This document shows, in pieces, positions 1-64,000 of a stretch of DNA of 64,000 nucleotides. This DNA is from Dehalococcoidia bacterium (GTDB lineage: Bacteria; Chloroflexota; Dehalococcoidia; Dehalococcoidales; Fen-1064), in the NCBI GenBank assembly GCA_011170375.1, contig DUEV01000006.1, positions 89,255 to 153,254 on the forward strand. The letters are read 5' to 3'. The translations under genes were made by a program, and so were the position numbers. Position 1 is the first letter of the stretch. Every line of letters begins with the position of its first letter. Below the pieces are notes generated by a model, which searched no databases, was not told where the DNA came from, and saw only the letters and a list, made by a program, of their open reading frames with translations.

Positions 1-515
1 GTGGACGGGACGTGATTATTCTGCTTGATGGTATCACCCGCCTCACCCGCTCCTACAACCTGGCAATGCCCTCAAGCGGTCGCACTCTTTCCGGTGGTAT
101 TGACCCGGCCGCTCTGTACCCGGCCAAGCACTTCTTCGGCGCTGCCCGAAACACCGAGGAGGGTGGCAGTCTGACAATACTGGCCACCTGCCTGGTTGAT
201 ACCGGCAGCCGGATGGACGACCTTATTTACGAAGAGTTCAAGGGCACCGGCAACATGGAAGTACACCTTGACCGTCGTCTGGCACAACGCCGCATCTACC
301 CCGCCATTGACATCGAGCTAAGCGGCACCCGACGCGAGGAGTTGCTCCTGGATGAGAACACCTTAAAGCAGGTCTGGCTCCTGCGGCGCATGGTGGCCAT
401 GATTTCAGCCGACTCGACCAACTTCGTTGAAGCCACCGAACGTGTCCTCGACCGCCTGCGACGGGCCAAAGACAACGCACAATTCCTAGCTAGCCTGAGC
501 AAGGACTCCGAATAA
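1..515 (+). CDS. rho: Transcription termination factor Rho, C-terminal part (5' end outside window)
   Basis: Frame open from window edge. Translation [17 protein letters not shown]...[46 protein letters not shown] matches the Rho ATPase core. Stop TAA 513-515. Confidence 0.9.
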
Positions 516-618
516 GCAGGCAAGGTCATAACACCTTTTCTTAGCATCCTGTTCTCCCCGAGGATACTCCCAAGGGGGATATGCCCTTTCTCACAAACAG
601 AATGATTACAAACACTTT

Positions 619-671
619 CCAAGGGGGACACCCCCTTGGTATCCCCCGTAAAGAGGGGTTTCACCCCTCTT
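619..671 (+). other. Two tandem perfect GC-rich hairpins in the rho-uvrC spacer
   Basis: CCAAGGGGG-aca-CCCCCTTGG (619-639) and AAGAGGGG-tttca-CCCCTCTT (651-671), read directly. Confidence 0.6.
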
Positions 672-787
672 GAACACCCCAAAACGGCGAGAGAACAATT
701 TCTTATGCAAGTACCTTCGCACCTTATAGGCATACCTCACTATCAGGTTAGATACTCCCTATTTACCACAGACTAAGAAGAGAGTTT

Positions 788-809
788 AAGAGGGCTACGC
801 CCTCTTTTT
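788..809 (+). terminator. Rho-independent terminator-like hairpin
   Basis: AAGAGGGC-tac-GCCCTCTT followed by a T-run, about 270 nt after the rho stop. Confidence 0.6.
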
Positions 810-950
810 CCTTAAGGGTGGCGGGTGGGAAAAGATAGATTGGGGATGGGGCCACCACCACCAAACAGAGGGCTATTACTGAACAAATTAACTTGCCAAA
901 AACCGAAATAAGGGGTTAAGCTTGGGGGAGGACAGTATCAGGGGGCCGAT

Positions 951-2786
951 TTGACGAGCAGCCTGATAATCGAACAGCTCAAGCAGTTACCTGCCAGCCC
1001 CGGTGTCTACCTGATGAAGGACACCGAAGGGAACATCCTTTACGTGGGCAAGGCCGCCGACCTCAGCCAGCGGGTACGGTCATATTTCAGCCCCGGGCAG
1101 AACCTGCCCTACAAGCTCCAGCAGATGGTTGGTAAGGCTCACGACATCGATTTCTATGTTACCAACCTCGACCAGGAAGCCCTCATCCTCGAACTGAACC
1201 TGATAAAGCAACACCACCCCCCTTACAACGTCCGTCTCAAGGATGACAAGACCTTCCCGTACCTCAAGATTTCGCTTAATAAAGAATGGCCCAGGGCATA
1301 TTTTACCCGCCGCCTGGAAGAGGACGGGGGACGCTACTTCGGGCCTTTCGCCAGCGCTAAATCGGTACGCCAGACACTCAAAGCGCTGAAGAGAATTTTC
1401 CCTTTCCGCTCCTGCTCTAAACCTATCACGGGTACCGACTCCAGGGCCTGTCTCGAATACCACATGAACCAGTGTGTCGGGCCATGTATCGGTGCTGTAA
1501 ACAAAGAAGAATATGCCGATGTCATCAGACAGGTCATCCTTTTCCTCGAGGGCAAGCAGGAGGTGGTCATCCGGGAGCTGGATAAAAAAATGCAGCAGGC
1601 CTCCAGGGCTCTCGAATTCGAGAAGGCTGCGATAATAAGAGACCAAATCGAGGCGATAAACAACGTGATAGAAGGACAAAGAATCGCCGATGTTACCAGC
1701 GATGAACAGGACGTTATCGCCTTCGCCCAGAATAGAAACCAGGCCTGTGTCCAGGTCTTCTTTGTCCGGGGTGGCCGGCTGATAGGCCGGGAGAGCTTTA
1801 CCATGCAGGGCACCCGTTCCGAAGAACCCATTCACATCATGTCCAGTTTCGTGAAGCAGTTCTACTCCTCCGCCCCGTATATTCCACCACTACTGTTACT
1901 GCAGCATCCGTTGGAAGACCAGGCGGCCATCGAGGAATGGCTTCAGGGAAAACGGGCAGGGCGAGTACGTATCCGGGTACCGCGCCGGGGCAACAAGAAG
2001 CGGCTGGTCAATATCGTCGCCGAAAATGCCGCACAGGGCCTCCAGCAGATGAAGCTCAGGCAACTGGCGGCCCCGGCAGCCCTGACGGCCGCACTGGAAG
2101 AGTTGGAAAAGGAGCTACGCCTCCCCCACACACCCTCCCGCCTCGAGGGGTACGACATCTCCAACATTCAGGGAAAAGGGGCGGTGGGCAGCATGGTGGT
2201 CTTCGACCAGGGCAGGCCCAAGCCCTCCCTCTACCGGCGCTTCCGCATCAAGACCGTCGAGGGGCCGGACGATTACGCCATGCTCCAGGAAGTGCTCCAG
2301 CGACGTTTCAAGAGAAGCGGTGGCAAGAACAATGAGACCTTAAAATCAGATACCTGGTCAGTCATGCCCGACCTCGTCCTTATTGACGGCGGTAAGGGAC
2401 AGCTCAATGCCGCCCTTTCGGCAATTGAGGAGGTCGGTGTTAAGTCAGTTCCTGTCGCCAGTCTGGCCAAGGAGAACGAGGAGGTCTTCATCCCGCAACG
2501 GAAAGAGCCGATAGTCCTCCCCGCGACCTCCCCCGGCCTGCAACTACTGCAACGCCTCCGCGACGAGGCTCACCGCTTCGCCGTGGGCTATCACCGCAAG
2601 GTCCGCCGCAAACAGACCTTTGATTCCTCGCTGGACGCCATACCGGGCATCGGCCCGAGGCGTAAACGTGCCCTGCTCCGACAGTTCGGCTCGGTGCGTG
2701 GCATCCGCGAGGCCTCCGTGGAGGAACTGGCTTCCGCAAAGGGTATGTCCATGAGTCTGGCCAGGAAAATAAAAGAATATCTGTAA
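951..2786 (+). CDS. uvrC: Excinuclease ABC subunit C
   Basis: 611 aa. N-terminal GIY-YIG (PGVYLMKD..GNILYVGKA), UVR domain (FEKAAIIRDQIEAI), C-terminal HhH (IPGIGPRRKRALLRQFGS). TTG start. Confidence 0.95.
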   Translation: MTSSLIIEQLKQLPASPGVYLMKDTEGNILYVGKAADLSQRVRSYFSPGQNLPYKLQQMVGKAHDIDFYVTNLDQEALILELNLIKQHHPPYNVRLKDDKTFPYLKISLNKEWPRAYFTRRLEEDGGRYFGPFASAKSVRQTLKALKRIFPFRSCSKPITGTDSRACLEYHMNQCVGPCIGAVNKEEYADVIRQVILFLEGKQEVVIRELDKKMQQASRALEFEKAAIIRDQIEAINNVIEGQRIADVTSDEQDVIAFAQNRNQACVQVFFVRGGRLIGRESFTMQGTRSEEPIHIMSSFVKQFYSSAPYIPPLLLLQHPLEDQAAIEEWLQGKRAGRVRIRVPRRGNKKRLVNIVAENAAQGLQQMKLRQLAAPAALTAALEELEKELRLPHTPSRLEGYDISNIQGKGAVGSMVVFDQGRPKPSLYRRFRIKTVEGPDDYAMLQEVLQRRFKRSGGKNNETLKSDTWSVMPDLVLIDGGKGQLNAALSAIEEVGVKSVPVASLAKENEEVFIPQRKEPIVLPATSPGLQLLQRLRDEAHRFAVGYHRKVRRKQTFDSSLDAIPGIGPRRKRALLRQFGSVRGIREASVEELASAKGMSMSLARKIKEYL

Positions 2787-2813
2787 TTACTCTCTCCTGT
2801 CCTTATTACTGCA

Positions 2814-3599
2814 ATGAATGTACCAATAAAGTTACCTCAATCATTTAGTGCCATTACGACCGGATATACCTGGAGTGAGGTGACGATTGGCAAGTCCACG
2901 GCAAAGACCTATCGTCTGCAGCATCGCCATCAGCCAACCATGTTCCTGAAGATAGACCAGAAATGGCCAAAGAGAGAACTACTAGAAGAAAAGAAGGTGC
3001 TGGAGTGGCTTTCGGGCAAATTACCTGTAGCCACCGTGTTATTTTTCGATGAGGATGACGATAATGAATATCTGCTAATATCTGGGATTCCAGGAACGGA
3101 TGCCGCGAACTTAATCGGCAGCATTAATAACACCAACCTAGTTATCCTTGTCGCAAAGGGGCTTCGGATGATTCGCGGAGTTCCTATTGCTGAATGCCCG
3201 TTTGAAAGAAGACTGGATAGAGTAATTACACTCGCTGAGTTTAACGTAAAACACAAGCTCGTCCATGAATGGGATTTTGCTGACATCAGGCACGGAAAAA
3301 CGGCCGAAGAACTGTATGAGGAACTCCTACTCCTGAGGCCAGCGGATGAGGACCTGGTTTTCACCCACGGAGACTACTGCCTTCCGAATATCATGATTCA
3401 CCAAAAAGAGATTGCAGGGTTTATCGATTTGCATAGAGCGGGCATCGCAGACCGGTATCAGGATATTGCTCTGGCAATAAGGAGCATAAGGTATAACATA
3501 GGCCCCGGTTACGAACAGGTTTTCCTCCAAGAATATGGAATTACCGAACCTGACGTCAATAAAATGGAGTACTACATGCTACTGGACGAATTCTTTTAG
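2814..3599 (+). CDS. aph(3'): Aminoglycoside 3'-phosphotransferase family kinase
   Basis: 261 aa. HGDYCLPNIM...GFIDLHRAGIADRYQDIALAIRSI and C-terminal YYMLLDEFF closely mirror APH(3')-II motifs (HGDACLPNIM, GVADRYQDIALA, YRLLDEFF). Gene looks AT-richer than its neighbours. Confidence 0.85.
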   Translation: MNVPIKLPQSFSAITTGYTWSEVTIGKSTAKTYRLQHRHQPTMFLKIDQKWPKRELLEEKKVLEWLSGKLPVATVLFFDEDDDNEYLLISGIPGTDAANLIGSINNTNLVILVAKGLRMIRGVPIAECPFERRLDRVITLAEFNVKHKLVHEWDFADIRHGKTAEELYEELLLLRPADEDLVFTHGDYCLPNIMIHQKEIAGFIDLHRAGIADRYQDIALAIRSIRYNIGPGYEQVFLQEYGITEPDVNKMEYYMLLDEFF

Positions 3600-3700
3600 A
3601 CGTCCCGCTCTCTCTAAAACGAGGGTTAACAGATACTCCATTTAGTATAGTAAAATACAATATAAATTGACGGACAAAGGCTTTTAAAGCTGGAGAAGAA

Positions 3701-4690
3701 ATGCCAGCAAACTTAACGCCTGCCTATTTCGAGGCCGAGAAGAGGTTCCGGGAGGCCAAAGCCAACCAGGACAAGATTGCCGCCTTGGAAGAGATGCTGG
3801 CGGTCATGCCCAAGCACAAGGGAACCGACCATCTTAAGGCCGACCTCAGGAGAAAAATCGCCAAGCTGACTCAGGCATCCGAGCGAAAAACGGCCACACA
3901 GCGCGCCTCAATGGTGCTCCCCAAAGAGGGGGCCGCTCAGGTGGTCATTGTCGGACTGCCCAATGCCGGTAAGTCCCAGCTTGTGGACGGTATCACCAAG
4001 GCCACCCCCACCGTGGCCGACTATCCTTTCACCACGCAGAACGCCACCCCGGGGATGATGGAGTTCGAGAACATCAAGATACAATTGGTCGACATGCCGC
4101 CACTGGTGTCCGGCTCGACACAATTCTGGGTACCGCCGATGCTGAGAAGGGCCGATGCCCTGATTATCATGGTAGACCTCAGCGATACCCCACTTGACCA
4201 GCTGGTGGAAATCTCCATGCAACTGGAAGAGTTGAAAATTGGCATCGGGGAAAAGAAGTCGGAGGAAGAAGCGCCCGGCTGGACATGGAAAAAGGCCCTC
4301 ATCATCGGCAGCAAACTAGACCTGCCCGAAGAGAACGGTACCGCCGAGGCAGACCTACAGGCCCTCCGGGATGAATACAAGGGCCAGGTGCCGGTGCTGG
4401 GCATCTCAGCGAAAAACGGTACCGGTTTGGAAGACCTGCGACTCAAGGTATTCGAGGTACTGGACATTATCCGGGTCTACACCAAGACACCGGGGCAAAA
4501 GCCAGACCTGAACGACCCCATCATTTTGGAGCGAGGGAGCACGCTGGCCGACGCCGCCGAGGACGTGCACAAGGACTTCCGCGCTAAGCTGAAATTTGCC
4601 CGTCTCTGGGGCTCGGGGAAGCACGATGGCGTCATGGTGAAGCGTGACCACGTGCTGGAAGACGGCGACATCATCGAGCTGCACATCTAG
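3701..4690 (+). CDS. DRG/Rbg-type GTPase with C-terminal TGS domain
   Basis: 329 aa. N-terminal helical segment (KHKGTDHLKADLRRKIAKL), G1 GLPNAGKS, G3 DMPP, G4 SKLD. TGS-like tail IRVYTKTPGQKPDLNDPIILERGSTLADAAEDVHKDF..ARLWG. Confidence 0.75.
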   Translation: MPANLTPAYFEAEKRFREAKANQDKIAALEEMLAVMPKHKGTDHLKADLRRKIAKLTQASERKTATQRASMVLPKEGAAQVVIVGLPNAGKSQLVDGITKATPTVADYPFTTQNATPGMMEFENIKIQLVDMPPLVSGSTQFWVPPMLRRADALIIMVDLSDTPLDQLVEISMQLEELKIGIGEKKSEEEAPGWTWKKALIIGSKLDLPEENGTAEADLQALRDEYKGQVPVLGISAKNGTGLEDLRLKVFEVLDIIRVYTKTPGQKPDLNDPIILERGSTLADAAEDVHKDFRAKLKFARLWGSGKHDGVMVKRDHVLEDGDIIELHI

Positions 4691-4749
4691 CAATTTGACA
4701 GTCTGCTAAGGGTGGGAGTAGCATAGCGGCAGAGGAGAGAGGAATTTCC

Positions 4750-5583
4750 ATGAACATCCTGGTAACCAATGACGACGGTATCGAGGCCCCTGGTCTCTGG
4801 GCACTGGCCGAGGCGATGAGCCGGGTGGGTAACACCATGGTCGTTGCCCCCACCGAGCAGAAAAGTGGTGCCGGTACTTCTGTCTCCCTGCACAGTGGCA
4901 TGAGAGTCGATGAGGTGCCCTCAAAAATATCTGGTATCGAGGCCTATGCCGTCGATGGCACACCGAGCGACTGTGTGATCGTCGGCCTACGACAGCTTGC
5001 CAAGGGACGGCACATCGATATGGTCATCTCCGGGATTAACGCCGGGGCCAATACCGGCCGCGATATCCCCTACTCCGGCACCGTCATGGCCACGCTCCAG
5101 GGCTACTTCCGCAGGATACCATCGATAGCCGTATCCCTGGCCTATAGAGAACGTGGCGAAGAGCTACGCTTCGATGTCGCCGCCATGGTAGCCGAGTCAC
5201 TGGCGCGCCGGGTAGAGGGCGGTAATATGCCGACCGACGTTATCATCAACACAAACATCCCCAATATCCCCCTGTCAGAAATTAAGGGTATGGTCACCAC
5301 CCGGGCTGCCGCCGGCTCCTACTATAGTATCCCCAGGAGCAGGGATAGTGACGTTACGAATATCTCGGTGACCAGTCTACCCACCATAGCCGACTTCCCT
5401 CATCAGGTAGGGGGTCTGAAGCCTGTTATCGAGGAAGGAACAGACATCTGGGCAATCATGTCCGACATGATATCGATTACCCCGTTGCGTATCGATGTTA
5501 CCGACCACGATTCCCTCGAGGCCCTGGAAGGACACGTCACAGCACTACAGTCCGACTTGCTTAGCGATGGTAGGAGGCTATAG
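4750..5583 (+). CDS. surE: 5'/3'-nucleotidase SurE
   Basis: MNILVTNDDGIEAPGL N-terminus and GINAGAN motif. 277 aa. Confidence 0.9.
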   Translation: MNILVTNDDGIEAPGLWALAEAMSRVGNTMVVAPTEQKSGAGTSVSLHSGMRVDEVPSKISGIEAYAVDGTPSDCVIVGLRQLAKGRHIDMVISGINAGANTGRDIPYSGTVMATLQGYFRRIPSIAVSLAYRERGEELRFDVAAMVAESLARRVEGGNMPTDVIINTNIPNIPLSEIKGMVTTRAAAGSYYSIPRSRDSDVTNISVTSLPTIADFPHQVGGLKPVIEEGTDIWAIMSDMISITPLRIDVTDHDSLEALEGHVTALQSDLLSDGRRL

Positions 5584-5591
5584 GAGACGGC

Positions 5592-5807
5592 ATGCCGATA
5601 CGACCGAGCTGGTACGAAGACTACTGGGACAAGCAGGACAAGGACGTCTCCGACAAGGTGAGAACGACCTGCCCCCGGTGCGGTAGCTCCCGGACATACT
5701 ACAACCAGCAGTACAAGGTCTGGCGCTGCGGCCGCTGCGAGCACTCCTTTATCATTGAGGGGATGGGCCGGAGGTCCTGGTGGAAGCGACTCTTCGGGAG
5801 GGGATAG
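5592..5807 (+). CDS. Small zinc-ribbon protein, function unknown
   Basis: 71 aa, CPRCGS-x16-CGRCEH (CxxC..CxxC). Starts 9 nt after surE. Confidence 0.5.
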   Translation: MPIRPSWYEDYWDKQDKDVSDKVRTTCPRCGSSRTYYNQQYKVWRCGRCEHSFIIEGMGRRSWWKRLFGRG

Positions 5808-5923
5808 TTCATATCCCACCCACCCACCCCCTTTTTTGGTATATCGACCAGCTTCGATTAATATCTCGCAGTGTAAGGGCAAACCACAATGCCCCAAAAC
5901 ACTGACCCCTGAAGAGGTGAGAG

Positions 5924-7159
5924 ATGCTGGAGAGGAAAACCGGTATTCCCTTAGCTCCGCAGGAGCTGGATAAACAGAAAATTACCAGCGACATCTATAC
6001 CGTCCAGTGCGGCGTCGTCCGACAGGATGCCCACACGGAATACACGAGCTGGGTAATCACCGATGACGGTGTCGTCATAATCGACCCGGGCAGTTACCGG
6101 GTGTGCACCATGCTCAGGGAAGAGCTGGACAAGGCCGGCCAGCCGGTCAAGTATCTCATCTATACTCACACGCATGGCGACCACATTGGCGGGGCGGCTG
6201 CCTTTCTCGACCAGGAACCAAAGGTCATCGCCCACGAAAACACACTGGAACGGTTACGCCGCTATGAAGTGAGCGCCGGTTATATCCGGCGTATCAACAG
6301 CATCCAGTTCCATTTCAATATTCCGGCCGGTACTCCGCGGCGGCGCTTCCCGCCGGTCTATCCTACCGATACATACCACCAGGAGTACCGTTTTGAACTG
6401 GGAGGAAAGACCTTCGAACTGTTCCACGCCAAGGGCGAGACCGATGACTTCACTGTCATCTGGGTACCGCAGCTAAAAGCCATCTTCCTCGGTGACTTGC
6501 TCGAGGCTTCCTTTCCCAACCTGGGCAACCCTTTCAAGGTGATGCGCTATGCCCGCGAGTGGGCTATAGCGCTGGAAAAGGCTCTTGCCCTTAAGCCCGA
6601 ATTCGCTATAGGCGGTGACTGCATTCTGACCGATAATAAGGAAATCAACGAAGTCCTGAGCGTGAATATCGAGCTGTTTAACTACCTGGAGAGCTCCGTT
6701 GTCCGAGCAGCCAATGATGGCCACAACCTGGAACAGATGATTGAAGAAATTCAGCTCCCGCCTCACCTGGCCGATAGCCCGTATCTGAAGCAGGTCTACT
6801 CCCGGCGGGAGTTTGCCATCTACAATATCTGGCGGCGTTACTGCGGCTACTTTGACTTCTCGCCATCCGGGCTGCTACCACGACCCAAGCGGGAGGTTGC
6901 CGGGGTGGCGCGCCAGCTGATTGACAACGACCAGGCCATTCTGCACAGAGCTGAGGAGTTGATGCGCCAAGGCGAGTTACAGCTCGCTCTGGAAACGCTG
7001 GATATCATCCTGAAAGTGGACTACGAGGATACGGCAGCACGGAGACTGAGGCACGAGATACTCCAGAAGATGGTGGAGACTGATGAGTGTCTGATGTCCC
7101 GCAATGTCTGGGTCCACTACCTTGAAGAGGATGAAAGCTTTCTGGGGCAGGAAAGCTGA
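5924..7159 (+). CDS. MBL-fold metallo-hydrolase with an alkyl-sulfatase-like helical C-terminal region
   Basis: 411 aa. HTHGDHIGG metal motif. The helical tail resembles the dimerisation region of MBL alkylsulfatases. No SCP2-like tail. Confidence 0.65.
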   Translation: MLERKTGIPLAPQELDKQKITSDIYTVQCGVVRQDAHTEYTSWVITDDGVVIIDPGSYRVCTMLREELDKAGQPVKYLIYTHTHGDHIGGAAAFLDQEPKVIAHENTLERLRRYEVSAGYIRRINSIQFHFNIPAGTPRRRFPPVYPTDTYHQEYRFELGGKTFELFHAKGETDDFTVIWVPQLKAIFLGDLLEASFPNLGNPFKVMRYAREWAIALEKALALKPEFAIGGDCILTDNKEINEVLSVNIELFNYLESSVVRAANDGHNLEQMIEEIQLPPHLADSPYLKQVYSRREFAIYNIWRRYCGYFDFSPSGLLPRPKREVAGVARQLIDNDQAILHRAEELMRQGELQLALETLDIILKVDYEDTAARRLRHEILQKMVETDECLMSRNVWVHYLEEDESFLGQES

Positions 7160-7218
7160 TAAGACCTGATGAGAAGACATCCCTCGTGGAAGAGTCTTCT
7201 TAGTAGGGGGTAGTTAAT

Positions 7219-7980
7219 ATGCCTCAAGAATCACCACCAAAACCACTGAAATGGTACCGGAAGCTGGCCGCCCGGAAGGGTCGGCTGGAGGCAGATGCCT
7301 TTATCGTCGAGGGGGAGCGGGCGGTGAGGCAGGTCGCAGAAAGCCTGCCTGAGGAGGTACTTGAAATCGTCACGGTGGAAGGGATAGCCACCCCATATCC
7401 CCGCTACCCACACCGGACTGTTACCGAAAGCCAGTTCCGCAGCATCTCCCAAGCACAGACCCCCCAGGGACTGCTGGCGGTTGTCCGGCCACCGTGGCTG
7501 ACATATACCGATAACCTGCCCCTCGACCCCGGTAGAAGGCTCCTCCTGCTGGAGGACATCCAAGACCCGGGAAACGTCGGCACGCTCATCCGCACCGCCG
7601 CCGCCCTCGGTTTCTCCGGAGTTATCCTCACCGAAAAGTGCGCCGACCCCTTTTCGCCGAAGTGCGTGCAGGCTTCCGCCGGTAGCATACTGTCAATCTG
7701 GCTGAGAAGGACAGATGAGTACCTAGAGATGGTCAAAGCCCTTAAGAAGCGGGGCTATTTAGTGCTGGCCGCCGACCTCGACGGCAAGGAAGACACGTCG
7801 GTATTTAATAAGCGGAGACTGTTACTGCTGGCACTGGGCAATGAGGCGGCCGGACTTTCCAAAGAGACGCTGGCCGTTTCCGACTACCAGCTTAGGCTCC
7901 CAATTGTCCGTGAAAAGGCGGAATCCCTGAACGTCGCCGCCTGCGGGGCAATCTTTATGTACCTTGTCACCCGGAAGTAA
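7219..7980 (+). CDS. TrmH/SpoU-family RNA 2'-O-methyltransferase
   Basis: 253 aa. LLLEDIQDPGNVGTLIRTAAALG, LALGNEAAGLS and SLNVAACGAI motifs of SpoU methylases. Confidence 0.8.
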   Translation: MPQESPPKPLKWYRKLAARKGRLEADAFIVEGERAVRQVAESLPEEVLEIVTVEGIATPYPRYPHRTVTESQFRSISQAQTPQGLLAVVRPPWLTYTDNLPLDPGRRLLLLEDIQDPGNVGTLIRTAAALGFSGVILTEKCADPFSPKCVQASAGSILSIWLRRTDEYLEMVKALKKRGYLVLAADLDGKEDTSVFNKRRLLLLALGNEAAGLSKETLAVSDYQLRLPIVREKAESLNVAACGAIFMYLVTRK

Positions 7981-8856
7981 CTACTGCCCGGCACCAGCAG
8001 CAGAGGCCTTCCTAGCCTGATACCTTACCTCGCCCTCACTGAAGAGCCTTTCCTCCTCCTCGGTGGCGATTATCAGCGGGGGTACCTCGGTCGGCCTGCC
8101 CTCGACATCGAGGGCTACCATAACAACATAGGCAGTCAACGCCTCGACCCTTTGTCCAGCAAGGAGGTCTTCCATCTCAATCCGGACCTGCACCTCCATT
8201 GAGGAACGACTGGTGAAGGTGAGCCGCCCGCGGACAATTACCAGGCTGCCGACCCGGACCGGGGTGCGGAAGATAATGTCGTCCACTCGGCCGGTGACGA
8301 TATTGGTACGGCAGTGCCGGGCTGCCACGACACCAGCGGCATTGTCCATCAGCTTCATTAGCTCGCCGCCGTGGACAAAACCGGCCGGATTCGCCTGATT
8401 GGGCAACATCACCTGTGCCATCTCGACCGCCGAATGGCTCACCGTCCTGCCCTCGAACTCCCCGCCCTTCTCAAACCCCTCGCGTAGCTTTTGATAGTTC
8501 GCCTCATGTCTCGCCTCGACCTTGCTCATCCGGCGGAAGAAATCGGCAATCTCGGTAAAGCCCTCCGCCTCAGCGGTCTCGGCCGCCTCGGGGTAGAAAC
8601 GGGTTGCCTCGAGATGCTCACCTCCGATTGCCCGCTCAAGGTTCTCCGCAACGTCACCGGCACCACCGAGAAACTCGAACTCGTGCCGGGCATGTTCCGC
8701 CTCATTCATCGCTGTGGCAGCAAACAGGTCGGCAATCTGCTCCAGACCGGCCTGCCTGGCAGCATCGGCAAAATAGCGGTAGCGGGCACTGACGCCCACC
8801 TCCGCCGAAAAGGCTTTCAACAGTACTTCCTCAGTTTTGCTTCCCTTCAGTTCCAT
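7981..8856 (-). CDS. Fusion protein: rubrerythrin/ferritin-like diiron domain plus hotdog acyl-CoA thioesterase domain
   Basis: The N-terminal half has two ExxH diiron motifs (NEAEHARHE, KVEARHEAN). The C-terminal half (MLPNQANPAGFVHGGELMKLMDNAAG) is typical of YciA/BFIT thioesterases. I prefer the ATG at 8856 (MELKGSK), preceded by GGAGGGGG, over the ORF-track start at 8928. Confidence 0.75.
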   Translation of the reverse strand: MELKGSKTEEVLLKAFSAEVGVSARYRYFADAARQAGLEQIADLFAATAMNEAEHARHEFEFLGGAGDVAENLERAIGGEHLEATRFYPEAAETAEAEGFTEIADFFRRMSKVEARHEANYQKLREGFEKGGEFEGRTVSHSAVEMAQVMLPNQANPAGFVHGGELMKLMDNAAGVVAARHCRTNIVTGRVDDIIFRTPVRVGSLVIVRGRLTFTSRSSMEVQVRIEMEDLLAGQRVEALTAYVVMVALDVEGRPTEVPPLIIATEEEERLFSEGEVRYQARKASAAGAGQ

Positions 8857-8869
8857 GATAATCCCCCTC

Positions 8870-9703
8870 CTAGAGTACGTACCTCTCAACGGCAGTCGCC
8901 ACACCACTGTGCTCAACATCAGGAACAATATGGTCGGCTACGGCTTTCAACTCATCAGGAGCATTAGCAACGGCAATCCCCAGCCCGGCCGCTGTCAACA
9001 ACGAGATGTCATTGGTACCATCGCCGATAGCCACGACCTGAGACAGCGGTATCCCCAGAAACGCCGCCAGCTCCTCCAAGGCCTTTCCCTTGGATACCTT
9101 CAGGCTGATAATATTCACCAGGTCTACATCGGGATAGACCGGTGTCTTTGTCCACGTGAAGTTGAGGCGGCCCTCGAAGTGACGGCAGAAAAGACGGGCC
9201 TGCGCCTTCTCTTCCGCCGAGCGCATCACCAGTGTCCCCTTGATAATACGCTCCTGCAGCCACACCTGGCTTAAGTCCGTGACGGTCGGCTCAAGCCCGA
9301 AGAACTTGCGGCGTATCTCAGTCCCCCAGTCCTCCTGCTTGACGTACAAATGGGTAGAGGAAAAGAGTTCAATCCTCATTTCCTGCTGATAAGCGAACTC
9401 GCCCATTTCCTTCACCAGTTCCGGTAATACCGGCTCCACGTAGACCTCTATATCACCGTGAACGTCAGCCACCAGGGCACCGTCAAAGAAGACATGATAT
9501 CCATCGAGCGAAAGTAACTCAAGAGTCTTCTGACAGGCCTGGGTCACCCGGCCGGTTGACAGGGCAACATGGACGCCTGCCTGTCTGGCACTGGCCAGTG
9601 CCTGCCTGTCCGTATCAGAAATGACACCAGCCTGGTTTATCAGCGTGCCGTCGATATCCACCACCAGGAGACGGGGGCGCTTTGTCAAGCCTTTTTCCTC
9701 CAT
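8870..9703 (-). CDS. Cof-type HAD-IIB phosphatase
   Basis: 277 aa. LLVVDIDGTL motif I, STGR motif II, GDGTNDISLL motif IV. Confidence 0.85.
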   Translation of the reverse strand: MEEKGLTKRPRLLVVDIDGTLINQAGVISDTDRQALASARQAGVHVALSTGRVTQACQKTLELLSLDGYHVFFDGALVADVHGDIEVYVEPVLPELVKEMGEFAYQQEMRIELFSSTHLYVKQEDWGTEIRRKFFGLEPTVTDLSQVWLQERIIKGTLVMRSAEEKAQARLFCRHFEGRLNFTWTKTPVYPDVDLVNIISLKVSKGKALEELAAFLGIPLSQVVAIGDGTNDISLLTAAGLGIAVANAPDELKAVADHIVPDVEHSGVATAVERYVL

Positions 9704-9744
9704 ATTGACCGATAGTAAACAGTGGAATTATGTCAATCTGTAGA

Positions 9745-9774
9745 TTGACGGACAGGTTCGCACTATGTTATATT
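9745..9774 (+). promoter_or_regulatory. Candidate sigma70-type promoter of the tRNA gene
   Basis: TTGACG (9745-9750), 18-nt spacer, TATATT (9769-9774). The tRNA starts 11 nt downstream. Confidence 0.5.
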
Positions 9775-9784
9775 TGACCTGCAC

Positions 9785-9857
<73 letters not shown>

Positions 9858-9884
9858 GCTTTTGTTTCCTGATGTTCCCGCCTG

Positions 9885-9893
9885 ATTATAGCA
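9885..9893 (-). promoter_or_regulatory. Minus-strand extended -10 box (TGCTATAAT) in the conserved tail downstream of the tRNA
   Basis: Plus strand ATTATAGCA reads TGCTATAAT on the minus strand. The same box sits in front of nrpR and the crotonase gene. Confidence 0.4.
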
Positions 9894-10611
9894 TATCGCT
9901 GGCTGGTTGAACGAGAAGCGAACACAACGGAAGTGATAACCAGGTATCTGTATGTTCAAGATTTTACAGGCTTCTACCGATAACTTGCATCATCGACAGT
10001 CACCCGGAAAAATTCACCGTCTGACTATTTAAATCATTGTCTCTGAGAATAGATGTTTACTTTATACACGGTAAACTCATAAATAATATCATGCAGTAAT
10101 GTTAGAAAAATCGTTTTTCTACTTCGGTGTGATAGCAAGTCGCATAGACCAATAACTTGTTGAGTTGAAGTTTACGTACTACTCATGCTAGACCACGCTC
10201 GGATTCTTGGTAGAATACTTACGGTATGCCGCATAGATCTATTTATCCTTAATCTCTAGTCCTTTCACCTTTCCCTAACAATTAGTCATAATGTGAAATT
10301 TCAAGAAATAGCTAAGTTATCAATCCCTGTCAGGCAGTTAGACTCAAGACTTTTTCGTTTGATTTCAGCATAGGACAATAATCGCTAGCGTTATATTTGA
10401 AATCCTAGCTAGATTATCTCCTCTTTCCAGAATTGGAGACCGTAATCAGTTTTTAAGGCTGCCTTACATCTTTACACCCACCATTTTAAAATGAGGTTTT
10501 GTATTTTAGGGAATTAATTACATCCCTTTTCTCTCGACAGGTAGCGCATTTCTCAGGCCGCCTAAAAGTGCGTTAAAGGCACCAAGATATATTCCGGACT
10601 CTAACGAATGC

Positions 10612-10640
10612 TTGAATATCATTAGGTAGAAGCGTAATAT
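10612..10640 (+). promoter_or_regulatory. Candidate promoter for the AOR gene
   Basis: TTGAAT (10612-10617), 17-nt spacer, TAATAT (10635-10640). The predicted leader contains stem GTCAGTAA (10657-10664) / TTACTGAC (10698-10705) with inner ATTAG/CTAAT. Confidence 0.45.
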
Positions 10641-10728
10641 TACCGTTACAGCTTGTGTCAGTAATTATTAGCTGATTGAGGCAACCCTAATTTACGGTTA
10701 CTGACAAGCAAGACAAGGAGGGTGAATT

Positions 10729-12585
10729 ATGGCAAGAGGCTATATGGGAAAGATGCTGATGGTGGATCTTTCCAAAAATGAGCTAAGAGATGAGCCACTC
10801 GATGACAAGTTTTGTCGCCAATTCATTGGAGGTTATGGCATTGGCGTTAGGATACTCTTCAGCCGACAAAAGGCTGGTGTCGATCCGCTAGGCCCAGATA
10901 ATACCTTCGGCATTCTTACTGGTCCATTTACTGGTACTGCAGCACTCTCAGGTACGAGACACACGGTGGTGGGAAAATCACCTCTGACGGGAGGTTGGGG
11001 TGATGCCAATTCAGGTGGTTATTTCGGTTCTGGTATGAAGTTCGCTGGCTATGACGCGGTGTTCTTTGCTGGCACATCTGAAAAGCCGGTATATCTCTTT
11101 ATTAATAATGGCAAGGCTGAGCTGAAAGACGCTACTCGCCTGTGGGGGAAGGATACTTACCAAACCCAAGACATACTTAAATCTGAATTGGGCAAGAATA
11201 TAGAAGTAGCCTGTATTGGCCAATCAGGAGAGAACCTCTCTCTAATCTCCGCAGTTGTGAGCAGGAGTAGAACCGCCGCTCGTTCGGGATTGGGCGCCGT
11301 GATGGGTTCAAAGAGGCTTAAAGCAGTAGTGGTGAAGGGCAACATGAAAGTCCCTGTTGCCGATGAAGAAAGGACAAGGAAGCTGAGAAGAAAATACCTC
11401 GGTCAACTGGGAGGGCATATTGTCTGGTTAAAGCCAATAGGCACGCCGTTCCTCACCGTCCCAGGCGTTCAGGATGGTGATTCACCAGTTAAGAACTGGG
11501 GGGGGGTGGGGGTTATTGACTTTCCTAACTCTGAACCTATTGGAGCCGACGCTGTGATTGAGCGCAGGTCAAAGAGGTTTGCCTGTTACCTGTGCCCCAT
11601 TGGATGTGGAGGGTACATGAAGGCAGGAACCGGAGAGTACAAATATAAGGCGGGCGCTCGTAGACCTGAGTATGAGACAATTGCTATGTTTGGCACCAAT
11701 TGCCTTAATAACAACCTTGAATCGATAATTAAAGCAAACGATATTTGCGACCGCCATGGACTCGACACCATTTCTACTGGAGCTACTATTGCCTTCGCTA
11801 TTGAATGCTTTGAGAACGGGCTTATTTCCAAGACAGACACTGACGGTATTGAGATGACGTGGGGCAATCATAGAGCTATCGTGGCTATGACGGAAAAGCT
11901 AGCTACGAGAGAGGGTTTCGGTGCTGTGTTAGCCGATGGAGTGAAGGTGGCGGCAGAGAAAATCGGTAAGGGCGCCGACAAATACGCCATGCATATTCAA
12001 GGGCAGGAGCTACCGGCACATGACCCGAAGGGAGCGTTTTTCTACGCAACTGGCTACAGACTGGACCCTACTCCGGGTCGTCACTTTGTAGGCTCAGAAT
12101 TGTCAATGGGACCAGAACATCCCAAAGGACTACTACCCCGATTCGACCATGGATCGTTTGCCGGAAGAGGAGAAGCACGCAAGATAGGTGGCAACTTCCA
12201 CCATGCCCTAGTTTGTGCCGGTATGTGCCTTTTCGTGTACTGGGCTTATCCTAATGTTGAGCCCATAGCCGAGTTCATGAGGGCGGTTACTGGTTGGGAC
12301 ATAACTAATGACGAGCTGCTCAGAACCGGTGAGAGAATTTCTAATATCCGTCAGGCTTTCAATATCCGCGAAGGGTTGAACCCGATGGAGTTCAAAGTCC
12401 CCGACAGGGTGCTTGGCCAACCGCCGCATACAGAGGGCCCTCTCGCCGGGGTAACCATTGATGAAAAGACACTGGATAAAGAGTATCTGGCCGCAATGGA
12501 CTGGGACCTGAAGACAGCAAAACCGAGTAAAAAGAAACTTCTCGAACTAGACCTAGCAGATGTGGCCCAGGAACTCTGGCCTTAG
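10729..12585 (+). CDS. Tungsten-type aldehyde:ferredoxin oxidoreductase (AOR family)
   Basis: 618 aa. N-terminal MGKMLMVDLS..GGYGIG, the CYLCPIGCG cluster region and overall length match the AOR family. GGAGGG RBS. Confidence 0.9.
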   Translation: MARGYMGKMLMVDLSKNELRDEPLDDKFCRQFIGGYGIGVRILFSRQKAGVDPLGPDNTFGILTGPFTGTAALSGTRHTVVGKSPLTGGWGDANSGGYFGSGMKFAGYDAVFFAGTSEKPVYLFINNGKAELKDATRLWGKDTYQTQDILKSELGKNIEVACIGQSGENLSLISAVVSRSRTAARSGLGAVMGSKRLKAVVVKGNMKVPVADEERTRKLRRKYLGQLGGHIVWLKPIGTPFLTVPGVQDGDSPVKNWGGVGVIDFPNSEPIGADAVIERRSKRFACYLCPIGCGGYMKAGTGEYKYKAGARRPEYETIAMFGTNCLNNNLESIIKANDICDRHGLDTISTGATIAFAIECFENGLISKTDTDGIEMTWGNHRAIVAMTEKLATREGFGAVLADGVKVAAEKIGKGADKYAMHIQGQELPAHDPKGAFFYATGYRLDPTPGRHFVGSELSMGPEHPKGLLPRFDHGSFAGRGEARKIGGNFHHALVCAGMCLFVYWAYPNVEPIAEFMRAVTGWDITNDELLRTGERISNIRQAFNIREGLNPMEFKVPDRVLGQPPHTEGPLAGVTIDEKTLDKEYLAAMDWDLKTAKPSKKKLLELDLADVAQELWP

Positions 12586-12686
12586 AATAAGACAATTTAG
12601 GCAGGTGCCAGTGAGACAGCATCATATAATCACGGCCTTACTAGCCCCTTTGATTGTTCGCCCGGGTGAAAAAATTAGTGCAACAT

Positions 12687-13454
12687 CTATAACATAAGGT
12701 GCCCGCCATTTATGAAGATGAGCTGACCCGTGATGAAATCAGACTCTTGTGAGGCCAAAAATACCGCGGTTCCAACGATGTCTGCTGGCTCTTCACGCCG
12801 TCTTATATATTGTGCTGCGATAACACTCTCAAATAATTGCTCACTCCCACTCTGGCTTAAACTAGCTTCCGTCGCTGTATACCCGGGAGCAATAGCATTT
12901 ACATTAATGCCTGATGGTCCCAGAGCTGCGGCCAAAGAATGAGTCATCGTATAAACCGCCACTTTACTTAAGGCATAAGCTAAAAAGTATTGGGAATCTG
13001 GCGATCTAATAATATCAGAAGTGATGTTGATAATCTTGCCACTAGACCGCTTTGTCATTAGTGGTGCTACTGCCTTACAACACAACCAAGTTCCGCGCAC
13101 ATTGACTGCAAATATCCGGTCCCATTCTTCCACTGTCCAAGTATCCCACGGTTTGGCTTCTATTCCATAGTAAATAGCAGCATTATTAAGGAGAATATCT
13201 ACCTTGCCATAGTGCTGCACAACCTCTTCCGCCATCTTTGTGGTAGCGTTTTCATCTGAGATGTCAGTCTCTACAGCCACGGCTTCTCCACCCTTAGCCC
13301 TTATCTCATCAGCCACACCTTCAGCCCTTTGCAGACTGATATCAGGTAAAAATAACCTGGCACCTTCATCGGCATACCTTAAAGCGAACGCCCGACCAAG
13401 ACCACGGCCAGCTCCAGTTATGATAGCCACTTTGTCCTTTAATAATGGTGACAT
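12687..13454 (-). CDS. Short-chain dehydrogenase/reductase
   Basis: 255 aa. TGAGRGLGRA cofactor motif, NNAA, YALSK catalytic YxxxK. Confidence 0.85.
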   Translation of the reverse strand: MSPLLKDKVAIITGAGRGLGRAFALRYADEGARLFLPDISLQRAEGVADEIRAKGGEAVAVETDISDENATTKMAEEVVQHYGKVDILLNNAAIYYGIEAKPWDTWTVEEWDRIFAVNVRGTWLCCKAVAPLMTKRSSGKIINITSDIIRSPDSQYFLAYALSKVAVYTMTHSLAAALGPSGINVNAIAPGYTATEASLSQSGSEQLFESVIAAQYIRRREEPADIVGTAVFLASQESDFITGQLIFINGGHLML

Positions 13455-13487
13455 ATCTCCCCCCTTTCAATATCTGCTTGCCATATC

Positions 13488-14036
13488 CTATACCGGTAAG
13501 TTAAGATTTCCTTTTTCAAACTCATCTAATATAATCTCAGTAGACCACCTAGCAGTTTGCATGATCGTGCACCCTTCGGTTATTCCTAGAAACTCCTGAC
13601 TCATATCATCACGTGTCAGATCCCAGGCTCTTCCAAAGAATTTTCTCTGCACGTCCTTACAAAGTATAGATGAATATTCCTTGTAATATTTATCCAGAAT
13701 AGTGTTCCTAATGGTGACACAGCCATCACGCATGACGCGATCGTCCTGGGATTCCCGCGAAATCCCCAACGCCAGACCAATTGCGAGGACAGCGCTGTTT
13801 ACAGCACCACAGGTGCCCTCTCCAGTCATGGCAACACCGGCGGTCATAACACATATCCCAGAAAATAGTCTATCTTCCATATCCTCTGGGATGAGTTCCA
13901 AGCCCCCCCATCTCAGAGCATCGATTATAGCCAGAAACGTACACTGACCGCAGCCCTTATATTTAGCCTCGTATTCCACTCCCAGTTCCTCTGCTTTATT
14001 TATTATTTCCTCTTTTGTCCTCTTGATTTCAACCAT
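13488..14036 (-). CDS. C_GCAxxG_C_C-family putative redox-active protein
   Basis: 182 aa. GCGQC...GTCGAVNSAVLAIG...C spacing as I remember it for this family. Confidence 0.55.
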   Translation of the reverse strand: MVEIKRTKEEIINKAEELGVEYEAKYKGCGQCTFLAIIDALRWGGLELIPEDMEDRLFSGICVMTAGVAMTGEGTCGAVNSAVLAIGLALGISRESQDDRVMRDGCVTIRNTILDKYYKEYSSILCKDVQRKFFGRAWDLTRDDMSQEFLGITEGCTIMQTARWSTEIILDEFEKGNLNLPV

Positions 14037-14072
14037 AATTAGCCCCCTTGTTTTCTGCCCTGCGCTCCAGCG

Positions 14073-14078
14073 ATTATA
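14073..14078 (-). promoter_or_regulatory. Candidate -10 box (TATAAT on minus strand) for the C_GCAxxG_C_C/SDR operon
   Basis: Plus strand ATTATA, about 37 nt upstream of the minus-strand start at 14036. Confidence 0.35.
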
Positions 14079-14343
14079 CTACATTAATATATCAAATACA
14101 TTATAGAATTGGTTAAACAATCTCAAAACTACACATTGCAATTCTATACATGTCGTGATAGAGTTATGAAGCTTATAAAAGAGGGTGTTTAAATACCAAT
14201 TCTCAATCAGATCTAGTTTCGCTGACTCGTTCTTACTATAGTTGTTTGAAGGCTAGAATCAGAAGATTTATTAGTAACAAGAAGGAGGTGAGAAACAAGA
14301 TAAGAGACCTTGGTTAAGCACTCTGTTTAAAAGGAGGCTACCA

Positions 14344-15606
14344 GTGAGAAGGAAATTATTAATTCTCATGGTTAGTTGCACGATGGTCCTGGCGTTGGCA
14401 GCACCGCTTTTTGCCGCAGGCTGTGACGAAGCAGAACCGGAGAAAGAAGTAATCGTTTTCGGAGCGGCCAGACCTCTCACAGGCCCATTCGCTGTCTATG
14501 AAGAAATGGCATTCGGGCCGATCTACAAGATGTGGGTTGATGAGGTTAATGCCAGAGGCGGGCTATATATCGAAGAGTACGGCAAGAGATTGCCGATAGA
14601 GCTCAAGATATATGACGACGGCAGCGATATGGGCACAATGACATCGATGTTGGAGAGACTAATCCTAGAGGATGAGGTTGACTTTATCTTACCTCCTGCC
14701 AGTACCGCCTTCCTCTTTGCCGCTGCCCCAATAGCCAATAAGCACGGCTATATATTAATGGGAGCTGAAGGTGGCGGGACCACCCTCACGCCACTACTGC
14801 CCAGTTTACCCTACTACTTCGGTGTCCTGAATTACTCCGACCACTACCAGATGCCGGTCCTGGCCGATATTCTTTCCGACGCTGGTATAGAGACAGCGGC
14901 GATAATGTACCTTGAAGACCTCCACGGTGTGGAATATAGCGGTGTAGCTGGTATTGAGTTAACCAATGCTGGTATCGATATCGTCATGACCAAGAGCGTG
15001 CCGCTGGGGGTTATGGATGTATCTTCGATAATTAATCAAGCCAAGACGCTTGGTGCCGAAGCCTTCCTCTCTTTCTGCTACCCCGACGAGAACTTCCTGG
15101 CTATTGGTACGGCAATTGCCCTTGATTACAACCCGGACGTCTTCCTGACCGGTCCTGGAGCCAATTTTGCCTTCTTCGCGGGTGTATTCGGTCCTGCGGC
15201 AGAGGGAATAATGGGTTACGGCGCCTGGAACACGAAGAGTTCGGCGGCGTCTGAGGACTTCTACGAAAAATTCATTGCCCTCTATGACCCGGGCTTACTC
15301 GATTGGTGGGGACACAACCTTTACTACGCCGGACTGCAGTTCTTTGAACAGGCTATCGAGGAAGCCGGGACCCTTGACCAGGCAGTAATCAGGGAAGTTA
15401 TGGCAACATCGACATTCGATACAATACTGGGACCTACCTGGTTTGACATGACAGCTGATGGTGAGGGTGGCGGACTTCTGGCTGAAGAGTGCTACACCGG
15501 GCAGGTCGGCCAATGGCAAAACGGCGTATTTGAGGTCGTTGACCCCGGTGCGAATCGCACCGCACCACCTGTTATCCCCAAGCCGGCATGGCCAGCAGAA
15601 GAATAG
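14344..15606 (+). CDS. ABC transporter substrate-binding lipoprotein, Leu/Ile/Val-binding (LivK-like) family
   Basis: 420 aa. Lipobox LFAAGC. Family-typical GAARPLTGPFA and size. AGGAGG RBS, GTG start. Confidence 0.8.
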   Translation: MRRKLLILMVSCTMVLALAAPLFAAGCDEAEPEKEVIVFGAARPLTGPFAVYEEMAFGPIYKMWVDEVNARGGLYIEEYGKRLPIELKIYDDGSDMGTMTSMLERLILEDEVDFILPPASTAFLFAAAPIANKHGYILMGAEGGGTTLTPLLPSLPYYFGVLNYSDHYQMPVLADILSDAGIETAAIMYLEDLHGVEYSGVAGIELTNAGIDIVMTKSVPLGVMDVSSIINQAKTLGAEAFLSFCYPDENFLAIGTAIALDYNPDVFLTGPGANFAFFAGVFGPAAEGIMGYGAWNTKSSAASEDFYEKFIALYDPGLLDWWGHNLYYAGLQFFEQAIEEAGTLDQAVIREVMATSTFDTILGPTWFDMTADGEGGGLLAEECYTGQVGQWQNGVFEVVDPGANRTAPPVIPKPAWPAEE

Positions 15607-15771
15607 ATATAAGAATATAGCAGCATTATCATCATAAATAGTGGGCAGGCTGTCTAAATGGTGCAGATAGCAACCAAAAAAGGTGGCTATTTTCACCAGA
15701 AGGTCTGCAGTGCCTCTTTCAGGCAGCCTGCCACATCTTGATTGCCGGAACCCGAAAGCTGTTTTATATTT

Positions 15772-16638
15772 ATGGTCGAGTTCTTAAATATATTCATTGG
15801 TGGGTTGATACTGGGTGGCATCTATGCCCTGATTGCTGTGGGGCTCAGCCTGCAGTATGGCGTTGCCCGGGTGCTGAACATATCTCACGGCGAGTTTATC
15901 ATGGTCGGGGCTTTTCTCACCTGGGCAATGTATACTTTCTGGGGACTCAATCCGCTGGCCTCTCTGGCTATTGTCGGCCCCGCTATATTTGTAGTAGGTT
16001 TTGTTCTGCACCGGACATTATTCACTCGTCTAAGGACTTCATCCGCATCGCCGGCTGCCTATGAGGGTGGTTCGCTTATAGCCACTTTCGGGCTGATGTT
16101 CATCATTCAGAATTTGGCCATTATCACCTGGGGCACTGATATAGAAGCGTACTCATTTCTAAATACCGGTGTGTCTATCTTTGGGGCCAGATTTGCTGCC
16201 AACCGCTTGACAATGCTCTTGTTTGCTGCCGGAATATGCGTGGTCTTCTATCTGTTTCTGGCCCGTACTCGCCTAGGTAAAGCGATTAGGGCGGCTGCAC
16301 AGGACCCCGAGACCGCCGGAATGATGGGGGTGAACATCAAACGGGTGCTGGCTCTATGCTTTGGCCTTGGTGCCTTGATGGCCGGTCTGGCTGGCTCATT
16401 ACTGAGTATGTGTTATCCTATTCGAACCACGATGGGTCTGGAATATACCATAATCGCCATCATAGTGGTCGTCCTCGGCGGAATGGGCAGTATTGTCGGT
16501 AGTTTTATCGGTGGTCTCATACTGGGCATGGTCGGCAGCATAGTGCTCTATATCGACCCGAGCCTGTCACTAGTTGCCTATTATTTCATCTTCATACTCC
16601 TGCTGCTAGTAAGACCAACTGGTATTTTGGGTAAGTAG
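15772..16638 (+). CDS. livH: Branched-chain-type ABC permease (LivH-like)
   Basis: MVEFLNIFIGGLILGGIYALIAVG matches the LivH N-terminus. I prefer the ATG at 15772 to the TTG at 15742. Confidence 0.85.
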   Translation: MVEFLNIFIGGLILGGIYALIAVGLSLQYGVARVLNISHGEFIMVGAFLTWAMYTFWGLNPLASLAIVGPAIFVVGFVLHRTLFTRLRTSSASPAAYEGGSLIATFGLMFIIQNLAIITWGTDIEAYSFLNTGVSIFGARFAANRLTMLLFAAGICVVFYLFLARTRLGKAIRAAAQDPETAGMMGVNIKRVLALCFGLGALMAGLAGSLLSMCYPIRTTMGLEYTIIAIIVVVLGGMGSIVGSFIGGLILGMVGSIVLYIDPSLSLVAYYFIFILLLLVRPTGILGK

Positions 16639-16642
16639 AGAA

Positions 16643-17596
16643 ATGAATAGTGTTGCCAGTATTGTGTTAAACAGGTCCTTTCAACTGGGATTACTGGCTG
16701 TAATCCTTATCGCACTGGCTACTCTGCCCTTACACTACCAGGGCTATAACATCGTACGGCTGCTCAATATCTTTATGTTTGTCGTCCTGACGGTAAGTTG
16801 GGTGATTTTTTCTGGCTCTACCGGCTATATGTCACTGGCATCGGCAGCCTTCTTCGGGGTTGGCATTTACACCTCGGCCTTACTCGGTGATAAATTGCCG
16901 ATAGCGGTTGTTGTCGGCATCGGCGCCCTGGTCAGTTCTTGTGTCGCCTTTCTGGTAGGTGCCCTCACACTCAGACTTAGAGGCATATACTTTGCTATCT
17001 TCACCTTCGGCCTTGTTGAGCTCATCAAGCACCTTACCCTCTGGTGGGAGATCAATATGGAGGACAGGCGGGGAAGGCTCGTTGTCTATGTAGAAAACGA
17101 CATTATCTTCTGGGTTATGCTCTCCATTCTTGTGGCAACACTGCTAACTGCCTACTTTATCCGACGCTCCAAGTGGGGATTGGCTTTACAAAGCATTGGT
17201 GAGAATGAAGAAGCTGCCGCCCACATGGGTATAAATGTGACCCTGGTGAAGGTCATCACCTTCGCTGTCAGCGCCCTATTCGTAGGGGCATCCGGGGCAA
17301 TAATAGCGACGAGGTGGACATATATTGACCCCGGCATCGCCTTTAATCCGCTCTATTCGTTTATGCCAGTCCTGATGGCCATCTTCGGCGGTATGGGGCG
17401 GCTCTTAGGCCCGGTGATAGGCGCAATCGCCTTTACTTACCTTAAGGAGGAGTTAGGAACCGAATTTCCCGAGTTGTACATGCTTATTTTCGGTATAATA
17501 CTTATTGTGGCTATATTGTATATGCCCAACGGGCTGGTGGGGTTGATACAAAGGTTGTGGATAAGGGGTTTCAGGAGGCAGGATGCGGATACTTGA
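16643..17596 (+). CDS. livM: Branched-chain-type ABC permease (LivM-like)
   Basis: 317 aa polytopic membrane protein following livH and overlapping livG by 14 nt. Confidence 0.85.
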   Translation: MNSVASIVLNRSFQLGLLAVILIALATLPLHYQGYNIVRLLNIFMFVVLTVSWVIFSGSTGYMSLASAAFFGVGIYTSALLGDKLPIAVVVGIGALVSSCVAFLVGALTLRLRGIYFAIFTFGLVELIKHLTLWWEINMEDRRGRLVVYVENDIIFWVMLSILVATLLTAYFIRRSKWGLALQSIGENEEAAAHMGINVTLVKVITFAVSALFVGASGAIIATRWTYIDPGIAFNPLYSFMPVLMAIFGGMGRLLGPVIGAIAFTYLKEELGTEFPELYMLIFGIILIVAILYMPNGLVGLIQRLWIRGFRRQDADT

Positions 17597-18302
17597 AGGT
17601 GAAGGCGTCAGTAAACATTTCGGCGGCTTGGCCGCACTATCGAATGTCGACTTTCATGTGGATGCGGGTGAAATTGTAGGTTTGATCGGTCCCAATGGTG
17701 CCGGCAAAACTACGTTGTTTAATCTGGTATCAGCAGCCCTTACCACTAAACAGGGGGTAATAAAATTCAAAGGCAGAAAGATTACCGGCCTCAAGCCCCA
17801 CCAGATATGTCGGATGGGGTTGGCCAGAACCTTTCAATCGGTTAAAATTTTCGGTAATATGCCGGCTCTTACCAACGTGTATATCGGTTCTTTATTCGGG
17901 ATTCCAGCCGGGACGCCGTCGGCATATGCTGCCAAGGGGGCTGAGGAACTACTGGAGTTTGTTGGCTTATCAGCATCTAAGGTGACTCCTGCTAAAGACC
18001 TGACACTGGTTAACCAGAAGCGTGTGGAGGTAGCCAGGGCACTGGCCACCAAGCCGGAGTTGTTGCTGCTTGATGAGCTTATGGCAGGCTTGAATCCTAC
18101 TGAAGTAGCCCAGGCTATGGAGTTGGTAACCAAGATTCGGGATAGAGGCATTACTGTCTTTGTAATTGAGCATGTAATGAAAGCAATTATGGGCGTATGT
18201 GACCGAATTATAGTACTCCACCACGGTGAGAAGATTGCCGAAGGAACACCTCAGGAGATTGCCAATAACAGAGCCGTTGTAGAGGTGTATCTGGGAGAAT
18301 AG
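17583..18302 (+). CDS. livG: ABC ATPase (LivG-like)
   Basis: Walker A GPNGAGKTT, signature region, Walker B LLLLDE. Confidence 0.9.
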   Translation: MRILEGEGVSKHFGGLAALSNVDFHVDAGEIVGLIGPNGAGKTTLFNLVSAALTTKQGVIKFKGRKITGLKPHQICRMGLARTFQSVKIFGNMPALTNVYIGSLFGIPAGTPSAYAAKGAEELLEFVGLSASKVTPAKDLTLVNQKRVEVARALATKPELLLLDELMAGLNPTEVAQAMELVTKIRDRGITVFVIEHVMKAIMGVCDRIIVLHHGEKIAEGTPQEIANNRAVVEVYLGE

Positions 18303-18306
18303 GCCA

Positions 18307-19011
18307 ATGCTGGAAGTCAATAATATCAATACCTTTTATGGCAAAGCACAGGCACTATTTGACCTATCCTTAAGAGTCGAAGAGTCAGAAATTTTTGCTC
18401 TGATCGGCTCAAACGGCGCCGGTAAAACTACATTGCTAAATACAATCTCCGGTTTAGTAACACCAGCTTCAGGTAATATAGAGTTCCTCGGTAAGAGAAT
18501 TAACGGTTTAGCACCCCACATCATTGTAGAAATGGGCATTTCTCATGTACCCGAGGGAGGCCGGATTTTCAATGAGATGACGGTGCGTGAGAACCTGGAG
18601 ATGGGTGCCTATTCTTCCCATGCCTGGAAGATCAGGTGGGGAACACTGCAGCAGGTTTACGAGATATTTCCCGTACTGAAGGAAAGGGAGAAACAGTTGG
18701 CCAGAACATTGAGTGGCGGTGAACACCAGATGCTGGCTATGGGGAGGGGTCTGATGTCAAGACCGAAACTGTGTATCCTCGATGAGCCGTCATATGGCCT
18801 GGCACCGAAATATGTCGAGGAGGTCTTCCGTATTATAAATTCGCTGCGTGAGCAGGGAATTACGATTTTACTGATTGAGCAGAATGTCAGGCATACCCTA
18901 GAAACGGCTGACCGGGCCTGTGTGCTTGAAAATGGCCATATTGTTCTGGATGATATCTGTGATAACCTCCTTCAGAGTGACCACGTAAGGAAAGCCTATT
19001 TAGGACTTTAA
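18307..19011 (+). CDS. livF: ABC ATPase (LivF-like)
   Basis: Walker A GSNGAGKTT, LSGGEHQML signature, Walker B ILDEPS. Confidence 0.9.
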   Translation: MLEVNNINTFYGKAQALFDLSLRVEESEIFALIGSNGAGKTTLLNTISGLVTPASGNIEFLGKRINGLAPHIIVEMGISHVPEGGRIFNEMTVRENLEMGAYSSHAWKIRWGTLQQVYEIFPVLKEREKQLARTLSGGEHQMLAMGRGLMSRPKLCILDEPSYGLAPKYVEEVFRIINSLREQGITILLIEQNVRHTLETADRACVLENGHIVLDDICDNLLQSDHVRKAYLGL

Positions 19012-19142
19012 TTTAGTGATATAATATGTGTCTTAAGTCGAGAGAATTAGTGGGCACCGAATAGGAATTATGACGCATAAAGTTGAAACGCTAATACTAA
19101 CTGATTGAAAAGACCAATACATAGGTTAGGAGGTAAAAGAAA

Positions 19143-19775
19143 ATGGCTGAAGACCTAATTGGGACATTAGCTGACTTAGAAGAAAAAGAGGCTCTAGAAA
19201 TTGTAAATAGAAGGTTAAGTGCTGGTGAAGCCCCTCTCGGTATTCTGGACGATGGCAGGCGTGCCATGGAGATCGTGGGCAAACGTTTTGCAGATGGAGA
19301 GTATTTCATCCCGGATTTGATATACTCGGGTGAAATACTGAAGAGCATTAACGAAATAGTTAAGCCGAAGCTGGCTGAGGCTGGAGAGGTTAAGCACTTA
19401 GGTAAGGTCGTCATAGGCACGGTTGCCGGAGACATTCATGACATTGGCAAAGACATTGTCGTCTTTATGCTTGATGTTAGCGGTTTCGAGGTTTACGACC
19501 TTGGTGTGGATGTCCCGGCACAGAAGTTTATCGACACAATTAAAGAGAGTGGTGCCCCTATAGTTGGCTTAAGCGGTTTTCTGACACTGGCTTATGATTC
19601 GATGAAACAGACCATACAGGCCATGAAGGACGCCAACCTTAGAGACAAAGTCAGGGTAATGATTGGCGGCGGTCAGATTACAAAGGAGATAATGAAATAT
19701 ACCGGTGCTGATGCTTATGGTAGAGATGCCATGGCTGGAGTATCCCTTGCTAAGAAATGGACTGGTACCGAGTAA
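19143..19775 (+). CDS. Cobalamin-binding corrinoid protein (MtmC/MtbC/MtaC-like)
   Basis: 210 aa. N-terminal helical cap plus B12-binding DxHxxG motif (GDIHDIGKDIV) and SGFLT. Confidence 0.8.
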   Translation: MAEDLIGTLADLEEKEALEIVNRRLSAGEAPLGILDDGRRAMEIVGKRFADGEYFIPDLIYSGEILKSINEIVKPKLAEAGEVKHLGKVVIGTVAGDIHDIGKDIVVFMLDVSGFEVYDLGVDVPAQKFIDTIKESGAPIVGLSGFLTLAYDSMKQTIQAMKDANLRDKVRVMIGGGQITKEIMKYTGADAYGRDAMAGVSLAKKWTGTE

Positions 19776-19810
19776 GAATCCTCAGCAGATAATGTGCAGG
19801 AGGTAATAAT

Positions 19811-21148
19811 ATGGAAAAGCAATGGGAAGAGATGTCATCAGATGAAAAACAGGAGGCACGGTTTGCAAAGTGGCTTTCGCCGGAGGGAGTGGAATTTGTC
19901 AGCCCCGAAGCCGAGAAGTTATACAAAGAAAGGGCAACCAGGATAAAAGATGCAATCCAACTAAAGAAGTTACCGGACAGGGTGCCGGTCATGCTGATTC
20001 CCAGCTTCTTCCCCGCTTTTTACTCCGGACTAACTCCCCTTGACGTCATGTATGACTACGAAAAAGCCAACAATGCCTGGAAGAAATTCTACGTAGATTT
20101 TCAACCAGACGCACACTTTGGTTGTGTGGCTCCCGGCCCCGGAAGGTTCTTTGATATTCTTGACTACAAGTTATACAAGTATCCCGGTCATGGAGTAGCG
20201 CCGGAATCCACCTACCAGTGTATCGAGGGCGAATACATGATGGCGGATGAATATGATGCCTTTTTACAGGACCCATCGCATTTCTTCACCACCACTGTTC
20301 TACCGCGTATATTTGGCGCTCTGGAGCCCTTCAAGCAGCTCCCTAACCTCACCACAATAAATGAAATGTACGGGTCTGGTATTACCTTTTTCCAATACGG
20401 TCTTCCCGATGTACAGGCCGCTTTTAAGGCTCTTCTGGATGCCGGGAGTGAAGCCCTGAAATGGATGGGGTATTTTGGTGCCTTCATGAAAGAGTTACCA
20501 GAATTAGGATTCCCCGCAGGTCAGGGCGGCTATACAAAAGCACCTTATGACATTCTCGGCGATACCCTCAGAGGCACGAGAGGGATAATGACGGATATAT
20601 ACCGGCAGCCTGAGAAGCTCATTGAAGCCATGGATAAAATGACGCCATTCTGGATTCAGAAAGGGGTAATCGAGGCAAACATGAACGCAAATCCCTTAAT
20701 ATTCTTACCCCTACATAAAGGTGCTGATGGTTTCCTCTCCGATGAGCAGTACAAGAAGTTCTACTGGCCGTATCTTAGAAAGATTCTCCTAGGCCTGATT
20801 GATGAGGGAGTCGTACCATTCATGTGGGCTGAGGGAGGATCCAACTCGCGGCTGGAGGTTATCTGCGATTTGCCTAAAGGTAAGACAGCCTGGTTGTTTG
20901 ACGACGTTGACATGATTAGAGCTAAGGAGATACTGGGTGACGTTGCCTGCGTAGCCGGCAACATGCCTATGGACCTGTTGACTGTAGGTACACCAGAGCA
21001 GGTAAAAGAATACGCAAAGAAACTGATTGATAATTGCGGTAAGGGTGGTGGTTATATCATGGCTAACTGTGCGTTCTTTGATAATGTCAAGCCGGAAAAT
21101 GTCAGGGCCATGGTTGACTTTACTAAGGAGTACGGCATATATAAATAG
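19811..21148 (+). CDS. Uroporphyrinogen-decarboxylase (URO-D)-fold protein, probable corrinoid methyltransferase
   Basis: 445 aa, immediately downstream of the corrinoid protein. Assigned from general resemblance to URO-D-family methyltransferases, not from a strict motif. Confidence 0.55.
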   Translation: MEKQWEEMSSDEKQEARFAKWLSPEGVEFVSPEAEKLYKERATRIKDAIQLKKLPDRVPVMLIPSFFPAFYSGLTPLDVMYDYEKANNAWKKFYVDFQPDAHFGCVAPGPGRFFDILDYKLYKYPGHGVAPESTYQCIEGEYMMADEYDAFLQDPSHFFTTTVLPRIFGALEPFKQLPNLTTINEMYGSGITFFQYGLPDVQAAFKALLDAGSEALKWMGYFGAFMKELPELGFPAGQGGYTKAPYDILGDTLRGTRGIMTDIYRQPEKLIEAMDKMTPFWIQKGVIEANMNANPLIFLPLHKGADGFLSDEQYKKFYWPYLRKILLGLIDEGVVPFMWAEGGSNSRLEVICDLPKGKTAWLFDDVDMIRAKEILGDVACVAGNMPMDLLTVGTPEQVKEYAKKLIDNCGKGGGYIMANCAFFDNVKPENVRAMVDFTKEYGIYK

Positions 21149-21157
21149 ATATTCAAC

Positions 21158-21609
21158 ATGAGTGAATCTGCCGAGAACAAATAATTATAAGCAATTACCG
21201 TGGTTGCCATGGTGGTTGTGGTGTCCTGGTCCATGTCAGAGACGGGACAATTGTCAAGATTGAAGGCGACCCTGATTTCCCCACCAACCACGGCAGCATG
21301 TGTAGTAAGGGTCTAGCCTTTCACCAGCTGGTGTACCATCCGGACCGGGTTAAGTACCCTCTCAAGCGGGCCGGCAAAAAGGGTGAGGGCAAGTGACAGA
21401 GAATCTCCTGGGATGAGGCCCTTGATACTATTGTCAGTAAACTTAAGCAGGTAATAAAAGACTATGGCCCTGAGTGTATTACCCTAGGACAGAGCACCTC
21501 CAGAGAAGGTGAGTCCTTTTTCGCCAGATTTGGCAACCCGCTGGGCACGCCTAATATCTTTACTGCCGGACACTTCTGCTATTTGTCCCTCGGCTTCAGA
21601 CTTATGTAG
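21158..21609 (+). pseudogene. Remnant of a molybdopterin (MopB-family) oxidoreductase: frameshifted, internal TGA, 3'-truncated
   Basis: ATG 21158 (MSESAENK) hits a stop. The +2 frame from 21181 reads IISNYRGCHGGCGVLVHVRDGTIVKIEGDPDFPTNHGSMCSKG (N-terminal 4Fe-4S motif of MopB enzymes), then GEGK-TGA(21394-21396)-QRISWDEALD, and ends at TAG 21607-21609 after about 140 codons of an expected 700 or more. Confidence 0.75.
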
Positions 21610-21758
21610 GAAGAGAAGTGCGGGTTCCTGAAGTCATTCGTCAACGAGATAGTCGTTTCGTATAAGACGATTACGATACATTACAGACTACTAATGCCAT
21701 CGGATAACTCTGAAGAAGAAAGACTATCAGTTCCACCTTTTATAAGGATTATAAGGAA

Positions 21759-21789
21759 TGGTAGGCCGTGCAGGCCTCGAACCTGCCGC
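21759..21789 (-). other. Orphan tRNA 3' fragment (T-arm, acceptor 3' strand, encoded CCA)
   Basis: Minus strand reads GCGGCAGGTTCGAGGCCTGCACGGCCTACCA. No matching 5' acceptor, D arm or anticodon arm upstream. Lies between the purF stop and the MopB remnant. Confidence 0.6.
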
Positions 21790-21831
21790 ACTCTCAGTGT
21801 CAACCGGGGTTGTCACCTACGTAGCAATTCT

Positions 21832-23295
21832 CTACATCTCCAGTGCTAGTTTATCCATTTCTAGCTGTACTGGCATCGGATACTCACCAGTGAAACAGGC
21901 CATACAAAACAATTCGCGGGGCATATCCACTGCCTTGAGCAACCCCTCAACACTCAGATATCCGAGGGAATCAACTCCGATAAAGCTCCGGATTTCTTCA
22001 ACTCTATTACATGCCGCTATAAGCTCTTGGCGGGTAGCCATGTCCACTCCAAGGAAACAGGGATAGCGAATCGGTGGGGCGCAGACACGCATATGCACCT
22101 CTTTGACTCCAGCTTTCCTCAGCAGGTTAACGACCTTCGGGGTAGTGGTGCCACGAACAATAGTATCGTCAACCACCACTAGCCGCACACCCTCCAGCAT
22201 CCGAGGCAATGGGTTGAACTTCAAACGGACACCAAGGTCCCTTATACGCTGGTCAGGTTCAATAAAGGTACGGCCTACGTAGCGGTTCTTTAACAGGCCT
22301 TCGCAGAATGGAAGGCCGGTCGCACGAGAATATCCGATTCCGGCGGCTGTCGCCGAGTCTGGAACGCCCATCACCATATCAGCCTCGACCGGATGTTCCT
22401 CAGCCAACTGGGCACCCATGGCCTGCCTTACGGGATAAAGCAGCTTGCCGTTGATGATACTATCAGGCCGGGCAAAGTAGATATACTCAAAGATGCACAG
22501 GGCTCTTCTCTCTACCTGCTCTTGACAGCTAGCAAGTCCGCTCCCACTGATGCGAATAATCTCGCCCGGCTCAATTTCGCGAATGAAGTCTGCCCCGATA
22601 TGGTCAAGCGCACAGCTTTCTGAAGCAACAATCCAGCCCCCGTCTATCGTCCCTAGACAGACCGGTCGTATACCCCAGGGGTCACGAACAGCAAACAGGC
22701 TGTCTCTGGTAAGAAGACAGAGGGAAAAGGCCCCCTGCAACCGGTGCATAGCATAGCGAATCCTGCCCAACCAGTCTTTTTCCGAGGAGGAGATTATCAG
22801 GTTGGCGATAACTTCAGTATCTGTAGACGTACGGAAGGTATAGCCTGCCTGCACGAGTTCATCGTGCAGGTGTTCAGCATTAATAATATTGCCGTTATGG
22901 GCGATGGCAATAGCATTATTACCTTGGCCAACAATGAAAGGTTGCACGTTGGATACCCGGCTCGAACCGCGGGTAGAGTAACGATTATGGCCGATAGCAA
23001 TATGTCCGATGAGGCTGCTGAGGGTCTCTTCATCAAATACCTGCGAGACAAGTCCCATATCACCGGCAACCTGCATCCGCTTGCCGTTAGCAACAGCAAT
23101 GCCGGCACTTTCCTGACCACGATGCTGTAGGGCAAAGAGAGCGAAGTACGTGAGCCGAGCTACATCCTCGCCAGGACTGTAAATTCCGAAAACACCGCAA
23201 CTCTCGTGCAAGGTTACCCCTCTTAGCTCATCTCCTGCCGTTTTATTATACAACAACGGGCAAACAGTATCCATCACATTACTGGTCCAGTTCAA
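21832..23295 (-). CDS. purF: Amidophosphoribosyltransferase (glutamine-PRPP amidotransferase)
   Basis: CGVFGIY Ntn-cysteine after a short propeptide, HNGNIINA and VVVDDTIVRGTT PRTase motifs. The exact start is uncertain (TTG at 23295 or an internal ATG/GTG). Confidence 0.9.
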   Translation of the reverse strand: MNWTSNVMDTVCPLLYNKTAGDELRGVTLHESCGVFGIYSPGEDVARLTYFALFALQHRGQESAGIAVANGKRMQVAGDMGLVSQVFDEETLSSLIGHIAIGHNRYSTRGSSRVSNVQPFIVGQGNNAIAIAHNGNIINAEHLHDELVQAGYTFRTSTDTEVIANLIISSSEKDWLGRIRYAMHRLQGAFSLCLLTRDSLFAVRDPWGIRPVCLGTIDGGWIVASESCALDHIGADFIREIEPGEIIRISGSGLASCQEQVERRALCIFEYIYFARPDSIINGKLLYPVRQAMGAQLAEEHPVEADMVMGVPDSATAAGIGYSRATGLPFCEGLLKNRYVGRTFIEPDQRIRDLGVRLKFNPLPRMLEGVRLVVVDDTIVRGTTTPKVVNLLRKAGVKEVHMRVCAPPIRYPCFLGVDMATRQELIAACNRVEEIRSFIGVDSLGYLSVEGLLKAVDMPRELFCMACFTGEYPMPVQLEMDKLALEM

Positions 23296-23336
23296 TCATG
23301 GTTGATAATCTAATACAGATATTGCTAGAAGGGGTA

Positions 23337-23365
23337 TTGACAAATTAGAAAAGTTGTATTATTAT
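23337..23365 (+). promoter_or_regulatory. Strong sigma70-like promoter of the glutamate synthase operon
   Basis: TTGACA (23337-23342), 17-nt spacer, TATTAT (23360-23365). Followed by palindrome CGGCAA-tcgg-TTGCCG at 23374-23389. Confidence 0.6.
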
Positions 23366-23415
23366 ATGGCATACGGCAATCGGTTGCCGCATTCCGTCCC
23401 GCAGGAGTAACTCGA

Positions 23416-23901
23416 ATGGGTAGGGTCTACATCAAAAAAGAGGTGTGTATTGGCTGTCACCTGTGTGAGCTGTATTGTCAGCTACAACACTCTCGGTCAA
23501 CAGACCTGATTAAGGCTTTCAAAAGGGAGTCGATGCGCCCTTCACCCAGACTGAGGGTGGAGGAAAAGGAAGCGGTATCTTTCTCCGTTCGCTGCCAGCA
23601 TTGTGATGAAGCCCCATGTGTTTACGCCTGCCTCTCTGGCGCCCTCACACGCGATAGTAAAACAGGACTGGTTAAAGTAGATGAGGAGAGGTGCATCGGT
23701 TGCTGGACTTGTCTGTTGGTTTGCCCGATCGGTGCAATAAGTCGGGACACAGCAGAAAAGAAGGTGCTGAAATGCGACCTCTGTCAAGGAGAAGATGTTC
23801 CAGCCTGTGTTGCCAATTGCCCTAATGAGGCATTGATATATGTGGAGGTGCAAGATGAGAGTCATAGCACAGAAGGTAAGGTAATTGCCATGATTCAATG
23901 A
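23416..23901 (+). CDS. 4Fe-4S dicluster ferredoxin-like protein (CooF/HybA-like)
   Basis: 161 aa with CIGCHLCELYC, CQHCDEAPC, CIGCWTCLLVCP and CDLC..C..CP cysteine groups. Confidence 0.8.
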   Translation: MGRVYIKKEVCIGCHLCELYCQLQHSRSTDLIKAFKRESMRPSPRLRVEEKEAVSFSVRCQHCDEAPCVYACLSGALTRDSKTGLVKVDEERCIGCWTCLLVCPIGAISRDTAEKKVLKCDLCQGEDVPACVANCPNEALIYVEVQDESHSTEGKVIAMIQ

Positions 23902-23942
23902 GTATAGGGTCGATTGACTAAATCAAACAAAAGGAGGCTTAT

Positions 23943-24312
23943 CGTGTCATACGATTGGGGACCGCACTATATTATTCCTTCGTCAGTAATAACCACCTAT
24001 TCTGGTAATGTTCGGTTGCGAGAGGAATTTGATGACGACCTATTACGTCAGGAATTGAGTGAGCTGGGATTCTCAAGCCCCATCGCAAGGGTGAGTAATC
24101 CATGGTATTACAGGAAGAAAGACTCAACAACCTGGATCAAGATTGGTGAATCCGACGATATGCGCGAGAACTTTCCGGTTACCTGGGATACGCAGAAGCT
24201 TGAGAATGGGCAATACGAAGTAATGGGACTAATGCACGTCTATTTTAAAGCGAATGGCACGATAAAGGCCATTGCCCGGCAAAATGTGGTGGAGGTCACA
24301 GTCAAGAACTAG
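23943..24312 (+). CDS. Hypothetical protein inside the glutamate synthase operon
   Basis: I prefer the GTG at 23943, 6 nt after AAGGAGG, to the ORF-track start at 23914. No recognisable motif; predicted beta-rich. Confidence 0.4.
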
Positions 24313-24486
24313 ACCTAGAAAACACGACATCATTGTCATAGTTGGCTACAGTGCTGGCAACCATAGCAGTGTGGCGAAGGCTCTTGATAAGAGTAGTGAG
24401 CTCAGCCTTAGGTTCTACGACACCTCTAGCAACGTTACTTTAGGTGTAAGGCTTAGTAGTCCATAGGCGGATTGGGCAGGTAAATA

Positions 24487-25854
24487 ATGACAAAGGCAGA
24501 GAGAGTTAAATACCTGATTATCGGAAACTCCGCTGGAGGTATTGGGGCAGCGGAAGCTATCCGTGAGGTGGACAGGGCCGGGGCAATAGCCATCGTTTCC
24601 AGCGAGCCTTACCACGCCTACTCGCGTCCATTGATATCACAGTATCTAGTCGAAGGGCGCCCTCTGCAGAGAATGATGTTTCGACCGGCTGATTTCTACA
24701 AAGAGAAAAATATTCAGGCTATTCTGGGCCAGGAAGTAACGGGTCTTAATATAGACAAACATAACGTTAAGCTCGACGACGGTAGAAGCATAATCTGGGA
24801 GAAGCTGTTGCTGGCTACTGGTAGTTCACCCATTGTACCTAATATAGAAGGTATTGGTCTGAAAGGAGTCTTCACCTTCACCACGCGTGATGATGCCAGG
24901 GCAATCTATAAGTTCCTGAACCAATATCATACAGAGGTAAGGGCTGTGGTCATTGGCGGTGGTCTCATCGGGATAAGTGCTACTGAGGCACTGGTGAAGA
25001 GAGGGGTTAAAGTCACTATCGTCGAGATGAAGGAACGAATTTTGAACACCATCCTCGACGAAGAAGCATCATTTCTCGTGGAGGCATCTTTGAATGAGCT
25101 GGGGGTTGAAATCATCAACGGTCATATCGTGAGTAGGATTACTAGCTTCTTACCTGGTAGGGCTACTGGTATAGCCCTTGATAACGACCGACCGATACCC
25201 TGCGAGATGGTGATCGTAGCTGTCGGTGTGCAGCCACGCACCAAGATAGTTTCAGAAACCGGGATAAGGATAGACCGTGGTATATTAGTTGACCACCATA
25301 TGGCCACATCCAGCCCTGACGTCTATGCCTGCGGGGACGTAGCCGAGGCCTACGACTTTATCTACGACGAGAACCGGCTTACCCCAATCTGGCCTAATGC
25401 CTACATAGGGGGCAGAATCGCCGGCTTCAACATGGCTGGGCTGCCGACTGAATATCAGGGCGGAACATCAATGAATGCTATGAAATATTTTGGACTGGCT
25501 ATTGTTTCAGCGGGCATATTGACTCCACCTGATGACAGCTACGAGGTAATTAGTGAGAAACATGGTCATGTCTATAAAAAGGTTGTTCTTAAAAACGGAC
25601 TAATAGTGGGCGTGATTTTTAGCGGCGACATTGAGAAATCGGGCATTATATACAATCTCATGAAAAACAGAGTAAACGTCGATACCTTTAAGCAAGCTCT
25701 CATCGCTGACGATTTCGGCCTTATCTCTCTCCCTGAGGAAATCTGGCGACCACTGCTGGAACATACTTCGCCAGTAACACCTTCCCTGGCAACCTCAGAT
25801 AAGCAGCCTGAAAAGATGGCTATTGGAGATTTGGGATTGGTGTCTGGGAGGTAA
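24487..25854 (+). CDS. FAD/NAD(P)-dependent pyridine nucleotide-disulfide-type oxidoreductase (probable electron-input subunit)
   Basis: 455 aa. Two Rossmann dinucleotide motifs (YLIIGNSAGGIGAAEA; AVVIGGGLIGISA) and ACGDVA. Confidence 0.8.
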   Translation: MTKAERVKYLIIGNSAGGIGAAEAIREVDRAGAIAIVSSEPYHAYSRPLISQYLVEGRPLQRMMFRPADFYKEKNIQAILGQEVTGLNIDKHNVKLDDGRSIIWEKLLLATGSSPIVPNIEGIGLKGVFTFTTRDDARAIYKFLNQYHTEVRAVVIGGGLIGISATEALVKRGVKVTIVEMKERILNTILDEEASFLVEASLNELGVEIINGHIVSRITSFLPGRATGIALDNDRPIPCEMVIVAVGVQPRTKIVSETGIRIDRGILVDHHMATSSPDVYACGDVAEAYDFIYDENRLTPIWPNAYIGGRIAGFNMAGLPTEYQGGTSMNAMKYFGLAIVSAGILTPPDDSYEVISEKHGHVYKKVVLKNGLIVGVIFSGDIEKSGIIYNLMKNRVNVDTFKQALIADDFGLISLPEEIWRPLLEHTSPVTPSLATSDKQPEKMAIGDLGLVSGR

Positions 25855-25859
25855 CGATT

Positions 25860-26996
25860 ATGAAAGATATTAAACACGTGAACAACCCTTACAACGATGA
25901 TAAGGTCATTGATGCCTGCTCCATATTCGGGGCCATGGATGCCTCAGGCAAGAGGTTTTCTGGAGACGGTGTTATCAGGGCAATTGTCAACATGCATGAC
26001 CGTGGTAACGGGCTGGGTGGGGGATTCGCTATCTATGGTCTATATCCCGATTATGCTGACCTCTACGCCCTTCACGTAATGTACCTTAGCCCTGAGGGTA
26101 AGCAAGAGACAGAGGCTTTGCTAAAGGCAAACTTCAACATCATTGAAAAAGAAGAGGTGCCCACAAGGCAAACACCAATGATTGCCAATCCACCATTGGT
26201 GTGGCGCTACTTCCTTGAGGTGGATCACCGTAAGCCTGAACAAGAATCTGAGGATGACTACGTTGTGGACAGGGTGATGACCATAAATACCGGATTGCGC
26301 GATAGCTTCGTCTTCTCCAGTGGTAAGGATATGGCTGTGTTCAAGGGTGTTGGTTATCCTGAGGAGATAGCTGATTACTTCTGCCTGGAGCAATATGAGG
26401 GCTACCTTTGGACAGCACATGGCCGTTTCCCTACCAATACCCCGGGCTGGTGGGGCGGGGCCCACCCGTTTTGTATCCTAGACTGGACAGTTGTTCATAA
26501 TGGTGAAATTTCTTCATATGGAATAAACCAGCGTTACCTGGGGCAATTCGGTTATCACTGCACGATGCAGACTGATACTGAGGTGGTAGCATACGCTGTT
26601 GACCTGCTGATGCGCAAGCATAACCTGCCGATAGAGATAGTGGCCAAGATACTGGCACCACCTTTTTGGAGTGACATTGAGCGCATGTCGCCAGAAGAAC
26701 AGAAGCTCATGCTGACTCTGCGGCAGGTGTATGCCAGTCTACTCTTAAACGGTCCGTTCACAGTAATCATTGCTCATCATGGTGAGATGATCGGACTGAC
26801 CGACCGCATAAGGTTACGGCCACTCACGGTTGGAGAAAAGGGTAGCATGCTCTACCTTTCATCAGAAGAGTCGGCCATTCGTCTTATATGCCCTGAGCTG
26901 GATAAGACCTGGATTCCTGTGGGCGGTGAACCCGTCGTGGGTACGTTGCGGGCACCGACCCAGCCACAACCCGTGGCTGCCGGGGAGAAGGTATGA
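25860..26996 (+). CDS. Glutamate synthase glutamine-amidotransferase (class II) domain protein, archaeal-type split GltS
   Basis: 378 aa. CSIFGAMD Ntn-Cys after a leader, HGRFPTNT and VHNGEISSYG motifs. Confidence 0.8.
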   Translation: MKDIKHVNNPYNDDKVIDACSIFGAMDASGKRFSGDGVIRAIVNMHDRGNGLGGGFAIYGLYPDYADLYALHVMYLSPEGKQETEALLKANFNIIEKEEVPTRQTPMIANPPLVWRYFLEVDHRKPEQESEDDYVVDRVMTINTGLRDSFVFSSGKDMAVFKGVGYPEEIADYFCLEQYEGYLWTAHGRFPTNTPGWWGGAHPFCILDWTVVHNGEISSYGINQRYLGQFGYHCTMQTDTEVVAYAVDLLMRKHNLPIEIVAKILAPPFWSDIERMSPEEQKLMLTLRQVYASLLLNGPFTVIIAHHGEMIGLTDRIRLRPLTVGEKGSMLYLSSEESAIRLICPELDKTWIPVGGEPVVGTLRAPTQPQPVAAGEKV

Positions 26997-26997
26997 A

Positions 26998-27108
26998 ATG
27001 CTGACGAAAAGAGTTATTCCCTGCCTTGATGTGAGAAACGGTCGAGTTGTAAATAATGCTGGCGGAGAGGAAGAAGTGTTAAAACGGGGAATCTCAATAA
27101 GGGTCTAG
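26998..27108 (+). pseudogene. 36-codon ORF whose first 18 residues are a HisF N-terminus (gene relic or coupled leader ORF)
   Basis: MLTKRVIPCLDVRNGRVV versus the HisF consensus [20 protein letters not shown]. Resemblance stops after residue 18. The ATG is 1 nt after the upstream TGA. Confidence 0.55.
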
Positions 27109-27119
27109 GAGAAAAGGCA

Positions 27120-28625
27120 GTGAAGACCTATCTGACACCCAAATTTCTAGTACAACGAGACCCTGAACGCTGTATCCAGTGTCAGGTATGTGTCAATCAG
27201 TGCACTTTCGACACTCACTACTATGATGTCGAAGACGATGAGGTGAGAAGTCATGATGAGAACTGCATTGGCTGTCTCCGCTGTGTTCTCTTCTGCCCAA
27301 CCCGAGCGCTAACTATCAGACAAAACCACCTCGACTACAGAGACAACTACAATTGGCGCCCCGAGGTGATTGAAGATATCGTTAAGCAGGCGGAAACTGG
27401 CGGGGTACTCCTCACGGGCATGGGCAATGATAAAGGCCAGCGCATCTACTGGGACCATCTGGTTCTCAACGCCAGTCAGGTAACCAACCCGTCTATTGAC
27501 CCACTACGCGAGCCAATGGAGCTCACCACATATCTGGGGCGAAAACCTGATCGGATAGAACTCGACTCGGAATCGTCCACTTTGAAGACAGAATTAGCTC
27601 CTCAGGTAAGTCTGGAAGTCCCGGTAATGTTTGCTGCCATGTCTTATGGTGCGGTCAGTCTTAACGTACATGAATCTCTGGCTAGAGCTGCCACCGAGAT
27701 GGGCACTCTTTGGAACACTGGTGAGGGAGGGCTCCACTCCAAGTTATATAAGTATGGAAACAATACTATTGTCCAAGTAGCTTCAGGGCGCTTCGGTGTC
27801 CATGCTGAATATCTGGACGTAGCTAGAGTAATCGAAATCAAGATTGGGCAAGGAGCAAAGCCTGGAATTGGTGGACACCTCCCAGGGGAGAAGGTGAGCA
27901 GCGAGGTATCGCTAACGCGGATGATTCCCCAAGGAACTGATGCACTGTCACCGGCTCCACAGCACGATATTTACTCAATTGAAGACCTGGCACAGCTTAT
28001 CTACGCTTTAAAAGAGGCAACAAACTACAGCAAGCCGATATCGGTTAAAATCGCCGCTGTTCATAACTCGGCTGCTATTGCCAGTGGCATGGTGAGAGCC
28101 GGCGCCGACATTATTGTTCTAGATGGACTAAGGGGGTCTACAGGCGCTGCTCCCAAGATTATCCGCGACAATGTTGGCATTCCCATTGAGATGGCCTTGG
28201 CCTCGGTAGATAGCCGACTGAGGCAGGAGGGAATACGCAACCAGGCCTCTGTCGTCGTCTCAGGAGGCATAAGGAATAGCGGTGACGTGGCTAAGGCAAT
28301 CGCCCTCGGTGCTGATGCCGTCTATATCGGGACAGCAGCTCTCATTGCCCTAGGCTGTCATGTCTGCCAGCAGTGTCATACAGGGAAATGCGCTTGGGGC
28401 ATTTGCACCACTGACCTTCGCCTGACTAAGAGGGTTAACCCAGACATTGGTGCCCGCAGACTGACCAACCTGCTTCGAGGTTGGAGCATTGAACTCAAGG
28501 ACATACTGGGTGGGCTTGGAGTTAACGCTCTAGAGAGTTTGAGGGGGAATCGCCTGCATTTAAGAGGCGTTGGGTTGACTGATACCGAGCTCGATATCTT
28601 GGGAGTAAGGATGGCGGGGAGCTGA
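27120..28625 (+). CDS. Glutamate synthase FMN/synthase domain with N-terminal 2x[4Fe-4S] ferredoxin domain
   Basis: 501 aa. CIQCQVCVNQC / CIGCLRCVLFCP, then IEIKIGQGAKPGIGGHLPGEKV and GGTGAAP-like motifs typical of GltB domain 2. Confidence 0.9.
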   Translation: MKTYLTPKFLVQRDPERCIQCQVCVNQCTFDTHYYDVEDDEVRSHDENCIGCLRCVLFCPTRALTIRQNHLDYRDNYNWRPEVIEDIVKQAETGGVLLTGMGNDKGQRIYWDHLVLNASQVTNPSIDPLREPMELTTYLGRKPDRIELDSESSTLKTELAPQVSLEVPVMFAAMSYGAVSLNVHESLARAATEMGTLWNTGEGGLHSKLYKYGNNTIVQVASGRFGVHAEYLDVARVIEIKIGQGAKPGIGGHLPGEKVSSEVSLTRMIPQGTDALSPAPQHDIYSIEDLAQLIYALKEATNYSKPISVKIAAVHNSAAIASGMVRAGADIIVLDGLRGSTGAAPKIIRDNVGIPIEMALASVDSRLRQEGIRNQASVVVSGGIRNSGDVAKAIALGADAVYIGTAALIALGCHVCQQCHTGKCAWGICTTDLRLTKRVNPDIGARRLTNLLRGWSIELKDILGGLGVNALESLRGNRLHLRGVGLTDTELDILGVRMAGS

Positions 28626-28627
28626 AA

Positions 28628-29386
28628 ATGGGGAGATGGAGAAACTCGACAGCGAAAATAGATGCTGCCGGAATTTACTATCGAGAACTCAATGCCAAGC
28701 TGAGAGGCGTTGTCTCGAATGGCACCAAAAAAATAGAGCTCCACAATATCCATGGGCAGCGGTATATCGGCACCGACCTGGATAAGCCGGTGGAGCTCGA
28801 GATATTTGGAACTCCTGGTAATGACTTGGGAGCGTTTATGAACGGACCAAGGATTATTGTGCATGGCAATGCCCAAGATGGCTGCGGTAACACGATGGAT
28901 AGCGGTGAGATAATCATACATGGTCACGCTGGAGATATCGTTGGGCTATCGGCCAGAGGCGGGAAAATTTTTGTCCGAGACGATGTCGGCTACCGGGCAG
29001 GTATCCATATGAAGGAGTACCAGGACAAGAAGCCCGTGCTCGTCATCGGCGGAACCGCACAGGACTTTCTTGGCGAATACATGGCCGGAGGCATCTTAAT
29101 TCTGCTGGGTCTGAATCTAGCCGAAGGTGAACATCATAAATCCAGATTTATTGGTACCGGAATGCATGGCGGCGTCATCTACCTGAGGGGAAATGTCGAG
29201 AATTACCAGCTTGGTAAAGAAGTCGGTGTTACCGACCTGGATGAAGAGGAGCGCCACATCCTGAAGCAGTATGTTGATGAGTTTGCCGAACACTTTAACT
29301 ACCAACCAGATGAAATACTGGATCAGGAGTTCCTCGAGCTCTACCCTCGCTGGCTCCGACCCTATGGAAGGCTCTACGCATATTGA
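28628..29386 (+). CDS. Glutamate synthase GXGXG (alpha-subunit C-terminal) domain protein
   Basis: 252 aa. Repeated G-x-G beta-helix motifs (HGNAQDGCGNTMDSGEIIIHGHAGDIVG..GGKIFVRDDVGYRAG). Confidence 0.85.
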   Translation: MGRWRNSTAKIDAAGIYYRELNAKLRGVVSNGTKKIELHNIHGQRYIGTDLDKPVELEIFGTPGNDLGAFMNGPRIIVHGNAQDGCGNTMDSGEIIIHGHAGDIVGLSARGGKIFVRDDVGYRAGIHMKEYQDKKPVLVIGGTAQDFLGEYMAGGILILLGLNLAEGEHHKSRFIGTGMHGGVIYLRGNVENYQLGKEVGVTDLDEEERHILKQYVDEFAEHFNYQPDEILDQEFLELYPRWLRPYGRLYAY

Positions 29387-29403
29387 TTGAGCGGAGATAG
29401 GCA

Positions 29404-30084
29404 ATGCCAAACCTGCTAATAATGGCTCAAGAAAGCATGGAACTAACAGGGCTGATTTCGGGACTCATCCGAAGTGGCTTTGCTTGCTCTATTGTTCGTC
29501 ATGGTAATGGATTATTAGAGCAGATTGCGGCTCAGTCTCCGGATTTAATCCTAGCGGAAATGGATGGGCATCTGGCCAATTCCAGAATACAGGAACTGGT
29601 TAAGAGCATGAAACAGAAAAAGCGTACACCAGTTATGGCTCTGGTTCCGGGAGAGATGCTGGATAGCATTGATGGACAGCTTAACATTGCCGATGATTTT
29701 CTCGCCAGTCCTTACGATGACAGGGAACTGGTGTTGAGAATAAAACGACTTCTAAATCATAAGGCCGAGGGCGCGGCCAGCACTGAGCTAATAAAAAGTG
29801 ATGGTCTTGTAATAGACCTCGCTAAGTGCGGGGTAACTGTGGGAAGTAAGGTGGTACAGCTGACCTTTAAAGAATATGAGTTACTCAAATTCCTGGCAAG
29901 CAACAGAGGGCGCGTCTATACTCGTGAAGCCCTGCTCAATAAGGTCTGGGGCTATGATTACTACGGCGGTGACCGGACGGTAGATGTCCATGTAAGGAGA
30001 CTTAGAAGCAAGATTGAGGACTCGAAACATACATACATTGAGACGGTAAGAAACATTGGCTACAGGTTCATAAAGGAGGCATAG
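29404..30084 (+). CDS. OmpR/PhoB-family transcription regulator with a degenerate (pseudo-)receiver domain
   Basis: Canonical winged-helix C-terminus (LTFKEYELLKFL..RTVDVHVRRLRSKIE..TVRNIGYRF). The receiver lacks the acidic pair (LLIMAQES), the phospho-Asp (DLILAEMDG), the Thr (PVMALVP) and the Lys (DDFLASPY). Confidence 0.8.
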   Translation: MPNLLIMAQESMELTGLISGLIRSGFACSIVRHGNGLLEQIAAQSPDLILAEMDGHLANSRIQELVKSMKQKKRTPVMALVPGEMLDSIDGQLNIADDFLASPYDDRELVLRIKRLLNHKAEGAASTELIKSDGLVIDLAKCGVTVGSKVVQLTFKEYELLKFLASNRGRVYTREALLNKVWGYDYYGGDRTVDVHVRRLRSKIEDSKHTYIETVRNIGYRFIKEA

Positions 30085-30088
30085 GTCT

Positions 30089-31612
30089 GTGTGTGGCATT
30101 GTTGCCATATTCGGTCATAATTCCCAGCTTGGGGTACCACACTTGGATACCATGCTAAATCGGCTATCCCATCGAGGACCGGATGACAGAGGCACCTTTG
30201 CTAATGGACACATTACTTTGGGCCAAACCAGACTTTCCATAGTGGATGTCGCTGGAGGCAGGCAGCCAATATTCTCTGAAGATGGGGAGAAATGTGTTAT
30301 CTGCAACGGCGAGATATATAACCATCTGGACCTGAGAAAAGCGCTTCACCAGGAACACTGTTTTCGAACCAACTCAGACACTGAGGCAATTCTTCACCTC
30401 TTCGAGGAAGAGGGAACTCAATCGGTCTTGAAGCTAGATGGGATGTTTGCTTTCGTAGTTTATGACGGCAAAGATATTCTAGTTGCCAGAGACCCTTTAG
30501 GGATAAAGCCCCTCTATTACAGTCAGGAGAATAGCTGCCTCCTCTTCGCCTCTGAGATTAAGGCGTTGCAGGGAATTGCGGGTAATATTCAGGAATTCCC
30601 CGCCGGTTATTACTACTCCCCCAGCCAAGGACTGACCCAGTACTACCGCCTGCCAGTAATCCCTGAGTGGCAGAGTAATGTCAGTGAAATAAGTCAGAAG
30701 CTACACGATAAGCTGTATGGAGCCGTGGAAAAACGCTGGATGTCTGATGTCCCTGTAGGTTGCTTTCTCAGCGGTGGCCTTGATAGCAGTCTTATCTGTG
30801 CGGTATCAAAACGTAACTTCGACCACCTCGACACGTTCTCCGTTGGTCTGGAGACAGAATCACAGGATTTGATATATGCCAGGAAGGTCGCTCAGTTTCT
30901 GGGTACAAATCACCACGAATATGTCTACACTATGAGTGACGTCCTTGAGGCGCTACCTGATGTTATCTACCACCTGGAGTCCTTTGACCCGGCGCTGGTA
31001 AGAAGCGCTATCCCCTGTTACTTTGTTTCTCGATTGGCCAGAGAGTATGTAAAGGTTATCCTCACTGGGGAAGGGTCGGATGAGGTATTTGCCGGGTATC
31101 ACTACTTTAAGCGGTTTAGTGATAAGCAAGATGTGTACCAAGAGTCTGTCAGGATTCTTACCGGGCTGCACAACATGAACTTACAGAGGGTTGACCGGGC
31201 CACCATGGCCCATTCGATAGAAGGGAGAGTACCCTTTCTTGATATTGGCTTCGTCGAATATGCCATGTCCATCGACCCGAGACTCAAACTAGCAGGGAAG
31301 AGTAAACGGATCGAAAAGTGGCTGCTAAGACAGGCTTTCACCCGTTACCTTCCTGACGAGATAATCTGGAGACCGAAGATGGAGTTTGCCGCTGGCTGTG
31401 GCTCTGAAGAGTTGATAACTGACATGGTTGAGGATGAAATCTCAGATGCTGAATTCGAACGGGAAAGGCAACGGCTACAGGAAATTAACATTTCCTCTAA
31501 AGAAGATCTGTACTATTTTCGGATATTCTATGATTTCTTCGGCTCTGACATTGATGCCACTGCCATCGGCAGATGGAAAGGCGGTTTTTCTAGAGAAGGT
31601 TCAGATTTATAG
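30089..31612 (+). CDS. asnB: Asparagine synthase (glutamine-hydrolysing)
   Basis: 507 aa. (M)CGIVAIFG Ntn-Cys, SGGLDSS PP-loop. Confidence 0.9.
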   Translation: MCGIVAIFGHNSQLGVPHLDTMLNRLSHRGPDDRGTFANGHITLGQTRLSIVDVAGGRQPIFSEDGEKCVICNGEIYNHLDLRKALHQEHCFRTNSDTEAILHLFEEEGTQSVLKLDGMFAFVVYDGKDILVARDPLGIKPLYYSQENSCLLFASEIKALQGIAGNIQEFPAGYYYSPSQGLTQYYRLPVIPEWQSNVSEISQKLHDKLYGAVEKRWMSDVPVGCFLSGGLDSSLICAVSKRNFDHLDTFSVGLETESQDLIYARKVAQFLGTNHHEYVYTMSDVLEALPDVIYHLESFDPALVRSAIPCYFVSRLAREYVKVILTGEGSDEVFAGYHYFKRFSDKQDVYQESVRILTGLHNMNLQRVDRATMAHSIEGRVPFLDIGFVEYAMSIDPRLKLAGKSKRIEKWLLRQAFTRYLPDEIIWRPKMEFAAGCGSEELITDMVEDEISDAEFERERQRLQEINISSKEDLYYFRIFYDFFGSDIDATAIGRWKGGFSREGSDL

Positions 31613-31710
31613 CTAGGCTGATGCATCAATCCCATGTAACACAGATTTAACATCCCGGAAATATTTCGGAAACAATAACGGGCTAGGCTGAAAGAAAAAG
31701 GAGGTTATTG

Positions 31711-33281
<1,571 letters not shown>

Positions 33282-33370
33282 GCAAGTTGCAGGGGTAAAC
33301 ATGCAGATAAGAAATTGATGATGAACAGTAATATTCCGACCAAACGAATAATCGCGAATTGGAGGCAATA

Positions 33371-34714
33371 ATGATTAACAGAAGCAGAGAAGAAGCTAAG
33401 GATTACGTTCTAAAGATGGCTGAGGAGCATGATGTTAAGTTTATCAGGCTGTGGTTCACCGATATCCTGGGTATGCTCAAGAGTTTTGCCATCACGGTGG
33501 AGGAACTGGAAGGGGCTTTAGAGGAGGGAATGGGTTTTGATGGTTCGTCAATAGAAGGGTTTGCCCGCATCGATGAAAGCGATATGGTAGCTCTGCCTGA
33601 CCCCGACACCTTTCAGTTGCTACCCTGGCAACCCCGCGAACACCGCGCGGTAGCCCGAATGTTCTGCGATATCTTGAAGCCCGGCGGTGAACCTTTTGAA
33701 GGTGACCCCAGATATGTCTTGAAAAAGAATTTGAAGCGGACAGCTGATTTAGGCTGCACCTTCTATGTGGGGCCAGAACTGGAATACTTCTATTTCCAGA
33801 ACTCGGGGGGGACTGAGCCATTAGACCAGGGAGGCTATTTCGACCTGACTCCGCGTGATGCAGCCACCGATATGAGGAAGGAAACAGTGCTAGCACTGGA
33901 AGAGTTGGGTATTGGCGTCGAATATTCCCACCATGAGGTTGCTACCAGCCAGCATGAAATAGACATGAGGTACACTGATGCCCTGACTATGGCCGATAAT
34001 GTGATGACATACCGCTTAGTGGTCAAAGAAGTAGCCTTGAAGTACGGCGTCTATGCTACTTTTATGCCCAAGCCGGTTTTCGGCATAAACGGCAGCGGTA
34101 TGCACGTACACCAGTCACTTTTCAAAGGAGAAAGTAATGCTTTCTTCGACAAGAATGACGAATATCACCTATCCCAGATGGCCAGGTACTATATAGCCGG
34201 CCTACTCAAACATGCTCCTGAACTTACTGCTGTGACCAATCAGTGGATTAACTCTTACAAACGTCTGGTTCCCGGCTACGAGGCACCGGTTTATCTCTCC
34301 TGGGCACGGCGTAACCGTTCTGATTTAGTCCGAGTCCCGGAGTACCGGCCTGGAAGGGAAAAGGCGACCCGCGTTGAGTTCAGGTCTCCTGACCCCGCCT
34401 GCAATCCTTACTTGGCTTTCAGTGTGATGCTGGCCGCCGGACTGGAAGGTATCGAAAAGGAATATGACGTACCCGAGCCAATCGAAGAAAATGTATATGA
34501 GATGACTGAAGACGAGAGGCGGAAGAGAGGAATAGGTACCTTACCTGCCAGCCTGTTGGAAGCCATACTACTAACAGAGAAAAGCGTGCTGGTGCGAAAG
34601 GCTCTAGGTGAGCATGTTTTCTCAGCTTTCATCCAGAACAAGAAAATAGAGTGGGACCACTACCGAACCCAGGTGACCGAATATGAGCTTAAGAGATACT
34701 TACCAATACTGTGA
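33371..34714 (+). CDS. glnA: Glutamine synthetase type I
   Basis: FTDILG, GFDGSSIEGF, GSGMHVHQS, NSYKRLVPGYEAP and the RVE.R motif series. ATG at 33371 after GGAGG. Confidence 0.92.
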   Translation: MINRSREEAKDYVLKMAEEHDVKFIRLWFTDILGMLKSFAITVEELEGALEEGMGFDGSSIEGFARIDESDMVALPDPDTFQLLPWQPREHRAVARMFCDILKPGGEPFEGDPRYVLKKNLKRTADLGCTFYVGPELEYFYFQNSGGTEPLDQGGYFDLTPRDAATDMRKETVLALEELGIGVEYSHHEVATSQHEIDMRYTDALTMADNVMTYRLVVKEVALKYGVYATFMPKPVFGINGSGMHVHQSLFKGESNAFFDKNDEYHLSQMARYYIAGLLKHAPELTAVTNQWINSYKRLVPGYEAPVYLSWARRNRSDLVRVPEYRPGREKATRVEFRSPDPACNPYLAFSVMLAAGLEGIEKEYDVPEPIEENVYEMTEDERRKRGIGTLPASLLEAILLTEKSVLVRKALGEHVFSAFIQNKKIEWDHYRTQVTEYELKRYLPIL

Positions 34715-34730
34715 GTAATGAGAGGTTGCT

Positions 34731-36488
34731 ATGTCGCAGTGGGCTAACACGCGTCGGTTGCGAATTGGGATGGCGCAAATCAATACTACCGTGGGTGATT
34801 TTGCCGGCAACAGGCAAAAAATACTAAAAGCTATGGACGAAGCCAGGACTTTGCACATAGACCTGCTTGCGTTCCCTGAACTCGCTATCTGCGGTTATCC
34901 ACCTGAGGACCTCCTGTTCAAGCCACGCTTTATTGCCGAGAATCTGCGGTCGTTAGATAAGGTAGTCGAAGCCTCCCCAGGACTTACTATCGTGGTTGGC
35001 TTTGTCGACGCTAAAGAAGACATCTACAATGCTGCAGCTATAATCCACGATGGCAAGCTAGCTGGCATCTATCACAAGATATACCTGCCCAATTATGGTG
35101 TCTTTGACGAGAATCGCTACTTCCGAGCGGGGAGCAAATGCCCTGTCTATGGCATCGCTGGCATTAGTGTCGGCGTCAGCATCTGCGAAGATATCTGGTA
35201 CGAGGCGGGGCCAGCTACCACCCAGGCTTACTCTGGGGCCGAGGTTATAGTCAACATAAGTGCCTCACCATACCACTTCGGTAAGGGAAGCTTTAGGGAA
35301 AGAATGGTAGCGACACGTGCTGCAGACAACGTGGCCGCTTTTGCCCTCTGCAACCTAGTAGGTGGGCAAGATGAGCTAGTTTTCGACGGAAATAGCATTG
35401 TACTGGATGAGAAAGGACAGTTGATAGCCAGAGGCAAACAGTTCGAGGAAGACCTAATAGTAGCTGACCTTGATGTCGAATCCGTCTTTCGGGCGCGCCT
35501 CCATGATTCTAGATGGAAGAAAGAGCTACTCCTCCACGAAGAGCAAGGATGGCGTAGTGCCCCCAAAATAGTGATATCCGAAGCGCCATTTAACACTGAA
35601 AAACCGTCGCTACCGCCCAGACAAGTTGAGGTGCAGGGCTTTCCGGGCGAGGTCTATGATGCTTTGGTGCTGGGAACTCGTGACTATATCCTCAAGAATG
35701 ATTTTGAGAAAGTGCTGATAGGTCTTTCCGGAGGAATAGACTCCAGCGTGGTAGCCGCTATCGCCGTTTATGCCTTAGGGAGCGTAAACGTGGTCGGGGT
35801 GGCCATGCCTTCAAGATACTCTTCTCCCGGCAGCGTATCAGATGCTGAACTTTTGGCTAAGAATCTGGGCATAAGGCTAATGACTATTCCTATTGAGAAA
35901 GTGTTTCAGGCATATCTGGATACACTGGCCGAGCATTTTAAAGGCACAGAGCCTAATGTGGCTGAAGAGAATATTCAAGCTAGAATCAGGGGCAATATCC
36001 TGATGGCACTATCAAACAAGTTTGGTTGGCTGGTTCTTACAACGGGTAACAAAAGCGAAATGGCTACGGGCTATACCACCTTATACGGAGACATGGCCGG
36101 TGGTTTTGCCGTGATAAAAGATGTACCGAAGACAATGGCTTACGAATTAGCCAGGTACCGAAACTCGCTGGCTGAGTCAGAACTAATACCACGTACAATC
36201 ATAGATAAGCCTCCGTCAGCCGAGTTAAGGTCCGACCAAAGGGATATTGACTCCCTACCACCGTACGAGCTACTCGACCCGGTATTAACTGCATATGTTG
36301 AGGAAGACAAAAGTGTCGAACAGATTATTGGTATGGGAGTCGATGAAAAGGCAGTCAAGCGTGCGGCCCGATTGGTAGACAAGAGTGAGTACAAACGCCG
36401 GCAGTCGCCACCAGGCGTGAAGATAACCCCTCGAGCCTTTGGTAGGGACAGAAGGTTGCCTATCACCAACAGATTCGAGGGATGGTGA
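34731..36488 (+). CDS. nadE: Glutamine-dependent NAD+ synthetase (CN-hydrolase plus synthetase domains)
   Basis: 585 aa. N-terminal nitrilase-like domain (FPELAICGYPPEDL, CEDIW) and GLSGGIDSS PP-loop domain. Confidence 0.9.
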   Translation: MSQWANTRRLRIGMAQINTTVGDFAGNRQKILKAMDEARTLHIDLLAFPELAICGYPPEDLLFKPRFIAENLRSLDKVVEASPGLTIVVGFVDAKEDIYNAAAIIHDGKLAGIYHKIYLPNYGVFDENRYFRAGSKCPVYGIAGISVGVSICEDIWYEAGPATTQAYSGAEVIVNISASPYHFGKGSFRERMVATRAADNVAAFALCNLVGGQDELVFDGNSIVLDEKGQLIARGKQFEEDLIVADLDVESVFRARLHDSRWKKELLLHEEQGWRSAPKIVISEAPFNTEKPSLPPRQVEVQGFPGEVYDALVLGTRDYILKNDFEKVLIGLSGGIDSSVVAAIAVYALGSVNVVGVAMPSRYSSPGSVSDAELLAKNLGIRLMTIPIEKVFQAYLDTLAEHFKGTEPNVAEENIQARIRGNILMALSNKFGWLVLTTGNKSEMATGYTTLYGDMAGGFAVIKDVPKTMAYELARYRNSLAESELIPRTIIDKPPSAELRSDQRDIDSLPPYELLDPVLTAYVEEDKSVEQIIGMGVDEKAVKRAARLVDKSEYKRRQSPPGVKITPRAFGRDRRLPITNRFEGW

Positions 36489-36549
36489 CAAATTGGCCAC
36501 GGAATAGGTAGCTTAGAATGGAGAAAATAACAGGGTCGCGAAGACAAAT

Positions 36550-37644
36550 ATGAGTAAAAAGGCATTTTTAGCCTTAGAAGATGGCTCGGTCCATCACGGA
36601 TTCACCTTTGGTGCGGAGGTTGATACCTTCGGCGAGGTAGTATTCTGCACTGCCATGACTGGTTACCAGGAGATGCTGACTGACCCCTCCTATGCTGGGC
36701 AGATTCTGGTTCCCACTTATCCCCTTATCGGCAACTACGGTATCAATGAGCAGGATATTGAGTCGGCCAAAATACAGGTCAGGGGGTTTGTTGTTAGAGA
36801 GGTGTGTCTTGAGCCCAGCCACTATCTGAGTCAGAAGACAATTCACCAGCATCTGGCCGAAAGTGGCATCCCCGGAATCCATGGGGTGGATACCCGCGCA
36901 ATAACTCGCCGACTTCGCTCGAGTGGTGTGATGATGGGCATGATAACCAGCAGCAAGTCTCCGCAACAGGCTCTGGAAGAATTAAAGAAAGTGCCCAGCT
37001 ATGGCTCCATCGATTTCGTCAAGCAGGTGACTACTCCAACCTCCTATCAGTGGCAGCCGGAGGACTCGGCGCCACTATACAACATAGTTGTGCTGGACTG
37101 TGGTCTGAAATATAACATCCTTCGCATCCTGAACCGCCTGGAGTGTAGCGTCACCGTTGTGCCCTGTACTATGTCTGCTGGAGAAATCCTCTCTCTAGAG
37201 CCAGATGGTATTCTCCTCTCGCCGGGCCCCGGCGACCCCGACATACCGAAGGTAAACTACGTCATTGACACCGTCAAGCAGCTCGTCGGTAAAAAGCCGA
37301 TAATAGGCATCTGCTTCGGCCAACAGCTCATTCACCGTGCCTTCGGTGGCTGCCATTTCAAGCTCAAGTTTGGCCACCGCGGTGGTAATCACCCTGTCCG
37401 TGAACTGGCTACCGGCAGAATCCATATCACGGCGCAAAATCATGGTTACGCCGTTGACCCAGATACTCTCGGAGAAGACCTGGAAATCACTCACATAAAC
37501 ATGAATGACAATACAGTAGAAGGCCTAAAGCACAGGGAGTTACCCATATTCGCCATCCAGTATCACTCCGAGGCTTCACCAGGTCCCTGGGACAATACCT
37601 ATCTCTTCGACAAATTTATTGAGATGGTAAAGGAGGCGAAATGA
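36550..37644 (+). CDS. carA: Carbamoyl-phosphate synthase small (glutaminase) subunit
   Basis: 364 aa. GICFGQQL triad Cys, [10 protein letters not shown]. Confidence 0.92.
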
Positions 37645-37660
37645 ATGTAGGAGTTATTGT

Positions 37661-40600
37661 TTGAAGCCCTCTAAGGTCTTAATAATCGGTTCTGGGCCTA
37701 TCATCATCGGACAGGCAGCGGAGTTTGACTATGCTGGTACTCAGGCGTGCCGGGCAATGCGTGAAGAAGGCATTACCTCAGTGCTGGTGAACTCAAATCC
37801 CGCCACCATCATGACTGACGAGGACATTGCCGACATCGTCTATATTGAGCCGCTGACCGTGGATGTACTGGCCCGCATCATTGAGCGAGAGCGTCCCGAT
37901 GGATTGTTACCTACGCTGGGCGGACAGACTGGCCTTAACCTGGCTGTAGCCTTAGCTGACACTGGTATTCTTAACAAATACAATGTCAGAAGTCTAGGGA
38001 CACCAATTCAAACGATAAGAAACGCCGAGGACCGTGAGCTGTTCAAGCGGATGCTGATTGATATCGGTGAGCCGGTACCGGCGAGCGCCGCCGTGAACAG
38101 TTTAGGAGCGGCCAGGGAGGTTGCCAGTAATATTGGCCTACCCTTGATAATCCGTCCGGCTTACACTCTGGGTGGAACCGGCGGAGGCATGGCTTGCAGC
38201 TGGGAGGAACTGGAGATAGCCGTTAGTAGAGGATTGGCAGCCAGCCCCATACATCAGGTGCTGCTTGAGGAATCCGTAGCAGGCTGGAAAGAGATTGAGT
38301 ATGAGGTGATGCGGGACAGTGCTGACAACTGCATCACCGTCTGCAATATGGAGAACCTTGACCCGATGGGAGTTCATACCGGCGATAGCATAGTCGTTGC
38401 TCCCAGCCAGACGCTGAACAACAAGGAATACCAGATGCTGCGAACGTCGAGCCTTAAGATTATCCGGGCGCTGGGCATCGAAGGTGGCTGTAATGTCCAG
38501 TTCGCCCTTGACCCCAAGAGCGAAAAATATTATGTGATTGAGGTCAATCCCCGGGTAAGCCGTAGCTCAGCCCTGGCCAGCAAGGCCACTGGTTACCCTA
38601 TTGCCCGTGTTGCGGCTAAAATAGCCGTGGGTAAGAGACTGGATCAAATCCCAAACCAGGTAACGGGAAAAACAATGGCCTCCTTTGAGCCGGCGCTCGA
38701 TTATGTGGTGGTCAAGATTCCCCGATGGACTTTTGATAAATTTACCTCCAGTGACCGCTCTATTGGCACCCAGATGAAAGCCACCGGCGAAGTAATGGCC
38801 ATTGACCGCTGTTTCGAAGCTGCTCTGCAGAAGGCAGTACGTTCTCTGGAATTCGGCAGGAGAACGCTCCTTTGGGAAGACCCCAAGTGGAAATCATCAA
38901 CCGATATCAATTCCTATCCCCTACAGCCCAACGAACTGAGACTGTGGGCCATAATGGCTGCCTTAAGAAGGGGAATAAGTGTGCAGGCAATAAGCGAGCA
39001 CACCACGATTGACCGGTGGTTTATAGATAGGATGCAAAATATTGTCGGTATGGAGAAACAATTCCTAACTCAGCCACTAACCCCCGAATTCTTGTGGCAG
39101 ATAAAGCGGCTCGGCTTTTCTGACGAGCAAATAGGAGTCCTATTAGGTGAACCTTACGAGCATATAAGACTGTTACGTCGTATTTGGAATATTCAACCTG
39201 TCTATAAGATTGTTGATACCTGCGCCGCCGAATTTGATGCTGCCACGCCGTACTACTATAGCGCCTACGAGCAGGAGGATGAGGCACAGCCTGATAAGAG
39301 GAAGAAAGCCATAGTCATCGGCAGTGGGCCTATTCGCATTGGCCAAGGAATAGAGTTCGATTATTGTTGTGTCCATGCCGCGTTTGCCCTGCGGGACGAG
39401 GGGTATGAGACGATAATGATTAACTGTAACCCGGAAACAGTCTCCACCGACTTTGACACCTCGGATAAGCTATATTTCGAACCGGTGACGGTTGAAGACG
39501 TTTTGAGTATCTACGAAGAGGAGAACCCCGTCGGCGTAATCGTTCAATTTGGCGGTCAGACACCACTTAATATCGCGGCGGAACTTGAGAAAGCTGGCGT
39601 TTCCATACTGGGCACATCGGTCAACTCGATAGACATTGCCTCTGACCGGGGCCGGTTCAGCCAGATAATGAAGAAATGCAGCATCCCCATGCCAGAATCG
39701 GGTACTGCTAGTAGCCTTAAAGAGGCCCTGGTTTTAGCGGAGCGCATCGGCTACCCACTTATAGTTCGCCCGTCATACGTCCTTGGCGGACGCGGTATGG
39801 AGATAGTACATGACGAAGAAGAACTAATAAGGTATGTGAGTGCAGCCGTCGTGGTAACGCCCGACCGGCCGATCTTGATTGATAAGTTTCTGGAGAATGC
39901 TATCGAGGCCGAGGCGGATGCCATTTCCGACGGGAATGATACTTTTGTGCCGGCAGTCATGGAGCATATCGAATTTGCTGGTGTCCATTCCGGCGATTCA
40001 GCCTGTGTGATTCCGTCCGCAAGCATACCAGCTAAGCATCTCACCACAATTCATGATTACACGAAGAGAATCGCCCGCAAACTTCATGTTGTCGGCCTGA
40101 TGAATGTCCAATATGCTATAGCTAAAGACGTTGTGTATGTTCTGGAGGCCAATCCCCGGGCATCACGCACCGTACCCATCGTCTCTAAGGTGTGTGATAT
40201 TCCCATGGTACATCTGGCAACTCAGGTTATGCTGGGCAGGAAGCTAGCTGAGCTTGACCTCAAGTCACGAAGGATTCCCTACTTCGGAGTTAAAGAGGCA
40301 GTTTTTCCGTTTCACATGTTTCCCGAAGTCGACCCGCTGCTCAGACCGGAGATGAAGTCCACGGGCGAAGTTCTGGGGATGGCCGATTCCTTTGGTCTGG
40401 CATTCTGGAAAGCGCAGGAGGCAGTTTCAATTCTCCCGACTGAGGGCACTGTGCTTATCACTGTCTCGGAACGTGACCGGCAAGCAGCAGGCAAGGTAGC
40501 CAGTCAGTTTGCTGACCTGGGGTTCAAGATTAAGGCTACGGCTGGCACCCATGCTTTTCTAACTAGCCTGGGCATAGCCTCAGAACCGATACTGAAGGAG

Positions 40601-40861
40601 CATGAGGGTAGGCCTAATATCACGGATGCCATAAGCAACAGGGAAGTTCAGCTAGTAATAAACACGCCGGCGGGGAAACTAAGTGCACATGATGACTCGT
40701 ACATCCGAAAGGCTGCTATAAAGTACAAGGTGCCATATATCACCACGCTAGCAGCCGCCATGGCAGCCTCCAAGGGAATAATAGCTTACCGTGAGGGTAA
40801 ATCAGATGTCAGGTCGCTGCAAAGTTACCACGACGACGTGAAGGAAATGCAAGAGAGCTGA
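37661..40861 (+). CDS. carB: Carbamoyl-phosphate synthase large subunit
   Basis: 1066 aa. Duplicated ATP-grasp halves ([17 protein letters not shown] / [17 protein letters not shown]) and an MGS-like tail. TTG start. Confidence 0.95.
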
Positions 40862-40945
40862 TCCTCCCCTCCGAATATTATCAGATACATTGATTGAGGC
40901 AGTAGGTGGAATTCGACGTGCTACTCACAACTTTCGTAACAGGCA

Positions 40946-40954
40946 TGCTATAAT
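40946..40954 (+). promoter_or_regulatory. Extended -10 promoter box TGCTATAAT upstream of nrpR
   Basis: GCATGCTATAAT at 40943-40954, 38 nt before the TTG start of nrpR. Confidence 0.5.
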
Positions 40955-40991
40955 AACCTGAAGATTATCCAAAGAAACAAGGAAGCTTCTG

Positions 40992-41987
40992 TTGGTACAA
41001 GGTTCTAGCTCCGAAACAGAGATAAAGATAATAGCCATTCTTAAGGTCTTGAGTGAGTCCTCTGAGCCACTCGGGTCAATTACTATTGCCCGTAAACTGG
41101 AGCAGGAGGGAGTTTTCCTGAGTGAGAGAGCAATCAGATATCACCTGAGAATAACAGATGAGCGTGGTTTTACCCAGCCGGGCGGTCGGGATGGCAGAAT
41201 GATTACTCCAGAAGGGCGGCAAGAGGTTAAGGACGCACTGGCACCGGAGCAGCTTGGTTTTGTGCGTGATAAGCTCGAGATGTTAGCTTTCCAAACCACA
41301 TTCGACCCACAAAAGAGAACCGGCCTGTTATCTGTAAACACCTCCTTAATTGACAAGAATAATTTCAAAAAGGCATTATCAGCCATGAGGGATGCATTCA
41401 AGGCCGGAATTTGTGTCAGCGACTTAGTGGCCACCGCGTCTGAAGGAGAAAGGCTTGGTTCGGTAATCGTGCCCAGTGGGAAAATCGGCCTGGCTACCGT
41501 CTGCAGCGTGGTGATATATGGGGTACTTCTGAAGGCAGGTGTGCCTACAGAATACAGGTTTGGAGGATTGCTCGAGGTTAGAAATTCAAAACCACGGCGC
41601 TTTGTAGCCATAATTGACTATCAGGGTACATCCCTCGACCCCTCTGAACAATTCATACGTGGCAACATGACGAGCGTTAATGAAGTTGCAAGGACAGGGA
41701 ATGGTAAGGTATTAGGTGTGTTCCGTACTCTGCCAGCACCGGCGAAAGAAATCGTCGAGGAGAAAATCGCTTTGCTCAAGGAAGCCGGCATCGGTGGGGT
41801 CTATGCTCTGGGCAATACCAGCGAGTCGATTTGTCGTGTTCCAGTGACTTTAAATCGGTTTGGTATCGTTCAACTCGGTGGTCTTAATCCAGTGGCGGCA
41901 GCCGTTGAGGCGGGAATCGAGATAGAAAACATAGCTGAGAGCGGGCTAATTGATTTTCAGCAGCTTCAACCTGTTTGGCAGATTTAG
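40992..41987 (+). CDS. nrpR: NrpR-like nitrogen repressor (winged HTH plus one NrpR/DUF128 domain)
   Basis: 331 aa. N-terminus IKIIAILKVL..SEPLGSITIARKLEQEGVFLSERAIRYHLRITDERGF..GRMITPEG resembles methanogen NrpR as I remember it. Single-domain length. Confidence 0.7.
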   Translation: MVQGSSSETEIKIIAILKVLSESSEPLGSITIARKLEQEGVFLSERAIRYHLRITDERGFTQPGGRDGRMITPEGRQEVKDALAPEQLGFVRDKLEMLAFQTTFDPQKRTGLLSVNTSLIDKNNFKKALSAMRDAFKAGICVSDLVATASEGERLGSVIVPSGKIGLATVCSVVIYGVLLKAGVPTEYRFGGLLEVRNSKPRRFVAIIDYQGTSLDPSEQFIRGNMTSVNEVARTGNGKVLGVFRTLPAPAKEIVEEKIALLKEAGIGGVYALGNTSESICRVPVTLNRFGIVQLGGLNPVAAAVEAGIEIENIAESGLIDFQQLQPVWQI

Positions 41988-42279
41988 CCCGAATATCCTG
42001 TCCTATCATGGATTTCGCTCTATTAGAAAGCGACCGAGCTTTATGCGGTAGAATTGCTCGGTTCCCGACGTTACTTCCATCGCCCTTCGCGACTGAAGAA
42101 AAAGTGTGAAATACTCGTGCTCAGTCTGCTTTCGGCAACGGTGATTCCCTAGGAAATGGAGAAGCTTCTTGGAAGGAGACCGACGGCCATGCTTTACTTG
42201 GGAAATGTACGACTTACTGAATTTGCTTAACTCGGCGATTTACGTTACGCTTAAGGAGTTAAGCAACCGTAGCGGGTGT

Positions 42280-42364
42280 GAGACCTCATAAGCCTTTGGT
42301 CGTGGGTTCGAATCCCCCCGCTGCCACTTTTTATTTCCCCACACTACCACAAAATTATAGCATA
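42280..42364 (+). repeat. Repeat copy C1: 3' 47 nt of tRNA-Met plus conserved tail
   Basis: 42280-42326 matches tRNA positions 27-73 at 44/47. TTATAGCATA at 42355-42364, 28 nt after the tRNA end, the same spacing as in the real gene. Confidence 0.85.
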
Positions 42365-42410
42365 ACACCAGACTTCGAGATAGCCTTCAATAAGATGGGG
42401 TGACTTAGAA

Positions 42411-43319
42411 ATGAGTAGAATTACTTTTGCAACCATGGCAACTCGGAATAACCTCACACGGGCCATCATGCTGTTTGATAGCCTACGAACGTTCGGTGGC
42501 GAACTCGGTGATTCTCTCTGTATCATACTTGTCCCTGAAAAGGGAGAGCCTTTACCCGATAAAGCAAGAGAACAGCTTAGCTTACTGGATGTACGCCTAT
42601 TACCTTTTGATATGGACGAGGGAGCCGTACGGTTCCCGCTCGCTTCAGTAGTTTATGCAGCAGCCAGAGCAGAGCAGCAGGTACACGATGAAACTGAAAT
42701 ATTGGTCTGGACGAATGAGGACACGCTGATAGTCAGCCCACCATCGGACTTTCTACTCGAAGAAGGTATTAATTTTGCCTACAGACCGGTACATCATACC
42801 AAGATTAGCTCAGTCTATGGCAAACCTCCGGATGATTTCTGGTCACTGATATATCAGTACTGCGGCATTGAGGAAGGCAAGGCGTTTCCTATGGAGACCT
42901 GTACCAGGGACAACACAATAAGGGCGCACTTTAATGCCGGACTGCTTGTGGTAAGACCAGAGCAACTTTTACTGGAGAAATGGCTTGACCATTTCAGGGA
43001 GCTATATCAACATCCTGATTTTCGGCCGTTCTTCAAGGAGGACGTTCTTTATATGGTATTCATGCATCAGACGGTGCTATCAGGCGTTGTTCTAAGTATG
43101 TTTAAGAGACGGGAATTACTGGAACTCCCGGAGACCGTTAACTATCCACTCCATCTGCACCAAGAATATCCTATCGAATACCAGCCTCAGGCATTAAATA
43201 ATCTAATAACCTGCCGCTACGAGGGTATCGAAGATTTGCGGAATTCCTTGAAAACAATTCCGGTAGAAGAGCCTTTAAAAGGTTGGTTGAATGAAAGACT
43301 GGGGCCAATGGAGGTTTGA
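42411..43319 (+). CDS. Hypothetical protein (302 aa)
   Basis: Long ORF with AT-rich upstream region. No motif I can name. Confidence 0.45.
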   Translation: MSRITFATMATRNNLTRAIMLFDSLRTFGGELGDSLCIILVPEKGEPLPDKAREQLSLLDVRLLPFDMDEGAVRFPLASVVYAAARAEQQVHDETEILVWTNEDTLIVSPPSDFLLEEGINFAYRPVHHTKISSVYGKPPDDFWSLIYQYCGIEEGKAFPMETCTRDNTIRAHFNAGLLVVRPEQLLLEKWLDHFRELYQHPDFRPFFKEDVLYMVFMHQTVLSGVVLSMFKRRELLELPETVNYPLHLHQEYPIEYQPQALNNLITCRYEGIEDLRNSLKTIPVEEPLKGWLNERLGPMEV

Positions 43320-43326
43320 TAGCTCC

Positions 43327-43341
43327 AATCCCTCCGCTGCC
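43327..43341 (+). repeat. Repeat copy C2: tRNA-Met T-arm/acceptor end only
   Basis: AATCCCTCCGCTGCC is identical to tRNA positions 58-72. It sits in the 33-nt gap between two convergent stop codons. Confidence 0.6.
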
Positions 43342-43352
43342 GCCAGATAATG

Positions 43353-44105
43353 TTAAGCAGAGTCGATTCTCTTCTTGATTCTACTCCACGTGTTTGTAAT
43401 CAGGAAACTCTCCTCCATGTTGTCAACCATGCTGGTGAACTTGCCAATAGGCACCGACAGCGTTATCACATCCGGTGGAACAAAGGGTCTTGCCGAAGGG
43501 TCGAACATGCCAATTATTGCTTTAGGATGCTCTGAGTCCTTTTCAAGGCAGGGATACTGCACAATCGTGGAACAACCAGAGCCAAATGGAGCGGACACTG
43601 CATTTCTATCCACTTCGTCAAATCGGGCTAGGGTGAAGAGTCCTGAAAGAACATCAGGTTTTGCGTAAAAAATTATGACTTCTGGATCATCCGATTCATC
43701 TAACTTGTCCCATCTTTTGAACACTATAAACCGAGATGGTGCCTTAAATGTTGGCGTATTTTTCATTATTTCCTTAACAAGCTCCGGCGATTTGCAGTAA
43801 CGTTCGCCCTCCAGCCTGCCCGGAATCCCGTAAGAAAGGAAGTATTCAAAACCACGCATGATACCCTCTGCAAAGCCAAGATATCTCTTCCCTCCAGGAC
43901 AACCAATCGAATCTGCATCAAAGCACAGAGAATTCCCCTCCCTCACATCTGTTAACGCACCAATCACACACCTCGAAGTAGACCCCGGTTCAACCATCTT
44001 GGCATGCCCTTCCTCATCTGTGTAATAAAAGGTAATTGGCAGTTCGGCACTGCCAAAGTATTTATTCCAGAGTCTGATAAATGTATTCCTGGCATGCATG
44101 TCCAT
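43353..44105 (-). CDS. DUF169-family protein
   Basis: 250 aa. Pattern CVIGAL...GCPGGKRYLGF...FGSGCS resembles DUF169 proteins as I remember them. Confidence 0.6.
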   Translation of the reverse strand: MDMHARNTFIRLWNKYFGSAELPITFYYTDEEGHAKMVEPGSTSRCVIGALTDVREGNSLCFDADSIGCPGGKRYLGFAEGIMRGFEYFLSYGIPGRLEGERYCKSPELVKEIMKNTPTFKAPSRFIVFKRWDKLDESDDPEVIIFYAKPDVLSGLFTLARFDEVDRNAVSAPFGSGCSTIVQYPCLEKDSEHPKAIIGMFDPSARPFVPPDVITLSVPIGKFTSMVDNMEESFLITNTWSRIKKRIDSA

Positions 44106-44190
44106 TGAACTCCTCCGGGATAATGAATAGATGAGTCAATTAAAAAGGGGAAATGGTAAGGCAGCTTCTCGCTTTCTTAACTTATCTGTA

Positions 44191-44249
44191 GTTCGAATCC
44201 CTCCGCTGCCACTTTCTTATTTCCCAAGTACCTGCCTGATTATAGCATA
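44191..44249 (+). repeat. Repeat copy C3: last 21 nt of tRNA-Met plus conserved tail
   Basis: GTTCGAATCCCTCCGCTGCCA (21/21), then TTATAGCATA at 44240-44249 after 28 nt. The tail carries minus-strand TGCTATAAT (44239-44247) facing the DUF169 gene. Confidence 0.85.
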
Positions 44250-44342
44250 ACACCAGATGTGAAACAGGCTTCTAGGCCGAATTCAAAGGTGGATGCCTGC
44301 AGGAAATTATGCAACAGCGTATTACAGGAGTAAAATGACGTC

Positions 44343-45272
44343 ATGAGCTTGACAGGTGACAGGTTTAAAAAAGCCGATATTCATATTCACATCATGGCCA
44401 GCGCGAACGAGGGTGGCTTTATCTCGCGGTCGCTGTTGAGCAAGCCGTGGTCGAAGTACATGTCCTACTGGCTCGGCTTGGAAAGCGACACGGTAGAGGA
44501 ATACATATCACGACTTGTAAGTTACATCAGAGAATCACCGCTTGATATTGGAGTAATCCTTGCCTGTGATGCAATTTATGACGAACATGGTGAGGTCGAC
44601 CCCAGGACTTCTTTCTTTGTCCCCAATGACGTGGTACTTAAAGTAGCTGGCACACATGAGGAGTTACTACCCGGTGTATCAATACACCCAAACCGGAAAG
44701 ACGCGCTGGAGGAAATCGACAGGTGTGTTGAGGCCGGTGCTGCACTTCTTAAATGGCTCCCAAATACACAGGTCATTGACCCATCGGATAAGAAGTATAA
44801 AGCGTTCTACCGTAAACTGAGTGACTACGGTTTGCCGCTACTGAGTCACAGTGGATTCGAATTCACAATGAAAGCAATAAATCAGAGACTGGGAGACCCG
44901 AACAAACTGAGACTCGCACTTGAGGAAGGAACCACAGTCATTTCTGCCCATTGCGGGATTTCTTATGCCGGCCTTTCAACCAGATACCTGAAGACCTGGC
45001 TTTCTCTGCTGAAGGAATACCCCACTCTATACGGTGACCTTGCCGCCCTATCGCTTGGCTTTGGTGGCAGGCTGATCAGGAAATTACTAGAAAACCAGAT
45101 AGCCAGTGAGCGGCTGGTCAACGGTTCGGATTTCCCGGTACCCCCCTTACGAACCGTGATTGACATATTTAGGAGGAGCAATCCTTTCATTAGGGATTAT
45201 CAGATTAAAACCACGCTCGGAGTACCCGACAGTGTATTCTACAGAGGTTACCAGCTAATACGCAGACAGTAG
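44343..45272 (+). CDS. Amidohydrolase-fold metal-dependent hydrolase
   Basis: 309 aa. N-terminal HxH (ADIHIHI) and C-terminal GSDFP typical of TIM-barrel amidohydrolases. Confidence 0.55.
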   Translation: MSLTGDRFKKADIHIHIMASANEGGFISRSLLSKPWSKYMSYWLGLESDTVEEYISRLVSYIRESPLDIGVILACDAIYDEHGEVDPRTSFFVPNDVVLKVAGTHEELLPGVSIHPNRKDALEEIDRCVEAGAALLKWLPNTQVIDPSDKKYKAFYRKLSDYGLPLLSHSGFEFTMKAINQRLGDPNKLRLALEEGTTVISAHCGISYAGLSTRYLKTWLSLLKEYPTLYGDLAALSLGFGGRLIRKLLENQIASERLVNGSDFPVPPLRTVIDIFRRSNPFIRDYQIKTTLGVPDSVFYRGYQLIRRQ

Positions 45273-45324
45273 ACATAGCCCAATACAGCCTACTATTAAA
45301 AGACACGGACGGTTTAGACACGAC

Positions 45325-46944
45325 ATGCGAGTATGTTCGTTTATTAGCAGGATAGGCCGGGCAGCAAAGCTAGATGTCAAACTCTACCAAGAGGTAAAGG
45401 CCGACAGCAAAGCCAGCTGGCAGGCATTCCTTGTCGTTGTATTGGTCAGTCTGGCAATAAGCATTGGTATTGGTATAGCCGGCTGGTTCGCGTTGGCAGG
45501 AGCGTGGTCTATCTGGGGTATACTCGCTGTGCTGGTTAGCTCTGTTATTGTGTGGCTAATCTGGGCGTCCTTTGCCTATTTCGTCGGGACAAGAGTATTT
45601 AGACGCCCGGAGACATCAGCCTCAATGGGTGCGTTGCTACGCACGATTGGCTTCTCCAGTTCCCCCGGGGCGTTGGGCGTCTTAGTATTCATACCTATGG
45701 CAGGGGGTATCATATTGCTCGGTGTATCCGTATGGGCTCTTGCCGCTGGTGTCATAGCTGTCAAGCAATCACTAGCGTTCACCACCCGTCGTGCTATCGC
45801 AACCTGCCTCGTAAGCTGGTCCGCCTGCGTATTGACTGCAGCACTAACCATGATTCCATTATCATCTTATATTATCGATGGAACTTGCACATGCGGTAGC
45901 AGCTTTGATAATCAATTAAACTCGATAGTGAATGCCTACCGTTTCAGCATAGTACGATGGGAGATTGCCTCTATTCCGCATGAGTGGGGTCAGTGGTTCA
46001 GTATCAGCGGTGAGGATATTGATAACGCAGTCGATAAAGTTGTCGATTATTTCTCTCACGAAGGAGAACGAGATAAAGAACTGGGAGACACAGTAGAAAG
46101 GATTTTAGAGAGTCAGATTAAAGAAATCCTGGTTCAACAGGATATCTATGGATTCCCTCCCGTGAACCTTAAGCTGGGTGAATTGCCTCATTTACTTGTA
46201 ATCTCACCCCGAGACAAGATAGAAAGCATGAGAGAAATAATGCTGCTACCCGGCATTAGCCTCGAGGAAATTGAAGATATCGAGGCCAAGGTAGATGAAT
46301 TGGGCGTTTCCTCACTCGTAGTGGGCCTGGGTGGTTTCGGAGGAACATACCCCAGCTTCGTAACAAATAGTGCCAGCCTGAGGGCCACCATTAATACTAC
46401 GGTTGAAGAATGGATACATCAACACCTGGCCTTCAAACCCCTCGGATTCCGATATTTGCTAGATATCCTCGGTATAGCGCGAAATTATGAAGTTGCCACC
46501 ATGAATGAAACCGTGGCCGGTATAGTCAGTAAGGAAATCGGCGCAATTCTTTATGAGACGTATTACCGTGACAAGGAAGAAAGTGTTATCGACCATCCCG
46601 AAGATAATGCAGACGAATCAGGGTTCGATTTCAACCAGGAGATGAGAGAAATACGAATAGCAGTCGATGCCTTTTTGGCCCGGGGAGAGATTGAACTGGC
46701 CGAGCAGTATATGGAACAGAAGCGCGAATATCTGGCCTCACAGGGTTACCATATCAGGAAGTTGAATCAGGCCTATTTTGCCTGGTACGGAACATACGCC
46801 GACGAACCAACCTCAGTCAGCCCGATTGGAACAGAGTTAAGGGAATTAAGAGACAGTAGTGCCTCGTTGAAGGATTTTCTGGATACAGTCGCCCAAATGA
46901 CAAGCAGACAGGAGCTTAAAAGTACTGTCGAATCAATACGATAA
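45325..46944 (+). CDS. Membrane protein: Yip1-like 5-TM N-terminal domain fused to about 350 aa soluble domain of unknown function
   Basis: 539 aa. Hydrophobic segments in residues 30-190 resemble the Yip1 domain layout. The C-terminal part has no motif I recognise. Confidence 0.5.
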   Translation: MRVCSFISRIGRAAKLDVKLYQEVKADSKASWQAFLVVVLVSLAISIGIGIAGWFALAGAWSIWGILAVLVSSVIVWLIWASFAYFVGTRVFRRPETSASMGALLRTIGFSSSPGALGVLVFIPMAGGIILLGVSVWALAAGVIAVKQSLAFTTRRAIATCLVSWSACVLTAALTMIPLSSYIIDGTCTCGSSFDNQLNSIVNAYRFSIVRWEIASIPHEWGQWFSISGEDIDNAVDKVVDYFSHEGERDKELGDTVERILESQIKEILVQQDIYGFPPVNLKLGELPHLLVISPRDKIESMREIMLLPGISLEEIEDIEAKVDELGVSSLVVGLGGFGGTYPSFVTNSASLRATINTTVEEWIHQHLAFKPLGFRYLLDILGIARNYEVATMNETVAGIVSKEIGAILYETYYRDKEESVIDHPEDNADESGFDFNQEMREIRIAVDAFLARGEIELAEQYMEQKREYLASQGYHIRKLNQAYFAWYGTYADEPTSVSPIGTELRELRDSSASLKDFLDTVAQMTSRQELKSTVESIR

Positions 46945-47032
46945 ATGGATTTTGCAGACCCAAAAGTGAAAACCAGTACCTGTTCTATCACAAGATTCGT
47001 ACTGCCAATGCGCGTACATAAATACAGGATAT

Positions 47033-47061
47033 TTGATAGTTAACATATTTAATGTTAGAAT
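47033..47061 (+). promoter_or_regulatory. Candidate promoter with embedded palindrome upstream of cysK
   Basis: TTGATA (47033-47038), 17-nt spacer, TAGAAT (47056-47061). Palindrome TAACAT-attta-ATGTTA at 47041-47057 fills the spacer. Confidence 0.45.
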
Positions 47062-47170
47062 CCTATATATAGTGCCTGGTAAGGTTAATTTCGTATTCAT
47101 GCGCAAATGCTCGATGAAACCGGAATAACCCGATCCAAATAGAAATCTCGGATAGAGCTTTTTAATTCAA

Positions 47171-48070
47171 ATGACAGACATTCAAGATGTATCACATGGT
47201 CTACTGGACCTCATTGGAAACACGCCACTAATCAGAATAGGCAACGTTTACGCCAAATTCGAGGGAATGAATCCCAGTGGTAGCATCAAGGACAGAGTTG
47301 CACTTGAAATAATAGAGGCTGCTGAAAGAGAGGGAAAATTACAGGAAGGTTACACAATAGTAGAAGCCAGCAGCGGAAATACTGGAATCTCTTTAGCCAT
47401 GGTAGCCGCTTTCAAAGGCTACAAGATGCTTGTGGTAATGCCCGAAAACATGAGCGAAGAGAGAAAACAGATGATGCGGGCATATAACGCGGAACTGGTT
47501 CTTACTTCCAAAAGTGGTAGCCTGATGGAAGCTATAGAGACAGCAGAGCAGATTGCCCAGAAACCAAAGACATTTTATGCAAGACAGTTTAGCAATCCCA
47601 ATAACATAAAAGCGCAGGAAAAGACTGGGCAAGAGATTCTCAAAGAAATAGGACCAGTGGATGCTGTTGTAGCTGGTGTTGGTACCGGCGGAACACTAAT
47701 GGGCATTTCAAACGTGATGAAAGAGGCCAATCCAGAAGTACGAGTAATAGCAGTCGAACCGGAAGAGGCTGCGGTGATGTTTGGCGGAAGTGATGTCAGG
47801 ATAAGAGAGCACCAGATACAGGGAATCGGTGACGGATTCATACCTCAGCTGATAGACATGAGTAGCGTTGATGAAGTTTTTACAGTCGATAGTCAGGAAG
47901 CTGTACATACAGCAAGAAGACTCTCGAAAGAATACGGACTATTAGTAGGAATAAGCTCCGGGGCTAACATGCTCATCGCGCAAAGGATATCAAGGGACTA
48001 CGGTAAGGTCGCCACGGTTCTACCGGATAGAGGAGAAAGATATCTGAGCATGAACCTGTTCAAAGAATGA
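47171..48070 (+). CDS. cysK: Cysteine synthase (O-acetylserine sulfhydrylase)
   Basis: 299 aa. NPSGSIKDR PLP-lysine motif, SSGNTG, GVGTGGT. Confidence 0.9.
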   Translation: MTDIQDVSHGLLDLIGNTPLIRIGNVYAKFEGMNPSGSIKDRVALEIIEAAEREGKLQEGYTIVEASSGNTGISLAMVAAFKGYKMLVVMPENMSEERKQMMRAYNAELVLTSKSGSLMEAIETAEQIAQKPKTFYARQFSNPNNIKAQEKTGQEILKEIGPVDAVVAGVGTGGTLMGISNVMKEANPEVRVIAVEPEEAAVMFGGSDVRIREHQIQGIGDGFIPQLIDMSSVDEVFTVDSQEAVHTARRLSKEYGLLVGISSGANMLIAQRISRDYGKVATVLPDRGERYLSMNLFKE

Positions 48071-48075
48071 ATAAA

Positions 48076-48118
48076 GAAAAAGGCTGGCAGGAATTTGGCA
48101 ACCTGCCAGCCTTTGTGT
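48076..48118. terminator. Bidirectional terminator hairpin between convergent cysK and the lipoprotein gene
   Basis: A-run, AGGCTGGCAGG-aatttggcaa-CCTGCCAGCCT, T-rich run. Confidence 0.7.
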
Positions 48119-48158
48119 GCTCTAGACCCCGCAGCCTTACAGGCTACTCAGACCCATC

Positions 48159-48527
48159 TCAGCCCGACTCCGTGACATTGATGCTTAGCCGCTCACTTGA
48201 TTCACTACCGCTCTTATCCGTTACCGTAACGGTAACCAAATACGTACCATAGATATCTGGAGCCGTCCAGGTAACTACGGAACTCGTTCCTGAAATACTG
48301 CCACCGGTTGCCGTCCACTCGTAGGTAAGTCCATTGCCATATCTGGCAGCAGTAATACACTCCACCTGAGTAGACTCGCCTCTTTTTACAGCAGGGAATT
48401 CACTGGTCAGGTCTTCGATGATTGAAGTGTTACCAGCCTGACCGCAGCCAATAACAGCTCCCGAAAAAATGATTAGAATCAAAAAACCAAGAATTACTTT
48501 TTTTATATATACGCCAACTGCTCGCAT
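48159..48527 (-). CDS. Small lipoprotein with PKD/Ig-like domain
   Basis: Preferred start MRAVG at 48527. Signal plus lipobox (IGCGQ). YEWTATGGSISG..VTWTAP..GTYLVTVTVTD is PKD-like. Confidence 0.55.
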   Translation of the reverse strand: MRAVGVYIKKVILGFLILIIFSGAVIGCGQAGNTSIIEDLTSEFPAVKRGESTQVECITAARYGNGLTYEWTATGGSISGTSSVVTWTAPDIYGTYLVTVTVTDKSGSESSERLSINVTESG

Positions 48528-48758
48528 GGGAGCCAATCTCCTAGGAATGCTACGAATTTCCATAGTGCACGCATATCCTAATATTGAATATGGATTAATA
48601 CTTATTCATAGTCAAGCGGTTTTACCAGTACTTTGGTACATATGAGTACTAATGCACTATTGATAGAGGAATCCGACAGGCATAGCATAAGGGTATGCGA
48701 CTCCTTGTCTCCTGCCGAACGTAAATAGAATAATAATGAAGAGGAGGTGAACTCATAG

Positions 48759-48989
48759 GTGAAAAAATTCCTGCAATCTCTTCATCGCGGTAAGAAGGGT
48801 TTCACATTGATTGAGTTACTGGTGGTAATAGGCATCCTCGGTGCGTTAGCAGGCGTTGCTGTGCCCAATGTCGGCAAATTCATGAACTCGGGCAATACTG
48901 AGGCAATGGACACTGAGCTGCACAATGTGGAGCTGGCAATGGCTTCAGGGATGATTGTCAATAACCTGACTTCAGTGTCCGCAAACTGA
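48759..48989 (+). CDS. Prepilin-type N-terminal methylation-motif protein (type IV pilin-like), possibly interrupted
   Basis: KKGFTLIELLVVIGILGAL class III signal. GAGGAGG RBS, GTG start. In-frame TGA at 48987-48989, followed by 44 more in-frame sense codons and a stop at 49122-49124. Confidence 0.75.
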   Translation: MKKFLQSLHRGKKGFTLIELLVVIGILGALAGVAVPNVGKFMNSGNTEAMDTELHNVELAMASGMIVNNLTSVSAN

Positions 48990-49192
48990 GGATGCTGGAC
49001 AAATGACCTGTCAGGAAAGCCTGGTGAGTTTGACCTAGCCGATTACCTGACCCCCGCTACAACCGAATTTTACTACAAGTGGGATACCGACGGCACAATA
49101 TATCAGGACGAAGACGGGTCATGAAGGAGTGGTAGTTTACCACTGAGGATAAAAATACGAAGACAGTCCCCCTCTAAATTCTATTTCCTTAT

Positions 49193-49229
49193 GAAAGCAC
49201 CACCATTTGTATGGCGGTGCTTTCTTTCC
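49193..49229 (+). terminator. Rho-independent terminator after the pilin locus
   Basis: GAAAGCACCaCCA-tttgta-TGGcGGTGCTTTC followed by a T-rich tract. Confidence 0.65.
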
Positions 49230-49243
49230 CGCATTTTTCTAAA

Positions 49244-49302
49244 GGATTCAAATCCCTCCGCTGCTACTTTATTCGCTCACGCTACCACATTTTTATCACA
49301 TA
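49244..49302 (+). repeat. Repeat copy C4: tRNA-Met T-arm/acceptor end plus degenerate tail
   Basis: GGATTCAAATCCCTCCGCTGCTA (20/23 to the tRNA). Tail CTACCACA...TTATCACATA aligns with the C1 tail. Confidence 0.75.
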
Positions 49303-49327
49303 AAACCTGATTTCCAATTGCATCCTG

Positions 49328-50098
49328 TCATTCCCATACCAAGGAATCTGCAAACTCAAGGAGATGCCGATTGAACTCTTCGGGTGAATCCAGGAGGCAC
49401 CTATGCCCGGCTTTGCCCATAACAACTACCTTCGAGTTTTTAATCTTCTCGCGATACAATCGCTCACCCCTTCGAAAAATACGGTCTTTCTCCCCGTTGA
49501 TAATCAGCACTGGCTTTTCGAACGACATTAGGCCAGAGAGGAAGTCCTTTCCACCGATTTCCTTTTCCAGGTCCGACACAGCCTTATGATAGAATCCCGC
49601 TTTAATAACCGGCTCGGCAACCATTGCTCCATACCTTGACCGCCAAAGACGAGCCTCACGTTTAGCCAGCCATCTATGGTCAATAATCCTGTAAAGGAAG
49701 GCCAATAAGTGGTAGGGTATAGAAACAAGTCCCTTCGGGACAGTGCTTGAACTAACGAGCACGAGCCCGTTAACCCTGTCTGGATAGTGATTTACAAACT
49801 CTGAAGCCAGATAACCACCCAAGGAAAACCCAACAACCAGTACCTTATTACAATCTGTCTCTTCGAGGAGGGTCTTTAGTCCTGCCAACGCCCTTTCAAA
49901 CGTAAACATCTCATGGCTTCTGCTACCATGGCTTGGCAGGTCTGGAGCTAGCAGCTGATAGGACGATGACATAGATATCATCTGAGGAGCCCACATCTTC
50001 CTGGTAACAGCTATGCCATGAAGCAGTAGTATGGTCTTTTTATGACCACTACCGGATACATCGTAGTGAGGATATTCTGTAATTTCTTTGAGTCTCAA
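49328..50098 (-). CDS. Alpha/beta-fold hydrolase
   Basis: 256 aa. HGIAVT oxyanion region, GFSLGG nucleophile elbow, C-terminal GH. Confidence 0.8.
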   Translation of the reverse strand: MRLKEITEYPHYDVSGSGHKKTILLLHGIAVTRKMWAPQMISMSSSYQLLAPDLPSHGSRSHEMFTFERALAGLKTLLEETDCNKVLVVGFSLGGYLASEFVNHYPDRVNGLVLVSSSTVPKGLVSIPYHLLAFLYRIIDHRWLAKREARLWRSRYGAMVAEPVIKAGFYHKAVSDLEKEIGGKDFLSGLMSFEKPVLIINGEKDRIFRRGERLYREKIKNSKVVVMGKAGHRCLLDSPEEFNRHLLEFADSLVWE

Positions 50099-50227
50099 TT
50101 TGCTGTGGCACTGGTATTTACAGTGAATAGCGCTCAGGGCTGTTCTGAAATCTCTTCAAGGTAGAGATAGCAGTTACGAATCAGCACGCTTGATTCAGCC
50201 TAGCAGCACCTTGCTCTTTACCTATCG

Positions 50228-50252
50228 GTAGTTCAAATCTCTTAACTACTAC
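50228..50252 (+). repeat. Repeat copy C4b: strongly degenerate tRNA-end copy
   Basis: GTAGTTCAAATCTCTTAACTACTAC versus C3 GTAGTTCGAATCCCTCCGCTGCCAC (about 17/25). Overlaps the stop codon of the crotonase gene. Confidence 0.4.
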
Positions 50253-51040
50253 TCACCTTTGAAGACAGGGTCCCGCTTCTCCGTGAAGGAGCGTACACCC
50301 TCCCGGAAATCTTCCGTCTGGAAGAGTCGACCCTGAGCGAGTACCGAGAACTCCAGGTTAGACTCGTAGTCTGAACTAAGCCCCAGGCGCATTTGCCGCT
50401 TGGCTGTCTGGACAGCCAAGGGGGCATTATTGGCTATCTTTGTTGCCCATTCTCTGGTGGTCTGCTCTAACTCTTCATGAGGGACAACCACATTTACCAA
50501 ACCGATGCGCGCCGCCTCGGTAGCATCCATCCTTTCACCAAGGAACATAATTTCGCAGGCCTTGGCCCAGCCAATCAGCCGCGGCAGCAGCCAGTGGCCT
50601 CCGTTGTCGGGCACCAGCCCCCGCTTAACATGCATGTCTCCTATAACAGCCTTATCCGAGGCTATTCTGATATCGCAGAGCTGGGCCAGCTCAAAACCCC
50701 ATCCTATTGCCGGACCGTTGATGGAAGCAATCGTCGGTTTGTCCAGTGAAAGCATGAGGGTAGAGAGAGAAGGTCCACCGATTCTGATTCTTCTCTCGGT
50801 TCCACCCGAACCTGCTCCCTGACCACTGGCCTGAGCCGCCAGATCAAGCCCGGAGCAGAAACCTCTGCCGGCGCCGGTGATGACTATCACCCTGATATCA
50901 TTATCATCTCTAGCATCCTTAATGCCCGCCATGAGTCCCGATATCATCGAGCTTGTGAAAGCGTTGAGTCTATCAGGCCGATTCAATGTTAGCGTAGCAA
51001 CCGGTCCTTCTTTCGTGTAGATAATGTCCTGCGATTCCAT
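50249..51040 (-). CDS. Enoyl-CoA hydratase/isomerase (crotonase) family protein
   Basis: Crotonase motifs (VIVITGAGRGFCSG, GPAIGWGFELA). Preferred ATG at 51040 (MESQD), 5 nt after GAGGAGG. Confidence 0.85.
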   Translation of the reverse strand: MESQDIIYTKEGPVATLTLNRPDRLNAFTSSMISGLMAGIKDARDDNDIRVIVITGAGRGFCSGLDLAAQASGQGAGSGGTERRIRIGGPSLSTLMLSLDKPTIASINGPAIGWGFELAQLCDIRIASDKAVIGDMHVKRGLVPDNGGHWLLPRLIGWAKACEIMFLGERMDATEAARIGLVNVVVPHEELEQTTREWATKIANNAPLAVQTAKRQMRLGLSSDYESNLEFSVLAQGRLFQTEDFREGVRSFTEKRDPVFKGE

Positions 51041-51098
51041 CGAATTCCTCCTCTGCAACTTTATTAATTATTTCGCCACAACACTTGATTATAGCATG
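51041..51098 (+). repeat. Repeat copy C5: degenerate tRNA end plus conserved tail, doubling as RBS and promoter of the crotonase gene
   Basis: CGAATTCCTCCTCTGCAA versus CGAATCCCTCCGCTGCCA (15/18). TTATAGCATG at 51089-51098. Minus strand reads GCATGCTATAAT ... GAGGAGG ... ATG. Confidence 0.7.
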
Positions 51099-51219
51099 CT
51101 ACTGAAATACCTCACATCTTATCCAAAACAGGGATTGAAAAGCGCAAAAATAGTGAGTATGATAGTGCCACTCCCCAAAAACCGCCAATAGACCGGATAT
51201 TTTGGCAAGGAGGTCATAA

Positions 51220-53094
51220 ATGAAGGATAGCTTCTGGTACAAACTATTAATGCCGTTCCTGGTACTGATGCTGACAGTATCGGTCACGGTATCCTGCAAT
51301 GGTGTAGAGGGACAACAGGAGGAGGAAGAGGAAGAAGAACAGTCAACCGAAATAGTTGACCCGATAATGACAGACGCCGGACTAGTTTCGGGGACGGTGG
51401 TGGGGGACGTTGGAGAAGAGGTACGCGTCTACAAAGGCATACCGTTTGCCGCTCCGCCCGTGGGCGATTTACGGTGGAAGCCACCGCAGCCAGTTGAACC
51501 CTGGGATGGAGTCCTTGATTGCACCGAGTTTGCCCCGATTGCCCCACAAATAACAAGCAGTGAGGTGGAACAAAGCGAGGACTGCCTTTACCTGAACGTA
51601 TATACGCCGGCTACGAATACCACCGACCTTCTGCCTGTATTTGTTAGTATCCATGGTGGCGCGATGGTCATAGGTTCTTCACGCTCGCCGGACATGACAT
51701 ACTTTGCCCAGCAGAACGATGTCGTCGGCGTATCTATCGCCTATCGACTAGGCGGCCTCGGTTTCTTTGCTCACCCCCTGCTTTCTGAGGAATCGGAAAA
51801 TGGGGTTTCCGGTAATTATGGCCTGATGGACCAGGTTGCTGCCCTGGAGTGGGTACAGAATAATATTGCCGCCTTTGGCGGTGACCCGGATAACGTGACT
51901 ATTCAGGGCTGCTCGTCCGGCGGCGAATCGGTTCTTTTCCTGATGGCCTCACCTTTCAGTGAAGGGCTTCTCCATCAGGCCATCGCTGATGCCGGTGTGT
52001 ATGGCTCCAGCCGGACCCCACCTCTTGAAGAAATGGAAACGCGGGGTGAGAACCTTGCAATCGAGCTTGGCGTCGCTGACGAACCCGATGTACTTGCCGC
52101 CCTGCGTGCTCTCGGTGCTGATGAAATCGTGGCGGCTGTCCCCGTCAGTACTTCGGGAACAGAGCTACAGCTTCCGAACGTGGATGGCTGGTTCCTGCCA
52201 GACCTGCCGCTTGAAGTTTTCCAGGCAGGCAATCAACAGAATGTGCCCCTGATGATAGGCAGCGGCAGCGATGACCTTGCCAAAGAATGGAACCAGTATG
52301 GGGACAAGAACTTCGCCTGCGCCATGAGCACGGTCTCATCCGAGGTATATGCCTGGATTTTCGACCATGCACCCTGTGGCAGCGGAGGCGGCACTCATTG
52401 CCTTGACCTGACCTATCTGTTCGCCGATTTAAGTACTCGAGAAGATATGTGTGATGTTGACTTAGAGGTATCTGAAGCAATGGTCGCCATGTGGGTCCAG
52501 TTTGCCAGGACCGGAGACCCTAATGTCGAGGGCCTTATCGAATGGCCAACCTATGAAGAGGCTACTGACCAGTACCTCAAAATCGGAGACCCGGTAGAGG
52601 TAAAAACCGGACTGTACATACCACCTGAAGCCGGGGAAGAGGAGGAGGAAACCCCGGCCGAACCAGCCACCTATACCAATACTGAATACGGGTTCTCTCT
52701 GGAATACCCCGGTGACTGGGTAGAGAAGACGGAAGACCTCGGGCCTGGTGTTGTCTGGCGAGTTGGTACTACGTATACCGTACCTGCAGTAAGAGTTATC
52801 ATCCGCGATGAATCTGAGGGAACTACCCTGGAGGAGGTATTCACCATTCACCTGACGGAGGACGGTGAGAAGACGATTGACACCTTTACAGCGAGCGACG
52901 TCACCATCAACGACACTGATTTTACCCAGGCTGAAGTCACTTATTCCAGCACTGCATATGATTACGAGAGTGTGATTATCGGGCTGGTCACGGACGGCAA
53001 GTGGATTATCATCGAAGTATATACCGTCTCTATATTACCGTTTGACTATGAGGACCAGCAAGCAGAGATTCTCAGTACCGTGACATTCGAGTAG
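51220..53094 (+). CDS. Secreted lipoprotein carboxylesterase (type B) with acidic linkers and an extra C-terminal domain
   Basis: 624 aa. Lipobox VSC; YKGIPFAAPPVGDLRW, EDCLYLNVY and G-C-S-S-G nucleophile elbow. EEEEEEE linkers flank the catalytic domain. The C-terminal 150 aa are unassigned. Confidence 0.85.
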   Translation: MKDSFWYKLLMPFLVLMLTVSVTVSCNGVEGQQEEEEEEEQSTEIVDPIMTDAGLVSGTVVGDVGEEVRVYKGIPFAAPPVGDLRWKPPQPVEPWDGVLDCTEFAPIAPQITSSEVEQSEDCLYLNVYTPATNTTDLLPVFVSIHGGAMVIGSSRSPDMTYFAQQNDVVGVSIAYRLGGLGFFAHPLLSEESENGVSGNYGLMDQVAALEWVQNNIAAFGGDPDNVTIQGCSSGGESVLFLMASPFSEGLLHQAIADAGVYGSSRTPPLEEMETRGENLAIELGVADEPDVLAALRALGADEIVAAVPVSTSGTELQLPNVDGWFLPDLPLEVFQAGNQQNVPLMIGSGSDDLAKEWNQYGDKNFACAMSTVSSEVYAWIFDHAPCGSGGGTHCLDLTYLFADLSTREDMCDVDLEVSEAMVAMWVQFARTGDPNVEGLIEWPTYEEATDQYLKIGDPVEVKTGLYIPPEAGEEEEETPAEPATYTNTEYGFSLEYPGDWVEKTEDLGPGVVWRVGTTYTVPAVRVIIRDESEGTTLEEVFTIHLTEDGEKTIDTFTASDVTINDTDFTQAEVTYSSTAYDYESVIIGLVTDGKWIIIEVYTVSILPFDYEDQQAEILSTVTFE

Positions 53095-53120
53095 CCGTAT
53101 CCAGCTTGGCAGGAACTGAC

Positions 53121-53160
53121 GAAGGGCGTACCCGAAACAAGGTACGCCCTTCAGATTTTC
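53121..53160 (+). terminator. Rho-independent terminator after the esterase gene
   Basis: GAAGGGCGTACC-cgaaacaa-GGTACGCCCTTC then AGATTTTC. Confidence 0.75.
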
Positions 53161-53223
53161 AAATCCTAATCCTAGGTTCCCACTCGCCACTCTCATTTGA
53201 CACCAATCACCCTGTAGGTTAAT

Positions 53224-54510
53224 GTGGACTGGATGACCACCGATTCAGAGTCGCCAACCACCTTCCAGGTAATACTCAGGCCAGGCGGGGTACAATGCGA
53301 CCTTGCCTGCAGTTACTGTCCCTATCCACCAGAAGAACGGCAGTACAAAAAGAAGACCTCCCGCATGACGAAAAACATCCTTGACACCTTCACCCGCCAG
53401 TACATCGAAGCCCAGCAGGTGCCGGAGGTGATTTTCAACTGGCAGGGGGGAGAACCGCTTCTAATGGGGCTGGAATTCTTCCAGCAGGCAGTCAATTTCC
53501 AGTTCCAGTATAGAGGCCCCGAGATGACAGTTTATAACACCGTGCTGACTAACGGCCTTTCAATAGATGACGACTGGTGCCGCTTCTTCAAGGAAAACGG
53601 TTTCCTCATTATCATTGGTATTGATGGCCCGGGGGATATCCACGACACTAGCCGCATCGACAGCAACGGGCAGCCCACGCTGGAGCGCGTCATGGCCGGA
53701 GTGGATTTACTGCACAAGCACGGAGTTGAGTTCAACACCCTGACCCATTTGCATGCCGGGAATACCGATTGTCTTGCAGAAATATACCGGTTCCTCCGGG
53801 ATGATGTGAAGGCCCGTTTCATGCAGTTCACCCCGGTCGTCAAACAAGAAGGAAAGAAGGTAACCGGGGCATCGGTAACAGGCCGGCAATACGGCGATTT
53901 CCTCAAGAGAATCTTCGACGAATGGGTGCGGCGCGATGTCAGGACGGTCTCCGTGGACATTTTCGATGCCGCCCTGGCCACCTGGGTGGGGCAGCCACCA
54001 GGCCTCTGTATCTTTGATGAGACCTGTGGTAAATCGCTGGCAGTTGAACAAGATGGCGACCTCTATTCCTGCAATTACTTCGTCGAACCGCACCATTATC
54101 TCGGCAGCATCAAGAACAAAAGCCTAGCCGAGATGGTCAACTCAGAGCAACAAGCCCGGTTCGGTCGTGCCAAGAGTGATTCTCTACCTGTCCACTGCCT
54201 CCAGTGCCGGGTAAGGCTTGTCTGCAACGGAGGCTGTCCGAAAAACCGGCTTCTGCATACGCCTGATGGCGAACCGGGGCTGAATTACTTGTGCGAGGGA
54301 TACCAGGACTTCTTCAACTACATCGGGCCGGCGATGGCGTTCATGGCGGAGGAACTAGAGACCGACCGTTCCCCGGCCAATGTAATGCACCTCATCGCTC
54401 AGCAGGACGCCATGCTGCAAATGATGCTCTCCCAAGTAGAACCAAATAATCCTTGCCCCTGTGGTAGTGGCCTCAAGTTCAAGGACTGCCATGGACGTCA
54501 GGAGGTCTGA
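53224..54510 (+). CDS. Radical SAM/SPASM enzyme of the anaerobic sulfatase-maturase type with C-terminal SEC-C motif
   Basis: CDLACSYC (Cx3Cx2C), later Cys clusters (CxxxxxC, CLQCRVRLVCNGGC) typical of the anSME SPASM domain. Tail NNPCPCGSGLKFKDCHG is a SEC-C zinc motif. Confidence 0.8.
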   Translation: MDWMTTDSESPTTFQVILRPGGVQCDLACSYCPYPPEERQYKKKTSRMTKNILDTFTRQYIEAQQVPEVIFNWQGGEPLLMGLEFFQQAVNFQFQYRGPEMTVYNTVLTNGLSIDDDWCRFFKENGFLIIIGIDGPGDIHDTSRIDSNGQPTLERVMAGVDLLHKHGVEFNTLTHLHAGNTDCLAEIYRFLRDDVKARFMQFTPVVKQEGKKVTGASVTGRQYGDFLKRIFDEWVRRDVRTVSVDIFDAALATWVGQPPGLCIFDETCGKSLAVEQDGDLYSCNYFVEPHHYLGSIKNKSLAEMVNSEQQARFGRAKSDSLPVHCLQCRVRLVCNGGCPKNRLLHTPDGEPGLNYLCEGYQDFFNYIGPAMAFMAEELETDRSPANVMHLIAQQDAMLQMMLSQVEPNNPCPCGSGLKFKDCHGRQEV

Positions 54511-54560
54511 TTTCGCCTGAAGTCTCTGTTATGAAGTAGAATGGAATGAGGTGAAGCTTG

Positions 54561-55469
54561 ATGAGTGACTACGTTATCATTGATGCCCACGTCCACACCT
54601 ACCAGACCCGGCAAGTTGGTCTTCAGGCCAAGCAAGGCAATGCTATAACCGACTACGCAGGTACTATCGATGAACTACTCCCCATCATGGAGAAGGCTAA
54701 TATCAGCCGGGCGGTAATGGTCAATATGCTCCCGCTGGCTGAAATGAAGAAGGCAGCTGTGGACAGACTGCCAGAGAACCTCAGCCAGGCACAACGAGAT
54801 GATGCCCTCAAAGAAATAGACACCCGGATGCTGGGGCGGCTGGAGCGCCGTAACGCCTGGACCTGTAACCTTGCCCGCGAGAACCCGAACCTGATTCCTT
54901 TCATCAACCTCGACCCCCTACAGGACGAGACCACCATGACTGCCGAATTGATTGATAAGGTCAACAACCACGGTGCTAAAGGGATAAAACTCCATCCCGG
55001 CGCCCAGTGGTTTTACCCAGACGACCGCAGGCTCTGGCCAGCCTACCGAACCGCTCAGGAAATGGGGTTGCCCGTCATCTTTCACGCTGGCCGCTTTGTG
55101 AGCCCCGAAACTTTTTCTCGACCGAAAAACTTCGTTGAAGTGCTGGAATCATTCCCTGAACTCACTTTGGTAATGGCCCACATCGGCCTCGGCAATGAAG
55201 ATGAGGCAGTCTCCCTCACCAAAGATTTCCCCAACCTCGTGTTTGACTGCTCTGCTATCATCGGGAACGTCACCCTGGATGGAGACCTTACAGAAGAACG
55301 CCTCACTTCCCTGACAAGAGAGGTCGGGGTGGAACGGGTCATGTTTGGCTCGGACTTCCCCTGGTACGACCCGGCTGACTCCGTAGCACGGCTGCTCCGG
55401 CTCGATTTCAGTGAGGAAGAGAGACGCTTGCTCCTTGCCGAGAACGCCATCCGAATCTATAAGCTCTAG
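54561..55469 (+). CDS. Amidohydrolase_2 (ACMSD-like) family metal hydrolase
   Basis: IIDAHVHTY, KLHPG, FHAG and GSDFPW motifs. Confidence 0.75.
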   Translation: MSDYVIIDAHVHTYQTRQVGLQAKQGNAITDYAGTIDELLPIMEKANISRAVMVNMLPLAEMKKAAVDRLPENLSQAQRDDALKEIDTRMLGRLERRNAWTCNLARENPNLIPFINLDPLQDETTMTAELIDKVNNHGAKGIKLHPGAQWFYPDDRRLWPAYRTAQEMGLPVIFHAGRFVSPETFSRPKNFVEVLESFPELTLVMAHIGLGNEDEAVSLTKDFPNLVFDCSAIIGNVTLDGDLTEERLTSLTREVGVERVMFGSDFPWYDPADSVARLLRLDFSEEERRLLLAENAIRIYKL

Positions 55470-55508
55470 GATAAGTATACCACGTCTGAACAGGGTGGAG
55501 CGAAGGCT

Positions 55509-57812
55509 CTACTCCGACCGCCTTCTTAGACTTAGCAGGCGTTTTAACAAGAAGGGGCAGAGTTCCACCCAGGACTTCTGCATCCTCCCTTTTTGCAGCC
55601 CGGTCAGCTCCTTGCTGCGACCGAATTGAGTCTCGATGTAGGTCTGGGCAATCGTATTGACTGCCTGAGCTTGTGACGGTATCACCCGTGCCAGTCGGCC
55701 GGAGTATTCCAGCGGCGTTTCCTCAGGTCGCGGCCCGAATTTACTCAGTGATGCCAAGTAGCACATCCGATTGTAGACATCGGCCGGGTTGTCCACTCTC
55801 TTAAGACGCACCAGCCAGTAGGCATAGCCGAGTCTCACTGCCAGGTACAGCACCAGCGGAATCCCGAACACAGCAAAGTAAACATACAAGGCCGGGCCCG
55901 GTAAACCACTGCGACCCGCCGTACCGGACGATTTATAGTCTCCCTCTACGGGAGAGGATGTATCCTCAGGGAGGATCTCCGGAGGGTACAAAGGCTCGGA
56001 TGTCCCGTCGTCGCTGGTATCAATAACTGCACTCGTGTCATCATCGCCAGGCGTCGCTGAAAACTCCACCCAACCATATTCGGGAAAATAGACCTCGGTC
56101 CGGGCGTGATAGTCTTTGGCCCGAAGGGTATAGCTACCGGTATCCCTATCATACACGCCCTCAAGATACCCGGTATTAAGTCTGGACGGCACGCCTACGG
56201 AACGCAACATCACCGCCAGTGCCGAGGAGAAAGAAGTACAGACGCCCTCCTTTGATTCAAATAGAAAGTAAGCAACTCCATCAGCACCCTCAGGAGGCTT
56301 TTCGGCCTCACGATTATATTCAAAGTCCTGCAGGTACTCCTTAACTGCTATTACCTTGTCATAGGCCGTCTCTGCTTCTGCCGTTACCTCCTGGCTGAGT
56401 AGTCTGACCTCCAACGGCAGGGTATCCGGCAACTGCAGATAGTGATCAATGATTGCCTCCGGATAGTCCTCCCCGGCCTGTGATAGCTCCTCCGGCGTCA
56501 GCGCGGTGATACTAGTGCTAGCCGCGTAACGCTGATAGGGTCCCATTAACTTCGGTGACACCACGGCGACGATGTCAGTTTCCACTTCGGTCGAAACGCC
56601 ATCAGATGAGTCCAGAGGCACTTCCTCATTCTCCACAGTAACAAACACCTGCCCCAGTGCCGGGATATTGATGGAGACAACCTCACCCGACACGAGCAGG
56701 ACATCCGTTCTCAGCCTATTTTCCACCGTATAAGTCACCAACTCACTCTCAGTCGGGTCCGTATCCTCAATGGCCACGAGTTGACTAATGTCATACTCAA
56801 CAACCTCACTGCTGGTCCACCCCCAGGACTGATAGTCATCATACCGCCTGACACGCCAGTAGGACGGCTGGTCAGCGGTAACAATAAACAGTGTCCGTGT
56901 GCTGGTGCTCACCGAAGAACTGAAGGACAACTGCATCTGGTTATCACTGTCGATCTTTACCCATTTGGTGCGGGCCACAGCGAATATGTTATACCACTGG
57001 TTCTGAGCATTATCTCTAAGAAGAGCAACCAGGTCCAGCCCCATCTGTTCTACCGGGGGCTTCGGTACCACCCAGGCAGTAGTCACCGTGATGACACTGA
57101 TGACAACCACAGCCCCGACCACTTTGATGACACTTGGCCGAGAGAAGCGGATATTATGCTGTTGGAACCAGACACCCTGCTTTGCCAGGCTCGCCTGACC
57201 GAGCAACAACAGTGCTACAAATAAAAAGATGGGCAGAAAGTAATAGTCCTCCTGGCGAAGGTTGCTCAGGTTTATCAGAATAGTAACCGTGCCTGCGGTA
57301 ACGGCCACCCAGGCGTTCCGCCTCCGCACGAGAAACCATGTCGAAATAAAGCCCGCCACCCAGGTTACAAGGATAAGGAACATGGCGAGAAAGATGGGGT
57401 CCTCGTTGGGACGGTCACTGGTTAATGTCTGCCACCAGTTCCCCAGAGCCGACTCCGTCTCTGATGTAGGCACAAGACCGACGGATTGCCATACGGTAAC
57501 GCCTATCCCAAGAACAATTGCAAGAGGATAAACCACCTTGCCTGGCCAACGACCCCTGGCAAGCCATAGACCAGCGAGCACCGAGAGACCGAGTACCAGT
57601 ATCAGTGACGGTTCTCTCTTAACCCAGTTGGCATGCTCAATAGACCACACCGCGACAGCCAGGGTAAAAAAGAGGAGCACGATGCCAATCCACTCCTGCG
57701 GGCTACCGAGGACATTCCGGATGGTCGCGATGATTTGTGCAGGTATCCTGAGCCTGCCAGTCAAACGCGAGGCGTTGCTCTGTGCTCCACTACCACTACC
57801 TATACCATCCAT
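55509..57812 (-). CDS. Transglutaminase-like membrane protein (TgpA-like)
   Basis: 767 aa. N-terminal multi-TM region; core GVCTSFSSALAVMLRSVGVPSR..DYHARTEVY.. (Cys-His-Asp transglutaminase core); C-terminal TM plus DUF4129-like tail. Confidence 0.8.
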   Translation of the reverse strand: MDGIGSGSGAQSNASRLTGRLRIPAQIIATIRNVLGSPQEWIGIVLLFFTLAVAVWSIEHANWVKREPSLILVLGLSVLAGLWLARGRWPGKVVYPLAIVLGIGVTVWQSVGLVPTSETESALGNWWQTLTSDRPNEDPIFLAMFLILVTWVAGFISTWFLVRRRNAWVAVTAGTVTILINLSNLRQEDYYFLPIFLFVALLLLGQASLAKQGVWFQQHNIRFSRPSVIKVVGAVVVISVITVTTAWVVPKPPVEQMGLDLVALLRDNAQNQWYNIFAVARTKWVKIDSDNQMQLSFSSSVSTSTRTLFIVTADQPSYWRVRRYDDYQSWGWTSSEVVEYDISQLVAIEDTDPTESELVTYTVENRLRTDVLLVSGEVVSINIPALGQVFVTVENEEVPLDSSDGVSTEVETDIVAVVSPKLMGPYQRYAASTSITALTPEELSQAGEDYPEAIIDHYLQLPDTLPLEVRLLSQEVTAEAETAYDKVIAVKEYLQDFEYNREAEKPPEGADGVAYFLFESKEGVCTSFSSALAVMLRSVGVPSRLNTGYLEGVYDRDTGSYTLRAKDYHARTEVYFPEYGWVEFSATPGDDDTSAVIDTSDDGTSEPLYPPEILPEDTSSPVEGDYKSSGTAGRSGLPGPALYVYFAVFGIPLVLYLAVRLGYAYWLVRLKRVDNPADVYNRMCYLASLSKFGPRPEETPLEYSGRLARVIPSQAQAVNTIAQTYIETQFGRSKELTGLQKGRMQKSWVELCPFLLKRLLSLRRRSE

Positions 57813-57824
57813 TTCCCAACACCC

Positions 57825-59090
57825 TCAAATATGTCTTGCATGCAACAGCGAGACGCGGTGGTCGAGCGCTGTCGCCAGCTCATCTCCTTGCCCAACAACA
57901 TAGACCTGCACACCGGTGGCACTCAGGTTGCGTGCGATGTTAAGTGCACCGGGTTGTCCCCCGAAGCTGGAGGTATCAATCTGGACGACGACAACAGCGT
58001 CAACACGATTCCTCAATTGCCGGATGGCGTCAAATAATTCCCCGCTGACCGACGGCGTGATAACGATAACGATTGAATTACCCCTGAGATGCTCCATCTG
58101 GTCAGAGAGAAGCCGCCCCACCGGTTCTTCCCCGGTTGCCCTCGCCACGGCAAGAGTCCCCAGGACACGCCACAGGTGCTCCTCGCCCCTCTCAGGCGGA
58201 ATGTAGTAAAACCGGTCAGCGTAGGCCATCAGCCCGACACGCATCCCCGTATCCAGATGTTTTTTCGCCATCGAAGACGCAATGGCCACCGCATACTCCT
58301 CCGTGGACTCATCACCCTCGCCGACGTGAGACGCTGCCTGCATATCGAGGACAACCCAGACCGTTTTGGCCACATTCGAAGAACGGTCAGCATCAAATAA
58401 CTTGACCATCAGTCTGCCGGTATGGGCCGTACTCCGCCAGTGGATGTGGTTGAGACTATCACCAGAATAGAACTCACGCACGCTGGAGGCATTAGGACTT
58501 ATCTGACTGATGGACTGGTAGCCGGCGCTCCGGCCGAACTCATTAAAAGAAACAGCCCTGAACAGGGGTAGGTCAAAAGTCGCCGGGTAGACGAGGACGC
58601 TCTGTGGCTCCCCAAGAGTGCGCTTCCGCGAAAACAGACCAAAGGGGTCGACTGAGGTGACAACGACCGTGCCAAGGTCGTATTGGCCCCGGCGCCGGCA
58701 GTAGACGCCGGACTCCCAGCTATGGGAACTTCGCGCCGACAGGTTTAGCACCTCGACATCACGGTAACCCGGCATATTGGCACCTTCTTCTATCCTGAGC
58801 CAGAGCTTGGGGATACGGCTGCTATTGGTAACCGTAATCCCCTGCTGGAACTTTTTACCCACCTGGCAGTGCTCCGGTGGCGGCTCAGCCCGAACACGAA
58901 TGCCACGAACACCAAACACCGTCCACAGAAAGCTTACCAGCAGTAACAGCACCGATAGGAAGAAGAGGCGCAGCACTAGACCGGAACCTCCTAGCAGTGA
59001 TACAGCAAGAAGTGCCGTTGGAATTGCGGTAATTAATACAACCTTTCGGACTTTCATCGCCTTCGTACCGGACGTTGTCCACCCTGACAC
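57825..59090 (-). CDS. DUF58 (vWA-like) protein
   Basis: 421 aa, two N-terminal TM helices, DUF58-like core (EFYSGDSLNHIHWRSTA). Sits between MoxR and the transglutaminase protein as in the common triad. Confidence 0.75.
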   Translation of the reverse strand: MSGWTTSGTKAMKVRKVVLITAIPTALLAVSLLGGSGLVLRLFFLSVLLLLVSFLWTVFGVRGIRVRAEPPPEHCQVGKKFQQGITVTNSSRIPKLWLRIEEGANMPGYRDVEVLNLSARSSHSWESGVYCRRRGQYDLGTVVVTSVDPFGLFSRKRTLGEPQSVLVYPATFDLPLFRAVSFNEFGRSAGYQSISQISPNASSVREFYSGDSLNHIHWRSTAHTGRLMVKLFDADRSSNVAKTVWVVLDMQAASHVGEGDESTEEYAVAIASSMAKKHLDTGMRVGLMAYADRFYYIPPERGEEHLWRVLGTLAVARATGEEPVGRLLSDQMEHLRGNSIVIVITPSVSGELFDAIRQLRNRVDAVVVVQIDTSSFGGQPGALNIARNLSATGVQVYVVGQGDELATALDHRVSLLHARHI

Positions 59091-59113
59091 AGATTGTTGA
59101 GGTTGGTCGGGAC

Positions 59114-60103
59114 TTACTCCTTCAGCACGGTTCCGGGCACGGGAATGGTCTCCAGTAACTCAGCGATACCAGCCCTCCCCGTCCTGTCCTGAGACACATC
59201 GGTCAGCCGTATTATCAGCCGGTGTGCCAGAACAGGACCCGCCAGAACCTTAACATCATCAGGTAACACGTAATCCCGCCCATGTATAAGGGCACGAGCC
59301 TGAGCCGTTCGAAAAAGAGCCAAAGAACCACGTGGCGAGGCACCTAGATATATCGTGGGGTGGTCACGGGTGGCAGCCACCAGAGACACGATGTACTGCT
59401 TAACCAAATCGTCCACGTACACGTCTTTCACTACCGTCTGTAACACCAGGAGGTCATCACCGGTGGCTACCGGAGAAATATTTTCAATCGGGTGGGTGTA
59501 TTGTTGCTTTTCCACAACAGCAATTTCATCAGACTGGGAAAGATAGCCGAGGTGTATGCGCATGAGAAACCTGTCCAGTTGTGTCTCCGGGAGGGGAAAG
59601 GTGCCCTCATACTCGATAGGGTTCTGAGTAGCCAATACATGGAAGGGAGACGGTATCTGATGGGTAACACCATCAACCGTTATCTGCCCCTCTTCCATAC
59701 ACTCCAGCAAAGCCGATTGCACCTTAGGGGTAGCCCGGTTTATCTCATCGGCAAGAACCATCTGTGCCATGATTGGTCCAGGACGGAACTCAAAGTCCTG
59801 TATCTTCTGGTTATACACCGAGACTCCGGTAATGTCGCCGGGAAGCATATCAGGCGTAAACTGGATTCTCCGAAAGGTACAGTCCAGTGATCTGGCCAGA
59901 CTGCGAGCCAGCATTGTCTTGCCAACGCCCGGAGCATCTTCAATCAGCAGGTGCCCCTTGCTAATCAGGGCTATTACCGCCAGTTCAACCACTTCCTTCT
60001 TGCCGAGAATAACCTGCTGCACATTGTCCAATAGTGTGGTAGCAGTCTTCTGGGCTTGAACCATCGCGTCGTCCATCTCTACCCCCGTCCTCATCTCACT
60101 CAC
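59114..60103 (-). CDS. MoxR-family AAA+ ATPase
   Basis: [11 protein letters not shown] Walker A, VLADEINR Walker B, ATQNP sensor. Confidence 0.9.
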
Positions 60104-60138
60104 AGCAATAAACCAGGTTGCATCCGGTGTTCACTGCT

Positions 60139-60147
60139 ATTTTAGCA
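60139..60147 (-). promoter_or_regulatory. Minus-strand extended -10 box TGCTAAAAT upstream of the MoxR operon
   Basis: Plus strand ATTTTAGCA. The flanking GTTCACTGCTATTTTAGCATAA resembles the conserved tail of the tRNA-derived repeat. Confidence 0.4.
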
Positions 60148-60220
60148 TAAAGTACAGAACAAGGATAAGAAAACAGCAGGCCTAACGGCGGATAGTATGA
60201 GGAAAGGTATAGCAGGCAAT

Positions 60221-60269
60221 AAACAAAAAGAAAACGCCCGCACTCTAGGACAGAGTATCGCGGGCGTTT
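60221..60269 (-). terminator. Rho-independent terminator after the zinc-ribbon gene
   Basis: Long hairpin AAACGCCCGC-ACTCT..AGAGT-..GCGGGCGTTT, with a T-run on the minus strand. Confidence 0.75.
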
Positions 60270-60328
60270 CACCTACTCTTTTGTAAAATATGATGCCGAT
60301 GTGTTATCTATACGACAGTGGAGTACAG

Positions 60329-60517
60329 CTAGGTTGCCGGTGAAGTCTCGGAACGCTCGGTCCCGACCGTCACTGGCTGCCGCTCCAGTTCATCCAGATT
60401 TTCCATCTCACGCCGATGGGAGCACTGAAGGCACTGGACATACCACGTGTCTATGTCTCTATCAATAAAGAGGTCGCCACCACATCGGGGGCAATTCTTC
60501 AGCTTCCACATCACCAT
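60329..60517 (-). CDS. Small zinc-ribbon protein
   Basis: 62 aa from MVMWKLKNCPRCGG...CLQCSH. AGGAG lies 8 nt upstream of the ATG at 60517. Confidence 0.45.
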   Translation of the reverse strand: MVMWKLKNCPRCGGDLFIDRDIDTWYVQCLQCSHRREMENLDELERQPVTVGTERSETSPAT

Positions 60518-60836
60518 AGCCGTTACTCCTTTCTGAACCACAGTGCAATTAAGGGGTAAATTGAATGCACTCACTATCTCACCCAAGCCGCCCGTTTGTA
60601 AGACCCAAAGAGATGATATACCTGAGCCAAATGGACTATCTTTTTAACCGTGTCGGACAGTCCGGTGATACTATTGCAGACTATTGCTCCGGTACTACCC
60701 GCCATAGCCTAAGAGCGGAGTTGCCTGCACCAAGGCTGAGGAGACTGCCTGCCCATGGAAAAGTAACCCTTTAGGGTCACCCGAATGAGCCAAACGTATC
60801 TTACAAAGGTATCCTTCCGGTACCAGAATAGACTAA

Positions 60837-61634
60837 ATGGAACCAATCCCGGGAAAAAAGATGGAGATTACAGACCTGAGAAAGCTCCGGGAGCAGTCGC
60901 GTCAATCCCAGCTTCTGGCGACTCTAAGGGAGATGATGGCCGGTATTGCCAACGAAGTGAACAACCCCTTGGGCAGCATCCTCCTCTATTCAGAACTACT
61001 GATGGCGGGGGACGTCTCACCACAGACCCAAAAGGACCTGAAGGTCATACATGACGAGGCCAAGCGTGCTGCCAAGGCAATGACCTACCTTCTGACCTAC
61101 TGCCAGCAGGAAAGGCCAGAACTACGCTACCTTGATATAAACAGGATTCTTGAGAAACTCCTCCGCATGCGCCATCATTCAGAGACGGCGCATAACATCA
61201 CCATAACCACCGATTTTCAGTATGGCCTGCTCCCGGTGAAGGGTGAGCCATCTCAACTCAATCAGCTTTTCATGAACCTGATAGTCAACGCCGAGGAATC
61301 CCTGAAACAAGTCGATGGAGGCCATATCACGGTCACTACACGGAGGGAGGGGAAGTGGGTGAAGATATCAATCACTGATGATGGCCCGGGAATACCCCCG
61401 GAAAACCTGCGGCAGATTTTCTATCCCTTCTTCACAACCAAACAAAATGGAGAGGGTTCCGGGCTCGGCCTGAGCACCTGCCATGGTATCGCCACCAGCC
61501 ACAAGGGGCTGATACACGCCGAAAATAACAGAACCGGGGGCGCCACTTTTATCGTGGAGCTACCGCTGGCCGAGGCACCGGAGAAAACACGGACAAGCGA
61601 AGATGCCAGGATGGCAGGTTCGTTAGTAATTTGA
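60837..61634 (+). CDS. Cytoplasmic histidine-kinase-like protein lacking the phospho-acceptor His
   Basis: H-box reads AGIANEVNNPL (Asn codon AAC 60951-60953 where AGIAHEINNPL is expected). N, G1 (DDGPGI), F and G2 (GSGLGLS) boxes are intact. Confidence 0.8.
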   Translation: MEPIPGKKMEITDLRKLREQSRQSQLLATLREMMAGIANEVNNPLGSILLYSELLMAGDVSPQTQKDLKVIHDEAKRAAKAMTYLLTYCQQERPELRYLDINRILEKLLRMRHHSETAHNITITTDFQYGLLPVKGEPSQLNQLFMNLIVNAEESLKQVDGGHITVTTRREGKWVKISITDDGPGIPPENLRQIFYPFFTTKQNGEGSGLGLSTCHGIATSHKGLIHAENNRTGGATFIVELPLAEAPEKTRTSEDARMAGSLVI

Positions 61635-61662
61635 TGGGATCGAGTGGAGCGGAGAGATAGCG

Positions 61663-62151
61663 ATGACAACAAGAAGTCCGCTAGTCCTGATAGTAGATGA
61701 TGAGCCTCACCTGCTGAGTGGCTTACGTCGTGTCCTGGAGAAAGAAGGGTACGAGGTAACGACCGCATTGGACGGCGAGACAGCACTCCAGCTTGCCAGA
61801 GAGAAGAAGCCTGACGTAGTCCTGCTGGACATCATGATGCCCGGGATGGACGGCAGGGAGGCATGCCGGAGAATTCGTGAGGTCGCTGAAGGAGTCCAGG
61901 TAATTTACATCACCGCCAGAGCAGAGCTGAATGACCCACTACAATTAAAACGGCTCCGAAGTGAGGCTAACGCCTTCATTACCAAGCCGACCACCAGCAA
62001 AAGGATAATATCAGCCGTAAATGGCCTTTCACGAAGTACCCGCCAACAGCCTGAAGAGTCACAGCTATGCCGGACAGGACAGTTGACCAAAGCAGAAGAC
62101 TACTCACAAAGCACTGAGGCCAGCGAGGACGACAGAAGGCCAATTCGTTGA
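61663..62151 (+). CDS. Single-domain response regulator (receiver plus short low-complexity tail)
   Basis: VLIVDDE, VLLDIMMPGMDG, IYITA, ITKP: all receiver residues are canonical. Confidence 0.85.
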   Translation: MTTRSPLVLIVDDEPHLLSGLRRVLEKEGYEVTTALDGETALQLAREKKPDVVLLDIMMPGMDGREACRRIREVAEGVQVIYITARAELNDPLQLKRLRSEANAFITKPTTSKRIISAVNGLSRSTRQQPEESQLCRTGQLTKAEDYSQSTEASEDDRRPIR

Positions 62152-62188
62152 CAATAAATGTCAGCAGGGGTATATTTTTAGCAAATTC

Positions 62189-63817
62189 GTGACCGCATTC
62201 TCGGCAGAGGAGATAGATAGAAGAACAGGCGGGACTGTCACAACTACCGCCTGGGGTCGGGGTAAAATGAGAAGTGGCAACATCTTAATGCTGGAGGCTA
62301 ACGAAGGCCTCCGCCTCAACAGGAGCCGTGCTCTATCACGGGAGGGCTACAGTGTTACCAGCGTTGCCAGTATTGGAGAGACCATCGAGGCAACCCGGCA
62401 GCAGTCCTATGACCTGCTGGTCATCAGTATCGGAGAGCCGGAACAGCTCCGTACGCTTCTGACCCCACTCCCCCCAGAAATGAATGTGTTGATAGTGACC
62501 TCTATTGACACCATCGGCCAGGTCACCGAGTATGCTGGCACAGGGATACACTCTTTCCTGCTTGAGCCGTTTACCTTGAGCAGGTTCAAGGCTGCAGTCG
62601 CCCAGGCGATTGATGGTGCCCGGCTGATAAAAGGAGGTATCCGCAGTGAGGTCCTGACCTCCCTGGCACGTGCTAACTGGCCGCCCTCTCCCGGAACCGG
62701 GGCAGACCAGTTCTTCAAACGCATCGTAGAAATCAGCGCCGCCGATATCGAGGCGGAACATATCTTCCTGATGGTTAAAGATGAAGCGACCGGTGCGCTC
62801 GTTACCAAGGCCCGGATGGGTGACCACCAACCAGACCTGCACACCGTATGCAACCGGGTGGTAGATACAGGAGAGCCGGTCGTTATTGACAAAACAACCC
62901 GAGACGCCGAACTGCGTGGGCTGGTGGCTGAAACAGACGCCACGGCCGTCATGTGCGTACCCCTGTTAATCAAGGGCAGCGTCGTTGGGGTGATAGGTCA
63001 CGTCAAGCTGACCGAGAGGGCACAGTTCACCTCCAACGACCTGAGCTTTGCTTCGCTTATCGCCTGGTGGAGTAGCATGGTGCTAGAAAATGCCCGACTA
63101 TTTGGCCGGGTCCAAAAGCAGTATCTCCACATGGAGAGACTGCTGGAGGAGATAAGGGTCGCCCAAGAGAATGAACGCCGACGGGTAGCTGTCGAGATAC
63201 ACGATGGTGTTGCCCAGTGGATGGTCGGGGCTTCCTATGGTATCAAAGCAATCGGTCACCTCATCTCAGAACAAAGGCTGGCCGACCTTGAGCTTGAGTT
63301 GACCAAGATAAGAGATACGGTGCAGACAAGCATCAAAGAGCTTCGCCGCACCATCGCCAACCTGCGCCCGTTGCCGCTTGAAGAATTGGGTCTTGTGGCG
63401 GCTGTCCGCCAGGCGACGGAGTCTCTGCAGGAAGACGGTATCAGGTACCACAGCGTAATCGACAGAGACCTGCCCGAGCTTACACTCGCCCAAGAAAGCA
63501 CAACCTACTGGATAGTCCAAGAGATGCTATCTAACATCAGGAAGCATTCCGGAGCCAGCGAAGTTACCGTCCATATCCGGTATTATGATAGCATGTTCTC
63601 AGTCGAGGTCAGTGACAACGGGCAGGGCTTTAACCCGGAACAGGTGATGCACAGCGAATCGCCACTGGTACACCTGGGTCTTCTCGGCATGAGGGAAAGG
63701 GCAGAACTGCTAGGCGGCAGTTTGGCAATAAAAAGCGAACAAGGAAAGGGAACCTCGGTAAGCTTCACCTTCCCGGTTTCCGACTCGGAAACCGCAGAAG
63801 CAATGATATCAGGTTGA
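62189..63817 (+). CDS. Pseudo-receiver / GAF / HisKA_3 / HATPase sensor kinase
   Basis: The N-terminal receiver-like fold lacks DD, phospho-Asp and Lys (LMLEANEG, DLLVISIG, FLLEPF). GAF-like middle, VEIHDGVAQ H-box, C-terminal GGSLAIKSEQGKGTS. Start uncertain (GTG 62189 or ATG 62267). Confidence 0.8.
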   Translation: MTAFSAEEIDRRTGGTVTTTAWGRGKMRSGNILMLEANEGLRLNRSRALSREGYSVTSVASIGETIEATRQQSYDLLVISIGEPEQLRTLLTPLPPEMNVLIVTSIDTIGQVTEYAGTGIHSFLLEPFTLSRFKAAVAQAIDGARLIKGGIRSEVLTSLARANWPPSPGTGADQFFKRIVEISAADIEAEHIFLMVKDEATGALVTKARMGDHQPDLHTVCNRVVDTGEPVVIDKTTRDAELRGLVAETDATAVMCVPLLIKGSVVGVIGHVKLTERAQFTSNDLSFASLIAWWSSMVLENARLFGRVQKQYLHMERLLEEIRVAQENERRRVAVEIHDGVAQWMVGASYGIKAIGHLISEQRLADLELELTKIRDTVQTSIKELRRTIANLRPLPLEELGLVAAVRQATESLQEDGIRYHSVIDRDLPELTLAQESTTYWIVQEMLSNIRKHSGASEVTVHIRYYDSMFSVEVSDNGQGFNPEQVMHSESPLVHLGLLGMRERAELLGGSLAIKSEQGKGTSVSFTFPVSDSETAEAMISG

Positions 63818-63828
63818 AAGGTGCAGAC

Positions 63829-64000
63829 ATGGGAGAATCACCAGCTATCAAGGTACTCATTGTTGATGACCACAATGTCGTGAGAGAAGGGCTACGACGA
63901 ATACTGGCAACAGACGAGAGCATAGACGTGGTTGGCGAGGCCCGGAATGGAGAGGAGGCAATCGCTAAGGCCATAACACTCAGACCAGATGTCGTTATCA
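63829..64000 (+). CDS. NarL/LuxR-family response regulator, N-terminal part (continues beyond window)
   Basis: IKVLIVDDHNVVREGLRRIL...PDVVI receiver start. Follows a HisKA_3 kinase. Confidence 0.8.
   Translation, partial: MGESPAIKVLIVDDHNVVREGLRRILATDESIDVVGEARNGEEAIAKAITLRPDVVI

Follow-up and report, generated by a model that had tools for sequence, protein, structure and literature searches.

The window analysed here is a 64,000-nucleotide stretch of a Dehalococcoidia bacterium genome (GenBank assembly GCA_011170375.1, contig DUEV01000006.1, positions 89,255 to 153,254 of the forward strand), and it carries a cluster of nitrogen genes whose last member is a homologue of the archaeal repressor gene nrpR. 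The features to which we refer are the following, numbered from the first letter of the window.

14580-14595, no strand assigned: CGGCAAGAGATTGCCG, the palindrome core in a second exact copy, within the coding part of a gene for a periplasmic amino-acid-binding protein.
23337-23365, plus strand: sigma-70-type promoter heading the nitrogen cluster (TTGACA at 23337-23342, 17 nt, TATTAT at 23360-23365).
23368-23395, no strand assigned: candidate NrpR operator, the 28-bp palindrome GGCATACGGCAATCGGTTGCCGCATTCC, from a position weight matrix (PWM) and homologous sites.
23416-31612, plus strand: genes downstream of the promoter with the candidate operator (Pfam, NCBIfam).
29404-30084, plus strand: OmpR-family regulator with a degenerate receiver, GlnR-like (Trans_reg_C, E 3.2e-29).
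31636-31673, plus strand: GlnR-type cis-element at the amt promoter, GTAAC-N6-TTAAC-N6-GAAAT-N6-GAAAC, followed by the -10 element TAGGCT at 31684-31689.
31708-40861, plus strand: distal part of the cluster, comprising amt, P-II (32943-33281), glnA, nadE, carA and carB (Pfam; P-II as an ORF).
40920-40936, plus strand: box overlapping the nrpR -35 region, GCTACTCACAACTTTCG, conserved in the orthologue alignment.
40946-40954, plus strand: extended -10 of the nrpR promoter, TGCTATAAT, which is TGnTATAAT in orthologous loci.
40992-41987, plus strand: nrpR, encoding a type-A Dehalococcoidia NrpR (ORF of 331 aa, TTG start).
41031-41225, plus strand: winged helix-turn-helix (HTH), residues 14-78 (Pfam HTH_12, PF08461, E 5.7e-18).
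41253-41969, plus strand: single NrpR regulatory domain (NRD), residues 88-326 (Pfam NRD1_2, PF01995, E 1.8e-78; 3NEK alignment).
41988-42023, plus strand: beginning of a conserved non-coding element that immediately follows the nrpR stop codon.

The genes behind the cluster-head promoter begin with a 4Fe-4S protein, a 122-aa ORF and a pyridine-nucleotide oxidoreductase, continue with a split archaeal-type glutamate synthase (GATase_2, a hisF remnant, Fer4 plus Glu_synthase, and GXGXG) and close with the OmpR/GlnR-like regulator and an asparagine synthase. Strand and spacing suggest that the stretch from 23416 to asnB forms one operon, and a 174-nt gap before 24487 could leave room for another promoter. 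The distal part of the cluster ends just before nrpR, and this synteny recurs: more than 30 related loci have nrpR downstream of glnA, nadE, carAB, gltS or pdxT, and its partner gene is gdhA in Syntrophales and glnA in Methanoperedens.

The product of 40992-41987 is a genuine member of the NrpR family, COG1693, in its short form, with one winged HTH and one NRD. Its HTH_12 match reaches 65 bits against a Pfam cut-off of 21.4, its single PF01995 match extends over the full length of the model, and the regulatory domain of MJ0159 (PDB 3NEK) aligns to it with an E value of 4e-23; it is moreover 100% identical to a Dehalococcoidia bacterium protein that NCBI names DUF128. A preliminary description of this gene, made from the letters alone, had proposed an NrpR-type protein with an N-terminal winged HTH and one NrpR domain, and the PF08461, PF01995 and 3NEK matches bear it out; the NrpR (DUF128) profile comparison that it had advised returned E values of 1.8e-78 for the NRD and 5.7e-18 for the HTH. 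When 11 bacterial and archaeal homologues were aligned, R46, R49, D56, G68, R69 and T72 were invariant and Y50 and H51 nearly so, and the motifs ERAxRYHL and GRxIT were kept across Methanobacteriales, Methanoperedens, Syntrophales and Dehalococcoidia. DNA is likely to be read by the helix ERAIRYHL and by the wing GRMIT. The T-x-C-S motif of the NRD (T169, C171) is likewise invariant among the homologues, and this domain is presumed to be the 2-oxoglutarate sensor.

Such proteins are far from rare among Bacteria. At E<1e-10 more than 5000 database proteins match, of which the best 120 are all of the Dehalococcoidia type at 79% identity or more; there are large clades in Syntrophales/Syntrophobacterales and one homologue in Planctomycetota. 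Hundreds of homologues with at least 80% identity indicate strong purifying selection on the nrpR protein. The preliminary description had called homologues outside Euryarchaeota sparse, a statement that these matches contradict and that was already outdated by the report of Gao and Gupta in 2007, who found NrpR homologues in Dehalococcoides, two per genome, and attributed them to lateral transfer from methanogens (PMC1852104); homologues in 'certain Bacteria' have also been mentioned (PMC2723118). Both papers record presence only, without operator, promoter context, regulon or paralogue distinction, and our literature search returned NrpR together with Dehalococcoidia or Chloroflexi only as such mentions. 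The elements that appear to be new here are the operator with its sigma-70 promoter setting and the arrangement in series with a GlnR-like activator.

That nrpR has its own promoter, as proposed earlier, is supported by the TGnTATAAT extended -10, which recurs, equally far from the start codon, in about 39 orthologous loci. The box GCTACTCACAACTTTCG, which covers the -35 region of this promoter, is the consensus GCTATTYAGYTTTYG with a 2-nt insertion. By PWM the box is found at 39 nrpR promoters and nowhere else in the window, and no link to other nitrogen promoters emerged in the window or the related loci; since it is specific to nrpR promoters, and its other PWM matches fall inside the nrpR coding sequence or at chance level, we rejected it as an NrpR operator. 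On the other side of the gene, the 3' element is kept in most type-A loci and extends to about 180 nt in a dozen of them. It has no match in Rfam and no consistent small ORF, and its consensus fold is weak (-4.3 kcal/mol, without covariation). A T-arm-like sequence downstream of nrpR might suggest a tRNA or tmRNA, of which ARAGORN finds none, and 'GAATATT' motifs flanking the gene are common only to very close relatives and hence uninformative.

For Methanosarcina the operator consensus is ACC-N7-GGT. The archaeal NrpR operator that has been published is GGAAN6TTCC (PMC2723118). Neither consensus is enriched at promoters in the window or the related loci scanned. The earlier observation that no perfect GGAA-N6-TTCC lies upstream of the cluster genes extends to every spacer of the window, which as a whole contains three copies, all within coding sequence, with 1.2 expected by chance; allowing one mismatch, the only spacer match is at 42135, downstream of nrpR and away from promoters. 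The intergenic DNA of 77 non-redundant related loci, 53 kb in all, contained one copy, again with 1.2 expected. An unbiased count of gapped palindromes (half-sites of 4-5 nt, gaps of 0-12 nt, 307 intergenic regions) returned AT-rich matches only, the best of which, ACAA-N9-TTGT, was discarded as an operator as it belongs to the conserved 3' element described above. This count missed the 28-bp palindrome described below because it required a half-site to occur in at least six regions.

The palindrome lies at the head of the cluster, 17.6 kb upstream of nrpR. The promoter there, TTGACA-N17-TATTAT, is the best promoter-like match between 23000 and 42500 (11/12), and the palindrome begins 2 nt after its -10 and spans the predicted transcription start. 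The core, CGGCAA-N4-TTGCCG at 23374-23389, reads GGCA-N6-TGCC, and together with an outer pair the element holds four GGYA-type half-sites. With at most one mismatch the core occurs twice in the window, against 0.14 expected, and the complete element scores 36-38 bits with a 28-nt PWM built from six sites, while five shuffles of 822 kb produced no match of 18 bits or more. The second exact core, at 14580-14595, has flanks unlike the 28-bp model (12-14 bits). A PWM match at 48292 (18-19 bits) sits inside a minus-strand ORF and covers one half only, and we regard it as due to chance.

The same element recurs elsewhere. About ten independent Dehalococcoidia loci have it behind a near-consensus promoter, as does nrpR-gdhA of Syntrophales, where CGGCAA-N4-TTGCCG stands directly before the nrpR start codon, after TTGACA-N17-TAGAGA. 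The PWM found further sites in L039, L049, L006, L040 and L037/L062, every one of which directly follows a TTGACA-N17-TAnnnT promoter. The palindrome heads operons ending in nrpR in L031, L014, L039, L049, L006 and L037, the last with the orthologous gene order of the window behind its own operator, and it drives an nrpR paralogue in L028, L033 and L040. In a newly fetched locus, L100 (PPDK_N, GltS-like, nrpR), a site had been predicted beforehand and was found at 5041-5068 with 27.4 bits under the original PWM, the only match of at least 12 bits in five new loci. The consensus is GGCATACGGCAA-N4-TTGCCGTATGCC. The palindrome keeps a fixed position with respect to the -10, whereas its distance from the ATG varies between 1 and about 275 nt; a variable arm position is often non-complementary (C/A or A/A in L031, L014 and L006), and CGG/CCG is invariant. 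On these grounds the palindrome at 23368-23395 is likely to be an NrpR operator. The diverged operator postulated in the preliminary description thereby has a likely counterpart, GGCA-N6-TGCC within a 28-bp palindrome at the cluster-head promoter, recurring at many NrpR-bearing loci, although at a different place: none of the spacers named there (upstream of gltS, amt, glnA, carA and nrpR) contains it, and at 23368-23395 it lies outside the positions given there (40992-41987).

Which NrpR would bind this site is a separate question, as Dehalococcoidia carry two paralogue types, A and B, with about 56% identity between them. Type B matches the Syntrophales protein and type A equally well, at 56% each, and both the type-B genes (L028, L033, L040) and the Syntrophales gene bear the palindrome on their own promoters, whereas type-A genes, including that of the window, lack it and have the different conserved box instead. 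A type-B protein from another part of the genome might therefore be what binds the palindrome, with type A having other targets or acting only together with type B, in keeping with the two homologues per Dehalococcoides genome already reported (PMC1852104). We consider this unlikely, though it is the alternative that fares best: the residues of the DNA-reading helix and wing are identical in types A and B, and type-A nrpR is the terminal gene of a palindrome-headed operon in seven independent loci, which is the usual signature of a regulator within its own regulon. The 64 kb of the window include no type-B gene, a count that applies to the window and not to the rest of the genome.

It is distinctly less probable that the palindrome has nothing to do with NrpR, being the site of another regulator or a hairpin in a 5'-leader RNA, and that nrpR is a horizontally acquired passenger. 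The element would indeed be transcribed and could fold as RNA, and its link to the protein is indirect. Moreover, the 300 nt upstream of glnA in two Methanoperedens glnA-nrpR loci contain no clear GGNA-N6-TNCC or comparable palindrome, which leaves continuity with the nearest archaeal relatives of the one-NRD form conjectural. Yet the palindrome accompanies nrpR in two bacterial phyla and in three lineages sits on the nrpR promoter itself, its half-sites agree with those of the archaeal NrpR operator in type and spacing, and the purifying selection on the protein does not suit a passenger. Its fixed distance to the -10 rather than to the start codon also speaks against this reading, and the non-complementary arm position next to an invariant CGG/CCG fits protein contacts better than base pairing.

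The amt promoter carries a different kind of element. At 31636-31673 there are four direct repeats in 11-bp phase, matching the published GlnR element, in which gTnAc / GaAAC sites lie 6 nt apart (PMC10235972). The element is conserved in four other loci, upstream of amt in L002, L013 and L087 and upstream of glnA in L017, always beside an ompR-like gene; the window contains no second strong array, and in 644 kb of loci such arrays occur only upstream of amt or glnA. The adjacent regulator gene, 29404-30084, encodes a product whose Response_reg match (16.8 bits) is under the Pfam cut-off of 30.2; in comparison with RegX3 this product has other residues in place of the acidic pair and a Glu opposite the phospho-Asp, and we saw no histidine kinase gene within the cluster. 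Its second and fourth PDB matches, 8HIH and 8HML, are both GlnR (PMC10235972), and the third, 8HIG, has a generic name. We accordingly call this product GlnR-like by domain and cis-element, a designation that expresses likeness and not membership of an orthologous group.

It was within this array that the preliminary description had placed its closest approach to an NrpR operator: CCGGAAATATTTCGG is 31655-31669. The quoted arms, CGGAA and TTCGG, are not reverse complements of each other, and only GAAATATTTC is palindromic; even this look is peculiar to the window genome, which has GAAAT where orthologues have GTAAT (L087, GTTTGTAATATGCTGG; L013, ATCTGTAATCTATTGG; L002, TGTCGTAATAATTTGG). That CCGGAAATATTTCGG is a diverged NrpR operator, as its GGAA...TTC-like motif in the promoter of a classic NrpR target (amt-glnK) might suggest, is very improbable, given arms that do not pair, a palindromic look that is missing from all three orthologous sites, and a conserved feature that is instead the four-fold, 11-bp-phased repeat of the GlnR type, found only beside ompR-like genes. 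Judged by these comparisons, the reading of the amt promoter is corrected from NrpR-type to GlnR-type.

Taking the two cis-elements together, we infer, with a probability of roughly 0.6, that the short-form NrpR represses the cluster-head operon through the 28-bp palindrome, with the GlnR-like regulator acting in series. At low 2-oxoglutarate, that is, under nitrogen sufficiency, NrpR would bind the palindrome at 23368-23395 and prevent transcription of the operon, whose first gene is the ferredoxin-like one and which includes the split glutamate synthase; as 2-oxoglutarate rises, NrpR would leave the DNA. The OmpR/GlnR-like regulator, thus derepressed, would then activate the internal amt-glnB-glnA promoter via the four 11-bp-phased GTAAC-like repeats. 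The two regulators would work in series because the NrpR-gated operon encodes the one that acts on amt-glnB-glnA. The position of nrpR at the end of the cluster, behind a separate promoter without the operator, may keep the repressor present while the operon is shut. The hybrid archaeal/bacterial circuit suspected earlier thereby gains cis-element support, from GlnR-type boxes at amt beside an OmpR-like gene with a degenerate receiver; the circuit as such is still conjectural.

NrpR is known from textbooks as the nitrogen repressor of methanogens, and functional studies of it have, to our knowledge, all been done in Archaea. We know of no described master regulator of nitrogen control in Dehalococcoidia and Syntrophales, groups that matter for bioremediation and syntrophic methanogenesis. 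The wider picture, which we hold tentatively and at somewhat short of even odds, is that an archaeal 2-oxoglutarate-sensing repressor was acquired by Dehalococcoidia, Syntrophales and Planctomycetota, bacteria living alongside methanogens, and operates there on sigma-70 promoters, through a re-tuned four-half-site operator; in the window genome it would stand atop a two-tier circuit with a GlnR-type activator, and two paralogues would share or divide the operator. If the palindrome is indeed the operator of bacterial NrpR, a transcription factor has crossed the domain boundary and represses bacterial RNA polymerase by the same promoter-occlusion logic, Dehalococcoidia and Syntrophales acquire a testable nitrogen regulon model, and the 28-bp sequence could be used for regulon prediction in thousands of metagenome-assembled genomes. 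With a candidate operator variant located at the cluster-head promoter, NrpR function in bacteria can be tested directly.

Compared with actinobacterial GlnR, an orphan nitrogen regulator of the OmpR/PhoB family, the second regulator has a similar OmpR-type DNA-binding domain with an atypical receiver and a similar putative target, four 5-bp sites 6 nt apart upstream of a weak -35 at an amt promoter (PMC10235972). It differs in that the host belongs to Chloroflexota, the gene is embedded in a glutamate synthase operon, and the receiver is more degenerate, without the N-terminal acidic pair and with Glu at the phospho-Asp position. For NrpR, the systems to be compared are the protein of Methanococcus maripaludis, with two NRDs, and NrpRI of Methanosarcina mazei, with one. 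The window protein shares with archaeal NrpR the winged HTH and NRD recognized by Pfam, the one-NRD form of NrpRI, the conserved reading helix and wing, and the linkage of its gene to glnA, amt and glutamate synthase genes; its identity to the archaeal proteins is only 31-39%, and 2-oxoglutarate sensing is putative here. Because the host is a bacterium, the promoter is of the sigma-70 type (TTGACA/TATTAT) and not TATA/BRE. The candidate operator resembles GGAAN6TTCC (PMC2723118) in having 4-bp inverted half-sites, 6 bp apart, at the transcription start, and departs from it in that the half-site is GGCA or GGTA instead of GGAA and is embedded in a 28-bp palindrome with an outer half-site pair.

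The product of nrpR has the architecture that the preliminary description gave it, an NrpR-like protein with a winged HTH and one NrpR regulatory domain (NRD): Pfam places HTH_12 at residues 14-78 of the N-terminus (E 5.7e-18) and a single, full-length PF01995 domain at residues 88-326 (E 1.8e-78), the two matches placing it in the NrpR family. No NCBIfam model matches the protein. It is 100% identical to an NCBI-listed Dehalococcoidia bacterium protein, which makes the window bacterial (Chloroflexota), and among solved structures its sole relative is 3NEK (E 4e-23), from the regulatory domain of MJ0159 of Methanocaldococcus jannaschii. A full-library search returned 731 cluster representatives of the family at E up to 1e-3, mostly single-NRD proteins of ~330 aa, alongside a small number of 540-580 aa that have two NRDs. 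By the names of cluster members, the nearest relatives outside Dehalococcoidia belong to Syntrophobacterales (47% identity to the window protein), Planctomycetota (45%), Methanoperedens/Methanosarcinales (37%) and, as two-NRD forms, Methanosphaera/Methanobrevibacter (31-33%); the clade of Syntrophales is likewise large. The earlier statement that homologues outside Euryarchaeota are sparse is outdated. A 2007 paper (PMC1852104) already noted two in Dehalococcoides and explained them by lateral transfer; as a protein, the window homologue is of an established type, in a setting where that type was known. Because the ERAxRYHL helix and the GRxIT wing are essentially invariant in the aligned homologues of all these groups, the protein sequences argue that the DNA half-site should be alike throughout the family.

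Nitrogen cluster of the window, with gene order read from Pfam annotation, and its putative control sites
before the 4Fe-4S gene, -, purF-like gene (Pfam)
23337-23342 and 23360-23365, cluster-head promoter, TTGACA, 17 nt, TATTAT (11/12 matches)
23368-23395, candidate NrpR operator, 28-bp palindrome GGCATACGGCAATCGGTTGCCGCATTCC, centred on CGGCAATCGGTTGCCG
23416, +, 4Fe-4S protein gene, cluster head (Pfam)
after the 4Fe-4S gene, +, ORF of 122 aa
24487, +, pyridine-nucleotide oxidoreductase (Pfam)
25860, 27120, 28628, +, split archaeal-type glutamate synthase (Pfam)
29404, +, OmpR-family regulator (Pfam)
after the OmpR-family regulator, +, asparagine synthase (Pfam)
31636-31673, four-repeat element at amt, GTAAC-N6-TTAAC-N6-GAAAT-N6-GAAAC
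31684-31689, -10 TAGGCT of the amt promoter
31708, +, amt (Pfam)
32943, +, P-II
33359, +, glnA (Pfam)
then, +, nadE, carA, carB and, last, nrpR (Pfam)
40992-41987, +, nrpR ORF, TTG start, 331 aa

Related nrpR loci (L numbers), 17 from species-representative genomes and 71 from metagenomes, were all Dehalococcoidia-type (protein identity 61-92%), and over 30 of them place nrpR downstream of glnA, nadE, carAB, glutamate synthase genes or pdxT, so that its linkage to glutamine/glutamate metabolism is conserved. The neighbourhood in the window (21832-40861) is rich in glutamine-using enzymes (purF-like, glutamate synthase, asnB, nadE, carA), to which other loci add hisH, pdxT, pyrG and purQ-like genes; the entire amidotransferase set appears to be co-localised around nrpR.

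Likely gene remnants were also seen. The GATase_2 and Glu_synthase genes are separated by a 123-nt spacer in which 26998-27108 (+) encodes a HisF N-terminus (MLTKRVIPCLDVRNGRVV...) followed by a stop, a remnant given that orthologous loci hold an intact hisF of 255-277 aa there (e.g. L099 1381-2148, His_biosynth). The stretch 21190-21600 (+) has no long ORF, and its frame 3 reads as a molybdopterin oxidoreductase N-terminus (CHGGCGVLVHV...GDPDFPTNHGSMCSKG...ISWDEAL) that contains an in-frame TGA and soon runs into a stop; gene decay is the probable explanation, or else the TGA may encode selenocysteine. Two tRNA-like 3' fragments comprising T-arm and acceptor strand (e.g. GGTCGTGGGTTCGAATCCCCCCGCTGCCAC), at 42298-42327 (+) and ~21756-21800 (-), where ARAGORN finds no complete tRNA, could be integration-site remnants.

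The NrpR operator has been given as GGAAN6TTCC, with homologues in 'certain Bacteria' (PMC2723118). Its reported absence from the spacers holds clade-wide: the three copies in the window (1.2 expected) all lie within coding sequence, the sole one-mismatch copy in a spacer (42135, downstream of nrpR) is a stray off promoters, and the intergenic DNA of 77 non-redundant related loci, 53 kb in all, contains one GGAA-N6-TTCC (1.2 expected). In Syntrophales, nrpR and gdhA form an apparent operon, and upstream of nrpR stands TTGACA-N17-TAGAGA-ccat-CGGCAA-ATGA-TTGCCG-ATTGCC-g-ATG, in which GGCA-N6-TGCC has a geometry identical to that of the archaeal site. Searching the window with this core gave CGGCAATCGGTTGCCG at 23374-23389; CGGCAA-N4-TTGCCG with at most one mismatch occurs twice against 0.14 expected, and an exact 12-base match is expected ~0.004 times per window. 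The surrounding 28-bp palindrome starts 2 nt past the -10 TATTAT of the promoter that best matches the sigma-70 type between 23 and 42.5 kb, and 20 nt separate its end from the ATG of the 4Fe-4S gene. The diverged operator anticipated in the preliminary description therefore has a candidate, a GGCA-N6-TGCC palindrome at the cluster-head promoter that recurs in related loci. A second exact core (14580-14595) lies within the coding sequence of a Peripla_BP_6 protein (periplasmic amino-acid-binding, ABC transporter), and its flanks do not fit the 28-bp model.

A 28-nt PWM built from six sites (window, L028, L031, L014 and two Syntrophales) and scanned over 822 kb recovered non-training sites at 24-30 bits in L039, L049, L006, L040 and L037/L062, while five shuffles gave no match of at least 18 bits (maximum 16.8). 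The consensus is GGCATACGGCAA-N4-TTGCCGTATGCC, with CGG and CCG invariant and Y/R at the next position.

Genes behind the palindrome at related loci
L031, L039: operon of GltS-like, nrpR
L014: operon of GltS-like, pdxT, nrpR
L049, L006: operon of PPDK_N protein, GltS-like, nrpR
L037: orthologous fer4 ... gltS ... glnA, nrpR cluster
L028, L033, L040 (opposite strand): divergent nrpR paralogue

In every case the palindrome abuts or overlaps the -10, and the -35 is a perfect TTGACA at all tabulated sites but L014 (TTGAAA). For a prospective test of the original PWM three further contigs were added; in five new loci the sole match of at least 12 bits was GGTATACGGTAGACGGTTGCCGTATACC (27.4 bits), 27 nt ahead of the first gene of L100 (PPDK_N, GltS-like, nrpR). 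Two Methanoperedens loci have the glnA-nrpR pairing, and the 300 nt next to glnA show no evident palindrome in either.

The commonest gene between palindrome and nrpR, often preceded by one for a PPDK_N-domain protein, encodes a protein of 530-560 aa that matches Glu_synthase (FMN domain) weakly, has a Cys-rich N-terminus (MNLQRPN...CTRC..C.GNC) and matches no NCBIfam model (L031 874-2499, L014 2476-4068, L039 2257-3846, L049 3284-4948, L006 3448-5127, L100 7769-9451); both families are likewise close to nrpR in Syntrophales.

Dehalococcoidia have two NrpR types, type A (the window form) and the diverged type B, 56% identical to it. That type B alone binds the palindrome is an unlikely reading, although the type-B promoter itself bears the palindrome and the type-A promoter a different box: with the same reading residues in the two types, binding may be by either or by both. 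Syntrophales NrpR, also behind the palindrome, shares 47% identity with type A and 56% with type B; no type-B gene lies within the window. A base-paired RNA hairpin is less favoured than a protein-binding DNA site, since the palindrome is fixed relative to the -10 and lies 1 to ~275 nt from the start codon, and its variable arm position is often non-complementary (C/A in L031 and L006, A/A in L014) while CGG/CCG never vary. We put at roughly 0.6 the probability that the window NrpR acts through the candidate palindrome.

The type-A gene does have its own promoter, as described earlier: TGCTATAAT at 40946-40954 is kept as TGnTATAAT in ~39 loci. At these ~39 orthologous promoters a 15-nt box, GCTATTYAGYTTTYG, precedes the extended -10 at a fixed distance; the window copy (40920-40936) carries a 2-nt insertion, and no second copy exists elsewhere in the window. 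One way to see the box, which is specific to this promoter, is as a pair of GCTWTT repeats at a distance of 8 nt. In a more distant GC-rich Chloroflexota clade (L016, L065-L071), the region upstream of nrpR has another inverted repeat, TTGGCTGYGG-N5-7-CYRCAGCCAA, flanked by a TAGAGT -10 on one side and the Shine-Dalgarno sequence on the other. Directly after the nrpR stop begins a conserved non-coding element (GTCGAATATCCGATCCTATTATGG...), ~180 nt long in a dozen loci, where its end is formed by the AT-rich inverted repeat GT(A/G)ACAA..TTGC..TTGT(T/C)AC; it is found in L001, L002, L018, L020, L021, L032, L043, L063, L085 and L088, and the window retains just its first ~36 nt (41988-42023). It has no Rfam match, no consistent small ORF and a weak consensus fold.

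The quasi-palindrome upstream of amt, previously proposed as closest to an NrpR operator, was rejected: its quoted arms are not reverse complements, and CCGGAAATATTTCGG looks palindromic only because the window reads GAAAT where orthologues read GTAAT. Aligned amt promoters (window, L087, L013, L002) share TGTAACAyAnATTTAACA-N4-GTAAT-N6-GGAAACAAT and then the -10, that is, four 5-bp direct repeats in 11-bp phase. A repeat-array scan of the 64-kb window gave no other strong array, and in 644 kb of loci such arrays occur solely upstream of amt or glnA, the four strong ones adjoining an ompR-like gene. The window's OmpR-like protein has a degenerate receiver (Response_reg 16.8 bits, cut-off 30.2), and its second- and fourth-best PDB matches are GlnR entries (8HIH, 8HML), the third, 8HIG, bearing a generic name only. 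The actinobacterial GlnR element, with amtB as classic target, pairs gTnAc and GaAAC sites six bases apart (PMC10235972), exactly the kind of element seen here; by sequence, the amt site is a GlnR-type element.

The literature searched, with most subscription journals outside its coverage, gives no description of a bacterial NrpR operator, promoter context or regulon, and the candidate palindrome makes the question directly testable. From the family we infer both that 2-oxoglutarate is sensed and which way regulation runs: at low 2-oxoglutarate NrpR, of type A, of type B or of both types, would occlude the strong promoter at 23337-23365, and under nitrogen limitation the operon would be transcribed, yielding glutamate synthase, asparagine synthase and the GlnR-like regulator, which would then activate the amt-glnB-glnA promoter via the four repeats. 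The nrpR gene itself keeps its own promoter, and a separate, operator-free promoter would fit the report that nrpR expression in methanogens is unresponsive to nitrogen (PMC9765008). Such a circuit would run on bacterial promoters and couple in series a repressor of archaeal type with an activator of actinobacterial type.

Follow-up and report, generated by a model that had tools for sequence, protein, structure and literature searches.

On balance, the region from position 9857 to approximately 53193 of the DNA analysed here (64 kb in full, hereafter the window) appears to be a hypervariable 'additive' genomic island anchored at a tRNA-Met gene. The host is a Dehalococcoidales MAG, an uncultured bacterium. 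About 43 kb of variable DNA lie downstream of the tRNA gene, arranged in units, many of them single genes, which are separated by copies of the last 19 bases of the tRNA; the smallest units are single ORFs (0.45-1 kb) and the largest is a metabolic block of 32 kb (Table 1). The island is flanked by HAD hydrolase–tRNA-Met on one side and a radical-SAM gene on the other, and GC content was 45-51% in the arrays vs. 52-57% in the flanks in every genome. Five assemblies of one strain (L001-L005), made independently, agreed in gene order wherever contigs overlap, indicating that the island is not an assembly artefact. The original prediction confined the array to 42280-51098; the island proved larger, taking in the whole segment between the tRNA gene and the first copy, as well as a carboxylesterase gene at the other end.

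Table 1. Features of the tRNA-Met island in the window (positions counted from the first nucleotide).
Feature	Position	Strand	Basis
tRNA-Met(CAU) gene, island anchor	9785-9857	+	ARAGORN; nhmmer E=1e-7
29-bp conserved core, T-loop position 55 to tRNA 3' end plus ~10 nt T-rich flank	9839-9867	+	per-position conservation
32.4-kb unit, GC 48.9%	9858-42279	+	Pfam, gene tables, blastn vs. L006
TGCTATAAT box after tRNA, perfect extended -10	9885-9893	-	sequence
C1, 47-nt copy, anticodon stem to 3' end, 44/47	42280-42326	+	nhmmer E=2.4e-9
TGCTATAAT box after C1	42354-42362	-	sequence
Unit 1, 302-aa protein of unknown function	42411-43319	+	homologues in relatives
C2, 17-nt core copy, 15/17 (43327-43341, 15/15)	43326-43342	+	nhmmer E=0.04
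Unit 2, DUF169 gene	43353-44105	-	Pfam, families
C3, perfect 21-nt core (44191-44211, 21/21)	44152-44211	+	nhmmer E=1.7e-8
Composite 5-kb unit	44212-49243	+	Pfam, gene table
TGCTATAAT box after C3, upstream of DUF169 (minus strand)	44239-44247	-	sequence
Amidohydrolase (in 5-kb unit)	44343-45272		Pfam, gene table
539-aa membrane protein (in 5-kb unit)	45325-46944		Pfam, gene table
cysK (in 5-kb unit)	47171-48070		Pfam, gene table
PKD protein (in 5-kb unit)	48159-48563	-	Pfam, gene table
Type IV pilin-like gene (in 5-kb unit)	48759-48989		Pfam, gene table
C4, core copy, 20/23	49244-49266	+	nhmmer E=1.3e-5
Alpha/beta hydrolase unit	49328-50098	-	Pfam
C5, decayed core copy, overlaps crotonase stop codon	50228-50252	+	~17/25 by eye
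Enoyl-CoA hydratase (crotonase) unit, 263 aa	50249-51040	-	Pfam, sequence, gene calls
C6, core copy, 15/18	51041-51058	+	nhmmer E=2.4e-4
TGCTATAAT box 30 nt past C6, positioned to drive minus-strand crotonase	51088-51096	-	sequence
Last variable unit, carboxylesterase (51220-53094)	51171-53193	+	blastn, Pfam, L028 gene table

Copies of the tRNA 3' end and their conserved core

ARAGORN confirmed the predicted tRNA-Met(CAT) as the only tRNA in the window. The gene is of the elongator type since it has a G1-C72 pair; tRNA-Ile2 could be an alternative identity. Its linkage to the HAD hydrolase is kept in L006, L007, L008, L018-L022, L028 and L031. Direct comparison reproduced the match figures given previously for C1, C2, C3, C4 and C6, and all of the copies share one orientation, that of the + strand. 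An nhmmer profile built from copies of other genomes only, with the window copies excluded, was used to scan 314 kb. It recovered C1, C2, C3, C4 and C6 along with the tRNA gene, and all of the matches with E<0.1 were on the same strand as a tRNA-Met and in the array that follows it. Elsewhere in these 314 kb, and on the opposite strand, copies were absent; the element matched no Rfam family. The proposed tRNA origin of the copies is supported.

C1 closes the 32.4-kb unit on its right as a direct repeat, and the DNA 3' of it corresponds to what comes immediately after the tRNA in L006 and L018. C2 is shortened by deletions compared to the 40-nt copy at the equivalent L006 junction, and 5' of the C3 core a diverged tRNA-like stretch extends back to the D-arm. 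C5 alone was below significance in the profile search; we keep it as a decayed copy because the junction lies just past the crotonase stop codon and recognisable copies (E=2e-3 to 5e-3) are present at the equivalent junction in L028/L030. A 'collapsed' copy suggested at 48668-48690 found no statistical support. Within the 5-kb unit, and beyond crotonase on its distal side in L028/L031, other junctions also had decayed or undetectable copies.

Conservation among 33 non-tRNA copies was 55-100% at positions -18 to +10 (most positions above 70%) and dropped to background 5' of the T-loop. The 29-bp core thus comprises the T-loop to the tRNA 3' end (19 nt) followed by CTTTTTATTT. The T-loop is a canonical integrase crossover position, and this sharp block starting there points to a site-specific crossover in the T-loop, with the core as the putative recombination site. 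The L008 copy after unit 1 still matched the tRNA at 17/17 positions, although the HAD hydrolase and the unit-1 protein were only 56% and 62% identical respectively; a neutral scar would have decayed at this level of divergence. The L022 tRNA has the T-loop variant GATTCC, and the same variant is present in copies adjoining lineage-specific units.

Unit content, order and promoter-like boxes

The array recurs in seven related genomes, where its flanks are also the same. Comparison of L006, L018, L021, L022, L028 and L031 revealed presence/absence variation and differing order of the units at this locus, with families 0-9 permuted. In blastn comparisons with L006, 9896-42284 was missing and 44250-50249 was replaced; breakpoints between genomes fall at the copies, which agrees with the original view that the copies delimit units. 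Cassette proteins were 85-92% identical between genomes and their divergence roughly tracks that of core genes, indicating that most units are old residents. The differences between arrays could have arisen from rare events rather than from an active system.

The segment from the tRNA to C1 is a unit itself, flanked by the 47-nt repeat. It harbours genes for AFOR, SDR, a Liv-type ABC transporter, corrinoid/MtaA-like and PurF-like proteins, GOGAT parts, a response regulator, AsnB, Amt, PII, GlnA, NadE, CarAB and NrpR. The unit was absent from this site in all of the relatives, and its nitrogen genes form an ordinary chromosomal block, without a tRNA fragment, in L026/L027. The unit carries genes that occur elsewhere as ordinary chromosomal genes, and may reflect rearrangement via the repeats rather than a mobile element.

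Unit 1 directly follows the tRNA as the first unit in L006, L008, L018, L020, L028 and L031; its protein had no matches in Pfam, NCBIfam or PDB and no recombinase signature. The DUF169 cassette was present in 7/7 arrays, and in L034 the DUF169 gene has an ordinary chromosomal context. The 5-kb segment, previously counted as one unit, is probably a fusion of several cassettes whose sites have eroded: in L018, cysK alone forms a single-gene cassette between two perfect cores, at a position different from that in the window, and the PKD protein and pilin genes sit at other positions in L022/L028. The alpha/beta hydrolase also forms a unit in L028/L031. The crotonase ORF occupies the whole gap between two cores; its stop codon abuts one core, and C6 contains its ATG and a GGAGGA ribosome-binding site. 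The flavodoxin ATG lies ~20 nt from a core. The carboxylesterase is missing from L006 and located elsewhere in the array in L028; there was no clear copy at the right end of this indel, only a doubtful core remnant within ~53150-53185 (TTCAAATCCTAATCC). Genes are located on both strands in the array, and some units bring along a promoter of their own.

TTATAGCATA follows the tRNA, C1 and C3 after a gap of exactly 28 nt (starting at 9886, 42355 and 44240), as the original prediction stated, and C6 after one of 30 nt (51089). It had been considered part of a recombination spacer. Read on the other strand, it is a perfect extended -10 box, TGCTATAAT, and so is probably promoter sequence, not a recombination site; its distribution tracks gene orientation, not unit boundaries. 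In most of the motif-bearing modules TGCTATAAT is perfect. It stands beside crotonase at the equivalent position in 6/6 arrays having this gene, and a sense-oriented box (40946-40954) precedes the NrpR start by 38 nt. The box is also always present 5' of the plus-strand unit-1 gene, and may act in one direction or the other.

Proposed mechanism and rival explanations

No recombinase gene was detected in the window (Pfam and gene tables), as originally reported, or in the gene tables of any array. The 870-bp gap following the tRNA contained no ORF fragment longer than 34 aa starting after the tRNA. We favour an additive tRNA island composed of integrase-less, cis-mobilizable-like cassettes that are moved in trans. 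Units would enter by site-specific recombination at the 29-bp site; every insertion would restore the tRNA and leave a second site copy at the far side of the insert, so that copies pile up in one orientation. Later loss of units, or re-insertion at any copy, would shuffle the order. The putative recombinase would act in trans from outside the island, and the units would consequently behave like cis-mobilizable elements or integrase-less cassettes; any present-day activity is likewise putative. The 47-nt repeat of the 32-kb unit, compared to ~20-nt repeats of the small units, suggests crossovers at the anticodon loop and the T-loop, and these two sublocations may correspond to two enzymes. In many site modules a strong extended -10 box, located 25-31 nt past the core and facing it, would drive transcription of minus-strand cassettes packed too tightly to accommodate a promoter of their own (crotonase, flavodoxin).

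Tandem att scars and a cassette array had been offered as competing readings. The two hardly compete: the observations fit small units, each without an integrase, inserting repeatedly by site-specific recombination at a site derived from the tRNA. The copies might instead be entirely passive, inert attR remnants of once-autonomous islands or prophages that targeted tRNA-Met, stacked in tandem and then lost their integrase and nearly all of their cargo by deletion, with nothing mobile today. Well-documented cases of tandem accretion with partial tRNA repeats exist (PMC4898812; bioRxiv 10.1101/2020.12.28.424599), C5, C2 and the junctions within the 5-kb unit are decayed, and the divergence of the cassettes roughly follows that of the core genes. 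We nevertheless consider this unlikely, as independent deletions are not expected to fit single ORFs exactly between two cores repeatedly, 0/7 arrays have an integrase gene, the gap after the tRNA lacks an ORF remnant above 34 aa, shared units occur in differing orders, and cores are perfect across lineages with proteins only ~60% identical. Somewhat less likely still is that modules of 30-90 bp are mere short homology anchors, exchanged without a dedicated site-specific recombinase by RecA-mediated unequal crossing-over, gene conversion with the tRNA gene or homologous replacement after DNA uptake. The lack of a recombinase gene nearby, module similarity that often runs ~40 nt beyond the tRNA end across the TGCTATAAT box, and the L022 tRNA variant in L022 copies, as expected from gene conversion, would agree with it. 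However, the part common to all of the copies is only ~29 bp, which is short for efficient RecA recombination, and has a sharp 5' edge in the T-loop, and beyond the core many junctions have nothing in common.

A tRNA-derived dispersed repeat of intergenic regions generally (MITE, REP, SINE-like or an RNA-processing signal) would also be short and intergenic, but this very improbable reading is contradicted by copies found in arrays only, by their constant orientation whatever strand the neighbouring genes use, and by the lack of an Rfam match. A true integron or CALIN-type array, with IntI-dependent cassettes and attC sites resembling the tRNA end by chance, has in its favour the single-gene units of ~1 kb and the co-oriented sites. 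It was rejected as the most improbable of the readings: intI is absent from the window and from all of the arrays, the site modules fold no better than shuffled sequence as single-stranded hairpins (z -0.4 to +1.9), both strands carry genes, some units have their own promoter, and the origin of the sites in the 3' end of the neighbouring tRNA is plain. The term 'integron-like' thus holds as an analogy only.

Comparison with known systems

Rather than an integron, the island seems to be a tRNA-linked island of a known kind, one that has no integrase and is divided unusually finely. In the Alteromonas additive flexible genomic islands (Lopez-Perez et al. 2016, PMC4898812), as here, a tRNA or tmRNA gene (tRNA-Met is one of those used) is immediately followed on its 3' side by an integration hotspot, sets of variable 'cassettes' lie between conserved flanks, and the number and order of common cassettes are decoupled from phylogeny. 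By contrast, units here are often single ORFs, a site copy is retained at nearly every junction, 0/7 arrays have an integrase or other mobility gene, many sites have a promoter-like box, and the host belongs to an anaerobic Chloroflexota lineage. The Dehalococcoides ssrA islands (McMurdie et al. 2011, PMC3146451), from the same bacterial class, are also tandem islands downstream of a tRNA-like gene, with a 20-bp direct repeat of its 3' end, insertion inferred in the T-loop and further conserved bases beside the repeat. Fifteen of them have no integration module; for these, an identity as cis-mobilizable elements was proposed (PMC3146451). They differ in their target (ssrA, not tRNA-Met) and are multi-gene, 16 having a six-gene module that includes the serine recombinase DsiB (PMC3146451); this module is absent here, and the units are far smaller.

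CIMEs and tandem accretion were treated by Pavlovic et al. 2004 (via PMC3146451) and in a review (PMC5704250). CIMEs are, like the present units, att-flanked DNA segments encoding neither recombination nor transfer functions, and are thought to move with or by the integrase of a related element; known CIMEs adjoin an ICE or IME as the source of the integrase, whereas no such partner was seen here. Our literature search found no described arrays of 5-10 single-gene CIMEs. Prochlorococcus tycheposon islands (Hackl et al., bioRxiv 10.1101/2020.12.28.424599) are likewise tRNA-anchored, with stacked integrations separated by partial tRNAs, remnants and partial tRNAs dispersed through the islands, and metabolic cargo including nitrogen-assimilation clusters. 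However, a tyrosine or large serine recombinase of their own, often together with replication genes, is what defines tycheposons; none of these is present here, and the units here are much smaller. Compared to integrons and CALINs, the array lacks IntI, its tRNA-derived cores are of the double-strand type without attC hairpin potential, genes are on both strands, and some cassettes have their own promoter. Shared with them are single-gene cassettes of ~1 kb, co-oriented sites, tight ORF packing and a resident promoter, predicted here, that could express promoterless cassettes.

Copies of the tRNA-Met 3' end and the units that they bound

The 47-nt repeat of the tRNA-Met 3' end and the shorter plus-strand copies described in the original prediction were reproduced, and they were backed by an independent nhmmer profile (table below). 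To avoid circularity, the profile was built from copies of other genomes only; its 314-kb target comprised the window and 16 loci. All matches with E<0.1 lay 3' of a tRNA-Met gene and on the same strand as the tRNA. C5 had no significance alone in this search; its position is the junction at which two comparison loci (L028 and L030) hold recognisable copies. A collapsed copy proposed at 48668-48690 was not confirmed. Gene order was identical in five independent assemblies of the source strain where contigs overlap. A Logan contig of this strain (L005) begins exactly at C1 (L005 1-30), which could be a repeat-caused assembly break or reflect differences within the population at this boundary of the 32-kb unit.

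tRNA-Met gene and copies of its 3' end in the window
Feature	Position	Strand	Description	nhmmer E-value
tRNA-Met(CAT)	9785-9857	+	sole tRNA of the window	1e-7
C1	42280-42326	+	47 nt of the tRNA 3' end, three mismatches	2.4e-9
C2	43326-43342	+	short T-loop/acceptor copy	0.04
C3	44191-44211	+	short T-loop/acceptor copy	1.7e-8
C4	49244-49266	+	short T-loop/acceptor copy	1.3e-5
C6	51041-51058	+	short T-loop/acceptor copy	2.4e-4

Dehalococcoidales MAGs were retrieved using the hydrolase gene beside the tRNA (HAD) as query. Arrays were present at the same locus in six further genomes (L006 (CP070842.1), L018, L021, L022, L028 and L031), and L008, L019 and L020 gave partial views of it. The left flank (HAD and tRNA) and the right flank (radical-SAM/SPASM, then a transglutaminase-like gene) were both visible in the window, L006, L028 and L031, where they are separated by 43, 4.7, 18 and 14.7 kb respectively. 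No tRNA lies next to HAD in the distant relatives L023-L025 (HAD 56-58% identical), and the array is therefore confined to a subclade.

Unit content and order differ among relatives with the copies as breakpoints; this was demonstrated by blastn against L006 and by ORF families. L006 lacks window 9896-42284, and its tRNA is joined directly to what lies behind C1 in the window. Two other units replace window 44250-50249, the carboxylesterase region (51171-53193) is absent, and the C2 junction carries 496 bp extra and a longer 40-nt copy. Unit families were obtained from an all-against-all comparison of array ORFs, and orders were read from the tRNA outward (table below). The cysK gene of L018 is a single-gene unit with a perfect core on either side, so the 5-kb "unit" of the window is probably a fusion of cassettes with eroded sites. 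Upstream of the window's cysK, GATTCGTACTGCCA (46990-47030) resembles a core that has lost internal bases, and similarity to the L018 cysK cassette sets in directly afterwards, at 47028. At 53150-53185, after the terminator hairpin of the carboxylesterase, TTCAAATCCTAATCC is possibly, on its sequence and without statistical support, a decayed core at the right end of that unit. In all genomes compared, GC content was lower in the arrays (45-51%) than in the flanks (52-57%).

Order of units from the tRNA outward
Locus	Units
Window	32-kb block, 302-aa, DUF169, (amidohydrolase, 539-aa, cysK, PKD, pilin), a/b-hydrolase, crotonase, carboxylesterase
L006	302-aa, DUF169, 188-aa, flavodoxin, crotonase
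L018	302-aa, cysK, 2TM, flavodoxin, DUF169, crotonase, MFS
L021	flavodoxin, 2TM, 302-aa + HD, 63-aa, OmdA, DUF169 + Fer4, 188-aa, cysK
L022	159-aa, flavodoxin, DUF169, PadR operon, crotonase, MFS
L028	302-aa, PadR operon, 188-aa, cysK, a/b-hydrolase, ABC exporter, DUF169, crotonase, 121-aa, pilin, Tricorn-like, carboxylesterase, flavodoxin

The largest unit (9858-42279, 32.4 kb) has the tRNA on one side and the 47-nt repeat on the other. Its GC content is 48.9%, compared to about 55% in the flanks, and it was absent from this site in all relatives compared. It encodes AFOR, a Liv-type ABC transporter, split GOGAT genes, AsnB, Amt-PII-GlnA, NadE, CarAB and NrpR. The view of this unit as a foreign island was upheld only partly, since its nitrogen part (regulator, Amt, PII, GlnA, NadE, CarAB and NrpR) is conserved as a block of the chromosome in other Dehalococcoidia (L026 and L027), where no tRNA fragment follows it. 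The unit could be cargo captured and moved via the att site, or the result of a rearrangement using the repeats. AsnB (30089-31612) is an extra insertion relative to L026.

The 29-bp core and the neighbouring box

Numbered from the last base of the tRNA, the conserved block in 33 non-tRNA copies was sharp and spanned -18 to +10 (TCGAATCCCTCCGCTGCCA followed by CTTTTTATTT). Most of its positions were more than 70% conserved (range 55-100%), while conservation 5' of T-loop position 54/55 equalled background. This T-loop sublocation is a known crossover place of integrases that target tRNA and tmRNA genes. The same position was inferred for the ssrA islands of Dehalococcoides by McMurdie et al. 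(PMC3146451). Three longer copies, C1 (47 nt), L006_a (40 nt) and L028-15540, reach back to the anticodon loop, which suggests a second crossover sublocation. The only dyad symmetry seen in the core was a partial one in the T-arm; Xer-dependent modules (pdif/IMEX) are bounded by a 28-bp dif-like site with inverted XerC/XerD arms. No significant family match was found for the modules in Rfam.

The motif TTATAGCATA lies exactly 28 nt past the tRNA, C1 and C3, as described in the original prediction, and 30 nt past C6. Read on the opposite strand it is TGCTATAAT, a perfect extended -10 box, and the conserved bases GATTATAGCA coincide exactly with this box. In the arrays, each run of minus-strand units is closed on the right by a box-bearing module, the box is found next to the crotonase gene in all arrays holding it, regardless of the following gene, and there is no box at convergent junctions or within minus-strand runs. 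From these sequence patterns we conclude that the motif is promoter-like and not needed for recombination, and the island may have a built-in promoter. The motif was earlier considered part of a recombination spacer, a view that was abandoned, as was its interpretation as a recombinase arm site: it is missing at many junctions, corresponds to TGCTATAAT on the other strand and tracks gene orientation. The direction of the box is not settled, because the plus-strand 302-aa gene is also always preceded by it.

In the stretch 40900-40954, a perfect TGCTATAAT box was also found in sense orientation 38 nt upstream of the NrpR start. About 25 nt farther upstream, GGCAGTAGGTGGAATTCGA matches the reverse complement of the att core at about 15/19 positions with one indel, a likeness that may be due to chance.

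Absence of a local recombinase and comparison with known systems

In the 64-kb window, Pfam annotation and gene tables assigned a recombinase domain to none of the ORFs, all sizeable ORFs being either annotated as something else or unannotated; this agrees with the original prediction. Gene tables of the arrays in all genomes compared also contained no recombinase gene. There was no integrase beside the tRNA: the first gene encodes an aldehyde:ferredoxin oxidoreductase, and in the 870-bp gap before it (9858-10728) no ORF longer than 34 aa starts after the tRNA. The 302-aa first unit was considered as a hidden recombinase and rejected, as it had no sequence match in Pfam, NCBIfam or PDB; a non-significant GT8-like motif (E=0.44) was the only hint, and a model predicted by AlphaFold from the sequence alone was too poor to use (pLDDT 39). 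The 539-aa protein had no match in Pfam or NCBIfam. An IS110-family transposase gene (L022 20282-20792), about 10 kb to the HAD side of the tRNA and present in one genome only, is probably unrelated to the array.

A phage or viral origin was rejected, with 0 matches of the att site in viral contigs in three scans (core plus motif, a C3-type copy, and the plain tRNA 3' 22-mer). A metagenome pattern scan returned two matching loci only, L018 among them. An integron-like array was also proposed for this region. Integrons carry intI with attI and Pc beside the array, attC sites whose imperfect inverted repeats fold as single-stranded hairpins, and promoterless cassettes mostly in one orientation. 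By contrast, there is no integrase of any kind in the window, four modules, folded as DNA on either strand, formed hairpins no better than shuffled sequence did (z = -0.36 to +1.9), and the all-against-all ORF comparison placed array genes on both strands, with PadR under its own promoter; the integron-like reading was accordingly discarded.

The arrays correspond better to tRNA-anchored, additive flexible genomic islands. They lie directly 3' of a tRNA between conserved flanks (window, L006, L028 and L031), have direct repeats of the tRNA 3' end at unit boundaries, vary in the presence and order of units and deviate in GC content, but lack the integrase that is usual, though not obligatory, in or next to such islands. 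The units also agree with cis-mobilizable elements (CIMEs), which are att-flanked and carry no recombination or transfer genes. A CIME moves with the help of an integrase that a related element with the same att site supplies. Among described systems, the closest are additive flexible islands at tRNA genes (PMC4898812), the ssrA islands (PMC3146451) and tycheposon islands. A tycheposon by definition encodes its own tyrosine (or large serine) recombinase with specificity for a tRNA, and often carries a replication module as well (bioRxiv 10.1101/2020.12.28.424599), while no recombinase is encoded in the arrays. Dehalococcoides ssrA islands integrate at ssrA with a DsiB/DsiA serine recombinase module (PMC3146451); here the target is tRNA-Met and there is no serine recombinase. 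Fifteen tandem ssrA islands without an integration module were proposed to be cis-mobilizable elements (PMC3146451). In the literature we found no account of arrays in which integrase-less units of a single gene lie between tRNA-derived sites. The feature is real, and is an unusually fine-grained, integrase-free form of a known general kind.

Activity, age and packing of the units

Proteins of L008 are 56-64% identical to those of the window, and the copy after its 302-aa unit still matches the tRNA end at 17/17 positions. The tRNA-Met of L022 (9810-9883) has a T-loop variant (TTCGATTCC) shared by the copies of its own array at 9250 and 7640, which adjoin lineage-specific units; this points to a concerted change of tRNA and copies, or to recent insertions. 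Together with the permuted unit order, these two observations argue that the copies are not dead scars. Unit proteins are 85-92% identical between genomes and roughly follow the core-gene tree; most units are thus old residents, and events may be rare, and the identity matrix gave no clear signal of recent horizontal transfer of cassettes. We infer that the mechanism is site-specific recombination by a recombinase acting in trans. It is possible, if rather unlikely, that this locus is a dedicated platform for gene cassettes that is active to this day, an integron analogue built of different parts. The T-loop/acceptor end of the tRNA gene would then be the attachment site, the 29-bp double-strand att cores the sites, and the recombinase would come from a gene at another place in the genome; captured promoterless single-gene cassettes would be expressed from a resident extended -10 promoter that faces outward, and selection would have long maintained the arrangement across a Dehalococcoidales clade.

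Dehalococcoidia have small genomes and abound in anoxic sediments, and to our knowledge their gene exchange is poorly known beyond the ssrA islands of Dehalococcoides mccartyi. The locus shows that single metabolic genes (cysK, crotonase, flavodoxin, hydrolases, transporters), and even a whole 32-kb nitrogen-assimilation block, can be treated as separate modules whose order changes beside a tRNA gene with no integrase nearby. If the sites are active, they would represent a second, independently evolved route to an integron-like cassette array, and the defined 29-bp site would be a lead to the recombinase; if inactive, they are a clear record of the unit-by-unit assembly of additive islands.

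The units are tightly packed, and some consist of exactly one ORF. The stop codon of the crotonase gene abuts C5 or overlaps it (at 50249-50252), and C6 contains both the ATG of this gene and its GGAGGA ribosome-binding site, the Shine-Dalgarno sequence being the complement of the tRNA's TCCTCC; a tRNA fragment has thus been co-opted for the start of translation. The flavodoxin ATG is about 20 nt off a core. Crotonase and flavodoxin are promoterless cassettes, while the PadR cassette has its own promoter (TTGACA-N16-TATAAT). This promoter (L022 7430-7640; L028 18920-19030; L031 15043-15186) and a long palindrome (TAGTATCTAGATATATCTAGATACTA) overlap, and the palindrome is likely to be the operator for PadR. 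L022 has an additional piece of about 95 nt, which carries a TGCTATAAT box and a hairpin resembling a terminator and separates the core from the PadR promoter. The distant relative L008 carries two tRNA(CAT) genes that differ from each other and lie 8 kb apart (1995-2069 and 9845-9918); of these, only the gene beside HAD has a copy of its own 3' end behind it. In more distant organisms, a DUF169 gene (78% identical) adjoins tyrS in an ordinary chromosomal context (L034 8714-10726), and this cassette gene thus has a non-mobile counterpart elsewhere.

Follow-up and report, generated by a model that had tools for sequence, protein, structure and literature searches.

The 3' end of a tRNA-Met gene in a Dehalococcoidia genome, and several displaced copies of it, are followed by a short conserved tail that is probably an extended -10 promoter, located in the tRNA-Met attachment site and driving the gene that abuts it, with individual copies orphaned, co-opted or decayed. 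We analyzed a stretch of 64,000 nt (the window), in which the tRNA locus and the displaced copies of its 3' end are numbered C0 to C5 (Table 1). In the mechanism that we propose, the tail (TRTGnTATAAT) would be a promoter for the housekeeping sigma factor, carried 25-31 nt past the 3' end of tRNA-Met, within the stretch duplicated by tRNA-Met-targeting tyrosine-integrase elements of this Dehalococcoidales lineage, and would read antisense into the tRNA-derived segment, which would serve as the 5' UTR of the gene abutting the crossover point. The client would be the integrase in intact relatives of the inserted element, with a start codon antisense of the anticodon CAT, and the crotonase gene in the decayed, integrase-less array, with a Shine-Dalgarno sequence antisense of the 3' strand of the T-stem; the DUF169 gene would be a more distant client. 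The copies at the junction by the intact tRNA (C0) and facing an integrase pseudogene (C1) would be orphaned, those of crotonase and DUF169 co-opted, and that of C4 decayed, with none at C2. We infer from the sequence that RNA polymerase fires at the tails and that the integrase was the original client.

Table 1. Features of the tRNA-Met array and related boxes, in window coordinates
Feature	Position	Strand	Remarks
HAD signals	9686-9735	-	conserved TTG start 9688; GGAGG 9701-9697, 8 nt before TTG
tRNA-Met own promoter	9745-9774	+	TTGACG, 18 nt, TATATT preceded by TG
tRNA-Met (CAT), integration target	9785-9857	+	ARAGORN; Rfam tRNA 68.5 bits
C0 tail TATGCTATAAT	9885-9895	-	27 nt past tRNA 3' end, antisense into tRNA-Met
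nrpR box GCATGCTATAAT	40943-40954	+	38 nt upstream of nrpR, outside repeats
Tyrosine-integrase pseudogene	42012-42289	-	first ~90 codons, one in-frame stop, one frameshift
C1, displaced tRNA-Met 3' half	42280-42326	+	anticodon stem to 3' end
C1 tail TATGCTATAAT	42354-42364	-	64 nt upstream of integrase-remnant ATG
C2, T-loop-to-acceptor fragment	43323-43342	+	3 mismatches, no tail
C3, T-loop-to-acceptor fragment	44192-44211	+	0 mismatches
C3 tail TATGCTATAAT	44239-44249	-	134 nt upstream of DUF169 ATG
C4, T-arm fragment and decayed tail	49247-49302	+	2 mismatches
Decayed T-arm-like remnant TATCGGTAGTTCAAATC...	50222-50248	+	abuts crotonase stop codon
Enoyl-CoA hydratase (crotonase)	50249-51040	-	Pfam ECH_1, 6.7e-63
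C5, T-arm/acceptor homologue	51039-51058	+	16/20
C5 tail CATGCTATAAT	51088-51098	-	47 nt upstream of crotonase ATG
moxR box TTATGCTAAAAT	60139-60150	-	36 nt upstream of moxR operon, outside repeats; MoxR AAA_3 domain
Exact TGCTATAAT	9885-9893(-), 42354-42362(-), 44239-44247(-), 51088-51096(-), 40946-40954(+)		
TTCGAATCCCTCCGCTGCCA matches	9838, 42307, 43323, 44192, 49247, 51039	+	

All repeats in the window are direct, plus-strand copies of the tRNA 3' end, and the 3' part of tRNA-Met is the template of every unit. The T-arm/acceptor 20-mer TTCGAATCCCTCCGCTGCCA has six matches at no more than 4 mismatches, all on the plus strand, where shuffled sequences give 0.07, so that C5 is a true T-arm homologue. 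C0 and C1 form an 85-nt repeat of 81% identity from the anticodon stem onward. In L002 and L003 (L-numbered loci are contigs of related Dehalococcoidales) the native tRNA has a flank almost the same as the spacer and right flank of C1; C1 is the original chromosomal copy of the tRNA 3' half, and the tail side of C0 presumably derives from the inserted element, its copy being now orphaned. In L001, L002 and L013 the order tRNA, tail and p302 (a 302-aa ORF without a Pfam family) occurs without the 32-kb block, inside which the GC content is 0.45-0.50, as compared to ~0.55 outside. An intact tRNA gene and displaced repeats of its 3' end bound this foreign DNA, as expected of a tRNA-targeting island. 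A search for an integrase beside the tRNA found aldehyde:ferredoxin oxidoreductase as the first gene after C0, and the 830-nt gap in between (9896-10728) resembled none of the fetched loci by blastn or tblastx. The T-arm 20-mer had no match in viral contigs.

The string TGCTATAAT occurs five times exactly in the window, as compared to 0.35 expected (at least five in 0 of 100 shuffles). Four of these copies are on the minus strand, in C0, C1, C3 and C5, 27-29 nt downstream of tRNA-Met or of the fragments of its 3' end, and they are not independent events because they belong to one repeat family. In all four, TG at -15/-14 precedes a perfect TATAAT, in agreement with the preliminary description of the tail as an extended -10 element. 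Its broader proposal, that each unit has an outward promoter, is compatible with these four but not with C2, which has no tail, or with C4, whose tail (TTTATCACATA at 49292-49302, or TGTGATAAA on the minus strand) has lost T-12 and T-7; the counterpart of C2 in L002 (L002:2590) does carry TATGCTATAAT. We derived a consensus from 20 units (the window, L001-L004, L013, L064, L087, L098, L102, L110 and L123), in which the conserved block is TRTGnTATAAT and the flanks on both sides vary. T is present at -17 in 16 of the 20, a purine (A or G) at -16 in 18, T at -15 in 18 and G at -14 in 18, with the TG dinucleotide complete in 18, while position -13 varies (C15, G3, T2) and every position upstream of -17 has at most 0.65 bit. 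The invariance of the hexamer is partly by construction, because the units were selected on ATTATA; variants do occur, such as TGGTATACT in L029, TGCTATAGT in L096 and the decayed C4, and those outside the window keep A-11 and T-7 (TATACT, TATAGT). An unbiased sample of 113 distinct 70-nt contexts following the T-arm 20-mer shows a strand bias, with 11 extended -10 matches on the minus strand as compared to 0 on the plus strand, and 11 versus 2 for exact TATAAT. No tail has a -35 match, which is a point against the promoter reading; a two-hexamer promoter scan misses the tails for this reason, and its outcome counts neither for nor against it. In an Rfam scan of the window tRNA-Met was the sole match, hence spacer and tail correspond to no known RNA. 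A bidirectional -10 of the Warman type (TAnnnTA) is out, since position -6 is C or T and never A, and so is an archaeal TATA box, an idea raised by nrpR as a methanogen gene, since the tRNA is of bacterial type and the matches are to Dehalococcoidales/Dehalococcoidia MAGs. A literature search for mapped promoters in Dehalococcoides gave nothing usable.

The motif is also found outside the repeats. Intergenic DNA makes up 11.6% of the window and holds 18 of the 34 extended -10-like hits, nine of which lie 11-134 nt upstream of a co-oriented start, namely those of tRNA-Met, HAD, nrpR, moxR, the genes that begin at 14036 (minus) and 19143, PALP (at 47171, encoding a pyridoxal-phosphate enzyme), DUF169 and crotonase. 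The 12-mer GCATGCTATAAT at 51088-51099 on the minus strand is, as had been reported, identical to the box of nrpR, a gene whose identity is backed by NrpR domains and whose box likewise has no -35 match. The variant TGCTAAAAT (60139-60147) faces moxR with the flank TTATGCTAAAAT, again as described. The tRNA-Met gene itself has the extended -10 TGTTATATT at 9766-9774, replaced by TGCTATATT in L001, L002 and L013.

C5 appears to carry the best-supported functional copy of the tail. Its minus strand reads, in the order noticed earlier, GCATGCTATAAT, 30-31 nt, (T)GCAGAGGAGGAATTCG and the ATG of the crotonase gene, and the antisense T-arm homologue does supply the GGAGG (51051-51047), 6 nt before this ATG. 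The ATG (51040-51038) sits at the T-loop edge of C5, the ECH_1 domain begins 10 residues after it, and the predicted 5' UTR is weakly structured. The orthologues in L002, L003 and L123 keep the tail, the spacer, the GGAGG-bearing T-arm homologue and the ATG, and crotonase homologues in other contexts (L124-L126, 76-84% identity) are without the unit. At the other end of the gene, the remnant that abuts the stop codon is homologous to the left flank of C3, and a T-arm-like fragment abuts the crotonase stop likewise in L002 and L123. The box of C3 faces DUF169 (43353-44105, minus; ATG at 44105), as had been stated, and the same unit precedes DUF169 in L003 and L123. DUF169 has its own GGAGG Shine-Dalgarno sequence, 86 nt from the T-arm fragment, and HAD has its own as well, so the suggestion that the T-arm is a source of Shine-Dalgarno sequences can be kept for crotonase only.

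The likely origin of the arrangement is seen at C1. The integrase remnant starts with an ATG (42289-42287) that is antisense to the anticodon CAT of the tRNA fragment in C1, and the remnant is 75% identical (tblastn) to a 318-aa ORF of L030 that belongs to the Phage_integrase family (PF00589). This pseudogene comes first downstream of the C1 box, which had been thought to fire toward the 3' end of nrpR. The antisense anticodon is also where the integrase ORFs of L030, L016 and L115 (318-321 aa) begin, as do those of L007, L127/L128 and L129. With a start codon in this position, the integrase of the intact relatives needs a promoter at roughly the place of the tail. The earlier suggestion that expression is built into the recombination site comes close in view of the integrase ORF at the antisense anticodon in relatives, but does not extend to every unit. 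Most homologues of the window remnant are themselves short and incomplete, and among them no intact integrase was recovered directly behind a TRTGnTATAAT tail; the intact integrases of L030, L115, L127 and L129 come from lineages whose flank is without a perfect tail.

It is conceivable, though we regard it as doubtful, that the region downstream of tRNA-Met in these Dehalococcoidales is a working, integron-like cassette platform on which genes would be shuffled between sites by a tyrosine integrase acting in trans. The sites would then be mimics of the tRNA 3' end that carry a promoter, an antisense-T-stem Shine-Dalgarno sequence and an antisense-anticodon integrase start, and short promoterless genes, crotonase and DUF169 among them, would be switched on by insertion in the right orientation. 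The existence of single-gene blocks with T-arm fragments on both sides, the differences in block order and content among the window, L002, L003 and L123, and the position of the crotonase ATG exactly at the T-loop edge are consistent with this view.

Among the other readings of the tail, the one that survives best takes it for a recombination element, i.e. an arm-type site of the integrase, an accessory-protein site or the crossover region, with an incidental likeness to a promoter. We consider this unlikely, even though the tail is present in every well-preserved unit at a fairly constant distance of 25-31 nt from the tRNA-Met 3' end, and its mosaic flanks are expected from exchange in or near it: C3 joins a C0-type spacer to the C1-type right flank AACACCAGA, and the crotonase unit of L002 has a C0-type spacer and ATATCG. 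The two roles can also coexist, since the arm sites of the KplE1 integrase overlap the -10 box of its gene (PMC2951348). However, the degeneracy of the tail (R at -16, an unconstrained -13, variable flanks) corresponds to sigma-factor contacts, and the same 11-12-mer stands before nrpR, moxR and a tRNA gene, where recombination is unexpected. Moreover, ~100 of the 113 contexts of elements using the tRNA-Met site are without the tail and show instead TTGCTTAAC repeats that resemble true arm sites, and a Pfam scan of nearly all window ORFs of at least 80 aa found no intact recombinase.

The tail could also be a neutral relic, identical among copies owing to recent duplication and gene conversion, with any promoter activity spurious and unselected. 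The four window copies do belong to one family, C4 has decayed, as have some copies in other genomes, and a number of copies are directed at convergent genes or at a pseudogene. About half of the independent units have a convergent gene on the left (C1, where this gene is nrpR/the integrase remnant, L002:2590, where it is p302, L087, L098 and L102), so that the box is without an obvious client there, which also speaks against the promoter reading. Nevertheless, this explanation seems quite improbable, since the tail stays perfect next to spacers of ~50% identity, both among L001, L002, L013, L064 and L110 and between C0 and C1, whose tails are identical at 11/11 positions (ATTATAGCATA) while their 27-nt spacers differ at 13. 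The variants stay within the consensus, with n being C, G or T and R being A or G, and the crotonase-linked copy is retained in four genomes despite a different spacer in each.

Downstream of the C0 tail there is only the antisense tRNA, followed by HAD, and in its native place the tail might be read as the HAD promoter or as the source of a regulatory antisense RNA against tRNA-Met, with the tRNA in antisense within the 5' UTR and the array copies as mere duplicates. HAD is indeed on the minus strand beyond the tRNA in all seven tail-bearing intact loci (window, L001, L002, L004, L013/L017, L064, L110), the ~90-nt spacer of L001, L002, L064 and L110 contains no convincing proximal HAD promoter, and by eye no terminator-like T-run interrupts the minus strand from the tail to HAD. 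The tail beside the intact tRNA persists in six lineages with only HAD downstream, and for this the orphan model needs repeated turnover of elements. We still find it very improbable that the tail serves HAD or an antisense RNA. HAD has a candidate extended -10 of its own, TGACATAAT (9727-9735), 39 nt before its start in the window, L013 and L017, and the HAD-linked loci L037 and L025 are without an intact tail. The transcript would have to pass head-on through the strong promoter of the tRNA gene and through an antisense tRNA that folds stably (-31.4 kcal/mol), and crotonase and DUF169 behind their tails would be left unexplained. The preliminary description had HAD without a Shine-Dalgarno sequence; this was wrong, as alignment of seven orthologous loci reveals a conserved TTG at 9688 after GGAGG. 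Any antisense firing from C0 across the tRNA would most plausibly be a by-product.

The idea that the tail acts on the plus strand, within a promoter of the right-hand gene, can be rejected as hardly credible: nearly every tail-bearing unit has a plus-strand gene start within 30-140 nt (p302, amidohydrolase, carboxylesterase, genes in L087, L098, L102, L110 and L064), but gene orientation around the units is indecisive because the plus strand carries ~75% of the window genes in any case and many of the units are orthologous, the hexamers TATAGC and TATACC are without T-7, TAGCAT becomes TACCAC or TAGTTG elsewhere, no consistent -35 partner is visible, the 113 contexts contain no extended -10 match on the plus strand, and right-hand genes have candidate promoters of their own, e.g. 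TTGAAA-17-TATGAT at 51135-51163 to the right of C5.

If the extended -10 box in the attachment site fires, the tRNA 3' end and its flank would be recycled in antisense as a complete expression module, to which the attachment-site flank would contribute the promoter, the T-stem the Shine-Dalgarno sequence and the anticodon the start codon. This would explain how integrase-less accessory genes remain expressed in streamlined Dehalococcoidia after decay of the element. To our knowledge, promoter architecture in uncultured Chloroflexota is essentially uncharted, and the signature of a tRNA-Met 3' fragment followed by TRTGnTATAAT could be used to map both island boundaries and promoters there.

Extended -10 promoters of the sigma-70 family include galP1, lambda pRE* and the '-16 region' promoters of Bacillus subtilis. 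TRTG together with TGnTATAAT is the extended -10 described in Gram-positive bacteria, and no -35 element is required where TGnTATAAT is perfect (PMC2613000). The tail resembles such promoters in that TRTGnTATAAT without a -35 stands 36-134 nt before co-oriented ORFs with GGAGG, and in that one form recurs at several unrelated window genes; it differs in that the candidate lies within a repeated tRNA-flank unit, in Chloroflexota, and is known from sequence. The integrase promoter is reported to overlap the attachment region in 61.5% of tRNA-associated integrase genes, as in the case of KplE1 intS at argW (PMC2951348). In common with the KplE1 type, the candidate promoter is beside a tRNA 3' end and directed toward the abutting gene, and the integrase is a tyrosine integrase of the Phage_integrase family. 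Unlike in that type, the integrase adjoins a displaced fragment of the tRNA instead of the intact gene, it begins at the antisense of the anticodon, so that its whole 5' UTR is antisense tRNA, and in the window it is dead and the clients are metabolic genes. The ssrA islands of Dehalococcoides are arranged in tandem at the tmRNA gene and bounded by direct repeats of its 3' end (PMC3146451). In these and other islands of the Islander type, as here, an intact target is followed by displaced 3' fragments that separate accessory blocks; the ssrA islands are from the same bacterial class and share with our array blocks that are without an integrase ('accretion'). Here, however, the target is tRNA-Met and the enzyme a tyrosine integrase instead of the serine recombinase DsiB, the units reach ~40 nt past the gene and include a candidate promoter, and some blocks are single genes. 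As with Pc and attI of integrons, a gene that starts at the edge of a recombination site would draw its promoter, and in this case its Shine-Dalgarno sequence too, from that site instead of having its own, but there is no single Pc, the sites are copies of the tRNA 3' end and only one orientation benefits; as to an IntI-type integrase, no integrase domain was detected in any intact window ORF scanned with Pfam. Integrase promoters in tRNA attachment regions and tandem islands at tRNA or tmRNA genes are already established, and nothing is overturned here: the arrangement is not a new kind of system, but a neat variant of a known one.

The window contains six matches to the tRNA-Met T-arm/acceptor 20-mer TTCGAATCCCTCCGCTGCCA (four mismatches or fewer), all on the plus strand, compared with 0.07 in block shuffles; these are the copies of the tRNA-Met 3' part termed C0-C5 from left to right. 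In C0, C1, C3 and C5 the motif ATTATAGCA (the "tail") lies 27-29 nt past the tRNA part and reads TGCTATAAT on the minus strand. This string occurs exactly five times in the window versus 0.35 expected, the fifth copy being on the plus strand 38 nt upstream of nrpR, and the 12-mer GCATGCTATAAT is common to the nrpR box and C5. The preliminary description was thus correct in its sequence observations on box and repeats, apart from a few points corrected here. It stated that each unit has the box, while C2 has no tail and that of C4 is degenerate (TGTGATAAA); it also described a 30-nt gap in C5, where the arrangement holds and the length is off by one. The stretch 49194-49232, just left of C4, combines a strong hairpin with a following T-run (AGCACCACCA-TTTGTA-TGGCGGTGCT-TTCTTT) and looks like an intrinsic terminator for the upstream plus-strand genes.

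Features of the window that bear on the tRNA-Met repeats
Feature	Position	Strand	Remarks
tRNA-Met(CAT)	9785-9857	plus	sole tRNA gene of the window
TTCGAATCCCTCCGCTGCCA matches	9838 (C0), 42307 (C1), 43323 (C2), 44192 (C3), 49247 (C4), 51039 (C5)	plus	
HAD start	TTG 9688 (region 9686-9703)	minus	GGAGG 8 nt upstream
AT-rich stretch, 830 nt	9896-10728		directly after C0 tail; no ORF of at least 60 aa
Tyrosine-integrase pseudogene	42012-42289	minus	N-terminal ~90 codons; one in-frame stop, one frameshift
p302	42411-43319		302-aa ORF, no Pfam family; block in C2-C5 array
DUF169			block in C2-C5 array
Amidohydrolase, 539-aa ORF, PALP (pyridoxal-phosphate enzyme), PKD-domain protein			block in C2-C5 array
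539-aa conserved ORF	45325-46944		no Pfam family
Alpha/beta-hydrolase + crotonase			block in C2-C5 array
Crotonase start	ATG 51040	minus	upstream TTG not the start

C0 and C1 are the two junctions of an insert and share an 85-nt repeat (81% identity) that starts at GAGGACTCATAAGCC. Our pattern search for the tRNA end plus tail in one-genome-per-species contigs found it only in Dehalococcoidales/Dehalococcoidia MAGs (loci L001-L004). The gene order in L001, L002, L004 and L013/L017 is HAD hydrolase (minus), tRNA-Met (plus), spacer with tail, and a homologue of p302, which is the native neighbour after tRNA-Met in five related genomes (62-81% identity). Because the native tRNA-Met flank of these loci recurs almost unchanged as the spacer and right flank of C1, we interpret the 9.9-42.3 kb block as an insertion at the anticodon loop of tRNA-Met. 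It is missing from the closest relatives (L013/L017 and L002) and carries genes for aldehyde:ferredoxin oxidoreductase, a branched-chain amino-acid ABC transporter, glutamate synthase, asparagine synthase, Amt, PII, glutamine synthetase, NadE, CarAB and the regulator NrpR, known best from the Euryarchaeota. The nitrogen-assimilation set of this 32-kb insert (9896-42279) is almost complete (GOGAT subunits, AsnB, Amt, PII, GS, NadE, CarAB). No intact mobility gene was found in the insert, and a Pfam scan of the window covering nearly all ORFs of at least 80 aa revealed no intact recombinase. The GC content is 0.45-0.50 over ~10-51 kb and ~0.55 outside. The AT-rich stretch behind C0, for which blastn and tblastx against the fetched loci and a comparison with Rfam gave no match, may be a degraded left arm of the element. 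Copies C2-C5 start at the T-loop and have short gene blocks between them; the array genes also lie downstream of tRNA-Met in L002, L003 and L123, in a partly different order and with different insertions.

We aligned 20 units anchored on the hexamer: four from the window, a total of eight from L002, L003 and L123, and single units from L001, L004, L013, L064, L087, L098, L102 and L110. T stands at position -17 in 16/20 units and a purine at -16 in 18, and -15 and -14 are T and G in 18 each; -13 is free (C15, G3, T2) and no position upstream of -17 exceeds 0.65 bit. Invariance of the hexamer in this set is partly due to selection; A-11 and T-7 are also kept in variants found without hexamer selection (TGGTATACT in L029, TGCTATAGT in L096). 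Judged by its motif, the TRTGnTATAAT block is an extended -10 element with the "-17 TRTG -14" extension described for Gram-positive bacteria; with a perfect TGnTATAAT, no -35 is required (PMC2613000). The organism appears to use this form outside the repeats too: 18 of 34 extended -10-like matches in the window fall into the 11.6% that is intergenic, nine of these matches lie 11-134 nt upstream of a co-oriented start (including tRNA-Met, HAD, nrpR and moxR), and tRNA-Met's own promoter reads TTGACG-18-TATATT with a TG, its counterparts in L001, L002 and L013 being TATGCTATATT or TGTGCTATATT.

We have several readings of the tail to weigh, among which an attachment-site promoter is in our opinion reasonably probable. 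Between C0 and C1 the spacer differs at 13/27 positions and the adjoining ATTATAGCATA is identical at 11/11, a conservation that speaks for the promoter. A recombinase-binding role, which mosaic flanks around the tail would suit, we consider unlikely. That the tail is a neutral relic is rather improbable. HAD always lies downstream of tail-bearing intact tRNAs, as expected of a native HAD promoter or an antisense-tRNA promoter; the window HAD has a proximal TGACATAAT 39 nt before its TTG, and we regard this reading as quite improbable. The 70-nt stretches following the T-arm 20-mer, 113 distinct ones picked regardless of tail, contain 11 extended -10 matches on the minus strand and none on the plus strand, with 11 versus 2 for exact TATAAT; action of the tail on the plus strand can be dismissed as very improbable.

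HAD had been described as lacking a Shine-Dalgarno sequence; in seven orthologous loci, its conserved start (TTG, ATG in L002) follows a GGAGG-type one by 7-9 nt. The ORF-finder ATG of the window gene (9703, in frame) overlaps the Shine-Dalgarno sequence (ATGGAGG) and is missing in relatives. The HAD/tRNA-Met spacer contains an inverted repeat, GTCAAT-N6-ATTGAC (9730-9750), which represents back-to-back TTGAC -35-like elements for the divergent HAD and tRNA-Met; a similar palindrome, ATTGACCGTCAAT, occurs in L064 and L110. On the other side of tRNA-Met, a sub-lineage (L110, L102, L029, L073, L113) conserves GATGGGGTTCGTGGGG ~20 nt right of TGGTATAAT-type tails. Another recurrent minus-strand -10-like motif, GGATAAT (plus strand: ATTATCC), lies 7-10 nt after the tRNA-Met 3' end in L007, L012, L040, L074, L078, L091 and L116, and antisense-reading promoters at this attachment site may be more general.

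Between the nrpR stop and C1 lie ~290 nt that share 73-75% identity with the sequence left of tRNA-Met fragments in metagenome loci L016 and L030, and the minus-strand translation of this stretch is 75% identical to the first ~90 residues of a 318-aa L030 ORF, a Phage_integrase family protein. This integrase remnant occupies the whole gap from the nrpR stop to the C1 tRNA fragment, the remainder of the gene being deleted, and the C1 box ends 64 nt upstream of its ATG at 42289. The ATG of the integrase ORF is the reverse complement of the anticodon CAT within the displaced tRNA fragment (...GGCTTATGAG...), as found in L030 (2880-2951), L016, L115, L007, L127/L128 (L127:4800-5060) and L129 (410-670), so that the integrase 5' UTR consists of the tRNA 3' half in antisense. 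The attachment-site core of these tRNA-Met-targeting elements thus appears to include the integrase start codon, and the integrase promoter would be needed within the tRNA 3' end or shortly past it, the position that the tail has in this lineage. A search of remnant homologues and fetched loci recovered no intact integrase directly behind a perfect tail. Other elements (L005, L006, L019, L022, L041, L074, L100, L116) carry two or three direct copies of TTGCTTAAC 60-90 nt after the tRNA-Met 3' end. On the other arm, the inverse, GTTAAGCAA, falls within the 5' coding region of the integrase (LLNSL), as it does at ~42220-42262 in the window. Such repeats are likely arm-type integrase sites.

The crotonase (enoyl-CoA hydratase) gene behind C5 has GGAGG at 51051-51047, 6 nt before its ATG, and this is the antisense of the T-stem/acceptor homologue. 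The proposal that the antisense T-arm supplies the crotonase Shine-Dalgarno sequence is supported by recurrence of the arrangement: the tail, a ~30-nt spacer of varying sequence, the GGAGG-bearing T-arm homologue and the ATG are all retained at the crotonase orthologues in L002, L003 and L123 (60-86% identity), with T as the n in L123 (TATGTTATAAT). Since crotonase homologues in the unrelated contexts of L124-L126 (76-84% identity) have ordinary upstream regions, the unit belongs to the tRNA-Met array and not to the crotonase gene. The predicted fold is weak for the crotonase 5' UTR (-6.5 kcal/mol, z = 0.23) and stable for the full-length antisense tRNA at C0, whose GGAGGG is paired (-31.4 kcal/mol, z = -2.0), which fits a Shine-Dalgarno sequence freed by truncation at the T-loop. 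A decayed T-arm-like fragment adjoins the crotonase stop (window 50222-50248, L002:5620-5650, and L123, reverse-complement coordinate 5984), so crotonase forms a block of one gene flanked on either side by tRNA-like fragments; the L123 fragment resembles another tRNA's 3' end. A C3-type unit lies upstream of DUF169 in the window, L003 and L123; in L002 only a decayed T-arm remnant separates DUF169 from the preceding crotonase gene, and the two would be co-transcribed. The Shine-Dalgarno role does not extend to DUF169, whose own GGAGG lies 86 nt away from the T-arm fragment, nor does each unit drive a cassette, as the left gene is convergent at C1 (nrpR and the integrase remnant), L002:2590 (p302), L087, L098 and L102.

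We propose that an element family would target the anticodon loop or T-loop of tRNA-Met for integration, bringing a copy of the tRNA 3' part and ~40 nt, and that this extension would hold a strong promoter without -35, directed back over the core. Both in the circular form and at the junction on the fragment side it would transcribe the gene adjoining the core, in intact elements the integrase, its putative original client; at the tRNA-side junction the element's promoter copy would be left facing into the tRNA, as at C0. On element decay, the promoter and antisense tRNA leader would be kept where a useful gene lies behind (crotonase, DUF169), and would drift where there is none (C4). The motif with its conservation and geometry, the integrase remnant and the conserved crotonase arrangement are shown by the sequences; from these we infer promoter activity and the integrase as original client, and it is to the mechanism as a whole that our estimate of reasonable probability applies.

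The array does not qualify as an integron, as no IntI was found among the ORFs scanned with Pfam and its repeats copy a tRNA 3' end in direct orientation instead of being attC-type sites. The crotonase block with T-arm fragments on both sides leaves room for a cassette-like reading. An integrase promoter overlapping the attachment region at a tRNA gene has been experimentally established for KplE1 intS, and 61.5% of the integrase genes associated with tRNAs were predicted to have such an overlap (PMC2951348). In Dehalococcoides, tandem islands that partly lack an integrase and have repeats of a tmRNA 3' end as boundaries are well described (PMC3146451). Unlike in these systems, here the target is tRNA-Met, the start codon in the window's family is the antisense anticodon, the Shine-Dalgarno sequence is the antisense T-stem, and the putative promoter has been taken over by metabolic genes.
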